Shown in pieces: positions 1-64,000 of a DNA stretch of 64,000 nt (the stretch's first letter is position 1; each line of letters opens with the position of its first letter). This DNA is from Octopus sinensis (Eukaryota). The position numbers were made by a program, and so were the translations under genes. The notes under the pieces were generated by a model. The model did no database searches. It worked only from the letters and a program-made list of their open reading frames with translations, and had not been told where the DNA came from. Location of the stretch: contig NC_042997.1 in NCBI RefSeq assembly GCF_006345805.1, positions 208,816,001 through 208,880,000 of the forward strand, written 5' to 3'.

Positions 1-2266
1 GATGATGATATATATGCACACACACACAATATGTAGGTGAACTTCCATAAGTGTTTTTTCACCTATTTTCTTTTTTAATAGTTTTATTTAATTATATTTT
101 AAATTAATAAACATTACATCTTGACAAGTCGTACTTGTTTCAACATTTCGTAACAGCCCCATGAAATTTGATAAAAGTGAAATAGTATTCCTATGCACAA
201 CAGGTCGCATTTCTCATTTTTATCTTCAGGCCATCATACGCACGGTGGCAAAAGTATACCTGAACGAAGATGTTCCAGCCGGGATCATTCTGTCGTTCTA
301 TTCCATCCATCGGCCAGAATAGGACAACGGTGTAGTTATTTGTCCATTTAAAAAAAATTTTTATGTAAAAAGTCAGTACGACACGATTTACGAGTGAATT
401 GGCTGCTATTTCTAGCAGGCTAGGCTACCAAATAAGTAGCAACTTTGTTTGGTTTATTGCAGCGATAGTATATAGTGGTGGCGATGGTGAGTGGTGGCGA
501 TGGTGAGTGGTGGCGATGGTGAGTTGTGACTGAGGAGTGCTTCTAGCGCGCGCACACGCGCACACACACGTTTCTTAGCGCGCGGAACCTCGGAAGTAGT
601 AGTAATTCATACACACACACACACGTACGTACATACATGATTAAAAGTATGTAATATAATATAATATAATTCTATTCGATATCAGTCCTTGGCTGGTATT
701 TTAGTTGACTGGGAAAGCCTGAAGGGCAAAGCTGACCATGGCAGGATCCGAAAGTCCCTAATTGCCTTTTCTACTAGTCTACCTCTTGGTACATAACGTG
801 TCTGTGTTTAAAAATGTTACAGAGAGGCACAGAACACGAGTCTGCTGGGCGAAGGGCAAGCAATAAAATCTCCGTCTTTCTCTTTCTTGGTTACTGAAAA
901 CAAACAGTAAACAATTTGTTTTCTGTTGACAACACGGCTGAAAGGCAAGCAGTAAAACGTCCCGCTTTCATAGTCGACCATATTTCGTTTTGTCCCTCTG
1001 TTTTGCGCTTCCTTCTCGAAAATAATAACATACTAACAAAATAACATCACTGCTCTTACTATGATTGAGAAATAACAGTAAAAAATGTGTTTTCCTTCAA
1101 CTTTATTTCTATTGACCACTTCAGACTAAGAAATGAAGGAATGCGAAATATAAGTAAATATACAATGACTCCGGCGAAAATTACCAATAATCAATTATAA
1201 ATTACACAAAAGTTTTTCTATTGTGGAAAAACAGTAAGGCATAGAGTGAATGCGTTGCATACATAGACCCTTCGCCCCTGAAGTCTTCTATTATATAATT
1301 CCAGTCACATATTAGATATAATACAGGTTAGCAGAGAAATCGAGGCTGGAAAACGAAAGGAAAATTTGATCTCGGCGAGATTTGAACTCAAAACTTGAAA
1401 TATTGAGATCCTGCAAAATAGATCACCAATCCATAAATCATTTTCCTATTTTATATCAAAATAGGAGAGAAAAAAACCTAAATACCTATTATATACATAC
1501 ATATACACACAGAAGTGTGTATGGGGTATCTGGGTAGGGTAGAACCTTTGGCAGGGTAACACTTGGTGCGCTTCGGAGTAGTTCGTCCGCTTTGGTCCTC
1601 ACCAAACACCCATCTCTCACCCGTGGCCGCTCGAAGTTGTCTGCTTACAACAGCGGCCACAACCCGAGCAGTGGCCTTCATAGGCCGACTTACACCTTGG
1701 TGAGGGTACCCAACGGCTCTCAAATCCTCGTTGAGCTACGGTTTGTCTACACAAACATATACGACATGTATGTACGTAGGTATATGAGCGTTGCTAATGT
1801 TTGTTTTTAAGTCGTTAAAGTGAAAATAATTTAACATTAAACTGAAGCATTACTCAATACTTGTTATAGAGTACATATACATTTTTTCAAGAGCAGTGGT
1901 GATAGTAACTTCGAAGTTCCAGTCTGCTAGGCTTCGTTGGACTGTCCGAAAATTCGAAATCGCTGTCGTCTTTCTTGTAGAATTTGAACCTCGCCTAGGT
2001 CGACATGCTGAGTCAGACGACAAAAAAAGAAAATATCAAGTCGTGTTTTTAGATCGATTTTATCGAATCTCCTGGAGTCTTTGTGTCGTAGCCTGCGCAG
2101 ATATTTTTCATCTGTGTGTATGCTTATGTGTAGATAAATAGAGAGATAGTGTGCAAGACAAAGACAGGCACACAATGGGAGAGCGGAAAAGAGAGAGAAA
2201 GAATAAGAGAGAGAGTGTTCTATTGGACAAAAGTTTGATGAGGGTTGGGGAAAAAATGTCACTTAC

Positions 2267-2361
2267 CTGGGGTTATGGAGATATATATCAGCTTCGATGA
2301 GTAAAATGCCTGACAAGACCACCACCAACTGACATATAAACCCATATCGCTTCGTTTCCAT
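2267..2361 (-). CDS. DD3-3-like secreted protein, paralog A, first coding exon (gene continues left of the window)
   Basis: Minus strand from ATG at 2361 reads METKRYGFICQLVVVLSGILLIEADIYLHNP-AG|GTAAGT: a signal-peptide-like hydrophobic stretch, then DIYLHNPR, matching the DD3-3 N-terminal motif ([14 protein letters not shown]) and paralog B's DIFCQSPRG. Perfect donor at 2266-2261, phase 2. Not in the ORF track. Confidence 0.8.
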
Positions 2362-2616
2362 TTACACGAAATAAATGTCTCGTTTAAGTCCTTCTCTCTC
2401 TCTCTCCCTTTGTTTATCTATTGAAGTGTGGTCCTTCCTTCATTTTTATCTTATCTCTATTGCATTTAACTCAAATCTTTTCTTTCTTCCTCCTTTCTTT
2501 CTTTAGTTTTCCAATGACGCATTTAAAAAAGAAAAAAGACTTTTATCCACGCAATTTCCTTTTCTCTTTCATTCCACCCTCAGGAGGGTGTGTGAGATCA
2601 AACTATTCAATAGGTA

Positions 2617-2658
<42 letters not shown>

Positions 2659-2877
2659 CTTCTCTCTTTGTATATATATATAACAGGAGTGTACATAAAA
2701 GTGTATATTTGGCATAACACCACCCCACCTCCCTATCAAATTCTCGGTGGCTAAACATGTGTGTAAGCTCAAGCATGGCTGTGTGAGTAACAAGGTCACT
2801 TCGCAACTATCTTGTTTCGGGTTCAGTCCCTAACTATGCGGGATTTTGAGCAAGTGTGTTCTTCTAATAGTGAATAA

Positions 2878-4390
2878 CACTGGACAAGCATTTTTTTCTA
2901 TTTTCTGTCGCATGAGATTTTTTTACTGATTCTGTTGTGTTTTGTTTGTTTGTTATTTTTGTACTAATTTCAAATTTGTAATCGGTTTTGCTCTCTACTT
3001 TTCTTGCAATTTGAAAATACGTTTATAGTGTTTATACATTTATAGTTAAACTGGACATATTGAGATACATATACATACATCCTACTTAAAAAGAATCAAC
3101 AATTTTTTTATTCTTTGTTGTTTTTTTTCAGATCTGATCCTGCATGGCTTCTTCAAGTAGACACAGATGTATGTGTGCTGTGTGAGCAATCCTGGTGGCT
3201 TCACACTTATTCGTCAAAGACGCAATATCCCTTTGTATGTGAGACGAGCTTGGGAATTCCCAAGACAAAAAATAGGCCCCTCATGTTGTGTCATAACTGT
3301 GAGGAAATGCTTCGTGACTGGACGAAAGGAAAACGAAAGGGCTTTCCGTTTGGAGTCCCTATGGTTTGACAGGAGCCCAAGGGCACACAAGTAACTGTTT
3401 TTCTTATACAGTCAACGCAAAAACATCAGCCAGAAAGACAGGTGAAAAATATATTATTCTAATATTCCTTCTTCAGCAATTTGACCTATTATACACTGTG
3501 AGACACACCCGATTCCAATTTTCCTTGGGTTTACCTCTTCCGAAGACGAAGCTAGCAAACGAGAGTACGAGAATGATAACGAAGATCAAGAAATTACATG
3601 AAAATTCCAAGACCCTTCTTCTGGTACCGAAAAATCAATTCTTCAACAGTTTAGCTAAATAATTCAATGCGTGATTTTGAACTCTCCAACTCTCCAACTC
3701 TGCAGCCGAGATTCTAGCGTCCTGACTGCAAGAAAAACATCTACTTGACCAAACTGCAAAAGTTTCTTATTTTCGAAGCCGGGACCATATTTTTGTGTGA
3801 TTTATTTATTTATTTATTTTCAGAAGAGAAACGCCTTGTTTACTTCCACAACGTTTCTGGTCTTCTCCGGCAATTAGGAATCTCTTCGCACACTTCAACT
3901 GATTGGCGACTATTTTTAAATAGTTCTAGGTGCATATTAAAGTAAGTTCTACACAATGGTAATGTTTATGAAGCTGTTCCAGTTGGACACAAGAAGAATA
4001 CAGTGACTTAAGAATGGTTATTGACCAACTAAAATATGATTTGTGTAGATTTGAAAATGGTCGATTTCCTCCTCAGCCAACAGAATGGTTTTACGAAGTG
4101 CCCTTGCTATCTCTGCATGTGGGACAGCCGAGCTCAAGAGAAACACTGGACTCAGAAGAAATGGTCCATTCGTGAGACTCTGGTAGCGAGTATACCAAAT
4201 ATTGTGAATGATCCAACTGTCAGTCGAGAAACAATTATTTTCCCCCACCATTCCATATAAAGCTAGGCTTCATGAAGCAAGTCACTAAAGCATTTAATAC
4301 TAATAGCGAACGTTTTCAACATATAGTCACTGCATTTCCTGATTTGTCATTCGAGAATATCAAAGCAGATCTCAGATTTGTGCCCTTGTA
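2878..4390 (+). mobile_element. Decayed Chapaev(3)-like CMC DNA transposon fragment
   Basis: Broken frames encode LCHNC...FGVPMV*(REP), ICVDLKMVDFLLSQQNGFTKCPCYLCMWDSRA and (P)PFHIKLGFMKQ; CACTGGACAA 5' terminus at 2878. Confidence 0.65.
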
Positions 4391-4958
4391 TATGAGAAGG
4401 GGTTTGGGCTCAGTGGTTAGGGCAGTGGACTCGCGGTTTCGATTCCCAGACCGGGCGTTGTGAGTGTTTATTGAGCGAAAACACCTAAAGCCCCACAAGG
4501 CTCCGGCAGGAGGTGGTGGCGATCCTTGCCACAACTTTCTCTCACTCTTTCTTCTGTTAGCTCAGTGGCTGACAGTAGTCGCAGTTCAATTCAGGAATTG
4601 TTTATGGAATTTGCGTAGGCGTTATACTGAAAGACATTAGTGACAAAGTTAAGGGGTGGAAGGTGGAGAAGTAGAAGAAGAAGATGACGATGTTGATGAT
4701 GATGATGATGAAGAAGAAGAAGAAGAAGAAGGAGAAGGAGAAGATGGTGGTGATGATGGTGGTGATGATGATGACGACGATGATGATGATAATGATGATG
4801 ATGAAGAAGAAGAGGAAGAAGAAGAAGAAGAAAAAAACAGAGAAGGGAGAATATGAATGGGTGTAAGTATAGCTTTGATGGGGCTGATTAGTAATGGATT
4901 CTATGGAGTGTAATATTTGTGTGTGTATATATTTCTTTTATTCTAAAGTTGAGGTATA

Positions 4959-5954
4959 TTAATTGTTTGTCGTAGACCCGTTAAGAAGTGGCTTGTATTT
5001 TGTAATAAAGAGATTTTCTTTACTTATTCGTTGTCTCGAGGTTGTATCGTCCCTAAATTGGTAGAGGGGGAAAATTCTGAAGTTTGGTGTTTTTTTGTTG
5101 GCGCAAGTATCTACGTGTTGGCTAAAAGCTATTTTTCTGTTTTGGGGAATTTTTATCTGGGATCTATGCAGGGCCATTCGTTTACGCAAACCATTTTTTG
5201 TTTGGCCTATGTACTGCTCTTGACACCCGGAGCAGGTTAGTGAGTATATTAGGTTCTCCGAAGCACATATGAAGTTGCTTTTCACTGTAAACCGTTGTCC
5301 CTGTTTGAAGGAGAACTCTGATCCCTCAATTAGATAGTCGCATATCCCGCAATTGGGTCTTCCACATTTTTTTACTGTCGGCTTCTGTGTTGAAGAGTGA
5401 ATTCGGGCTTGTGTAAGGAGACTTTTCATGGATCTAGGCTGTCTTTTGCTTTTTATGATCGTGTGTGTTTGGAGGATTGTGTTCATTCTGTGGTCTTTTT
5501 TTAGGAGGGGTATGTTGTGGAGGATGGTGTCGAAGGCTTCGTTATTGAGAGGGTTGTGTGTGGAGATGTATGGTAAGGCTTTTGGTTGTAAGTTTTTCTT
5601 TGATTTGGGATGTCTCAGTTCCTTGATGTTAAGTTGAAGGGCACGTTGAATGCACTTGTCAATAAGTGAAGGTGGATAGTTCCTGGTGATAAGGGTATCT
5701 TTTAGTTCTTGTAGTCGTGTGTCTCTGGTGTTTGCGTTAGAGACTATAGTGCATATCCTTTTTGCTAGATTGAAGGGGATATTCATCCTGGTGTGTCTGG
5801 GGTGGCATGAATTGAATGGAAGATATTGCTTAGAGTCTGTAGGCTTATAGTATATGTCTGTTTCTATTATATTATTAGCTTTCTTAATGAGGATATCGAG
5901 GAAAGGGAGTTGTTGTTGGCTATATTCCATCGTGAATTGGATGTTTACGTCCAA
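4959..5954 (-). pseudogene. Penelope RT thumb + GIY-YIG endonuclease ORF fragment (331 aa, uninterrupted)
   Basis: Motifs as above; N-terminal RT core is missing (5' truncation). Confidence 0.88.
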
Positions 5955-6602
5955 TTAATATACCTCAACAATTAATATACCTCAACTTTAGAATAAAAGA
6001 AATATATACACACACAAATATTACACTCCATAGAATCCATTACTAATCAGCCCCATCAAAGCTATACTTACACCATTCATATTCTCCCTTCTCTGTTTTT
6101 TTCTTCTTCTTCTTCTTCCTCTTCTTCTTCATCATCATCATTATCATCATCATCGTCGTCATCATCATCACCACCATCATCACCACCATCTTCTCCTTCG
6201 CCTTCTTCTTCTTCTTCATCATCATCATCATCAACATCGTCATCTTCTTCTTCTTCTACTTCTCCACCTTCCACCCCTTAACCTTGTCACTAATGTCTTT
6301 CAGTATAACGCCTACGCAAATTCCATAAACAATTCCTGAATTGAACTGCGACTACTGTCAGCCACTGTCAGCCACTGACCATTCAAAATACGACCATTAA
6401 GGCATTCCCAGATTTCCCCACCCCTCTCCACATCAGCCTCATTATTCTTCACCTATCCTACCAAGAACTCAAAACGACCTCGAACACACAAGTGCAAACA
6501 AGGGAGTCAGAGAAAGGCAGAATGCTACTTATATCTGAACACTACTACAGAAATATTCTTTTAAAAAAACTTTTCTTCTAATTTTTCTAAATTTAATTAT
6601 TT

Positions 6603-6655
6603 AATCGTTACAGTTGAAAAGGTCTCAAAATGACCGAAACCGGTACTGAAAGATT
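6603..6655 (+). ncRNA. Minimal type-I hammerhead ribozyme (U3-A8 core variant) in the Penelope pLTR
   Basis: aatcgttaCAG-TTGAAAA-GGTC(tcaaaat)GACC-GAAA-CCGG-TA-CTGaaagatt: stem I, core, stem II, palindromic stem III (ACCGGT), GUA cleavage site. Confidence 0.7.
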
Positions 6656-6697
6656 CACTATAAAATCATCTTAGCATTTTCTATTTTTGACTTGTTT

Positions 6698-6758
<61 letters not shown>

Positions 6759-6813
6759 GTGTGTGTGTGTGTGTGTGTGTGTACGTATGTATGTATGTAT
6801 GTATACAATATAT

Positions 6814-7739
6814 TGTTACGAAGATAAAATTAACGGGAAAACGCTACGCCCTAGTTCCGTTGGTTGGAGTTGAACCGGCGGGAAGAAAAAGAAATGTGTT
6901 CTTTGTCTTGTCAACGGCAACGGTTAAAATTAATGAGTTTTAGGGACTGATCTTTGATCTCCGCGGTCAGGAAAAGGTTATAAAAATATAAAAATGCCAC
7001 CCTTTAAAACGCGACGACCTGGTGTTATAGTGTCAAACAGCGAAGGGCCGGAAAAGGGTTCAGTTGGGAGAGGCGGCGAGTCGATGCGGATAGCCAGCCA
7101 AGAGATGATGACGGCGAGAGACAGACAGACAGGCACGAGAGACGGTCAGTTAGCGAAATGAATATTTGTAGTAGGAGCTGAAATTGTTGCAGACTCGGAA
7201 CGTGCCGGAAATGTTTTTGATGGATTTGTGTTTTTATTTGTGATTTGAATTATGATGTTTGAAAAAGAGATTCTGTGACATAAACTGTAATCTGTTGAAA
7301 AGAAAACGGGAAAAAAAGAACTTGTAAATGTTTTTAAAAAATCCAGAAAGACTGATGAAAAGGAAAGAAAGAGGAATCTTTGAGAACGAACTCTCTGTGT
7401 AAGAAAAGAAAGAAGAGAAAAGAAAGAAGAGAAAAGAAAGGAGAAAGACTATTTGTTGTGATTCTGTATTGTGTAGCATGTCAACCAATTGATTTGGTTA
7501 ATCGAACAGTTGTGTTACGTTTAAATGTATTTGAAATGTTTTAATTGATTTGGTTAATTATATAAACTGTTAAATGTAAGCAACTGCCTCCGCAGTCTCT
7601 CTCCTTTGTTATCGTTGTGTCGGTTACTGGTTTGCGTTCGCTTCCTATATCCGCTTTCTGTGGTGGATTTCCGTTTGACTGAGCGTAGTCGTCGTCGCCG
7701 ACTTAGGGTCCTGAGTTGAGTTGAGCGACGGTCCTAACA
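6814..7739. mobile_element. Solo LTR (926 bp)
   Basis: TGTTA...TAACA inverted termini, ATATAT on both flanks (inside a TA tract), internal TATA-like box near 6978. Confidence 0.6.
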
Positions 7740-7766
7740 ATATATATATGATTGTATTTATGTATG

Positions 7767-7807
<41 letters not shown>

Positions 7808-9234
7808 TATAATATATATATATATATTATATATATATTATATATATATATGTATTATATATACGGGATATAATCCAAGCTGTGCCCTCTTGAAGCACAA
7901 CTGCACACTTTCTTATTCCAGTACTCTAAAATTGTATGTAGGTGTTATATTTGCGTGACGCATGCATAAGAGCTGAAAACATACTGGAAATCAGTTTTTG
8001 CCGAGTAATAGTATCAAAACAGGAAATTGGAAAAAAAGCTTTGATATTATTTATTCATCACTACACGTGTTTCATTTCCCAGTAGGAATTACAAAGGTAT
8101 GTTACGTATAATGGTAAATAAATGCACCAAAACACTTTTCCAACCTTTTGTTTATTAATCATTCCCTGCAGTAGGGGAATATATTTTTATCATTCACCCA
8201 CGACAGTGGACACATGTACTCTTGCGTTCAACTTCTAGTAACTGGCGAGTGTTTCAAGGTGTCATCACTAATTCAGTTCTCAGCCAAATTGAATGCGGTT
8301 CTTTTTAGCCATGGTGGTCCAGTTTTCAACTACATTTTGAAATCAAATAACTGAAATGTCGTACATTCACGGAAAAGTTGGGTCAAAATTTATGAGGTCA
8401 AAATGGGAGAGTAAGGCGAAAAATTGAGTTTGAATCAAAATATCTGTTATTTTAAAAGAAAAGTAAAAATTAATTTGGTTTCAAAAAGTGTGCTCATTGA
8501 CAAGAATCTTTTAGTGAAAAACCTCATTAAAAAATATTATCTAGGAAAAACGTTGTGATGTAAAAATGGTAAGTAGCCCCAAAGAGTGGCTTTGAATGGA
8601 AATATCTGAGCTATTGTTAAAGAAAACTTGTGTTCAAATGGGAGAGTTCTATAAGGTGTATCTTATGGTGAAAGCCTCGTCAAAAAGAAGTGCTGTGGCT
8701 CTAAGTGACGAAAGAAAAGATGATCATTTTAAAAAATCAATATATTTTTGTCGTTTTAAGATATGTAGCGTTATGAAAGATAGCGTCAGCTTAACTTAAT
8801 GGTACAGAGAGCTTAAATAGAGTTTGAGAAGTTCGAAGTTTGGTACGCTGTAGCAACTTGCTAGGCCATTTTTTCCCCTTTCTAAAGGTATTTAACCAGT
8901 TTTCACAGATATTCTGCGTCTGAAATTTACTTGGGATGAAAAGAATTCTGTAAGAAAAGTCTTATGAGAAAAACCTTATAGAAAAATCGAAGTTGTTGTT
9001 TCAGCGACGGGAAAAGGAGTGAAAAGTTGAACTAATCAAAATACTTCTTTGTCTTTTTAAGTGAAAAATAATATTACTTGAACCCAAATGAAAGGGTTAA
9101 ACGAGACGAATATTTTGGAGAAGACCCTGTCTGAAAATATTAATGTCATTTACTGTTTGTTCTGTACATTTCCTAGTTCAATACTTAAGCATATTCTAGG
9201 ATTTTCATTCTGGTATATATATATAATATATATA

Positions 9235-9269
<35 letters not shown>

Positions 9270-9580
9270 ATCAGAAAAAGAGGTTGTCTTAGGAAAAGCA
9301 AAGGTTATGTTATAAACATCATTAGCTTACAGATGTTTCTGCTACCAGGTGTAGTGGACTCTCAGTTAAGCGCCTGGATAACCCCCTATAGCTTGATCAG
9401 AACCTCGGATAAGAAGTGCAAGTGATTTTGGGGAAAAAAAAAGAATGAATGACATTTTTGGAATATACAGGGAAAGTCATTGTTGATGTATCTGGAGAAG
9501 TGTGTCTGAAAGTCAGTTCGATTTGCTAGTAGAAAAAGTAGGGAAAAGAAACAGAAAAAATATATGTGTGTGTGTGTATA

Positions 9581-10534
9581 CAGGGTTTGGACAAAATAAT
9601 GGAAACACCTAGCATTATAACATCATAATTTTGAAATATCTATAAAACCATCAAAAGCTTGTTTATTTTTGTTTTGTTTTTTTTATTTATTATTAGCATT
9701 GCTTAATATGTTTTGCTAAAATTACTGTTTCTTTTCAGATATCATCACAAAAAGGTAATTAAAATTCATTAAAATGACAGATCAATCAGACTTTCAAAGA
9801 GGTAAAAATTGTTGGTACTCGTATGGCAGGCGTTAGCGTAACGGAAACAGCCGAAATGTTTGGTGTATCAAGAAGTATTGTCTTGAAAGTAATGACCAGA
9901 AAACCACTACTTTCAAAAACAAACGTTACAAAGCGTTTAGAGTGGAGTAAAAATCTACAGAATTGGTCCCTGGAGCAGTGGAAGAATGTTATTTTCTTGG
10001 ACGGTCATCCTTTACCTTATTTCCGACCACTGGCCGATTATACTTGTGGAAACAACCAAAAAGAGTATTTGAGCGAGACTGTCTTTTTCCAACTGTTAAA
10101 CATGGAGGAGGATCTGTGATGATCTGGGGGACTATATCTTGGAAATCTGCAGGCCCAATGGTTTTCCTTCATAGCAGAATTAATAGTCAAGACTATTTAA
10201 GCATTTTATCTGATCAAATTCATCCTATGGCTGCAGAACTGTTTCCGGAGGGAAACGCAATCTTCAGGATGATCATGCACCAATTCACACAGCTAAAGTC
10301 GTTGCTGAATGGCACGAGAAACATTCTAGTGAAGTTGAACATCTTATCTGGCCACCACAGTCCCCACATCTCAATATTATTGAACATTTATGGTGCATTT
10401 CAGAAAAACGAGTAAAGAGTCAATATCCTCCACCATCATTACTACAAGAACTGGAGACTGTTTTAACTGAAGAATGGACAAAAATTCCTTTGGAAACAAT
10501 TCAAACTTTGTACAAGTCCATACCTTGTAGAATT
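9581..10534 (+). mobile_element. Tc1-like DNA transposon, internally deleted and frameshifted, right TIR missing
   Basis: TA|CAGGGTTTGGACAAAATAATGGAAAC TIR; encodes [20 protein letters not shown], (FQ)DD(N)[19 protein letters not shown] across frames. Confidence 0.88.
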
Positions 10535-11992
10535 AGTATTTCTGACTTGTGGGTTTATGTCGAACACCTGCTGTCGCGTGTAGGACGGATCTGGCTATCA
10601 GCTGAGCACATTTTGAAGATAGTTTTGCCGCTTTCTTTTGGCCGGGAAGGGCAGTCTGTTTTCTTTGCCTGGTAGCCTTAGCGAAGGAGGTTGTGTGATG
10701 GATCAGGCTGAAAGGGCTGAAGATACATACTTTCCTCTTTGGCCAAGCTCTCATTAACTTTTTCAAATTTCACCTGAGAAGAAAAGTGAGGGTGGAGAAA
10801 GAGGTTCCGTCCCCACCCCCAGCAATTTTGTTAAAAGGTGAGTGAATGTTGCAAGAATGGCCCAGGCAAGTGGGCCTACTCTAAGTATGCGCCTGTAGAC
10901 AAAGAGGAGAGGGTGCTTCCCCTGGTGGTCAGGACTGCCGTGGGTTTATGAGCTTTCCACGAGCAGCCCCATGAAGTCTCCCTCTTTTGGGGAATTTTGT
11001 TACTATAATCATTTGTTATTGCCTTGTTTATACATTTTTTATGCAGCCCCAAATTGTATCTGTCCTGTGTTGTCCATAATGCTTTTTTTTATGTAAACCC
11101 GTTGTGGTTAGTAAAGAAAGCAATCACCAAGGTCGACTTTGCCTTTCATCCTTTCGAGGTCGATAAATTAAGAACCAGTAAAACACTGGGGTCGATATAG
11201 TCACCTACTCCCCTCCCCAGATTTCAGGCTTTGTGTCTATAGTAGAAAGTATTATTATTATTATTATTATTATTCGAGAACAGTGCATGTAATCAAAGAG
11301 AAATTATACGAAGCCCACCATGACTCCCCGTCTGATAAAGGTACACCAGGCACATGCACCATAGCCATACGTGCGTGACATAGTGATCTTATATCAAGAT
11401 AAACTTCCCCCTGCCGCTCTCCCCCGCTCTCTCTCTCTCTCTCACTCTCTCTCTGCGTGTAATTACGCACGCATATATACACAGCCAGGTAGTTAAACAG
11501 GTAGACTGACACATACGTTGATAGATAAACAAATAGATAGATAGATAGACAGACAGACAGAAGACCGCCAGGACCTAACAGTATGACATTATGAATAAAC
11601 CACAGTATTATTATTTTGCACGAATTCAGAATTTATCCTTAAAAACCGTGACTGAAAGTTGTTAACTACGACAATGATAAACAATAACAACAATCTACTA
11701 CGTGGTGGTCACTATTCAGATTGCTTAAAATCTACACACGAAGTGTTTAACTTTTGTAAACATCTGTCGCAAAACATCCTGTCGAGTACACCCTCCGCTA
11801 ATATTATTTATTAGTTTTCTTTCTCGCTGATAAACTCGTAAAATATCCGAGAAAATATTAACAGGAAATTATTGAAGAGAAAAAGCAAAATATGTCAAGT
11901 ATTTCGCGATTAAAATGTTTTATACATCTCTTAATGTGGGGAAACTAATTGAACAATAATGGGATTGTCTGCCATCCGCAATGACCACCGCC

Positions 11993-12073
11993 TATATATA
12001 AATGAAGTTCATTTACTCTCATACAGCAGTTGAGAGAGAATTTTGAAACCAATTGGTCGCTAACAAGGTGAGT
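11993..12073 (+). promoter_or_regulatory. Candidate TATA/Inr core promoter and 40-nt non-coding first exon, probably of DD3-3-like B
   Basis: TATATATAAA at 11993-12002, Inr-like GCAGTT with its A at 12028 (31 nt after TATAAA), no ATG, then strong donor AAG|GTGAGT at 12067/12068, in non-repetitive sequence. Coding exon 1 of B begins with an acceptor, so an upstream exon is required. Confidence 0.5.
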
Positions 12074-12493
12074 AGACCTTGACAACATTGTTTCACAACA
12101 CTTAACAACGATCTTCTTAATTAATTAACTGATTGATTCACTAATTAACTTCCCAATTACTTCAACACACTAACATGTATTACTTTTAACTCCTTTCTTC
12201 GTAAACAAGTCGTCAGAAACACCTTTACATTTTCTAACAGAGTTGTTGCTTTTATTTAAACTGTTTATATCCGATCTAATTTGTATTTAAACTGTTTGTA
12301 TCGATTTGTTTTAATGAGACACTCAATCTGCATTGAATATTTTGGATCGAAAGAGGAAGGTATAAACGAACTCTTTTAAAACGTGACATCAGCTTAGTAT
12401 GTAATGAAACATACATATACTTATATGAATATAGAGTAGCATACAAAAATATACATATGAACACATACACAGGAAAAATCCAAACTGTGTGAC

Positions 12494-12569
<76 letters not shown>

Positions 12570-12814
12570 TGTGTGTTGACAGATAAACAAACTAACACAG
12601 CCATGCGTGCCGGATCAGCTGGCACAGTTGCGGTTTGAAGAGGCTTGTCACAGCCGGAATTCCGTTCGGTTGGCAAAACTTTCCTGTTTGATACTGAAAT
12701 GTCGCCGAGTTCTTGACATAATGAGTGCGACGTCCCAACATCTAAGCGACGCGCCTCCACGGAGATGTGACGTATCTATATCATAATATTATTCTCAAAC
12801 CACGTGGTGGTGTG

Positions 12815-13940
12815 CTGGCAGAACTGTTAGCACGCCGGGCAAAATGCGGAGCCGTATTTCGTTTGCCGTTACGTTCCGAGGGTCGATAAATTAAGTACGC
12901 ACTGAGGTCGATATAATCCTTTCGGGGTCGATTAAATAAGTATCAGTTACGCACTGGGGTCGATATAATCGACTTAATCCGTGTCTGTCCATGTTTTTCC
13001 TCTCTGTGTTTAGCCCCTTGTGGGTAGTAAAGAAATAGGTATTTCGTCTGCCGTTACGTTCTGAGTTCAAATTCTGCCGAGGTCGACTTTGCCTTTCATC
13101 CTTTCGGGATCGATTAAATAAGTACCAGTTACGCACTGGGGTCGATATGATCGACTTAATCCGTGTGTCTGTCCTTGTTTGTCCTCTCTGTGTTTAGCCC
13201 CTTGTGGGTAGTAAAGAAATAGGTATTTCGTCTGCCGTTACGTTCTGAGTTCAAATTCTGCCGAGGTCGACTTTGCCTTTCATCCTTTCGGGGTCGATTA
13301 AACAAGTACCAGTTACGCACTGGGGTCGATATGATCGACTTAATCCGTTTGTCAGTCCTTGTTTGTCCCCTCTGTGTTTAGCCCCTTGTGTATTTCGTCT
13401 GCCGCTACATTCTGGGTTCAAATTCCGCCGAGGTCGACTTTGCCTTTCATCCTTTCATCGGTGTTGATAAAAATGGAAACACTGGAGTCGGTGTAATCAA
13501 GTCCCCCTCTCACCAAATTTTAAGCCTTTGTACCAGTATGAAAAAGGGTTATTCTCAAATCACGTGTAGATTGGCTATTCGTTTGTACTCTAGGCCCGAC
13601 GTTTTGAGGGAGGGGTAGCCAGTCGATTAGATCGACTCCAGTACGCAACTGGCACTTAATTTATTGGGCAAAGTCGACCACGACAGAATTTGAACTCAGA
13701 ACATAAAAACGGACGAAATACCTATTTCTTTACTACCCACAAGGGGCTAAACACAGAGGGAAACAAACAAGGACAGACAAACGGATTAAGTCGATTATAT
13801 CGACTCCAGTGCGTAACTGGTACTTATTTTAATCGACACTGAAAGGATGAAAGGCAAAGTCGACCTCGGCGGAGTTTAGACTCAGAACGTAGCGGCAGAC
13901 GAAATACCGCTTAGCATTTCGCCCGGCGTGCAAACGATTC
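12815..13940. mobile_element. Cluster of tRNA-head SINE multimers (plus-strand trimer, minus-strand dimer)
   Basis: Same head (CTGGCAGAA..GTTAGC), B box GTTCAAATTC and core GCCTTTCATCCTTTCGGGGTCGAT as the large array; units joined by GTAAAGAAATAGGTATTTCG. Confidence 0.8.
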
Positions 13941-15399
13941 TGCCAGCCGCTCGCCGCCTGTGTAGATAGGGTATTGTAATTTTAAAAGTTTTTACTTGTC
14001 CTGGAAGCCTGAATTAAAAAGGACATGATCCAGGGATTCGGACTATGTGACATAACTAATTTAAGTTTAGGCGATCTTTGGTTTTAGGTATAACGATTTT
14101 AGGTGTAATTAGTTTTATCAGCAGGCTAGATAACGAAAAGAAAACACTGAATGTCAATATAAAAATAGACCTGGGGATTCCAAGCGAAACGAATATGTGA
14201 ATGTTTGCAAGTCGCTTATTTAATCTCATTTAATGGAAACATTTAATTTGATATTCTTTTCTATTCTAGGCACAAAGCCAGAAATTTTGGTGGGAGGTGG
14301 GGGGGGCTGTCGATTAGATCGACCCCAGTACGCAACTGGCATTTAATTTATCGACCCCGAAAGGATGAAAGGCAAAGTCGACCTCAGCGTAATTTGAACA
14401 CACATTAATCTAATATTCTCTTCGGTTAAATATTTCCAAATAGCTTTTGTCTAGACAGCGTCGAAAGCAGGGCCGAATTAAGACCCATAAAGGCCCTAAA
14501 CACTTAAAAGATTTTGGTGCCCCGTTTTTATATATGATTTTATATTTTTATTTTTCAAAATAAAACAAAACTAACAGTAAGATGGAAAATAATATTTATT
14601 TTCGTCCACTTCTATTGGAAGTCTCTCTCTTTCTCTCTTTTAAATGTTTCAGTCATTTGACTGCGGCCATGCTGGAGCACTGCCTTTAGTCGAGCAAATC
14701 GACCCCGGGACTTACTCTTTGTAAGCCCAGTACTTATTCTATCGGTCTCTTATGCCGAACCGCTAAGTGACGGGGGACGTAAACACACCAGCATCGGTTG
14801 TCAAGCAATGCTAGAGGGACAAACACAGACACACATATATATACATATATATATACGACGGGCTTCTTTCAGTTTCCGTCTACCAAATCCACTCACAAGG
14901 CATTGGTCGGCCCGGGGCTATAGCAGAAGACACTTGCCCAAGATGCCACGCAGTGGGACTGAACCCGGAACCATGTGGTTGGTTAACAAGCTACTTACCA
15001 CACAGCCACTCCTGCGTCTTTGATCCGATTCCCAAAATTAATCTCACGTAGCACATCTGCTTGTATACCTTGTAGAGATAAGGCATCCCGAACCTTATTT
15101 TAGCAAGTTTAGAGTGATTTCTTTTGTGCTGTCAACCTTTTACTATTTCTGTAGTGTCCCCTCCGTTCCCTTGATGCTGCAAGCACGTGCTTATTTTGCT
15201 CAATGTTTAATCCAGTGATGGTCGGAAGAACTCGTCTACAAGTAGAAAGGAAGAGAGGAGGTAGCTAAAGAGATGGAGTCTTTTATAGGGAAAAAAAGAT
15301 TGAGACAGAAAGGGAAGGGATGGAATTTAAAAACGGAAAAGAAATAAAAGAAGGCAGATCCAAGCGAGTGGAGGCCCAATAATTAGTTTAGTTTGGCCG

Positions 15400-16345
15400 T
15401 CCTGCTGGGCCCTTCAATGATTTTACATGAGCATACCATCCATCACGGTTCCTCATGCATGTTCTTAATTCTCCAACATTTACCATTCCACTGTCCTGAA
15501 GCAAGTTGTCCCCTTAGATTAGACGTTTTCGTCCCCAGTTGATTCTTCCCTCGACTACCATGAGACCAATTGACTCACAGCTTCTTCTGGTGCCTGATGC
15601 ACTGACCAGCAAGTCTCATTCTTCTCAGCTGAATCTTCTCTCTCACTTTGGGCAGATCTTGATAAAGCTGCTTGTTTGTTTGTTGAGCGAAGCGGTCTTC
15701 GTCCCATGTCTGTAGTGGGAGAAGTCCGAAACGTGGTCCTTTGCCATTCGTAATACCCGCACCGCAGAAGAGAAAACAGGTCAACCCCCGACACTGACAG
15801 CATCGACGGATGGATGAATGCGCATCCAGGCTCAGCGGTTATGTAGGAAGTCGGGGACAAGAAACAGGAAGAAAGAGTGAGAGAAAGTTGGAGCGAAAGA
15901 GTACAACAGGGGTCGCCAACACCCCCTGCCGGAGCCTCATGGAGCTGTAGGTGTTTTCGCTCAATAAACACACACAACGCCCGGTCTTGGAATCGAAACC
16001 GCGATCCTCCGACCGCGAGTCCGCTGCCCTAACCACTGGGACATTGCGCCTCCTGATAAAGCTGCTCGTTGGTTAAATGGCTTCTCCATGTAACAACCAG
16101 TGCCAATGTTAATATTTTTGTGTAGCAGCCGTCTATTCATCGAGCTTTATGATAAGGGTTCAAGATTCAGCACCATATAACGAAACTGACTCTATTACGG
16201 AGACAAACAACCTAATGTTCAATTTACGAGTCATCTCAGAACTCCAGATTTTACAGTTTGTGACACACACCCCTAACAAGTGCCGTCTGTACAGCAAAAT
16301 TCTTTTCACTATTTCCATCCAAGCATCAAGGGACTTGAAGTTAGT
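15400..16345 (-). mobile_element. RTE-clade LINE relic, 3' part (RT thumb/C-terminus), itself interrupted by a SINE at about 15680-16053
   Basis: Encodes QLYQDLPKVREKIQLRRMRLAGQCIRH; TGATAAAGCTGCT is duplicated at 15660 and 16054 around the inserted SINE. Confidence 0.75.
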
Positions 16346-19300
16346 GAAGGCGGCGAACTGGCAGAAACGTTAGCGCGCCGAACGAAATGCTTAGCGGTAT
16401 TTCGTCTGCCGCTACGTTCTGGGTTAAAATTCCGCCGAGGTCGACTTTGCCTTTCATCCTTTCGGGTTCGATAAAATTAAGTACCAGTTACGCACTGGGG
16501 TCGATATAATCGACTTAATCTGTTTGTCTGTCCTTGTTTGTCCTCTCTGTGTTTGGCCCCTTGTGGGTAGTAAAGAAAGAGGTATTTCTTCTGCCGTTAC
16601 GTTCTGGGTTCAAATTCCGCCGAGGTCGACTTTGCCTTTCATCCTTTCGGGTTCGATAAAATTAAGTACCAGTTACGCACTGGGGTCGATATAATCGACT
16701 TAATCTGTTTGTCTGTCCTTGTTTGTCCTCTCTGTGTTTGGCCTCTTGTGGGTAGTAAAGAAAGAGGTATTTCGTCTGCCGTTACGTTCTGAGTTCAAAT
16801 TCCGCCGAGGTCGACTTTGCCTTTCATCCTTTCGGGGTCGATAAAATTAAGTACCAGTTACCCACTGGGGTCGATATAATCGACTTAATCTGTTTGTCTG
16901 TCCTTGTTTGTCCTCTCTGTGTTTAGCCCCTTGTGGGTAGTAAAAAAAGAGGTATTTCGTCTGCCGTTACGTTCTGGGTTCAAATTCCGCCGAGGTCGAC
17001 TTTGTCTTTCATCCTTTCGGTGTCGATAAAATTAAGTACCAGTTACGCACTGGGGTCGATATAATCGACTTAATCCTTTGTCTGTCCTTGTTTGTCCTCT
17101 CTGTGTTTGGCCTTGTGGGTAGTAAAGAAATAGTATTCGTCTCTTCTGCCGTTACGTTCTGGGTTCAAATTCCGCCGAGGTCGACTTTGCCTTTGATCCT
17201 TTCGGGTTCGATAAAATTAAGTACCAGTTACGCACTGGGTCGATATAATCTACTTAATCCCTTTGTCTGTCCTTGTTAGTCCTCTCTGTGTTTGGCCCCT
17301 TGTGGGTAGTAAAGAAAGAGGTATTTCGTCTGCCGTTACGTTCTGAGTTCAAATTCCGCCGAGGTCGACTTTGCCTTTCATCCTTTCGGGTTCGATAAAA
17401 TTAAGTACCAGTTACGCACTGGGGTCGATATAATCGACTTAATCCCTTTGTCTGTCCTTGTTTGTCCTCTCTGTGTTTAGCCCCTTGTGGGTAGTAAAGA
17501 AAGAGGTATTTCGTCTGCCGTTACGTTCTGGTACAAATTCCGCCGAGGTCGACTTTGCCTTTCATCCTTTCGGGGACGATAAAATTAAGTACCAGTTACG
17601 CACTGGGGTCGATATAATCTACTTAATCTGTTTGTCTGTCCTTGTTTGTCCTCTCTGTGTTTAGCCCCTTGGGTAGTAAAGAAAGAGGTATTCGTCTTCT
17701 GCCGTTACGTTCTGGTTTCAAATTCCACCGAGGTCGACTTTGCCTTTCATCCTTTCGGGATCGATAAAATTAAGTAGCAGTTACGCACTGGGGTCGATAT
17801 AATCGACTTAATCCCTTTGTCTGTCCTGTTTGTCCTCTCTGTGTTTGGCCCCTTGTGGGTAGTAAAGAAAGAGGTATTTCGTCTGCCGTTACGTTCTGGG
17901 TTCAAATTCCGCCGAGGTCGACTGCCTTTCATCCTTTCGGGTTCGATAAAATTAAGTACCAGTTACGCACTGCGGTCGATATAATCGACTTAATCCGTTT
18001 GTTGTCTTGTTTCGTCTCTCTGTATTTGGCCCCTGTGGGTAGTAAAGAAATAGGTATTTCGTCTGCCGTTACGTTCTGGGTTCAAATTCCGCCGAGGTCG
18101 ACTTGCCTTTCATCCTTTCGGGGTCGATAAAATTAAGTACCAGTACGCACTGGGGTCGATATAATCGACTTAATCCCTTGTCTGTCCTTGTTTGTCCTCT
18201 CTGTGTTGGCCTCTTGTGGGTAGTAAAGAAAGAGGTATTTCGTCTGCCGTTGCGTTCTGGGTTCAAATTCCGCCGAGGTCGACTTTGCCTTTCATCCTTT
18301 CGGGGTCGATAAAATTAAGTACCAGTTACGCACTGGGTCGATATAATCGACTTAATCTGTTTGTCTGTCCTTGTTTGTCCTCTCTGTGTTTAGCCCCTTG
18401 TGGGTAGTAAAGAAAGAGGTATTTCGTCTGCCGTTACGTTCTGGGTTCAAATTCCGCCGAGGTCGACTCTGCCTTTCATCCTTTCGGGGTCGATAAAATT
18501 AAGTACCAGTTACGCACTGGGGTCGATATAATCGACTTAATCTGTTTGTCTGTCCTTGTTTGTCCTCTCTGTGTTTAGCCCCTTGTGGGTAGTAAAGAAA
18601 GAGGTATTTCTTCTGCCGTTACGTTCAGTGGGTTCAAATTCCGCCGAGGTCGACTTTGCCTTTCATCCTTTCGGGGTCGATAAAATTAAGTACCAGTTAC
18701 GCACTGGTGGTCGATATAATCGACTTAATCCCTTTGTCTGTCCTTGTTAGTCCTCTCTGTGTTGGCCCCTTGTGGGTAGTAAAGAAAGAGGTATTCCGTC
18801 TGCCGTTACGTTCTGGGTTCAAATTCCGCCGAGGTCGACTTTGCCTTTCATCCTTTCGGGTTCGATAAAATTAAGTACCAGTTACGCACTGGGGTCGATA
18901 TAATCGACTTAATCCCTTTGTCTGTCCTTGTTAGTCCTCTCTGTGTTTGGCCCCTTGTGGGTAGTAAAGAAAGAGGTATTTCGTCTGCCCTTACGTTCTG
19001 GTTTCAAATTCCGCCGAGGTCGACTTTGCCTTTCGTCCTTTCGGGGTCGATAACATTAAGTACCAGTTACGCACTGGGGTCGATATAATCTACTTAATCT
19101 GTTTGTCTGTCCTTGTTTGTCCTCTCTGTGTTTAGCCCCTTGTGGGTAGTAAAGAAAGAGGTATTTCGTCTGCCGTTACGTTCTGAGTTCAAATTCCACC
19201 GAGGTCGACTTTGCCTTTCATCCTTTCGGGTTCGATAAAATTAAGTACCAGTTACGCACTGGGGTCGATATAATCGACTTAATCCCTTTGTCTGTCCTTG

Positions 19301-22300
19301 TTAGTCCTCTCTGTGTTTAGCCCCTTGTGGGTAGTAAAGAAAGAGGTATTTCGTCTGCCGTTACGTTCTGGGTACAAATTCCGCCGAGGTCGACTTTGCC
19401 TTTCATCCTTTCGGGGACGATAAAATTAAGTACCAGTTACGCACTGGGGTCGATATAATCTACTTAATCTGTTTGTCTGTCCTTGTTTGTCCTCTCTGTG
19501 TTTAGCCCCTTGTGGGTAGTAAAGAAAGAGGTATTTCGTCTGCCGTTACGTTCTGGTTTCAAATTCCACCAAGGTCGACTTTGCCTGTCATCCTTTCGGG
19601 GTCGATAAAATTAAGTACCAGTTACGCACTGGGGTCGATATAATCGACTTAATCCCTTTGTCTGTCCTTGTTTGTCCTCTCTGTGTTTGGCCCTTTGTGG
19701 GTAGTAAAGAAAGAGGTATTTCGTCTGCCGTTACGTTCTGGGTTCAAATTCCGCCGAGGTCGACTTTGCCTTTCATCCTTTCGGGATCGATAAAATTAAG
19801 TAGCAGTTACGCACTGCGGTCGATATAATCGACTTAATCCGTTTGTCTGTCCTTGTTTCTCCTCTCTGTATTTGGCCCCTTGTGGGTAGTAAAGAAATAG
19901 GTATTTCGTCTGCCGTTACGTTCTGGGTTCAAATTCCGACGAGGTCGACTTTGCCTTTCATCCTTTCGGGTTCGATAAAATTAAGTACCAGTTACGCACT
20001 GGGGTCGATATAATCGACTTAATCCCTTTGTCTGTCCTTGTTTGTCCTCTCTGTGTTTGGCCTCTTGTATGTAGTAAAGAAAGAGGTATTTCGTCTGCCG
20101 TTGCGTTCTGGGTTCAAATTCCGCCGAGGTCGACTTTGCCTTTCATCCTTTCGGGGTCGATAAAATTAAGTACCAGTTACGCACTGGGGTCGATATAATC
20201 GACTTAATTTGTTTGTCTGTCCTTGTTTGTCCTCTCTGTGTTTAGCCCCTTGTGGGTAGTAAAGAAAAGGTATTTCTTCTGCCGTTACGTTCAAGGTTCA
20301 AATTCCGCCGAGGTCGACTTTGCCTTTCATCCTTCGGGGTCGATAAAATTAAGTACCAGTTACGCACTGGTGTCGATATAATCGACTTAATCCCTTTGTC
20401 TGTCCTTGTTATCCTCTCTGTGTTTGCCCCTGTGGGTAGTAAGAAAGAGGTATTCCGTCTGCCGTTACGTTCTGGGTTCAAATTCCGCCGAGGTCGACTT
20501 GCCTTTCATCCTTTCGGGTTCGATAAAATTAAGTACCAGTTACGCACTGGGGTCGATATAATCGACTTAATCCCTTGTCTGTCCTTGTTAGTCCTCTCTG
20601 TTTGGCCCCTTGTGGGTAGTAAAGAAAGAGGTATTTCGTCTGCCCTTACGTTCTGGTTTCAAATTCCGCCGAGGTCGACTTTGCCTTTCGTCCTTTCGGG
20701 GTCGATAAAATTAAGTACCAGTTACGCACTGGGGTCGATATAATCTACTTAATCTGTTTGTCTGTCCTTGTTTTCTCTCTGTGTTTAGCCCCTTGTGGGT
20801 AGTAAAGAAAGAGGTATTTCGTCTGCCGTTACGTTCTGAGTTCAAATTCCACCGAGGTCGACTTTGCCTTTCATCCTTTCGGGTTCGATAAAATTAAGTA
20901 CCAGTTACGCACTGGGGTCGATATAATCGACTTAATCCCTTTGTCTGTCCTTGTTAGTCCTCTCTGTGTTTAGCCCCTTGTGGGTAGTAAAGAAAGAGGT
21001 ATTTCGTCTGCCGTTACGTTCTGGGTACAAATTCGCCGAGGTCGACTTTGCCTTTCATCCTTTCGGGGACGATAAAATTAAGTACCAGTTACGCACTGGG
21101 GTCGATATAATCTACTTAATCTGTTTGTCTGTCCTTGTTTGTCCTCTCTGTGTTTAGCCCCTTGGGTAGTAGTAAAGAAAGAGGTATTTCGTCTGCCGTT
21201 ACGTTCTGGTTTCAAATTCCACCAAGGTCGACTTTGCCTGTCATCCTTTCGGGGTCGATAAAATTAAGTACCAGTTACGCACTGGGGTCGATATAATCGA
21301 CTTAATCCCGTTGTCTGTCCTTGTTTGTCCTCTCTGTGTTTGGCCCTTTGTGGGTAGTAAAGAAAGAGGTATTTCGTCTGCCGTTACGTTCTGGGTCAAA
21401 TTCCGCCGAGGTCGACTTTGCCTTTCATCCTTTCGGGATCGATAAAATTAAGTAGCAGTTACGCACTGCGGTCGATATAATCGACTTAATCCGTTTGTCT
21501 GTCCTTGTTTCTCCTCTCTGTATTTGGCCCCTTGTGGGTAGTAAAGAAATAGGTATTTCGTCCTGCCGTTACGTTCTGGGTTCAAATTCCGACGAGTCGA
21601 CTTTGCCTTTCATCCTTTCGGGTTCGATAAAATTAAGTACCAGTTACGCACTGGGGTCGATATAATCGACTTATCCCTTTGTCTGTCCTTGTTTGTCCTC
21701 TCTGTGTTTGGCCTCTTGTATGTAGTAAAGAAAGAGGTATTTCGTCTGCCGTTGCGTTCTGGTTCAAATTCCGCCGAGGTCGACTTTGCCTTTCATCCTT
21801 TCGGGGTCGATAAAATTAAGTACCAGTTACGCACTGGGGTCGATATAATCGACTTAATTTGTTTGTGTGTCCTTGTTTTCCTCTCTCTCTGTGTTTAGCC
21901 CCTTGTGGGTAGTAAAGAATAGGTATTTCTTCTGCCGTTACGTTCAAGGTCAAAATTCCGCCGCCGAGGTCGACTTTGCCTTTCATCCTTTGGGGTCGAT
22001 AAAATTAAGTACCAGTTACGCACTGGTGTCGATATAATCGACTTAATCCCTTTGTCTGTCCTTGTTAGTCCTCTCTGTTTGTTTGGCCCCTTGTGGTAGT
22101 AAAGAAAGTGGTATTTCGTCTGCCGTTACGTTCTGGGTTCAAATTCCGCCGAGGTCGAATTTGCCTTTCATCCTTTCGGTTCGATAAAATAAGTACCAGT
22201 TACGCACTGGCGTCGATATAATCGACTTAATCCCTTTGTCTGTCCTTGTTAGTCCTCTCTGTGTTTGGCCCCTTGTGGGTAGTAAAGAAAGAGGTATTTC

Positions 22301-24876
22301 GTCTGCCGCTACGTTCTGGGTTCAAATTCCGCCGAGGTCGACTTTGCCTTTCATCCTTTCGGGTTCGATAAAATTAAGTACCAGTTACCCACCGGGGTCG
22401 ATATAATCGACTTAATCTGTTTGTCTGTCCTTGTTTGTCCTCTCTGTGTTTAGCCCCTTGTGGGTAGTAAAGAAAGAGGTATTTCTTCTGCCATTACGTT
22501 CTGGGTTCAAGTTCCGCCGAGGTCGACTTTGCCTTTCATCCTTTCGGGTTCGATAAAATTAAGTACCAGTTACGCACTGGGGTCGATATAATCGACTTAA
22601 TCCCTTTGTCTGTCCTTGTTTGTCCTTCTGTGTTGGCCCTTTGTGGGTATAAAAGAAAGAGGTATTTCGTCTGCCGTTACGTTCTGGGTTCCAATTTCCG
22701 CCGAGGTCGACTTTGCCTTTCATCCTTTCGGGATCGATAAAATTAAGTAGCAGTTACGCACTGCGGTCGATATAATCGACTTAATCCGTTTGTCTGTCCT
22801 TGTTTCTCCTCTCTGTATTTGGCCCCTTGTGGGTAGTAAAGAAATAGGTATTTCGTCTGCCGTTACGTTCTGGGTTCAAATTCCGCCGAGGTCGACTTTG
22901 CCTTTCATCCTTTCGGGGTCGATAAAATTAAGTACCAGTTACGCACTGGGGTCGATATAATCGACTTAATCCCTTTGTCTGTCCTTGTTTGTCCTCTCTG
23001 TGTTTGGCCTCTTGTATGTAGTAAAGAAAGAGGTATTTCGTCTGCCGTTGCGTTCTGGGTTCAAATTCCGCCGAGGTCGACTTTGCCTTTCATCCTTTCG
23101 GGGTCGATAAAATTAAGTACCAGTTACGCACTGGGGTCGATATAATCGACTTAATCTGTTTGTCTGTCCTTGTTTGTCCTCTCTGTGTTTAGCCCCTTGT
23201 GGGTAGTAAAGAAATAGGTATTTCTTCTGCCGTTACGTTCAAGGTTCAAATTCCGCCGAGGTCGACTTTGCCTTTCATCCTTTCGGGGTCGATAAAATTA
23301 AGTACCAGTTACGCACTGGTGTCGATATAATCGACTTAATCCCTTTGTCTGTCCTTGTTAGTCCTCTCTGTGTTTGGCCCCTTGTGGGTAGTAAAGAAAG
23401 TGGTATTTCGTCTGCCGTTACGTTCTGGGTTCAAATTCCGCCGAGGTCGAATTTGCCTTTCATCCTTTCGGGTTCGATAAAATTAAGTACCAGTTACGCA
23501 CTGGCGTCGATATACTTAATAATCCTTTGTCTGTCCTTGTTAGTCCTCTCTGTGTTTGGCCCCTTGTGGGTAGTAAAGAAAGAGGTATTTCGTCTGCCGC
23601 TACGTTCTGGGTTCAAATTCCGCCGAGGTCGACTTTGCCTTTCATCTTTCGGGTTCGATAAAATTAAGTACCAGTTACCCACCGGGGTCGATATAATCGA
23701 CTTAATCTGTTTGTCTGTCCTTGTTTGTCCTCTCTGTGTTTAGCCCCTTGTGGTAGTAAAGAAAGAGGTATTTTTCTGCCATTACGTTCTGGGTTCAAGT
23801 TCCGCCGAGGTCGACTTGCCTTTCATCCTTTCGGGTTCGATAAAATTAAGTACCATTACGCACTGCGGTCGATATAATCGACTTAATCTGTTTGTCTGTC
23901 CTTGTTTGTCCTCTCTGTGTTTAGCCCCTTGTGGGTAGTAAAGAAAGAGGTATTTCGTCTGCCGTTACGTTCTGGTTTCAAATTCCACCGAGGTCGACTT
24001 TGCCTTTCATCCTTTCGGGTTCGATAAAATTAAGTACCAGTTACGCACTGGGGTCGATATAATCGACTTAATCCCTTTGTCTGTCCTTGTTTGTCCTCTC
24101 TGTGTTTGGCCCCTTGTGGGTAGTAAAGAAAGAGGTATTTCGTCTGCCCTTACGTTCTGGGTTCAAATTCCGCCGAGGTCGACTTTGCCTTTCATCCTTT
24201 CGGGGTCGATAAAATTAAGTACCAGTTACGCACTGGAGTCGATATAATCGACTTAATCCCTTTGTCTGTCCTTGTTTGTCCTCTCTGTGTTTGGCCCCTT
24301 GTGGGTAGTAAAGAAATAGGTATTTCGCCTGCCGTTACGTTCTGGGTTCAAATTCCGCCGAGGTCGACTTTGCCTTTCATCCTTTCGGGGTCGATAAAAT
24401 TAAGTACCAGTTACGCACTGGTGTCGATATAATCGACTTAATCCCTTTGTCTGTCCTTGTTAGTCCTCTCTGTGTTTAGCCCCTTGTGGGTAGTAAAGAA
24501 AGTGGTATTTCGTCTGCCGTTACGTTCTGGGTTCAAATTCCGCCGAGGTCGAATTTGCCTTTCATCCTTTCGGGTTCGATAAAATTAAGTACCAGTTACG
24601 CACTGGCGTCGATATAATCGACTTAATCCGTTTGTCTGTCCTTGTTTGTCCTCTCTGTGTTTAGTCCCTTGTGGGTAGTAAAGAAAGAGGTATTTCGTCT
24701 GCCGTTACGTTCTGGGTTCAAATTCCACCGAGGTCGACTTTGCCTTTGATCCTTTCGGGTTCGATAAAATTAAGTACCAGTTACGCACTGGGGTCGATAT
24801 AATCGACTTAATCCCTTTGTCTGTCCTTGTTTGTCCTCTCTGTGTTTGGCCCCTTGTGGGTAATAAAGAAAGAGGT
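16346..24876 (+). repeat. SINE-derived tandem array: one tRNA-like head plus 46 x ~185-bp units, flanked by a 13-bp TSD
   Basis: Units start GGTATTTCGTCTGCCG at 16397, 16581, 16766 ... 24689 (46 counted); ACTTGAAGTTAGT at 16333-16345 and 24877-24889. Confidence 0.95.
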
Positions 24877-25870
24877 ACTTGAAGTTAGTAACTTCCTTAA
24901 GTTCTCATCCGTTTCTCGCACTGAGGTGATTTGGTTGCTCGGTGTCTTCATTGAAGACCTTATTAGTTTTATCTGAGTTACAGTACAGGCCAACCTTTGC
25001 AGCTTCAACTTCCAGTCTGTTGAGCACTTCCTCTGCCCGATGTATCTCTTCAGAGAGAAGAGCAATGTCGTCTGCAACATCTAGATCTGTAAGTATTTAT
25101 TTTTGGTGCAACTCGTCTACTTCTCCGTTTTTTCCAACTTAAACCCCTATTATTCCTCTTTTCCTTCTAAGGTCTTGCGCACCACATAGCCTAGCACTGG
25201 AACAAAGGGATACTGTGCAAGTATATCCCCTTTAAGTATTCCTGCTGTTATTTTTTCTCTATCATATGTTTATAGTTCTTGCTTTTGTATGTTCGCAAAG
25301 CTTCGCTATGGCATAGAGAAGTTTTAGAGGTATATCATACTCTTTTAGGATTGTGAGCATCTTGCCTCTGTGAATGGAATCAAAAGCCTTCTTGAAATCA
25401 CCATATAGGATGACAGTTTTTCTATTGTGTGCTTCGACTTCTTCAATTAACCTTTTCGAAGTTAGAATATGTGTTGCTGCGGATCGACGAGGTCAGAAAT
25501 CATTCTGATTTTGTCCTTGATGTTTATCGATACTAGGTTGTAATAAGATAATTTTGTTTGTGATTTTGGCCACTGTTGAAGATAGTTCTTGGTATCACGG
25601 AGATTTCCTGATTTTGGAATAGGGAGCAGATCCAACTCTGATAACAGCTTTGGCTTCATCTTCTCTTTCAATAGTTTGTTTGCAAAGTATAGCCCAATTT
25701 CGTCGAAATTACATCGTTTCAAAACTTCGAGTGCAATGTTACCTGAACCCAAAGATTTACCTTCCTTGATTGATTTCTTCGCGAACTGAAGTTCTTCATC
25801 TTTAAATTCGGCACCATTAATGTCAATGTTATTCAGTCCCTTGAGAAGATCTGCTTCATTTATTATCAAT
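24877..25870 (-). mobile_element. RTE-clade LINE relic, 5' part (RT core)
   Basis: Broken frames: LLPIPKSGNLRDTKNY, QNDFRP, DFKKAFDSIHR, GILKGD, DVADDIALL, VTNFK; joins across the array to 16345. Confidence 0.85.
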
Positions 25871-25875
25871 CATTA

Positions 25876-27086
25876 AGGCGGCGAGCTGGCAGAAACATTA
25901 GCACGCTGGGTGACATGCCTAGCGGTATTTCGTCTGCAGCTACGTTCTGAGTTCAAATTCCGCCGAGGTCAACTTTACCTTTCATCCTTTCGGGGTCGAT
26001 AAATTAAGTACCAATTACGCACTGGGGTCGATATAATCGACTTAATCCGTTTGTCTGTCCTTGTTTGTCCTCTCTGTGTTTAGCCCCTTGTGGGTAGTAA
26101 AGAAATAGGTATTTCGTCTGCCGTCACGTTCTGAGTTCAAATTTCTCCGAGGTCGACTTTGCCTTTCATCCTTTCGGGATCGATAAATTAAGTACCAGTT
26201 GTGTACTGGGATTGATCTAATTGACTGGGGCCCTTGTGCCTAGAGTAGAAAAGGACATTTAAGGCGGCGAACTGGCAGAATCGTTAGCTGGACGAAATAC
26301 TTAGCGGTATTTCACCCGTCGCTACGTTCTGAGTTCAAATTCCGCCGGGGTCGACTTTACTTTTCATTGTTTCGGGGTCGATAAATTAAATGTACCAGTT
26401 GCGTACTGGGGTCGATCTAATCAAATGGCCCGCTTCACCAAAATTTAGGGCCTTGTGCTTAGAGTAGACAAGAAGATTTATTTTTGTTAGCAAGTGCCAG
26501 TTCTTTTGGTCAAACTATCGTATCTCCAGCTGCTTCAGATGCCAAGATATCAAAATTTATCAAAGTGTAGTACATCATAGCTCCCGCCAGTATAGCTCTA
26601 CGGGTCACAGAAGCACGCAGGGCACTCCACTGCGGCAGGCCGCTTAATCAGACGTATAAGTATTTGTGAACCCTTTTGGTCATGAATGACCATGGGATTG
26701 CACCTAGAAAGTTACCCTCCCAGGCACAAGTCCGGGCAAGATGGTTTATGGAAGACCAGCAGTCGCCCATGCATACCAGCTTCCCCTCTCCACACCACTG
26801 ATGTTATCCAAAGGAATGGCAAAGGGGCCAACACAGCTTGGCACCTGTGACGTCGCAACTCATTTCTACAGCTGAGTGAACTGGAGCAACATGGAATAAA
26901 GTATCTTGCTCAAGGACAAAACACGCAGCCCGGTCCGGAAATCGAACTCACAACCTCACGATCGTAAGCTCGACGCCCTAATCACTGAGCCATGCGCCTT
27001 CACAGACGTATAAGTTTTAATATTTTTGAATTTTTTTAAATATTTAGACGTATAAGTTTAAATATTAAAAAATTCAAAAATATACA

Positions 27087-27135
<49 letters not shown>

Positions 27136-28540
27136 GTACACGTTGTTGGAAGGCCGATGACAATTTTTTTTTTCTTCCCTAGGCACAAGGCCCGAAATCT
27201 TGGGGGAGAGAGCCAGTCGATTAGATCGATCCCAGTACGCAACTGGTACCTAATTTATCGACCCTGAAAGGGTGAAAGGCAAAGTCGTGCTCGGCGGAAT
27301 TTGAACTCACAACGTAAGCTAAGCATTTCGCCCGGTGTGTTAACGATTCTGCCAGCTCGCCGCCTTAGGGTCGATGACTATTCATGAGTTCCTCCGCCCT
27401 TTGACGTGTCTTATTTTTCGTCCCGCGTGGTGTCCAACAATCAGCCTTCCCACCAAGCAAGCTTGGTGGGGTTGCCAGTTTAGCCGCTGACCACGACCTG
27501 ACCATGTAACAGCTTGTACTGGGTTACATGTTACCAGTAGCGTTCAAGAATGACCTGGCCAGGATCACTCAAAAGGGGTCTGAGCCGAAAATAATTGAAT
27601 AGATAAATAAATGGAAAGGGATGAGGGATGTGAACAAGGGAAATAAAATGAAATGAAGTAAATATTGGAGAAAGTCTAAAACGTGTGTTTCCTCCAGGTT
27701 TTAATTAATTACCAACATTCTGACAAGATGGCCTCCCAACATTTTCCTCTCTCTGTACACTTTCCAATACCTATTTCTTTACTGCCCACAGAGGGGACAA
27801 ACAAGGACAGACGAACGGATTAAGTCGATTATATCGACCCCAGTCCGTAACTTGTACTTATTTAATCGACCCCGATAGGATGAAAGGCAAAGTCGACCTC
27901 GGCGGAATTTGAACTCACAACGTAAGCTAAGCAAAATAAATCTTCTTTTCTACTCTAAGCACAAGGCCCAAAATTTTGGGGGAGAGGGCCATTCGATTAG
28001 ATTGACCCCAGTACGCAACTGGTACATTTAATTTATCGACCCCGAAACAATGAAAAGTAAAGTCGACCCCTGCGGAATTTGAACTCAGAACGTAGCGACG
28101 GGTGAAATACCGCTAAGTATTTCGTCCAGCTAACGATTCTGCCAGTTCACCGCCTTAAATGTCCTTTTCTACTCTAGGCACAAGGCCCGAAATTTTTTGG
28201 GAGGGCCCCAGTCAATTAGATCAATCCCAGTACACAACTGGTACCTAATTTATCGACTCCGAAAGGATGAAAGGCAAAGTCGACCTCGGCGGAATTTGAA
28301 CTCAGAACGTAACGGCAGACGAAATACCTATTTCTTTACTACCCACAAGGGGCTAAACACGGAGGGGACAAACAAGGACAGACAAACGGATTAAGTCGAT
28401 TACATCGACCCCAGTGCGTAACTGGTACTTATTTAATCGACCCCGAAAGGATGAAAGGCAAAGTCGACCTCGGCGGAATTTGAACTCACAACGTAAGCTC
28501 AGCATTTCGCCCGGCGTGTCTGCCAGCTCGCCGCCTTTTA
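25876..28540. repeat. Inverted pair of composite SINE blocks (about 25876-26483 vs 27933-28540)
   Basis: The blocks share private variants (TTTTCATTGTTTCGG, TTAAATGTACC, shortened head GTTAGCTGGACGAAA) in opposite orientation. Confidence 0.75.
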
Positions 28541-30049
28541 AAAAATTTCTGCCCTGGGTGAAGCGGTACACTTTCCAACGCCAAATCTGCCATCGTTTTC
28601 TTCAGTCGTACCGTGACCACAATCCACTTGCGAAGTGAGCTCACGGACGATCACTCGTCTGTCACGGACGATCACTCGTCTATCAGTGTCAATCATTTTA
28701 ACCGTTTGTCTTCTATTCTTTTGTTCTTTTACCTGTTTCAGTCATTAGACTGCGGCCATGCTGGGGCACCGCCTTGAAGAGTTTTAGTGAAACGAACAAA
28801 TCCCATTACTTTATTCTATCGGACCCTTTTGCCAAAGCGATAAGTTATAATGGCTTAAACACACCAACACCGGTTCCCAAGCGCTGGGGTGAGGGTGGGG
28901 CGTAAGCACACACACACACTTTCAGTTTCAATCTACGGAATCCACTCACAAGGGTTTGATCGGCCCGAGGCTATAGTAGAAGACACTTGTTCATTGTGCC
29001 TTGCACTAGGACTGAACTCGGAACCAAGTGGTTGGGAAACAAACTTCTTACCACACAGCCACGCCTGCACTTTCCAAACTTCTTACCACACAGCCACGCC
29101 TGCACTTTCCAACGTTACGTTCTGAGTTCAAATTCCGCCGAGGTCGACTTTACCTTTCATCCTTTCGGGGTCGATAAATTAAGTACCAGTTACGCACTGG
29201 CGTCGATCTAATCGACTTAATCCCTTTGTCTGTCCTTCTTTGTCCCCTCTGTGTGTAGCTCCTTGTGGGCAATAAAGAAATTAAAACTTTAGCACGCCGG
29301 GCGAAATCCTTAGCAGTATTTCGTCTGTCGCTACGTTCTGAGTTCAAATTCAGCCGAGGTTGACTTTGCCTTTCATGCTTTCAGGGTTGATTAAATAAGT
29401 ACCAGTTACGCACTGGGGTCGATATAATCGACTTAATACCTTTGTCTGTCCTTGTTTGTACTCTCTGTGTTTAGCCCCTTGTGGGTAGTAAAGAAATAGG
29501 TATTTCGTCTGCCGCTACGTTCTGAGTTCAAATTCCGCCGAGGTCGACTTTGCCTTTCATCCTTTCGGGGTCAATTAAAAAAGTACCAGTTACGAACTGG
29601 GGTCGATGTAATCGACTTAATCCGTTTGTCTGTCCTTGTTTGTCCTCTCTGGCACATTGCTCTTATCAGTGGAGTCATCTCTGGAAACAAGCTGCAGCCT
29701 TCTGTGGACGTTGGGCAGCCATCACTTCTCCTTCGTCCAGAGATTTTCGAGAGGAAAATTGACTCTGCCAAATCAGTCGGTTTGGAACTGACCTGTGTCA
29801 GTTAATGAAAGAACTTCTGCATTACTTTCAGTCTAACCCTTGTGCGTACCTGCATATGTATACACACACACACATACACACATATACATACATACCTGAC
29901 ACATACCGTTCTGTGTGTACTTGAATCTATATATGAACGCGCGTGTGCGTGTGAGTAAGCGCGCTTATACGTGTGTGTGTGTGTGTGTGCGTGCGTATTT
30001 ACATGTCTAATTAAATGTATAGTTCTCTGACCTGAAACCTGCAATCTTT

Positions 30050-30664
30050 CTAATCTCCCTCTCTCTCTCTCTCTGTCTCACTCCCTTTCTCTCTCTCTCT
30101 CTCTCTGTCTCACTCCCTTTCTCCTTCTCTGTGTCTCATCCCTTATATCTCTCTCTATCTCTCTCTTGTCTCACTCCCTTTTCTCTCTATCTCTCTCTAT
30201 GCCCCACTCCCTTCTCTCTCTCTCTCTCTCTCTCTGTCTAACTCCCTTTCTCTCCTCTCTCTCTCTATCTGTCTCTCTTGCTCTCTCTCTCTATGTCTCT
30301 CTCTCTCTATCTCTGGCTCACTGCAATTTCTCTCTCTCTCCTCTCTCTGTCTCACTCCCTTCTCATCTCTCTCTCTCTCCTCTGTCTCACTCCCTTCTCT
30401 CTCTCTCTCTCCCTCCTCTCTCTCTCTGTCTCACTCCCTTTCTCTCTCTCTCTCTCTCTCTCTCTGTCTCACTCCCTTTTCTCTCTCTCTCTTCTGTCTC
30501 ACTCCCTTTCTCTCTCTCTCGTCTCTCTGTCTCACTCCCTTCTCTCTCTCTCTCTCCTCGCTCTCACTCCCTTTCTCGCTCTCTGTCTCACTCCTTTCTC
30601 CCTCTCTCTCTCTCTCTCTGTCTCACTCCCTTCTTTCTTTCTCTCTCTCTCTCTCTCTCTCTCT

Positions 30665-30708
<44 letters not shown>

Positions 30709-30725
30709 CCCCCTCTTTCTCTCTC
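30050..30725. repeat. (CT)n/CTCACTCCCTTT compound microsatellite
   Basis: Direct inspection. Confidence 0.95.
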
Positions 30726-31601
30726 CTCCACGACCATTTCTCCCTATATAATTCTACAATCCTTCCACGTCTTCGGCCTTTCATTCTCCTTAACGCATGT
30801 CAAAACAAGAATCTCTTACCAGCACAAACGGCTGACCTTTTTTCATCTGCGACAATGAAGTGAGGTCACTGCCATGGTTTCTGTTGCTCGTGAACAGACA
30901 CACAAGGTCTCCTAGAAATAGGAGTAATCGTGATTTCCAGATTTCACGCGCGAAGGTCTCCGTCTTCGTGGGGCATCGGTGTCGGCGAAAGCTCTGCTCA
31001 AAGCTTTTTGCTTTATTCACCTCACACACACACTCATATATGTAACGATAATGATACCCGTTGCTCGTCTGCCGTTACGTTCTAAGGCAAAATAATTATT
31101 GAAAAAAAAAAATACATATGGCCAAATTTGGACAAACGACAGTTTAACATAAAAGCAACGATATATAGATACCAAATCCAATAAAAACCGTAGCTCCGAC
31201 ACAGGTTCCAGGTGTGCGAGTATATCGCCAAAATCACTTTGTGAAAGAACAACGAGTTATCTCCCCTGCACTGTAGAGCTGTGATTCCCAGCCTCTGCTC
31301 CTCGAAGGTAGTACTGAGAGAAGGGGGGGCGTGAACTAAATTCAAAATTCCACCGCGTGTGTACCGTTGGCGACTTTTTTTCCTCTGTCTTCCCTTCTCT
31401 GGATCTTTCCTTCTCCTATGTTTCCGACGAAGAGCTCCGCTCGAAACGTTAAACCCTCCTCCTTTCCTTCTTTCCTGAGCGTCCTCCAATATATATATAT
31501 ATATATATTGTATCCACGTACCTATGCATATGTTGTGTATTATCTATGTATTGGATTAATCTATATATATATATATGTATATATATATGTATATATATAT
31601 G

Positions 31602-31632
<31 letters not shown>

Positions 31633-31633
31633 G

Positions 31634-32040
31634 CGCAGGATGGTGGGTGGTAAGTAGCTTGCTTACCAACCACATGGTTCCGAGTTCAGTCCCACTGCGT
31701 GGCACCTTGGGCAAGTGTCTTCTACTATAGCCTCGGGCCGACCAAAGCCTTGTGAGTGGATTTGGTAGACGGAAACTGAAAGAAGCCCGTCGTATATATG
31801 TATATATATATATATACATGTGTGCGAGTATGTTTGTGTGTCTATGTTTGTCCCCCCTAGCATTGCTTGACAAACGATGCTGGTGTGTTTACGTCCCCGT
31901 AACTTAGCAGTTTGCCAAAAGAGACCGATAGAATAAGTACTGGGCTTACAAAGAATAAGTCCCGGGGTCGATTTGCTCGATTGAAGGTGGTGCTCCAGCA
32001 TGGCCGCAGTCAAATGATTGAAACAAGTAAAAGAGTAAAA
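31634..32040 (+). mobile_element. CORE-type tRNA-derived SINE (other copies near 14630-15017, 28725-29075, 35290-35716, 40521, 46420, 54810-55170, 62632-63050)
   Basis: tRNA-like head with GTTCAGTCCC B box, ACCTTGGGCAAGT core-like motif, internal TA/TG microsatellite, tail GCTCCAGCATGGCCGCAGTCAAATGA. Confidence 0.75.
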
Positions 32041-32449
32041 GAGTATACATGCATATATGAGTACGGACACCACAAATAAACGTAGAACACAACGAGAAAC
32101 GAACTGTGTGGTTGGGAAGCAAGCTTCTTATCACACAGTTATGCCTGCGCTTATTTTTAGGTGGGTGAAGCCGTGGTTCTTCTGAGCCAAGAGTGGAGGT
32201 GGGGAGCTTCAGCCAGGGGAGGGGTCAAGGTAGAAGTGACCACGTCGTGATCCCTGTTTTATGAATAAATTGGTATTACTTGCGAATTCTTCCAAAGTAT
32301 TTCGAAGGCAAGTTGAAAGATAACGGATGAGATTAGTTTGGTCAAAGGTCTGCTTGGTCAAGGTTGACCTAGGGTTAAACAGAGAACATCAGCATCTCTG
32401 GCACAAAACCAGGGAAATGGTATGTTGTGAGACATGAAGGGCAGAAAAG

Positions 32450-32487
<38 letters not shown>

Positions 32488-32489
32488 GC

Positions 32490-32531
<42 letters not shown>

Positions 32532-33050
32532 GCCTCGCATTGAACAGTTCCAACCGTGACCAATCATCTATTTACGCGGCACAGCATATCTAGGACTACA
32601 GTATCCAATGTGCCTTCCTTTTCTACAACGGCAGACGAGATGTGAGGAAAGGTTGACTCCTGTATCCTGTAGATCGTGCGACCGCGTTGAGGTCACAAAT
32701 TTTTTATCTGTTTTATCCCATCTGGATGAATCATTGGTGCGTCGAACAAAATGATATGTGACAGTGCTTCCGGCTTTGCCTTCTGAATTCAAAATCTACC
32801 AAGATCGACTTTGCCTTTCATCCTTTCCAGGTCGATAAAATAAGTACCATTTGGGCACTGGGATCGCAGTAATCGACTTCCTCACTTCCCCTAAAATTTC
32901 AGACCTTCTACCTATGGAAAGAATTGTTGTTTTGCTGTTGTTTTTGTTGCTTAGTAATCCTCCACATCGGTGCTTACCAACCTTTCACTACCGAGGACTC
33001 CTTTTATTTAAATGAGTTTTTCCACAGATCTCTCTTAGTATACTTAGCCT

Positions 33051-33099
<49 letters not shown>

Positions 33100-33100
<1 letters not shown>

Positions 33101-33441
33101 ACTCTTGTGTCAGGGGAGAGTTACCCTCTTTTGGTTCCTTATAATTTAACACACTCACCGGTAAAATTTCCACTGATTTCCTTCTTTATTTCTCTAAAAT
33201 TTTCGATGCAAAACTATTGAAAAGGTTGCAAGACGCAGCAATTTTTTTTTAAATAAAGAAGGAAATGAATAGAAATTTTACCGGTGAATTTGTTACATAA
33301 TAAGGCACAAAAAGAAAATGACTCTCCCCAGACACAACAGAATATGCTTCAACACACAAACTCACATAAAGAATCTTGCAACCAAATCCCAAAACGAATA
33401 CATACATATATATATTTATTTATGTACATATTTATACATAC

Positions 33442-33506
<65 letters not shown>

Positions 33507-33865
33507 CTCTTGTGTCAGGGGAGAGTTACCCTCTTTTGGTTCCTTATAATTTAACACACTCACCGGTAAAATTTCCACTGATTTCCTTCTTTATTTCTCT
33601 AAAATTTTCGATGCAAAACTATTGAAAAGGTTGCAAGACGCAGCAATTTTTTTTTAAATAAAGAAGGAAATGAATAGAAATTTTACCGGTGAATTTGTTA
33701 CATAATAAGGCACAAAAAGAAAATGACTCTCCCCAGACACAACAGAATATGCTTCAACACACAAACTCACATAAAGAATCTTGCAAACCAAATCCCAAAA
33801 CGAAATACATACATATATATATTTATTTATGTACATATTTATACATACATATATATTTATATATG

Positions 33866-33913
<48 letters not shown>

Positions 33914-34378
33914 ATATATATACCGGAGTAAACACATAAATGTGAAACAAGGTGGAAAAAAGAGTACTCAAATACCAGGGGTAGAGTAATATGCTTTATT
34001 TAAAAGCAGCAGAAAATTCAACAAAACCTGTTACTCGTTCCCGTTCGTCGGACAGTTTTTCTAGCAAAAACTGTCCGACGAACGGGAACGTGAAACTCAG
34101 AGTAACACATTTTGTTGAATTTTCTGCTGCTTTTAAATAAAGCATATATATATATATATATACATTGTGGGAAGTACTGTTTCGGCGTGGTCGTGTTCTG
34201 GCCTTACCTTCGAAACACGCATTGAGTCGAAACAGGGGCAGCTGAAGAAGGGGAATTTTCCTTGTACTGTTTGTCCTGTACTCTGTTTTTTCGTTGTTGA
34301 AAAGAGTCCGTTTCCTTGTTTGATTTTATGTTTTCGTTTCTCGTTGTGTTCTACGTTTATTTGTGGTGTCCTGTACTC

Positions 34379-34412
<34 letters not shown>

Positions 34413-35030
34413 GCATGTATATATACATATAAATGTAGGTATGTACATTTATGTATGTATGTATGCATATGTTTTATTTATTAAATTGTTGTATATATAT
34501 GGAATTTTGAATTTAGTTCACGCCCCTCCCTCCCTCAGTACTACCTTCGCGGAGCACAGGCTGGGAATCACTGCTCTACAGTGCAGGGGAGATAACTCGT
34601 TGTTCTTTCACAAAGTGATTTTGGAGATATACTTGCATAGCAAGTGACCTGATCTGAGATCGTGTGCTGAAAGAAAAACAACTGCAGCGTGGAAGGTGTT
34701 TATAAGCCATTTAAAAAAACACAAAAACCATTAGATTCACTTCAACATTTAAATTTAATTTGTCAAAATATTTTCGTCGATTTGAAGCCATACTGCATAG
34801 CACGGAATTTTGTCAGTGAAGAGGTCGCGGTTTCGAAGCGACGAAAATATTTTGACAAATTAAATTTAAATCTTGAAGTGAATCTAACGGTTTTTGTGTG
34901 TTTTTTAATGGCTTATAAACAACTTCAACGCTGCAGTTTTTGTTTCAGCACACGACCTCAGATCAGGTCACTTGCTATGCAAGTACATCTCCAAAATTAC
35001 TTTGTGAAAGAACAGCGAGTTGTAGAGCTG
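33100..35030. repeat. Nest of palindromic Penelope-type pLTR relics, including a ~405-bp direct duplication (33100-33500 / 33505-33905) and hairpins centred near 34063 and 34800
   Basis: Inverted arms visible directly; degenerate hammerhead cores at 34071-34108 and 34808-34859. Confidence 0.7.
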
Positions 35031-38000
35031 TAGAGCTGTGATCCCCAACCTGTGGTCCGCGGACCCCTGATTGTGAAAGTTGTATCAAACTGCTTTCATC
35101 GTGACCGAGCAAACCTATTAAAAACAACAACATTCCAACCCAGATAATTTTGCTGGTTAAATGTACCTTGGATAACACCATCCAATGGACCTTTTGATGA
35201 CACTCGACTAACAAGTAAGTGGGATTTGGTTGTTATTTCTAGCAGATTAAGAGACTTCGTAGACGCTTCCTCTTTGACATAAATTAATTATTCACCTTTT
35301 ACTCGTTTCACTCATTAGACTGCGGCCATGCTGGAGGCACTGCATCGAAGTCAAACAACTCGACCCAGTGCTTTATTCTTTTATTCTTTTACCTCTTTCA
35401 GTCATTTGACTGTGGCCATGCTGGAGCACCGCCTTTAGTCGAACAAATCGACCCCAGGACTTATCCTATCGGTCTCTTTTGCCGAAACGTAAAGTCATGG
35501 GGGCGTAAACACACCAACATCGGTTGTCTCATAGACACATACACACACATATACGACAGGCTTCTTTCAGTTTCCATCTACTAAATTCACTCACAAGGCT
35601 TTGGTCGGCCCAAGGCTGTAGTAGAAGACACTTGCCCAAGATGCCACGCAGTGGGACTGAACCCGGAAACATGTGGTTGATAAGCAAGCTACTTACCACA
35701 GAGCCACTCCTGCGGCTATATAGTTTAACTCCTGGATTTTTACACCTATTAGACTGGGTTCTTTTTTTTTTTTTTGTGACCGGGAGTTAAACTGTATATT
35801 ATTTTCTACTCCAGGCAAAGCCCGAAATTTTGGGGGAGTAGAGCATTTGATTAGATCGACTCCAGTACGCAACTGGTACATTTAATTTATCGACCCCGAA
35901 AGGATGAAGGGCAAAGTCGACCTCAGCGGAATTTGAACTCAGAACGTAGCGGCAGACGAAATACCTCTTTCTTTACTACCCACAAGGGGCTAAACACAGA
36001 GAGGACAAACTAGGACAGACAAACGGATTAAGTCGATTATATTGACCCCAGTGCGTAACTGGTACTTATTTAATCGACCCCGAAAGGATGAAAGGTAAAG
36101 TCGACCTCGGCGGAATTTGAACTCAGAACGTAGCGGCAGTCGAAATATCGCTAAGCACTTCGCCTGGCGTGCTAACCATTCTGCCAGCTCGCCGCCTGTA
36201 ATATTAATGCAAGTATCTCGGAAACAAAACGAACAAAAGGTATAAAGAGTTGCCTCCCCTGGACCATAGTCGCTTTTAGCTTTCGTAACATTGAAACTGG
36301 AAGAAAGATTAAATATGAGGCTGACCTGCAAATTAGCGCCCCTCCTTCTTTGTGTCGTCATAATTTTCTGAGAAATGCATACTTTTTAATGAAATTTTGC
36401 AGCAGTGTGCTTTCGAGAGTGTAGTTTACAATTTCGTTGATAAAATGTTTTCGCCTTGCCCTGACATGACGTGATAGGGGCAACGGCTGTTTGCTTCATA
36501 TAAACATTGGCATTCGTTTCTAATGTTCCACGAAAACGTGCCTGGCCATCAGGTAATATTACCTTGCTTACAAACCAGTATGGATTTGGTGACAGGAAGG
36601 GATTCTGGCCATAGAACATCTGCCTCAACGAATTCCATCTGACTCATGCAAGCAAGGAAAAGGGGACATTGAAATAAATTGTCTTGCTCAAGGACACAAC
36701 TTACTGCTTGGAATGGGACTTGAACCCCTGATCTAACCATTGTTAAAATCATCATCATCATCATCACCGTTTAACGTCCGCTTTCCATGCTGGCATGGGT
36801 TGGACAGTTTGACTGAAAACGGGTAAGCTGGGGGGGGGCTGCACCAGGTTATGATCTGATTTGGCAAGGTTTCTACGGCTGGATGCTCTTCCTAACGCCA
36901 ACCATTCCGAGAACGTTGTGGATGCCTTTTACGTACCACCAGCATCAGTGCCATTGACCTGACGCCAGCATCAGCCATGACTACGGTCTCACTTGGCTTG
37001 ACAGGTCAACACAAGCGCAGTATATCGCCAAGGGCCTTGGTCACAAGTCACTGCTTCCATGAGGCCCAACGCTCGAATGGTACTTTTTGCATGCCATCAG
37101 CCACACCTATGATTAACTGGTATGATTAAAGGCGGCGAGCTGGCAGAAACGTTAGCATGCCGGGCGAAATGCTTTGTGGTATTTCGCCCTCCGCTGCGTT
37201 CTGAGTTCAAATTCCGCTGAGGTAGACTTTGCCTTTCATCCTTTCGGGGCCGATTAAACAAGTACCAGTTACGCACTGGGGTCGATGTAATCGACTTAAT
37301 CCGTTTGTCTGTCCTTGTTTGTCCCCTCTGTGTTTAGCCCCTTGTGGGTAGTAAAGAAATAGGTATCAGCCACGTCAACCTTTAAACTAGGACATACAAA
37401 AACACACAAGCATTCAGAAATGTGCCACCAGTCAATAACCAGCAATCAAGCGCTGCCATACTCTGAGCGTCTTTCTTCCCTGAGCATGGATAAATTAAAG
37501 CTCTGACATCTAGTTACCAACTTGTCAGATATCCATCCACAATATTATCCGCCATCTCTCCAACAAAAAGCTTAGACAACTTTTTGATTTTCATATGTCT
37601 AACACTCACGAACATGCTTACAAAATCGAAACACAACACAACACCCATGACTTCTGGAAATATTTCGTCATGCTCAGAATTGTTGAAGCGTGGAATAAAC
37701 TACCCACATCCTTCAACACTCCCATGCTTCTCAAAGACAGCTGTGTAAAAGAAGTGCCGATCTCTAACTGGGGAGGGAACCTATGGAAGAGGTTGACTCA
37801 GGAAGACATGGGACAAAGTGTTGAAGCATGATCTTCAAACGTTGAGCCTCCCTGGGGCAATGACTGGTGACTGAGACCTTTGGCGATGTGCTGTGCTTGA
37901 GGGGACCCATCAAGCCAAGTGCTCCCATGCTGGTGACACGTAAAGAACACCTTTTGAATGTTGGGCCTCACAGAGAAAAAGTGGCTGAGTTCCTTTCGAG

Positions 38001-38352
38001 TGTTGGGCCTCATGGAGGCAAAGTGGCAGATGCTGGTGGCATGTGAAAAGCTTCTTACAAGTGTTGGGCCTCGCGGAGGCAATGACTGAAACCTTTGGCA
38101 TTATGTTGTACATGAGAAGACCCATCAAACCGAACAAAATTGCAGTTGCGGCAGATACCAGTGTCATGCAAATTGGCACCCATGCCGGTGGCACGTAGAA
38201 GCACCCATCACACTCTCGGAGTGGTTGGCATTGGGAAGGGCATTCAGCTTTAGAAAACCATGCCAAATCAGACTAGAGTCTGGTGCAGCCTTCCAGCTTA
38301 CCACCCCTGGTCAAACTGCCCGAACCGTGCCAACATGGACAACAGACATTAA

Positions 38353-38735
38353 ATGATGGTGATGATGATGATGATGATGGTGATGGTACTGGTGGTGATG
38401 ATGATGAGGAGGAGGAGGAGGAGGAGGATGGTGATGATGATGGTGATGGTGCTGGTGGTGATGATGATGATGATGAGGAGGAGGAGGAGGAGGAGGATGG
38501 TGATGATGATGGTGCTGGTGGTGATGATGATGATGATGAGAGGAGGAGGAGGATGGTGATGATGATGAGGAGGAGGAGGATGGTGGTGATGGTGCTGGTG
38601 GTGATGGTGCTGGTGGTGATGATGATGATGATGAGGAGGAGGATGGTGATGATGATGAGGAGGAGGATGGTGGTGATGGTGGTGATGATGAGGATGGTGG
38701 TGATGGTGATGATGGTGGTGATGATGATGAGGATG
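38353..38735. repeat. (GAT/GGT/GAG)n trinucleotide tract at an RTE-type SINE tail
   Basis: Direct inspection; follows the CCATGCCAACATGG..ACATTAAATGATG tail. Confidence 0.9.
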
Positions 38736-39200
38736 GATACCCCTGATAGCCACCCTCTTGTTTGACCAATTCCTCCACTCTTTATTTTCTGTGCATTATT
38801 CTACTTTCCCGTTCACCCACATTTTGGCTCCTTTTCATCATGACTGGTGGAATGGCCCCTGAGCCCTGTACAAAATAAGTCCATTGTATTCTTCACTCCT
38901 CCGCTGCCATTCCATCAGTCATGACGACAACAACAAGGGTTCCAGGTAACCCAATCAACAAAACAGCCTGCTCATGAAATCAACTTGCAAGTGGCTGAGT
39001 GCTCCACAGACACGCACTCCCTTAGTGTAGTTAGTTCTTGGGGTGGTTCAGTGTGACACAGAGCATGACAAGGCTTACCCTTATGAATTACAGGTACTAC
39101 AAATGTTTACTCGCTAAGTACTCTGGAGTAACGTGAAATAAAGTGTCTTGCTCAAGGATACAACAGGCAAGTGAGAATTGAACTTGTGACCTAAGGATTA

Positions 39201-39572
39201 TGTTATGATGTGGTGTTTTTCAGTTATAATGTGTGGTTACCACTGCTATGACTGTAGCTGTTGCGTCCACTCTAGTAGTCACAATATTTTCTTGGTACCA
39301 TGTAAAGTGTATCTCTTCTATGCTGGAATGGTAACACACAGCTTTGTCTAACCCTAACCCTACCACCGATAGCTCTGCAAGACTTCAACTTTGAACCGTC
39401 CACCTTGACTGTGACTCGAACTCAACTATAACACATAACTGACACTTAACTCCAACTGAGAACTACAACAACTGACACATGACTCCCTCTACTGGCTGAT
39501 GTCGTCTCACTTCATAGTGGCTGGTTCATACCACATGTCCCTTGGGAGGGGTGTACCATTTCCTCTACAACA
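39201..39572. mobile_element. Solo LTR (372 bp) just upstream of the acceptor of DD3-3-like B coding exon 1
   Basis: TGTT...AACA termini, 5-bp TSD GATTA at 39196-39200 and 39573-39577. Confidence 0.7.
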
Positions 39573-39646
39573 GATTATAAGCTGTTCATGATTGTTGAGA
39601 CAAATTCGTTTATATGATTAATTTGTTATCTTTTAATTAGAGAAAG

Positions 39647-39802
39647 ATGTCGTTAAAGTGTGCAATTTCCTGCCTGCTGTTGTTTGCCATCATCACAGCA
39701 GTGAACTCTGACATTTTCTGTCAAAGTCCCCGTGGTTCCAATAACAGACTCAATGAAAAATCAGCCCAACGCAAAGAAGCAAACCGTTTGTTTGACTCTC
39801 AG
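39647..39802 (+). CDS. DD3-3-like B coding exon 1 (MSLKCAIS...RLFDSQ)
   Basis: Acceptor ttttaattAG at 39640, ATG at 39647, donor CAG|GTAAAA, phase 0. Confidence 0.9.
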
Positions 39803-42800
39803 GTAAAAACACCTTTCCTCTTCAGTTCACTTCTGCTCTTCTTTTGCTTTCTTTTGTTGTTTTTATTATTATTATTATTTTAGGTGATCCTGATGCTGCA
39901 AAAAAACAAAACAGTATACAGCAATCCCTCACTATATCACAGTTCACCTATCACAGTTCACCTATCAGGGTTCACCTATCAGGGTTCACCTATCACAGTT
40001 CACTTATTAGGGTTCACCTATCACAGTTCATCTATCGGGGTTCACCTATTGCTGTTCACCTGTTGCGGTCCACCTATTGCAGTTCACCTATTGCAGTTCA
40101 CCTATTGCAGTTCACCTATCACAGTTCACCTATCACAGTTCACCTATCACAGTTCACCTATCACAGTTCACCTATCACAGTTCACCTATTACAGTTCACC
40201 TATCACAGTTCACCTATCACAGTTCACCTATCATGGTCAACATCTTGCAGTTCACCTATCATGGTTCACATCTTGCGGTTCACCTATCATGGTTCACCTA
40301 TCGCGGTTCACTTATTGCAGTTATTATTATTTAAGCTTGTCTCGATTCCTCCGTGGTGTTGTTTTGCATTTATAATAAAATAAATATATACAAATTATAA
40401 AAAGAATAGAAAAAATATACAGTTCAGTACTGTTCCTGCTTCGCAGATTTTCACGTATTGCAGGGGGTTTTGGAACGTAAAACCCGCAATAGTCGAGGGT
40501 TAACTGTACTGGGATATTTTGGCGCAGGCATGGCTGTGTGGTAAGAAGCTTGCTTCCCAACCACATGGTTTCAGTTCCAGTCCCACTGCATGGCACCTTG
40601 GGCAAATGTCTTCTACTATGACCTTGGGCTGACCAAAGCCTTGTGAGTGGATTTGGTGGACGGAAACTGAAAGAAGCCCATCATATATATAGTTATATAT
40701 ATATATATATATAATGTATATATGTATTTGTGTGCCTGTATTTGTCGATGCCAGGTCTGACTGACTGCCCCACTCTCCTTGTTTCGGCGGCATGTAAAAA
40801 GCACTATCTGAACGTGATCGATGCCAGGCTGGTTCCTGTGCAGGTGGCACATAAAAAGCATCCACTACACTCTTGGAGTGGCTGGCATTAGGAAGGGTAT
40901 CCAGCTGTAGAAACCTTGCCAGATCAGACTGGAGCCTGGTGCAGCCTTCTGGCTCTCCAAACCTCAGTCAAACTGTCCAACCCATGCCAGCATGGGAAAT
41001 TGATGTTAAATGATGATGATGATGATGATGATAGATATTTTGGTTTTTCTCTTCAGAACAACAACAAAGGTGGTTACAATGTTGGTGATGCTACAGACGC
41101 AGCAGCAAAGAAGGTCGAAGATCAATACCAAATGGTGAGCAGAACTTAACAAGTTTTTATCTCATTATTTTTTTTTTATGCTAAACTCATTTAGGAAACA
41201 AAATGAGAAGCCCTTTCTTATTTGGTGATCCTTCTCCATTTCTTGTTGTTTCAGAAATACTTCCAGAGTGCTTCCATATCAAGGAAAGATCCAAAGAAGG
41301 GCAATACCTTTCTGAAACTGGAATGGGTCAACCAGCATGGTTGTGGCGTAGATGATGAGAAGGACCCAAACAAGAAGCGGTGCAATATAATCTTGCAGTA
41401 CATGTGTCAGAAAATGAACCCTGGTCAGTTGTTTCTTAGTAATAAAAATAAGGCCTGTAAATTTGGGTGGGGGCGATGGGGAAAGTTGACCCCATATGAA
41501 TAATTTTATGTTAGAGTGAATGAATTAGTAGCTTAAAACATGAACTTGTATATCGACATGGATGAGTTAGTATCATACTCATCCTCCTCACCATCCTCAT
41601 CGTTTAACGTCTGCTTTCCATGCTAGCATGGGTTGGACGATTTGACTGAGGGCTGGCGAACCAGATGGCTGCACCAGGCTCCAGTCTTGATCTGGCAGAG
41701 TTTCTACAGCTGGATGCCCTTCCTAACGCCATATAAAACTTGTATTCCGTTTCATATTTGTTATTTCTGAATCATAGTTAGTTGGAGGAGAAAAAAATAG
41801 TTGGAGGAACAAAAGTAAGTCTTAAACTATAAACAGGGATAATATAGAAAGGTTAGCAATTATTGATATGAAAGCCTTTAGCTATGAAATTACAGATGAT
41901 GTAAAAAGAGCCTAACATTCTGTTAAGTGAGCAGAATTATAAATGAGATTCTTCTTACAGATATGTTGCAGATATAACTGTCTCCTCTTCAGATAAACTG
42001 CAACCTAATTTCCCAGCTACATCATCATCATAATCCTCATTATCATCGTTTAATGTCCGCTTTCCATGCTAGCATGGGTTGGACGATTTGACTGAGGGCT
42101 GGCAAATCAGATGGCTGCACCAGTCTCCTATCTTGATCTAGCAGAGTTTCTACAGCTGGATGCACTTCCTAATGCCAACCACTCCGAGAGTGTAGTGAGT
42201 GCTTTTACATGCCACCGGCATGGGGCCTGTCAGGTGGCACTGGCACCGACCTTGCTCGAATCTTTTACACATGCCACTGACACGGGTGCCAGTAAGGTGA
42301 TGCTGGTAACGATCCTGCTCGAATGGTGCCCTTTTACATGCCACCGGCACAAAGCCAGTTACCCGCTCTGGCAACGATCACGCTCAGATGGTGCTCTTGG
42401 CACCCTACTAGCATGGGGCACAAGTGCCAGTAAGGCGACACTGGTAATGATCACACTCGAATGGTGCCTTTTATGTGCCACTGGCACGGAAGCCAATTAG
42501 CTGCTCTGTCAACGATCACACTCGTATGGTGCTCGTGCCCGTCATCGAATTTCACTTTGATTTTGATTTTGATTTATTATTTTTATTATTATTATTATTA
42601 TTATTATCAATATTAATTAACGATTACTCAACAATAATTATATTACAGACGATAAGCTTGACGTATTGAGAGATGGAGTGAACACTAATAAACAAAATTT
42701 CAATGAGAAAAACGTAAATCCCAAGACTCGTAAGGAGAGTCATAAAATTAAGGGTAAAGCTGTTAAAGCAGATTCTGGCCTTCACGAGACCTGGGATTGG

Positions 42801-45800
42801 TATCACAAATGTTATCAACGTGAACGAAATAATGGTAAGTTTTGGTAGTTCGCTATTTTCTGCTAAGATCTTTAAATAATTTATTTTTACAACTAGGTAA
42901 GCAAAGTCACTAAAAGTTAAATGCCTTTAGAAGGATTAGAACTCACCAGTGAGAATATATGAACTGTTGATATTTCAAACACCTTAACAACTCAACCATC
43001 TGAATTCTCTAGATTTCTTTCCTTAATCTCTCTCTATATAAAGCTGAAGTTGTGTGTGTGTCTGGCAGGTTTGGTAGCCTTCAACTAACACTATCTCCTC
43101 CGAGACCCTGCAGCACAAGTTGACCAAAATTGAGAGTATGATAGAAGAAGGCTTGCTCTTCATTCCATAAAAGATAAAATTCAAATCAGACCATGTTAAC
43201 ACCAAAATTTAATTACATCAAAAAGGTGCTTTTTTTCTATGAAAATCCCTATTTTTTACGATTTTTTTACTGGTGTGTCGCCATTTTTCAGTGTATTTCA
43301 ACTAGAAAAATGTTCACTTAAAGAGAATAACAAGCTACATAATGTGAAATTTTTACTTTTCAAAAATTCCAAATCTAAAGGGTCGAAACAAACCCGAGCA
43401 ACGCCAGGCGATACTGCTAGTACATGATAAAACTAGCAGAATCTATGGAAATTCTGTTTTACAAATATTCTTATTGCAAAACCTCAGGGGAAATGCATTT
43501 ATCATTCCCATAAATCAGTGCAGCAACAATGTCTTGCTCCAACATCATCATCATCCTCATCATCATCCTCATCATTATCATTTAATGTCCGTTTTCCATG
43601 CTGGCAAGTTTCTTATCACACAGCCATGCCTACACCTATATATTTACAGCCCTTCATAATGTTTGATTAATCTAAAGATTTTTGGTTAAGTTTTCAATTT
43701 CATTGAGGGTGCATATCATACTGGGGGTTAGGCTGTTGCATTGACAGTCTCAAGATTAGGGTTTCAGTTCCCAGACCAGACAGTGTGTTGTCTCCCTGAT
43801 CAAAAGATGTATCCCATGGCTCTTTCACTCCACTCAGTTGCAGATGAGTGATGCTGCAATGGATCAGCATCCAGTTCAGTGGGGAATATTATGATCCCAA
43901 TCACTTATACAGCTTGGAAATTCGGTACCTGGTGCTGTGAGTCCTAGGATGCAAGGTTGTAATTTTCCAGGGTCTCATCCTCATGACCACCACCATCATC
44001 ATCGTCGTCGTCGTCGTCGTCATCATTTAACATCCATTTTCCATGCTGGCATGGGTTGGATGGTTTGACAGGAGCTGGCGAGGCCAGAGAGCAGCACCAG
44101 GCTCCATTATCTGTTTTGGCAAGGTTTTTATGGTCGGTTGCCCTTCCTAATGCTGACCACTTTACAGAGTGTGCTGGGTGCTTTTTGTGTGGCACTGACA
44201 CACCTGCTTTTGACATGGGACAGCTACCAGCTCTTTGACACCAGCACCAATGCTTTTTATGTTTTCCCTTTCTCTCAATTTCATTCCATAGTTAAGTTTG
44301 TTTAATGCATTACACTCAATCCTGTTTTGTTATATTAAAGATTTTTAATTCATCTTCAACTGTATTCCCCTATCCCACCCCAGCCCCACACACGTTACCT
44401 TTAATTACATTTGAGATGATCACCTTTATAATATTTCTTTCTTTATTATCTCAACACTTTTCAGGTTTATTTGCTGCTGACCAAAACTTGAATGATAAAA
44501 ATGGTTATAAGCGAGCCACTCAAACCCGCCAGAACAATGGTGGGGGCAGAAGTGGTTATGAATGCCCAGAGGAGAGAGATTATTATCCTTACTGGCACCC
44601 AACCCCGTGGCTTGATATTGCTGTCTTTTCTCAAAAATCTGAAGATTGTCAGTAAGTGATGTTCATTCACTTGTTATTTGCAGGTTCATGTATGACTGAC
44701 GGGTCAAAAAGTTTGCTTTACAACTACTAGCCACACCACCAGAATAACCGCCAAATGCAGATGTCTCACGGGATGGAGCTTATGAGTTTTCACCACAAGA
44801 AAACCAGTAATTATACTGATTCTATGGAAAGCTGTAATTCTCAGCAGATTAGATTACTGGCCACCGCTTTCGTCTCCAAGCTCATCTTGTCTCGTACAAG
44901 AGATTGAAGGGTTACAAGGAACATTAATGAGTAAAATAACTTTGGTTAAAAGCCTCGATTCCTGGGAATGTCTGAAAGCTCTGTGTCTCTGAGTCTCTGC
45001 ATCCTTCCATACTTGTTTGGTGTTGCTGAAGAAATAGAAAACCGAAAAGTGGTTTTTAATTTTGTATCAAATATGTGTAACATGAACTGAAATTATATGA
45101 GGTCTGTTCAAATTGTATCAAGGCGGCTACTGTAAAAAGAAAACTACAACAATATCAATTCCCCTTCAAAATTGTTCCCTTCTGAAGCTGCACACTTTAT
45201 CTCCCATCGTTTCCTTTGTTGGAAGCATTCCTGGAACTCTTGTTTTGGGATAATGAGCAGCTGCCTTGTCACATTCCGTTGGATTTCCTCAGCATCTTGA
45301 AGCCTTGGTTAAGTCTTACACTGTGAAGACTGAGCCTTGACTTCAGGATAATCACCAGAGACCCTTAATTCATGACCTGTTATGACTGTTTTTAAAAAAG
45401 GTTTTGTCTTCCTCAACACAGTCAAGGAGATCCTGCACAGCTGAAACTTAATCCTCTCTTTGAGGTGGCCACACTCTACACACTTTACTTCAAAGCACGT
45501 CTATAAACAATGGAAGTGAGTGAGAATGTTATAACTTGGTGTGCATGAGTGAAGGAGTTTACGGTCAAACTGTACCAGGTGGCTTCCCTTTGCATACTTT
45601 AGCTCTGTTCCCATAGCAACAGTCCCAGTGCATTTTGATCAGACCTCATTGTAATTATTGTCAAAGGATATGAACTATACTTTCTACAACAACAGCATTG
45701 CTATAAAGAAAATCAGTCTCAGTCAATGAATTTATACATCTCACCAAAAGAATGAAGACAGGTTCCGTGTCAGTGGAATGCCAATCACCCTTTGCTCCTT

Positions 45801-48800
45801 ATTTTTGTTTCTCTCTCTCTCTCATTATCTTCCCCTCGTTTGTACATATAATGTAACTAGCTGTCAGGTGTGCAATTCTGTTTTAGGGCAGGACTCACCA
45901 AACTACGGCCCACAGGTCATGATCTGTTATGTTCTTAAAAAGGTGACCCTGTGCAGCTGAAGCCCAGTCTTCTACAAACTCTATTTCCAAGCATTGCTAG
46001 AAAGAACAGAAGCGTGTGAGAACATCTTTTATTTAGTGTACACGCAACACTGAGTTCAGGATCAATTTGTGAGAAGTGGCTTCACTTTGCATATTTTAGC
46101 TCTGTTACCATAGCAATAGTGCTGATACTTTTTTGATAAGATCTTGTATTTGGATTATGTTTGCAGAAATTACCGTGATAAGAGCTTCAATCAGCATAAT
46201 TATGGAGAATGTGTAGAGTTTTACCCAGATAAGACAAGAAAATGTGCGTCAAGATATAACAATAAAGCAGCGTGTGAGAGTAACAAGAAGACTTGGGTTG
46301 AGTTTTCTAGTTACCTTGAGAAAGCACCAGGTAAGTAGATATGATTGATGCCATTTACCTGTGTCTTCTGCTCATTTCTGTTGCTGCCTGTTAAATATAC
46401 ATGGACACCAATATACATAGGTGCAGGAGTGGCTGTGTGGTAAGTAGCTTGCTTACCAACCACATGGTTCCGGGTTCAGTCCGACTGTGTGGCACCTTGG
46501 GCAAATGTCTTCTACTATAGCCTTGGGCCAACCAATGCCTTGTGAGTGGATTTGGTAGACGGAAACTGAAAGAAGCCCATCATATATATGTGACCTCGTG
46601 TGTCCCGTTGGCGATTTTTTTTTCCTCCGTCTTCCCTTCTCTGGATCTTTCCTTCTCCTATGTTTCCGACGAAGAGCTCCGCTCGAAACGTTAAACCCTC
46701 CTTCTTTCCTTCTTTTCCAAGCGTCCAATAATACCATATTTGTTCCACGTCCTCGCATTGTTGTGTTTTTTTTGTGTTTTCTTGTTTGGATTAACTCTCT
46801 ATATATATATGATGATGATGATGATATATGTGTGTGTGTGTGTGTGTGTTTTTATTTGTAAGCCTCATCACTTGACAACCTTTGCTGGAGTGTTTATGTT
46901 CCTGTAATTTAGCAGCTTTGCAAAAGAGACCTCTGGAATAATTACTAGGCTTACAAAGAATAATTCCTGGGGTCAATTCCCTCGACTAACACCCTTTAAG
47001 ATGGTGCTCCAGCATGGCTGCAGTCAAATGACTGAAACAAGTAAAAGAATAAAAAAATATGAATTGATATACAATGATCCCTATGTTACTTCGCGGATCA
47101 ACTATCACAGATTCACGACTTTGTGGATTTTAAAAATATATATATATGAACTCCTAAAATTTGTTATTAATAGACTACTGTAATGGGTGGATTGTTAACA
47201 GTACAGGGAGGGTTTTAAAAGTCCAAATACACGTTAAATAAATACTGTAAATATGGTGTCCCTACTTTGAGGAAATTCAGTTATCGCAGCCAGCCTCGGA
47301 ACCAATCTACCGCGATAAACGAAGGATCACTGTAATTAATTCCTTGCTGTACAACTACTATGACATCTCTCTATAACCACTATGCCATGCCTCTACAATC
47401 ATTACAACAAACCTCTATGACAAACCTCTTTTATGACATGTTTCCAGCTATAATTATGACGCATCTCTACTCTCACTATGACATGCTTCTACAATCGCTA
47501 TGACATATCTTGTTTGATTCTATGACTTTATCTTTATAGCTGCCTTGTCATAAAATAACTTTATTCTTAGGGCAATGGGCTTGCAGAAATGTTAGCACAC
47601 CAGGCAAAATGCTTAGCGGTATTTCGTCTATCATTATGTTCTGAGTTCAAATTCCATCAAGGTCAACTTTGCCTTTCTTCCTTTCGGGTCGATAAATTAA
47701 GTACCAGTTTCATACTGGGGTCAATCTAATCGATTGGCCCTGCTCCCTAAAAATTTGGGGCCTTGTACCAGGAGTAGAAAGAATACGACTTTATTCTTAG
47801 AGTGACGAGCTGGCAGAATCGTTAAGCACGCCAGGTGAAATGATTAGCAATATTTCATCTGCCGTTATGTTCTGAGTTCAAATTCTGCCGAGGTCAACTT
47901 TGCCTTTCATCCTTTCGGGGTCGATTAAATAAGTACCAGTACTGGAGACGATGCAATAGACTTAATCCCTTTGTCTGTCCTTTTTGTCCCCTGTATGTTT
48001 AGTGCCCCGTGGGCAATAAAGAAATAAATATAACAAGGCAAGTGAGAATCAAATCAAATCAAAATCGATGAACATCAATGGAATTTGTATCTTTGTGGTA
48101 CCAGTGCCGGTGGCACATAAGAAAACCATCCGAACATGGCCATAGCCAGTACCACATTGACTGGCCTCCGTGCTGTGGGCACGTAACAAACACCATCTGA
48201 TCGTGGCCGTGCCAGCCTCGCCTCGCCTCCGTGCCGGTGGCATGTAAAAAACACCATCCGAGCGTGGCCGTTCGCCAGCCTCATCTGGCACCTGTGTCGG
48301 TGGCACATAAAAAGCACCCACTACACTCACGGAGTGGTTGGCGTTAGGAAGGGCATCCAGCTGTAGAAACACAGCCAGATCTGACTGGGCCTGGTGCAGC
48401 CTCCTGGCTTCCCAGACCCCAGTTGAACCGTCCAACCCATGCCAGCATGGAAAACGGACGCTAAATGATGATGATGATGATGTTCTTGAGCTGGGTCATA
48501 ACCTCCATACTAGCCTCTCCGTGCTCACTCAATTCAGCATCTTCTTAGCATTCTACATTGTCAACAAGAATCCTTCAGTCCACCACCACCACCACCACCA
48601 CTAACACCCCCAACACCACCTACATTACCCCCTATCCCCACTGCCAACATCACCACCAACACCACCCACCACCACCACCGTTACCACAACACCATCAACA
48701 CTAACATCACCACCATCACCGCCAACACCATCAACACTAACATCACCACCATCACGAACACCACCACCACCACCACTGCCACCACCTTATTCATTATTCA

Positions 48801-51800
48801 AATTAATGAATAATTCCAGAGTCCTAATCTACCAAATTTTCTTCCAGAATATAAAACTGCTGAAGAATGCAAGAAGGCCAAATCAAAAGTCAATGTAGAA
48901 CATGTGTGGGGCCTTCCTTGGGACACCAAAAATATCAGCCACAAAGAATGTTTGGTGCGTGCAGATGTTCCCGTATGTCAGAAAGCTGCTTATTCTAGGT
49001 AAGTTCTGAATAAAGAATTATGTTTTTTCTTATTTATTATTTTACATAGGTGCAGGGGTTGGACAAAATAATGGAAACCCCTTAAAATTTCAAACAAATT
49101 AATTTTAATATAGGGTGGAACTGCCTTTGGCAGTAATTACAGCTTGAATTCTACAAGGTATGGACTCGTACAAAGTTTGAATTGTTTCCAAAGGAATTTT
49201 TGTCCATTCTTCAGTTAAAACAGTCTCCAGTTCTTGTAGTGATGATGGTGGAGGATATTGACTCTTTACTCGTTTTTCTGAAATGCACCATAAATATTCA
49301 ATAATATCGAGATGTGGGGACTGTGGTGGCCAGATAAGATGTTCAACTTCACTAGAATGTTTCTCGTGCCATTCAGTAATGACTTTAGCTGTGTGAATTG
49401 GTGCATGATCATCCTGAAGATTGCGTTTCCCTCCGGAAACAGTTCTGCAGCCATAGGATGAATTTGATCAGATAAAATGCTTAAATAGTCTTGACTATTA
49501 ATTCTGCTATGAAGGGAAACCATTGGGCCTGCAGATTTCAAGATATAGTCCCCCAGATCATCACAGATCCTCCTTCATGGAAGAAGGCAGTCTGGGTCAA
49601 ATACTTCTTTTGGCTGTCTCCACATGTATACTCGGCTGGTGGTCAAAAATAAGGTAAAGGATGACTCGTCCAAAAAAAAATAGCATTCTTCCACTGCTCT
49701 AGGGACCAATTCTGTAGGTTTTTACTCCACTCTGAATGCTTTGCAATGTTTGTTTTTGAAAGTAATGGTTTTTTGGTCATTTCTTTCAAGACAATACTTC
49801 TTGATACACCAAACATTTCGGCTGTTTCCGTTACGCTAATGCCTGCCATACGAGCACCAACAATTTTTACCTCTTTGAAAGTCTGATTGATCTGTCATTT
49901 TAATGAATTTTAATTACCTTTTTGTGATGATATCTGAAAAAAAAACAGTAATTTTAGCAAAACATATTAAGCAATGCTAATAATAAATCAAAAAAACAAA
50001 AATAAACAAGCTTTTGATGGTTTTATAGATATTTCAAAATTATGATGCTGTGTGTTCCCATTATTTTGCCCAAACCCTGTATCTTTAGAAGACAGGAAAA
50101 TGTGGCCAGCTAAAGAGAATTGAACCCTGTACCTCTCAAATTCCTGATGAGTACTTTGTACCATTAAGTTGAGCAAACCCTGACAGCAAATACTGTCTTT
50201 TATAACACTAAACAATAGCTGTTGGAATGTGAGAACATTTTTTATAAACAAACTTAAAAATGCTGAGTGAGTATTTTACAGAAAATGAAGTAAATCTTGA
50301 ATGCAGAATATCTGTGAAAACTGCTCAGGTGATCAGGTAAAAACCTTCAGAAGATGGGAAAAAGTGGCCAGCAAGCGCTACAGAGAATCGAACCCTGTAC
50401 CTCTCAATCCTCTGTAGTGGCTTGCTGACTGATTTTATTTTTTTCATCTCCTAAGGTATTTACAGATCTAAATTGTTTCCACAGGTATTCTGCATTTGAA
50501 ATTTCCTATATTGTCAGTAAAATACTAAAACAGTTATATCTTATCCTTTTCTACTCTAAGCACAAGGCCCAAAATTTGCGGGGAGGGGGCCAGTCGATTA
50601 GATCAACCCCAGTAAGCAACTGGTACTTAATTTATCGACTCCGAAAGGATAAAAGGCAAAGTTGACTTCGGCAAAATTTGAACTCAGAACATAAAGAGAG
50701 ACGAAATATCGCTAAGCATTTCACCCAGTGTGCTAATGTTTCTGCCAGCTTGCTGCCTTGACAGTTTTATCTTAACATGCCCAAACATTTCATTAAAAAT
50801 CTTTAATTGATCATTATTAAAGTGTTTATATATATATATATATATATAACAGATAAGTGGTACAACATGGCACCAAATGTTTACTGGAAAATAGCAATCA
50901 ATACAAATACAACGCTATTGTATGGCTTCACTGCGTATTTACTAGCAAAGACGTGTGTGTGCAACAAACCTGAAAAATTTGTCATACCTCCAGGAAGAAC
51001 ATTTGATAAACGGACAACCCAGAATCGGATAATGCAGGACTGGTTTCTGACTCTTCAAATACGTTTGACAACGTAAATTTGATCAGTCTTCATCAGCTGC
51101 ATTTACCTAGACAATATTTCAAATGTTGCCGCATCAATGCCATTATACTCACCTGAACGCCTAGTCTTTAAGTAATTTATTTTATTTCCTTATGTCACAG
51201 AATTTGAAGAATTCCATGAAATTTAATTGCTTCATCCTGCGTAAACAATTTCTTCCATTTCTTACACAGAACAAACCATTTGGGTAATGGACTCTCAGGA
51301 ACAATGAATTCCTTTATGTGGAAACTTCCTTATTTTCCGTCTGGTAATGAAAAGCGCTGCGTCTTCAGAATCAGGTAAGTTGTTTCCACGTATGTTCTTC
51401 TTCTTCATCATCATCACTTAACATCTGTTTTCCATGCTGGCATGGGCTGGACAGTTTGACAGGAACTGGCAAGCCAGAGAGCTACACCAGTCCTCAGATG
51501 TCTGTTGTGGAATGGTTTCTACAGTTTCGTGCCCTTCCCTAACACCAACCACTTTACAGAGTATATAGGGATGCTTTTTCCATGGCACCAGCAGCAGTGA
51601 CATCACTAAGGAACTTGCAAGACATGACAAAATCCCTTCAACTGGGGTGGGCCAGGGAGTATTATGAAGGCAGGTGGCTTGGTGCCAGTTGATGAGAGAG
51701 ATTAAAAGAATAATGGAGAGATAGAGAGAGGTGCCTTGCTCTAGAAGAGATACGAGGATACCCCATTTGAAGAAAAAGGTAGAGAAAGAGAGAGATGAAG

Positions 51801-54800
51801 AGAATGAGAGATCATCATCATCATCATCATCATCATCTTCATTTAATGTGCATTGTCCATGCTGGCATGGGTTGGATGGTTTGACTGGGTTGGTAAGCTG
51901 GAAATCTGCGCCAGACTCCAGTCTGATTTGGCATAGTTTACTACGGCTGGATGCCCTTCCTAATGCCAACCACTCTGAGAGTGTAATGGGTGCTTTTACA
52001 TGCCACTGGTACGAGTGCCATTTGCATGACACCAGGGTGTGTTTATGTGCCACTGGCACGGGTGCCAATTTGTGTGACACCAGTATCTGCCGCAACTGTG
52101 GTTTTGCTCAGCTTGAAGGGTCTTCTTCTCAAGCATGACGTAACGCCAAAGGCCCTGGTCATTGCTTCCATGAGGCCCAACACTAGAAAGGGTCTTTTCC
52201 TATGCCACTGGCACAGGTGCCAATTACATGGCACCAGCATCAGCCACGACTATGATTTCACTTGACTTGATGGGTCTTCTAAAGCACAGCATATTACCAA
52301 AAGGTCTCGGTCACTAGTCATTGCCTCCGTGAGATGGTGATGGACATACCCTCAAGGTACAGTGGGGTGGGGTGAATATAGGTGAAGTGATAGAGAGGAT
52401 TGGACTGGGTGAGGGGTCAGCAGAGACAGAGAGGAAAGTTTCATAAGAATGTGAGGAGAGATATATACACCATATGCCTTTTCTTAACCTTTTTGTTACC
52501 AACTCGGCTGAAACCACCTCTGGCTCTGAAGTACAAATATCTTGTTTTCAAAAGTTCTGAATTAAAATCTTCCACCAAACCTTAGTCACAATTTATGTTC
52601 CTAACACTAGCTTAGTGATAACAAAGTTATTTTACTAAATGTTTTATTTTATTTAAAATTAATTGAAAGAAATACAGAGCATCTCAACAGAAATATGGTG
52701 AAAAAATGGGTTAACAAATGATTAATTTAAACCTTTTGATACCAATCCAGCTGGAACCACCTCTGGCTCTGAAGTACAAATGTCTTATTTTCATAAGTTT
52801 GGAATTAAAATCTTCCACCAAACCTTAGTCACAATTTATGTTCCTAACACTAGTTGAATGATAACTAAGTTATTTTACTAAATTCTTTATTATATTTAGA
52901 ATCAATTAAAAGAAACACAGAACATCTCAAAATAAATACAGTAACGAAAGGGTTAATTAATATCAAAACAGTAAAAATTACATTAAATCAAATAAGAGAA
53001 TTAATGTTGTGAGATATATTTTGTTTTGCAGATACAACATCAGTACGGATGACTATGACCCTGCCACGACAACAGCTGCACAAAATGGGTAAGTAAAGAA
53101 TTAGCTGAGAATTCCTTATTGATTTACAAAATCATTCTTGACAATAACACAGTGGCACTCCATAGGTTACAACGACAAGGGTTCCGGTTGGTCCCATCAA
53201 CAGAACAGCTTGCTTGGGAAATAAACATGCAAGTGGCTGAGCACTCCACAGCAAACGCATACCCTTAGCAAAGTTTTCAGAGAGATTCTCTGTGACACAG
53301 AATAGAAGAAGGCCGGCCCTTTGAAATACAGGTACAACTCAACTTTGCCAGTTGAGTGAACTGCAGTAACAGTGGAGGCACAATGGCCCAATGGTTAGGG
53401 CAGCGGACTAGCGGTCGGAGGATTGTGGTTTCGATTTCGGGCGTTGTGTGTGTTTATTGAGCGAAAACACCTAAAGCTCCATGAGACTCTGCCAGGGGGG
53501 GGAGAGGCGATCCCCGTTGTACTCTTTCGCCCCACCTTTCTCTCTCTTTCTTCCTGTTTCTTGTCTCCGACTTCCTACGCAACATCTGATAGCCTGAATG
53601 TGCATTCAGGCATCCATCGATGCTCTCGGTGTTGGGGGTTGACCTGCTTTCTCTTCTGCGGGTCTTACGAATAGCAAAGGACCACGTTTCGGACTTCTCC
53701 CACTGGGACGAAGACCGTTTGCTCAACAGCAACAGCACAACAACTGCAGCAACATGAAATAAAGTGTCTTGCTCAAGGACACAACACACCACCAGGAATC
53801 AAACTCATGACCTTACAATCGTGAATCAAATACCCTAACCACTGAACCACCGTGCCTTCACACGATGATGATATAAGACAATTAGGGACAGTATTAAGTA
53901 CTGATTGTTTGATAAGGCGATGGTTAGTAGAATTATTTCTACTCTAGGCACAAAGCCTTGAAAATTTTAGTGGGAAGGGGGCTAGTTGATTACATCGACC
54001 CCAGTGTTTCACAAGTACTTATTTCATCGACCCCGAAAGGATATACGGCAAAGTCTACCTTGGCAGAATTTGAACCCAAAATGTAGCGGCAGGTGAAATA
54101 CCTATTTCTTTACAACCCACAAGGAGCTAAACACAGAGAGGACAAACAAGGACAGACAAACGGATTTAAGTCAATTACATCGACCCCAGTGCATAACTGG
54201 TACTTACTTAATCGACCCCGAAAGGATGAAAGGCAAAGTTGACCTTGGCGGAATTTGAACTCAGAACGTAGTGGCAGGCAAAATACCACTAAGCATTTTG
54301 TCCACCGTGCTAACCATTCTGCCAGCTCATCGCCTTCAAAAATAATAATAACAATAAAAAAAAACACGTTTTGAGCAAGGCCATTGCCAGCCCCACGTGA
54401 CTGGCCCTCGTGCCGGTGGCACGCAAAAGCACACACTACACTCTCGGAGTGGTTCATGGCATCCAGCTGTAGAAACTCTGCCAGATCGGATTGGAGCCTG
54501 GTGCAGCCATCTGGTTCGCCAGCCCTCAGTCAAATCGTCCAACCCATGCCAGCATGGAAAAGGGACATTAAATGATGATGTTTCAAATTTTGCCACAACA
54601 TATCGGCAGACGAAATCCTCCTAAGCATTTCACCCTGCATGCTAACAATTCTGCCAGCTTGCCGCCTTGATGCTTAGCATAATGGCCAAGTTGGCAGTTC
54701 TCTTCTTAGCTGAAGCCTTTATTACTAAACTGAAAAAACAGACAAGAAATTTCTACTTCTTAAAATTTCACAATTGAAGACATTAGTGTCTTTTATCTCT

Positions 54801-55338
54801 CATCTTTTACTCATTTTAGTCATTAGACTGTGGCCATGCTGGGGCACCACCTTGAAAGGTGCTTATCTTATGTTGAGCCTGGTACTTATTCTATCAGTCT
54901 TGTTTGCCTAGCTGCCAAGTTACAGGGATGTAAACACACCAACACCGATTGCGAAATGGTGATGAGGGACAAACACACACACACACACATTTATATATAT
55001 ATATAGATATAGATATGATGAACTTCTTTCAGTTTCTATCTGCCATATTCACTCACAAGGCTTTGGTTAATTCGGTCCTATAGTAGAAGACACTTGCCCA
55101 AGATACCATGCAATGGGGCTGAACCAGGAACCCTGTGGTTGCAAAGAAAACTTCTTACCACACAGCCATGTCTCTGCTTCTAGCAAACTTAATCGTACAT
55201 TATTTACATTCGAAGGATATTTGTCTTTATCTTGTTTCTTGTTAACACAACGTTTAGGCTGATTTACCCTCCAGCCTTCATTAGGTGTCTTGGGGAAATT
55301 TCGAACCTGGGTTCTCATTCCTAAGGTATTTTTCAATA

Positions 55339-55376
<38 letters not shown>

Positions 55377-56000
55377 GAGGCAATGGCGAAGGACCGAGAT
55401 CTCTGGAGATATGCTGTGACTGCTAAGACCCGGGCTGCTTCCTGCACCAGTTCCGCATAGCTCCTGCCCATTCAAAGTACCTTGGATTCCAGAACATCCC
55501 GCTGTGCTTGAGGAGACCTATTGAGTCAAGTACATGAACATCGAAATAAATATCAATGGAAATAGTAGTTGTGATACCTGTGCCGGTGGCACATAAAAAG
55601 CACCATCCGAACGTGGCCGATGCCAGCGCCGCCTCGACTGGCTTCTGTGCCAGTGGCACATAAAAAGTACCCACTACACTTGCGGAGTGGTTGGCGTTAG
55701 GAAGGGCATCCAGCTGTAGAAACACTGCCAGATCAGACTGGAGCCTGGTGCAGCCTCTGGCTTCCCAGACCCCGGTCGAACCGTCCAACCCATGCTAGCG
55801 CGGAAAACGGACGTTAAACGATGATGATGATTCACTGCCTGGAATTGAACTCAGAATCCTGGGGTTAGTAGCCTGTACTCTTAACCACTTTGCCATAGGC
55901 CCGCGTGCTTAACCACTAGGCCATATGCCCACAGGCATACAGCATAGTGGTTAAGAGCATGGGATACTAACCCCAGGATTCCGAGTTCAATTCCAGGCAG

Positions 56001-56039
<39 letters not shown>

Positions 56040-58948
56040 TTGAAAAATACTTTAGGAATGAGAACCCAGGTTCGAAATTTCCCCAAGACACCTGATGAAG
56101 GCTGGAGAGTATATCAGCCGAAACATTGTGTTAACAACAAACAAGATGAGGACAAATATCTGTCAAATGTAAATAACGTAAATAATTTCTCATCTCTTAA
56201 ATGTAGAAACTTAATTGTATCACTCGTTTGTAACTAGTACTTGGGTATCTTTAGTGAAGTCCATTAACTGGGGTGGCAGATTTAAACCCTTGTTTAGCTT
56301 AGCACAAGTAACCCGGTCCTTCAGTATCCCCTTTTGCTGCAATGCATAGGACCATGTCTCTGGTTTGAGCACAACACCCAACCTCTCTCCCTTCTTCAAG
56401 TCTTAGAAACTTTGGGGTGGGGGGGAAGAAGGTCATGAGTGAGGCAATTCCTCCTCTGTCTGAGATATTTAAAATATAAGGTAATGGAGATCCAACTTAA
56501 ATTTGCAGAACTAAATAGCCCCAAATATGGCTGTGGTGTAAGGACAAACACCACCACCACCACCATCATCATTATCACCATCATCATCATTACCAATATA
56601 ATCATCATCGTTATCATCACTATCATCATTATCATCATCATCGTTATCATCACTATCATCATTATCACCATCATCTTCATCATCATCATCATCATCATCA
56701 TCGTCGCCATCGTCATTATCAGAATCATCATCATTACCAATATAATCATCATCATCATCATCATCATCATTATCATCACTATCATCATTATCATCATCAT
56801 CGTTATCACCCTCACCATTACCAATATCATCATTATCATCATCATCATTATCATCATCATCATCATCATCGTTATCATCACTATCATCATTATCATCATC
56901 ATCATCATTATCATCAGCATCATTATCACCATCATCATTATCACCCTCACCATTACCAATATCATCGTCATCATCGTCATCGTCGCTGTCGTCATTATCA
57001 GAAACACCATCATCATCATTATCATCGTCACCATCATCATCACCATCGTCATCACTACCGCCACCACCCCTACCAACCTCATCATTCCCATCAATACCAC
57101 CAACACCACTAACAGCAGCAGCATCCTTGCCATGAGCATCATAGCTAATATTTTCATCATCATCACTATTGTCATAATCACCTTTGTCGTTGATTTAGTA
57201 AATGACTTTTGTTGTTGTTATTTTTGCAGTAAAAAGTCTCCTGTTCAAAATGACCCTGTCGTTAATGTTGCTGGGCTGCCCCTTCAACTTGCTATCAATA
57301 CAGCCCAGTTCGGTCGGGTCTTCCAGGACAGAAGTCACGTCTTCCACCTGATGCCACGGCCTAAAGATGTGACACAAAACATCCACAACCTGAACGTCCG
57401 AGGTAAACGCGGCAACATTGTACAAACCTTCCCAGCTGTGGAGTACGACTTTGTACCCAACTCACTAACTATAAATTCCGATGATCTGGTACATATCCAG
57501 TGGACAGGTTAGTCTGCACCTCGTGTATTATCTGTGTTTTTATTTCATTACATCAAATAATGTTTATGTTGTTGTCCTTTTTGTTTAGACCCAGATTACT
57601 CTTGATCACATGGACATCGATTTCACAAAGACACACTAATGAAATCAAAAACAGAGCAGCACCCATGACTTTCAAAAGCATATTTTTGGCACTCAGAATT
57701 ATCAAAGAATGTAATAAACTACCTGTATCAGTTGTTTACTATGAAGACAAAGCATTCTTCAATAATTTTATGCTTCCCAAAATTAAGCAACATTACTCCT
57801 GATGTGTCTGTTCACCCTTTCCTTCTTATGATTCCCTTAAAGTTCACTTTTCAATCTTCTTGTGTTTTATTCTGTCTACTGTGCATGCATCCATAACTTG
57901 TCAAAGAGTGCATATAAAGTACATGCAGTAATGTACAAATGTCTGGGAAGCGAACAGTGTATGAGTCAGATACATGCTTGTGTGTGTATGGAGAGAAGAA
58001 AAATCAGGTGTAGTGTTGGCGAATCTCAGGAAGCATGGAAGTTTTGAAGGATGCAGTGCTCTGACAACTAACAACTGATGCCGGCAGTTTGTTCCATGCT
58101 TCAGCAACTCTCAGCGTGAAAAAATGTTTCCAAAAGTCATGGGAGCTGTGCTGTTTTCTGACTTTGTAAACATGTCCACGGGTGTTAGACGGGTGGAGTT
58201 TGAAAAGGTGCTCAGAGTTATTGTTTGTAAGATGGTTAATAATTTTATGGGTGTCTGCCAAGTCAGCTGCCAGATGTCGAAGTTTCAATGTATCCATGCC
58301 CAGGGAAGTAAGGCGTTCAGAATATGGCAAATGCCTGATGGAGGGTATTCTTTTGGTTGCACATCGCTTAACAGCTTCCAGACGATCGATATCCTGGGCA
58401 AGATAGGTGTTCCAGACCAGTGATGCAAATTCTAGGTGAGGTCGTACCATAGCTATATAAAGATAGATAGTCGGAGAGCAGCTCACCAAGGACTTGGTGA
58501 GTGATGCCAAGACACCCTCAGCCTTCTTGGCAATTTTAGCAATGTGTTTTGTCCAAAGCAAATTGCTGGCTTTCTTCATATGACTTATAATTCTATTTTC
58601 TGTCCCCTTTTTTAACCCTGTCCAACAAATTGTAGTGCACCATAACTAATGTATACTATAAACTCATTTATTCATGGTGTGCATGGATTTTTTTTACATT
58701 CAGACTCAACGTCCTTGATACCAGGTCACAACCAATTTCCTTAGAAATCAAGGACCTTTTGAATGATTCGTGCTGTTCCCAAAAGAGCAGATTTCTGAAT
58801 TGATGCAGTCCTGGTAGTTACATCAATCTCAGTATGGAAACTGCCAAGTCTCTTGGTGACAGCACCTTAGAGCATCTATAAAAACTGGGATTACTTTTAT
58901 GATAATTCCTTACAGAATTAGTATTTCCCAAACCAAATCCTATTATTA

Positions 58949-59001
<53 letters not shown>

Positions 59002-60194
59002 GAGTGAGAGAGCAGTGCATACCATCAAAGTGACACGGGTAAAATATATACAGCCCAGTATACCCATCATGACTACCCGTCTGATAAGGGTACACCAGGC
59101 ACATGCATCACAACCATATGTACGCAACATGGTGATCTCATATCAAGATAAACAGTACATGACCTTGCAGGTGGGGCCCAGTTAGATGTTGAGCAAACCA
59201 CCCATGTTTCCAAAGGTAAATTATTCAAACCTCTAAGAATTCCTTTCAACACATGGCTATGATTTATTTCTTTACTGCCCATAAAGGGCTACACACAGAG
59301 GGGACTAACAAGGACAGACAAACGGATTAAGTCGATTACATCGACCCCAGTGCGTAACTGGTACTTATTTAATCAACCTCGAAAGGATGAAAGCTAAAGC
59401 CAACCTCGGCAGAATTTGAACTCAGAACGTAAACACTGATGAAATACAGCTAAGTATTTCACCTGCGTGCTAACATTTCTGCCAGCTCACCAGCTATGAT
59501 GCTCCCCCACTACTTCTGCTCGTGATCAGAGATGCACATATCATCAGCCACTAAGAGACATGCTCAACTGGTTACAGTCAAACAACTAACAAGCAAATCT
59601 GTGGTATTGAGCAGAATATTTGCTGTAGCCCATCTTTTATAACCTTATTATTATTATTAAGTGAGAGAGCAGTGCATGCCATCAAAGTGACACTGGGGTA
59701 AAATATACGAAGCCCAGTATACCCATCATGACTACCCGTCTGATAAGGGTACACCAGGCACATGCATCACAACCATATGTGCGCGATATGGTGATCTCAT
59801 ATCAAGATAAACAGCAAATGACCTTGCAGGTGGGGCCCAGTTAGAATTTTCTTCTGGTCGAGTAACCCATACCACTCAAAAGGTCCTTGAATAAGGGTTA
59901 TTTAAGGATGTTAAATGAAACACCCATGTTTCCAAAGGTGAATTATTTAAACCCCAAAGAATTCCTCTCAACACATGGCTTCTGCTCGTGATCAGAGATG
60001 CACATATCGTCAGCCACTAAGGGACATGCTCAACTGGTTACGGTCAAACAACTGACAATCAAATCTGTGGTATTGGAGCAGAATATCTGCTGTAGCCCAT
60101 CTTTTATACCAAGACAAAACAATGTACATGATAACACTTCCAATCAGTTAAGATCAGAAGCCATGTGAGCCACTGCCTGGTACTGCATCAGAGC

Positions 60195-60257
<63 letters not shown>

Positions 60258-60566
60258 GGCAGCGATATTTCCTGGGGCTAAATAACAGTAGCATTCTTCC
60301 CCTTCCTGGGACTGCCACACTAAGTTGGCAACAAACCATCACTTTATCGAGCTGCTACTGTATAAGACTCTCTCTGAGAGATTTAGAAATGCAATATTCC
60401 TAACGTATTTATGTCATTTTCTTGATAATGTAGTTAAATATTTTGAAAGACACCCCCCCCCCATGTTATTTTCTGTTGAGGATCCTTCATATTCTTCCAT
60501 CTCTGTTTACAGGTAGCAACACACACAACAACAACAACGACGGCAATGATGGGGAAGGTAATGCCG
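39647..60566 (+). CDS. DD3-3-like secreted cysteine-rich protein, paralog B (11 coding exons, 3' end beyond the window)
   Basis: Exons 39647-39802, 41057-41134, 41255-41423, 42649-42834, 44465-44651, 46167-46330, 48848-48998, 51270-51374, 53032-53088, 57230-57507, 60513-60566. All are AG/GT bounded and splice into one open frame (1585 nt). Motifs: signal peptide, [126 protein letters not shown]. These are hallmarks of the Dictyostelium DD3-3 family as I recall it. Confidence 0.9.
39934..40320. repeat. 14-bp minisatellite (TCACAGTTCACCTA)n
   Basis: Direct inspection. Confidence 0.92.
41057..41134 (+). CDS. DD3-3-like B coding exon 2 ([10 protein letters not shown]...DQYQM)
   Basis: cttcAG acceptor, ATG|GTGAGC donor, phase 0/0. 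Confidence 0.9.
41255..41423 (+). CDS. DD3-3-like B coding exon 3 (KYFQS...EWVNQHGCG...QYMCQKMNP)
   Basis: tttcAG acceptor, G|GTCAGT donor, phase 0/1. Confidence 0.88.
42649..42834 (+). CDS. DD3-3-like B coding exon 4 (LRDG...GLHETWDWY...RERNN)
   Basis: ttacAG acceptor, G|GTAAGT donor, phase 1/1. Confidence 0.88.
43027..43420 (+). mobile_element. Non-autonomous Helitron-like element
   Basis: A|TC 5' end, subterminal GC-rich imperfect hairpin CCCGAGCAACGCCAGGC, CTAG|T 3' end, no TSD. Confidence 0.6.
44465..44651 (+). CDS. DD3-3-like B coding exon 5 (GLFAADQ...[19 protein letters not shown])
   Basis: tttcAG acceptor, CA|GTAAGT donor, phase 1/2. Confidence 0.92.
45098..45648. mobile_element. 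Mariner-like MITE
   Basis: TA|TGAGGTCTGTTCAAA ... TTTGATCAGACCTCA terminal inverted repeats. Confidence 0.6.
46167..46330 (+). CDS. DD3-3-like B coding exon 6 (NYRDKSFN...YLEKAP)
   Basis: ttgcAG acceptor, CAG|GTAAGT donor, phase 2/1. Confidence 0.88.
48050..48481 (+). mobile_element. RTE-tail SINE/LINE 3' fragment with (GAT)n tail; many copies (36750, 37830, 40760, 41590, 42020, 43990, 51400, 51810, 54370, 55377)
   Basis: Recurrent GGTTGGCGTTAGGAAGGGCATCCAGCTGTAGAAAC...CCATGCCAGCATGGAAAACGGACG..AAATGATGATG. Confidence 0.8.
48848..48998 (+). CDS. DD3-3-like B coding exon 7 (YKTAEEC...WGLPW...CQKAAYS)
   Basis: ttccAG acceptor, AG|GTAAGT donor, phase 1/2; not in the ORF track. Confidence 0.87.
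49053..50079 (-). mobile_element. Second Tc1-like copy with both TIRs, in intron 7 of DD3-3-like B
   Basis: TIRs CAGGGGTTGGACAAAATAATGGAAAC and GTTCCCATTATTTTGCCCAAACCCTG|TA; near-identical to 9581-10534 in reverse. Confidence 0.9.
51031..51103 (-). ncRNA. Type-I hammerhead ribozyme with extended stem II
   Basis: Minus strand: AATGCAG-CTGATGA-a-GACT..CAAAT.TACG(ttgtcaaa)CGTA.TTTG..AGTC-a-GAAA-CCAG-TC-CTGCATT; 7-bp perfect stem I, canonical core, GUC site. Confidence 0.75.
51270..51374 (+). CDS. DD3-3-like B coding exon 8 (TNHLGNG...WKLPYFPSG...CVFRI)
   Basis: acacAG acceptor, AG|GTAAGT donor, phase 2/2. Confidence 0.9.
52488..52952. mobile_element. Two tandem piggyBac-like (TTAA-bounded) MITE copies
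   Basis: TTAA|CCTTT...GGG|TTAA at 52484-52714 and again at 52727-52956, about 225 bp each and mutually similar. Confidence 0.7.
53032..53088 (+). CDS. DD3-3-like B coding exon 9 ([10 protein letters not shown]...)
   Basis: ttgcAG acceptor, GG|GTAAGT donor, phase 2/2. Confidence 0.88.
55190..56190. mobile_element. Inverted Penelope-type relic (55190-55376 vs 56004-56190) with central hairpin, interrupted by an RTE-tail SINE
   Basis: The arms are reverse complements; hammerhead at 56087-56132, mutated counterpart at 55245-55290. Confidence 0.7.
56087..56132 (+). ncRNA. Minimal type-I hammerhead ribozyme motif
   Basis: GACAC-CTGATGA-a-GGCTG(gagagtatat)CAGCC-GAAA-CA-TT-GTGTT. Confidence 0.6.
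56550..57180. repeat. (CAT)n-type compound microsatellite
   Basis: Direct inspection; produces the spurious poly-I and poly-M ORFs. Confidence 0.95.
57230..57507 (+). CDS. DD3-3-like B coding exon 10 (KKSPVQNDP...[17 protein letters not shown]...HIQWT)
   Basis: ttgcAG acceptor, G|GTTAGT donor, phase 2/1. Confidence 0.92.
58004..58579 (-). mobile_element. CR1/L2-clade LINE 3' fragment (RT C-terminus); weaker relics at about 37400-37730 and 57630-57800
   Basis: [59 protein letters not shown]. Confidence 0.85.
58690..60195 (-). mobile_element. RLE-type (R4/Dong-like) non-LTR 3' fragment and related non-autonomous copies embedded in (TAA)n tracts
   Basis: Minus strand 58690-58900 encodes decayed VIPV.I.AL.AV...[16 protein letters not shown]; repeats at 58998-59250 and 59660-60195 (and 11270-11400) abut (TTA)n. 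Confidence 0.55.
60513..60566 (+). CDS. DD3-3-like B coding exon 11 ([18 protein letters not shown])
   Basis: ttacAG acceptor, G|GTAAGG donor, phase 1/1; continues the HIQWT-GSNTH motif. Confidence 0.85.
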
Positions 60567-61954
60567 GTAAGGAAAATCTTATTGTCATGATTATTGCTGT
60601 TACTACTACTACTACTACAGTTATTATCATTATTATTATCCTTTTAACACAGGTTTTGTTGGTACTTCTGGAGTCTTGCATGAACGGCAGACTTGCTACT
60701 TGCAGCCTACGGTACCATGTATGCATATTTGTTCTCTTCAACACCTGTTGTCAAGCAGTGGTAGGGGGCAAGCACGCTGTATATACATACATACATACAT
60801 ACATATGTACATACATACATATGTACATACATACATACGTACGTACGTACGTATGTATATATATGTGTGATAGATCATTAGCCACTACACACATTTTTTT
60901 CTCTCCTTGTTTTTTTCTGTGTCCCTTTCTGTAGAAGAGCGTAGGCTCGAAACGTAAAAGACTTTTTCTATTCCTGAGCGTTATACTAATACATCTGTTT
61001 GTTTTGTACACCACCTGTCTTCGTCTTTTGTTGTTTTTTTCGTAAACTCTCCCTATATATATATATATTTCGTTTTGGGATTTGGTTTGCAAGATTCTTT
61101 ATATGAGTTCGTGTGTTGAAGCATATTTTGTTGTGTCTGGGGAGAGTCATTTTCTTTTTGTGCCTTATAATATAACACACTCACTGGTAAAATTACCACT
61201 TTTTTTTTTTTTTTTCCTAAAATTTTCGTTGTGTCTTGCAACCTTTTCGATAGTTACAATTGAAAAGGTTGCAAGACGCAACGAACTTTTAGAAAAATAA
61301 AAAATGACTCTCCCCAGATACAACATCATATATATATATATATATACAGCAGACTCAAAAGTATCACCCCATTCAAAGTGCCACACACCCCTGCCACGCT
61401 AATGGACTGACCTAAGACCTTGTTGTTGAGAAGCAAACTTCTTACCACACGTCTGGTCTGAGGGAAGTATTACCTTAATTGGAAACGTGAGGTTTGGCGA
61501 CAGGAAGAGCATCTGGACGTAGAAAATCTGCCTCAATAAATTCCGTTCGAGGAACGTTAAGACGACGACATTTTTTTAATGTTCCGCTTTTTTTTTTTTC
61601 TTAGTCTTGAATCAGTTTCATCTCTGGTCGTCATTAAAAGTCTCATTCCTGGATATGTATGACCATTACTTTCGAATTTCCACAACAAATTTGTGTTGGT
61701 TCCTTTTAAGCGCAACCATTCTCCGTCATACGGGAAATATAAAGGGAGATTACTTTTAAAATATTTGTCGGGAGGAGTTCCTTCCCTTAGTTTTTGTTTT
61801 TCTTTTTTATGTTGCATTTTGCGTACTTTTTCTTACTTTTCCTCTTCTTAAAATTTGTTGCCTCTTCCTCATCCTCTCGCTGCCTTCCTCCTCCCCCTTA
61901 ACTGTTATAGATTATCCTTCTTTTATTCTAATTTATTTATTTTCCGATACCCGT

Positions 61955-62150
<196 letters not shown>

Positions 62151-62169
62151 TTCCCAGCAGAAATTTGTG

Positions 62170-62440
62170 CTTTAAGGTTTCTTCATTACCATTTCTATAA
62201 TGGCCCCTATTTCTACTACAACCCACCACAACAGCCAGTTTTAATTCCAGCAATTACACTCTCAGAGCATTCTTCATCTCTGCTGATTTGGTCTCTGAGG
62301 TAACAGAAACTTTCTGGTACCTCCAAGGATCCGCCTGGGCAGTAGAGGAAATCTGCTTCTTGTGTGTTCCTACTGTCTCTTGTTCCCACACATCTGCCGC
62401 ACACAAAGAGTATTTTCTCTGTTTACCTTTCTGTAATTCC
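62170..62440 (-). mobile_element. RTE LINE RT fragment
   Basis: LEVPESFCYLRDQIS...SESV, matching the RTE 'LEVVDSFCYLGD' motif. Confidence 0.6.
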
Positions 62441-62543
62441 GCTGCCCTTCTTATGCAGCAGGTTGCAAAAGTAGATATATAGCTACAAAAAAATGTCCAT
62501 ACATACATACATATACATACATACATATATATATGTATGTATG

Positions 62544-62577
<34 letters not shown>

Positions 62578-63589
62578 CGAAAAAAGAAAACACATACAAT
62601 TCTCATTTATTTTTATGAAAAAAATTATTATAGGTGCAGGAGTGGCTGTATGGTAAGTAGCTTGCTTACCAACCACATGGTTCCGGGTTTAGTCCCACTG
62701 CGTGGCATCTTGGGCAAGTGTCTTCTGCTATAGCCTCGAGCCTACCAAAGACTTGTGAGTGGATTTGGTAGACGGAAACTGAAAGAAGCCCGTCATATAT
62801 ATATATATATGTGAGTGTGTACATATATATGTGTGTGTACATGTTTGTGTGTCTGTGTTTGTCCCCCCCAATACCATTTGCCAACCGATGCTGGTGTGTT
62901 TACGTCCCCTGTAACTTAGCGGTTCGGCAAAAGAGACCAATAGAGTAAGTACTAGGCTTACAAAGAATAAGTCCTGGGGTCAATTTGCTCGACTAAAAAG
63001 GTGGTGCTCCAGCATGGCTGCAGTCAAAATGACTGAAACAAGTAAAAGAAAGAATAAATTCATAATTATGATAAATCTATTATTATGATTAATGACACTA
63101 ATGAGGCTAATTAATTTAATGTGTTAATCATTTTAATGAATTAAATATCATAACATTGATGTGATACTGACAGTATACCTACTTTTGCACACACACACAC
63201 ACACACACCCTGTATATCCCTAGATTGCACTGGGTACACCTCACAGAATTTCTGCCTACACCTTCCCTACATATCAAGCAGGGTCATTTCCCAGAGTGCA
63301 TTAATAAATTGTCTCATTTCCTCCTAATTAGTACTTTGCTTTTTGCTAAATTAACTGTAAGGCCCTTTGATTCCAGGACTTGCTTTTTGCCCCTGAAATT
63401 TCTTTTCTAACTGTAGTAGGGATTCAGCTATAGAAACAATGACATCAGCACTGAGTGCCTCCTGTGGGCAGCCAGTTTTAAATTCCTCACACAAGAGGGG
63501 GAAGGGGAAGAAGTAAATATTTGGGAATTCCTACCTGCACCCTAAACTTGTTGCTGTATACATTGCTGACTTTCACCTTACTAACAGCA

Positions 63590-63780
63590 CCCCTGGACAT
63601 TACTGGACATTACCCATAACTTCCCCAGACATTACTCATAATGTACCTGGACATTACCCATAACGTTCCCGGACATTACCCATAATGTCCCCGGACATTA
63701 CCCTTAACTTCCCCAGACATTACTCATAATGTACCCGGATATTACCCATAACATCCCTGGACATTACCCGTAACTTCTGC
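63590..63780. repeat. ~22-bp minisatellite (CCGGACATTACCCATAATGTCC-like)
   Basis: Direct inspection. Confidence 0.85.
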
Positions 63781-63784
63781 AGTG

Positions 63785-63962
63785 ACCGACCACCAGATGA
63801 GAGAGTAAGGGACCCTGTCAAAGGCTTTCTCCATATCAAGAGATCCCAAATGCAGCAGTTTATTTTTAACCAAATGCTCCTCCTGGGGTTACCATTTCCA
63901 GTAATGCCTTTGTCAATAGTGCTTTTCCCTGGCACAAAAACAAACTGCATCTCATCTATATG
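63785..63962 (-). mobile_element. RTE LINE RT fragment
   Basis: IDEMQFVFVPGKSTID...DMEKAFDRVP. Confidence 0.65.
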
Positions 63963-64000
63963 CACACATGCATATGCATTTATACATATACTAGCATTAT

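What the first reader, a model, noticed from the sequence alone, without database searches (positions are those of the whole stretch)
16333..24889. An 8.5-kb, 46-mer SINE concatemer bounded by a single 13-bp target-site duplication
Seen: one tRNA-like head (16346-16396) followed by 46 head-less ~185-bp bodies. The identical 13-mer ACTTGAAGTTAGT flanks the whole block. The two flanks rejoin into one RTE-clade RT frame, split at the VTNFK(Y)LG motif. Established: TSDs of this length mark LINE-mediated target-primed insertion. Inference: a satellite born from one retroposition event, either inserted as a multimer (template re-use or rolling-circle RT of a circular body RNA) or expanded in situ from a dimer. 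It is a rare, boundary-resolved snapshot of SINE-to-satellite conversion.
Basis: partly seen in the sequence, partly recalled or inferred. Interest (0 to 1): 0.75.

Follow-up and report, generated by a model that had tools for sequence, protein, structure and literature searches.

The report
SINE grown into satellite in place
A short jumping element sits here as 46 tandem copies between two matching target-site repeats; it likely landed as only one to three copies and likely grew in place by repeated block duplication, and such multimers are common in this genome rather than rare.

Summary
The anatomy is real: one head, 46 units of 179-187 bp, a 13-bp perfect flanking repeat (likely 16-17 bp with one mismatch, starting GGTA), inside a decayed LINE reverse-transcriptase fragment. 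A one-step multimer or rolling-circle origin of all 46 units is not supported: 44 of 66 substitutions are shared between units, blocks of 9, 7 and 10 units are duplicated (0.8, 1.3, 2.2% apart), and the haplotype tested is private to this locus. It is not rare: the tail-to-body joint occurs 25,049 times, 16 of 39 sampled full-length copies are multimers, and other TSD-bounded 5- to 27-mers exist. One subfamily inserts at GGTA-led targets, including a fixed site in its own head (89 nested junctions, control 0). Here the body is bracketed by GGTATTT/GGTACTT and the terminal unit shares the array's private alleles, so the seed was likely one copy or a same-lineage short multimer; its size is unresolved. 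Both junctions are present in a relative about 1% diverged; array length could not be checked. Similar arrays are published (blood clam, squamates), and this scan noted the self-targeting family before on other DNA of this genome.

The parts
16061..16345 (-). Downstream piece of the interrupted, decayed LINE ORF (host of the insertion)
   Evidence: Collinear with and abutting the right flank in paralogues L203, L207, L208; translation
16333..16345 (+). Left target-site duplication, 13 bp perfect; extends to 16329/16330 with one mismatch at 16332
16346..16395 (+). SINE 5' head with A-box-like motif (16359-16373); present once
   Evidence: a 28-bp head motif occurs 14,993 times exactly in the genome
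16396..24873 (+). 46 tandem units of 179-187 bp (B-box-like motif, central body, tail); mean pairwise difference 4.7%
17320..20448 (+). Older block duplication: units 6-12 (17320-18602) resemble units 16-22 (19160-20448), 2.2% apart
18790..22109 (+). Youngest block duplication: units 14-22 (18790-20448) repeated as units 23-31 (20449-22109), 0.84% apart
   Evidence: lag 9, permutation P 0.0012
21368..23948 (+). Block duplication: units 28-34 (21368-22660) repeated as units 35-41 (22661-23948), 1.3% apart
24689..24873 (+). Terminal unit 46; carries 4 of 4 array-private alleles, including G184 next to the end
24874..24889 (+). Right target-site duplication (13 bp perfect from 24877); starts GGTACTT, 6 of 7 letters like the unit start GGTATTT at 16396
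   Evidence: sequence
24877..25861 (-). Upstream piece of the decayed LINE reverse-transcriptase ORF
   Evidence: Pfam RVT_1 E 2.4e-12; paralogues at 70-79% identity

Best explanation
A tRNA-type SINE was likely inserted by LINE-driven target-primed reverse transcription into an old LINE fragment as a short element of one to three units, and most of the 46 units were likely added afterwards in place by repeated duplication of multi-unit blocks with exchange between units. Shown: the flanking duplication, the split LINE, the nested block structure (10, then 7, then 9 units by rising similarity), the private haplotype, and the family's habit of landing at GGTA-led targets, including position 51 of its own head. 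Inferred: the RNA 3' end (ending about GGUAUUU) pairs with the target and sets that preference; because this target began GGTACTT, the inserted body was bracketed by a 6-of-7 direct repeat, which would let a first duplication arise in place and give exactly the family joint; alternatively the seed was a same-lineage dimer or trimer copied from a composite source. Unequal sister exchange or slippage is the likely engine of growth. The array is likely neutral selfish DNA.
For: Shared variants 44 of 66; star model rejected, lag-9 periodicity P 0.0012, four-gamete violations in 15 of 21 site pairs; six identical unit pairs at lags 7, 9, 10; a 71-bp array haplotype matches 6 places, all in this array; the 46 units group with one outside monomer at support 96/86 against 76 other rows; units within an array are closer than between arrays in 20 of 20 other loci with more than 4 units. 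TSDs in 42 of 71 head-bearing elements, 10-22 bp, control 0 of 351; 18 of 25 T173 elements followed by GG have a TSD starting there. Nested head-TSD-head junctions: 89, control 0; 16 of 24 examined show the full nested structure. Terminal tail differs from the internal tail in 10 of 11 arrays not followed by GG but in only 4 of 8 followed by GG; a private allele in the last 6 bp is shared by terminal and internal units in 2 of 19, this array and L048, both followed by GGT.
Against: The seed size is not shown: unit 46 has A175, unique in the array and common in the family, which fits a composite seed. The array is polymorphic for family alleles at positions 27, 72, 127, 160, 184, which could reflect conversion from other copies or polishing errors. 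Monophyly of the 46 units alone has weak support (23/85). No long reads were available; units 22-41 carry more gaps (35 in 20 units, against 20 in the other 26), so the youngest block could be an assembly duplication. The RNA end and the partner LINE were not identified. First and second units of small multimers share more rare alleles than unrelated pairs (0.74 against 0.11, 34 loci), which independent nested insertion alone does not predict.
Confidence: 0.8

Rival explanations
1. RNA-level seed: a head-less body RNA, cut at the hairpin loop and circularised or re-used by template jumping, gave a few identical units in one insertion; later growth was still in place.
For: All units share one lineage including the terminal tail; the unit starts at the 3' edge of a predicted hairpin loop; some small multimers share rare alleles.
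Against: Fold not better than shuffles (z -1.15); no Rfam match and no hammerhead core on either strand; dimers often join different subfamilies (discordant at position 17 in 11 of 29 and at 173 in 10 of 29); no excess of stand-alone head-less copies starting at position 51; nested TSD-bearing insertions explain the joint without a circle.
Confidence: 0.12
2. The whole or most of the array was retroposed as one long read-through transcript of a pre-existing array elsewhere.
For: Units avoid runs of four T (three in 8.5 kb, first at 20771), so Pol III could read through; TSD-bounded multimers are common (15 of 30).
Against: The 71-bp haplotype has no match outside this array; none of 155 units of other small elements carries G27 with G184; near-identical blocks are as young as or younger than the split from a relative that already has both junctions.
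Confidence: 0.04
3. The array is largely an assembly expansion of 1-3 units.
For: No long reads were checked; units 22-41 are gap-rich.
Against: 40 distinct units by substitutions, 29 clusters at two or fewer differences, with consistent multi-site haplotypes at several depths of divergence; random read errors do not give that.
Confidence: 0.03
4. Target choice comes from a sequence-specific endonuclease of a partner LINE (Tx1-like), not from RNA pairing; growth in place as above.
For: Precedent: SINEU and Tx1-Mar share a target (PMC4494074, abstract seen); an earlier unreviewed note reports a Tx1 lineage inserting in a SINE head in this genome.
Against: Match to GGTATTTCG among GG-led targets falls 1.0, 1.0, 0.97, 0.91, 0.62, 0.66, 0.5, 0.12 by position (32 ends), no conserved letters are evident by eye upstream of the cut, and subfamilies with different tails use different target starts; no LINE tail was seen before position 51 in my sample.
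Confidence: 0.25

Closest known systems
TSD1-(SINE)n-TSD1 arrays of the blood clam Scapharca broughtonii (PMC11481361; passages of section 15 and Discussion seen)
   Same: One full head, repeated head-truncated units, one pair of TSDs around the whole block; mollusc tRNA-type SINE.
   Different: There 4-15 units, 64 elements, internal units also lack the 3' tail; here up to 46 units, internal units keep the full tail, tens of thousands of joints at one fixed position, and nested self-insertion is visible.
SINE-derived satellites (sSat) of squamate reptiles (PMC10702118; first of five text parts and passages seen)
   Same: Tandem units shorter than the parent SINE, a few to hundreds per locus, longer arrays more uniform; unequal recombination and insertion into the same locus proposed.
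   Different: That paper's text has no occurrence of 'TSD' or 'target site'; here boundaries and block order are resolved and a fixed self-target explains the joint.
Metazoan non-LTR retrozymes (PMC7761336; passages seen)
   Different: Retrozymes carry a hammerhead ribozyme and make circular RNA; no ribozyme found here, and there is a Pol III-type head.
RTE-mobilised SINEs whose TSD start follows the 3' repeat (PMC6007223; abstract and section 18 seen)
   Same: First letters of the TSD match the RNA 3' end; base pairing proposed to aid priming.
   Different: There animal microhomology is one or two bases; here 4-7 bases that equal a site inside the element itself.
SINEU / Tx1-Mar of crocodilians (PMC4494074; abstract seen)
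   Same: A SINE that prefers a site inside another repeat.
   Different: Target is a Mariner element, not the SINE itself; no tandem growth is mentioned in the abstract.

Membership tests
tRNA-derived SINE | [quoted passage not shown] | tested here: met
   A-box-like at 16359, B-box-like at 16423 (degenerate) and 16608; box consensus recalled; ARAGORN and Rfam find no tRNA
tRNA-derived SINE | Short, non-coding, interspersed at high copy number | tested here: met
   146 elements in 800 kb of sampled stretches; 14,993 exact head motifs
tRNA-derived SINE | Variable-length TSDs | tested here: met
   42 of 71 elements, 10-22 bp; control 0 of 351
tRNA-derived SINE | 3' tail shared with a partner LINE | not tested
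   Partner not searched for
tRNA-derived SINE | Transcribed by RNA polymerase III | not testable with these tools
   Needs RNA data or an assay
SINE-derived satellite (sSat) | At least four middle monomers that are part of a SINE | tested here: met
   44 middle units, each positions 51-235 of the 235-bp element; criterion from PMC10702118
SINE-derived satellite (sSat) | Locus-wise homogenisation | tested here: met
   4.7% within against 10.0% to units of small elements
SINE-derived satellite (sSat) | Association with subtelomeric heterochromatin | tested here: inconclusive
   Window lies about 4.5 Mb from the end of a 213-Mb contig; one locus, chromatin not testable
TSD1-(SINE)n-TSD1 array (blood-clam type) | Single TSD pair around one full head plus head-truncated units | tested here: met
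TSD1-(SINE)n-TSD1 array (blood-clam type) | Internal units lack the 3' tail | tested here: not met
   Every internal unit keeps the full tail
Non-LTR retrozyme | Hammerhead ribozyme in each unit | tested here: not met
   No Rfam match to E 5 over 16300-17000; no CTGANGA on either strand
Non-LTR retrozyme | Abundant circular RNA of unit length | not testable with these tools
   No raw RNA reads were laid
MetaSINE/MESC superfamily | 66-bp Meta domain after the tRNA region | tested here: inconclusive
   Resemblance is recalled only; two motifs not found in 2 supplementary files, one file not searchable; figure alignments not held
RTE-clade LINE (host fragment) | Non-LTR reverse-transcriptase domain | tested here: met
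   RVT_1 E 2.4e-12
RTE-clade LINE (host fragment) | Placement in the RTE clade by RT phylogeny | not tested
   Motif resemblance recalled; no reference set available

The most novel reading that the evidence does not exclude
This SINE is RNA-guided to a copy of its own internal motif: its 3' end pairs with GGTA(T/C)TT, so it homes into its own head and, wherever else it lands at such a site, leaves its body bracketed by a short direct repeat that seeds tandem growth. One family thus makes satellite nuclei by design at on the order of 100,000 joints, each bounded by a TSD and datable, and this 46-mer is a monomer-seeded end member.
Probability: 0.35. Interest if true: 0.65.

Novelty: new variant of a known kind. 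Interest (0 to 1): 0.4.

Why it matters
The step from dispersed retroposon to satellite is usually inferred after the boundaries are gone. Here the start (TSD), the order of block duplications and thousands of younger stages (nested insertions, dimers, 5- to 40-mers) coexist in one genome, so birth rate, seed type and growth of satellites can be measured.

Tried and rejected
One-step rolling circle or template re-use for 46 units: rejected. Retrozyme: no ribozyme. Empty allele: short 34-bp pieces at 24873-24906 with LINE-like loose ends occur in 4 of 4 runs, but beside the filled junction and with a diverged upstream sequence, so they are paralogous LINE copies. X8 and X10 gave no contig across the left flank; a hole proves nothing. 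No RNA holder listed; no statement on expression. Array length in other individuals: only short-read contigs were offered, so untested. Genome-wide count of arrays by length: not obtained; the DNA search scored 40 of 30,223 candidates, so 'longest array' holds only among those examined. Age asymmetry in small multimers: last unit more diverged when short-type (0.086 against 0.051, 15 of 19, P 0.028; subfamily differences may inflate this), not when long-type (12 of 20, P 0.16). PDB search with the LINE fragment: 0 hits. Pfam on 56 of 105 stop-free stretches of the window showed only transposon fragments and weak hits, no host gene. A published name for this SINE or a report of its multimers was not found in searches (open-access library only; Repbase, Dfam and subscription papers not covered); PMC13282606 (first of three parts and passages) has no occurrence of 'multimer', 'concatemer' or 'nested'. 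PMC4758252, PMC4824008 and PMC12054243 (passages) added nothing decisive. Look-ups in earlier findings by sequence and by words returned nothing.
Full report
Observation. The 13-mer ACTTGAAGTTAGT lies at 16333 and 24877 and nowhere else in the window. Between the copies are a 50-bp head (16346-16395) and 46 units of 179-187 bp ending at 24873. The flanks are two halves of one decayed LINE: the right half, read with X at its many stops, matches Pfam RVT_1 (E 2.4e-12), and both halves abut in three uninterrupted paralogues. RTE clade is a recalled resemblance, untested. The genome is 2.72 Gb; the host is likely an octopus (recalled likeness of the repeat and earlier notes; not tested). Two refinements matter. 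The B-box-like motif is inside the repeated unit, only the A-box-like motif is in the head. And the duplication likely starts three or four bases earlier, at (A)GGTA, with one mismatch in the left copy: paralogues have T at that place, and the family's TSDs centre on 14-16 bp.

The units were not made in one step. Of 66 distinct substitutions, 44 are shared by two or more units. With the same 247 events placed independently, 2000 simulations gave means of 196, 154 and 104 distinct changes for CpG weighting of 1, 10 and 30, and never fewer than 86. Units 14-22 recur as 23-31 (0.84% apart), 28-34 as 35-41 (1.3%), 6-12 as 16-22 (2.2%); the lag-9 signal has P 0.0012 in 5000 permutations, and 15 of 21 site pairs show all four gametes, as exchange between units would give. 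There are 40 distinct units and six identical pairs at lags 7, 9 and 10. A 71-bp array haplotype matches 6 places in the genome, all inside this array. In a tree of 123 units the 46 group with one outside monomer at 96/86; alone their support is only 23/85. This is the pattern of growth in place with local homogenisation, and it also argues against an assembly expansion of 1-3 units, though the youngest block lies in a gap-rich stretch and could be a false duplication.

It is not rare. A 32-letter tail-to-body joint occurs 25,049 times, control 0. In 80 stretches of 10 kb taken at round coordinates, 146 elements held 28 joints at position 51, about 35 per Mb or roughly 95,000 genome-wide by extrapolation; 16 of 39 head-bearing long-type copies were dimers or trimers. 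Other long arrays include a 27-mer with a 14-bp TSD (L046), a 9-mer (L056) and an 8-mer (L065) with TSDs, a head-less 42-mer (L047), and 5- and 7-mers with TSDs seen by eye. In all 20 other loci with more than four units, units are closer within than between loci. This array is the longest of those I examined, but the search scored 40 of 30,223 candidates.

Why the joint is always the same. The unit upstream of a position-51 joint has T173 in 74 of 75 cases. Terminal T173 units are followed by GG in 32 of 54 cases, and the match to GGTATTTCG decays after seven letters; 18 of 25 head-bearing ones have a TSD that starts there (this set includes loci picked by their joints and is not a random sample). 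So this subfamily lands at GGTA-led targets, and the commonest such target is its own position 51. The predicted nested form, old head plus TSD plus new head, occurs 89 times, control 0; 16 of 24 loci examined show the full structure, and in at least five (L168, L183, L187, L190, L194) host-specific letters appear in both TSD copies. The self-targeting reading came from earlier unreviewed notes of this scan; these calls are my own test of it. Seamless head-body-body copies would follow from transcription of such composites or recombination between the two heads (inferred). Dimers often join different subfamilies and differ within nearly as much as between loci (0.098 against 0.105). Against a purely independent origin, first and second units share more rare alleles than unrelated pairs (0.74 against 0.11), so some small multimers are local duplicates or have been converted.

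The seed of this array. Its target began GGTACTT, six of seven letters like the unit start GGTATTT, so the inserted body was bracketed by a short direct repeat. Unit 46 carries 4 of 4 array-private alleles, including G184 next to the end. Among 19 arrays with a long-type last unit, the terminal tail differs from the internal tail in 10 of 11 not followed by GG, as composite seeds predict, and in 4 of 8 followed by GG; only this array and L048, both followed by GGT, share a private allele in the last six bases. That favours a single copy duplicated in place, or a same-lineage short multimer; unit 46's A175 points the other way. I put monomer seeding and a short composite seed at about 0.4 each and an RNA-level seed at about 0.12. 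The unit starts at the 3' edge of a predicted hairpin loop, but the fold is not better than shuffles (z -1.15), and no ribozyme was found.

Age. The 3' junction is on one contig in 4 of 4 runs (X1, X3, X6, X10; three studies, three organism labels), of which X6 and X10 differ from the window by 12 and 11 letters per kb; X1 and X3 are near-identical and may not be independent. The 5' junction is on one contig in X2 (possible source) and X6, 2 of 4 runs. The contigs reach only about 22-33 letters into the element, mostly short of the tool's 31-letter rule for bridging, but they read SINE letters where an empty allele would read LINE. The insertion therefore likely predates a split of about 1%, and the 9-unit duplication (0.84%) is about as young as that split. 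Array length elsewhere could not be measured.

Comparison. The structure is close to the TSD1-(SINE)n-TSD1 arrays of the blood clam and meets the tested criteria for a SINE-derived satellite; it fails the retrozyme test. Pairing of the RNA 3' end with the target is a published idea for RTE-type elements. What I did not find in the eight paper searches is a SINE that homes into a fixed site of its own head and so seeds arrays; repeat databases, subscription papers and one unsearchable supplement may hold it.

Verdict. Observation confirmed; interpretation partly supported. A real, well-bounded SINE-derived array that likely grew in place, one long example of a family-wide process that this scan has noted before. 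New variant of a known kind; interest 0.4.

Noticed in passing
L158 (G000:C26:5000001-5010000), minus strand about 7728-8900: A 7-unit array of the same SINE with an A-B higher-order repeat; the B units begin GGTATTTAGGGTTAGGGTTT, i.e. TTAGGG-like letters at the joint, as if telomere repeats were added at a break there before expansion.
   Followed up: partly
L171, L195, G000:C3430:1376-2206: Tandem arrays of a 65-67-bp unit made of the SINE head plus the duplicated target, up to about 13 copies: a second kind of satellite nucleus from nested insertion.
   Followed up: partly
L088, L108, L121, L180, L188; window 29284: A second joint class: tails ending AAGAAA join at head position 17-23 (AGAAACGTTAGC); 4 of 6 such donors have C173.
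   Followed up: partly
window 12815-13472, 25875-26226, 29113-29651, 35849-36197 (-), 53984-54337 (-): Further dimers and trimers of the family in the window, several ending in a short-type unit with a different tail.
   Followed up: partly
L047 and L049, 3' ends: Two long arrays (42 and 13 units) stop at the same body position and continue into nearly the same flank, suggesting haplotype copies, a segmental duplicate or a shared insertion of another element. L055 and L060 are likewise near-duplicates.
   Followed up: no
window 4962-5954 (-): 331-aa stop-free stretch with a GIY-YIG match (E 1.3e-4), likely Penelope-like.
   Followed up: no
window 9778-10672 (+) and 49108-49467 (-): Tc1/mariner-type transposase fragments (DDE_3, E 1e-9 and 2e-8).
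   Followed up: no
window 33065-33918: A 405-bp tandem duplication, 97% matched, bounded by (TA)n.
   Followed up: no
window 25581: Runs X6 and X10 carry a 16-bp insertion relative to the window in the LINE flank, so the window's lineage likely has a deletion there.
   Followed up: no
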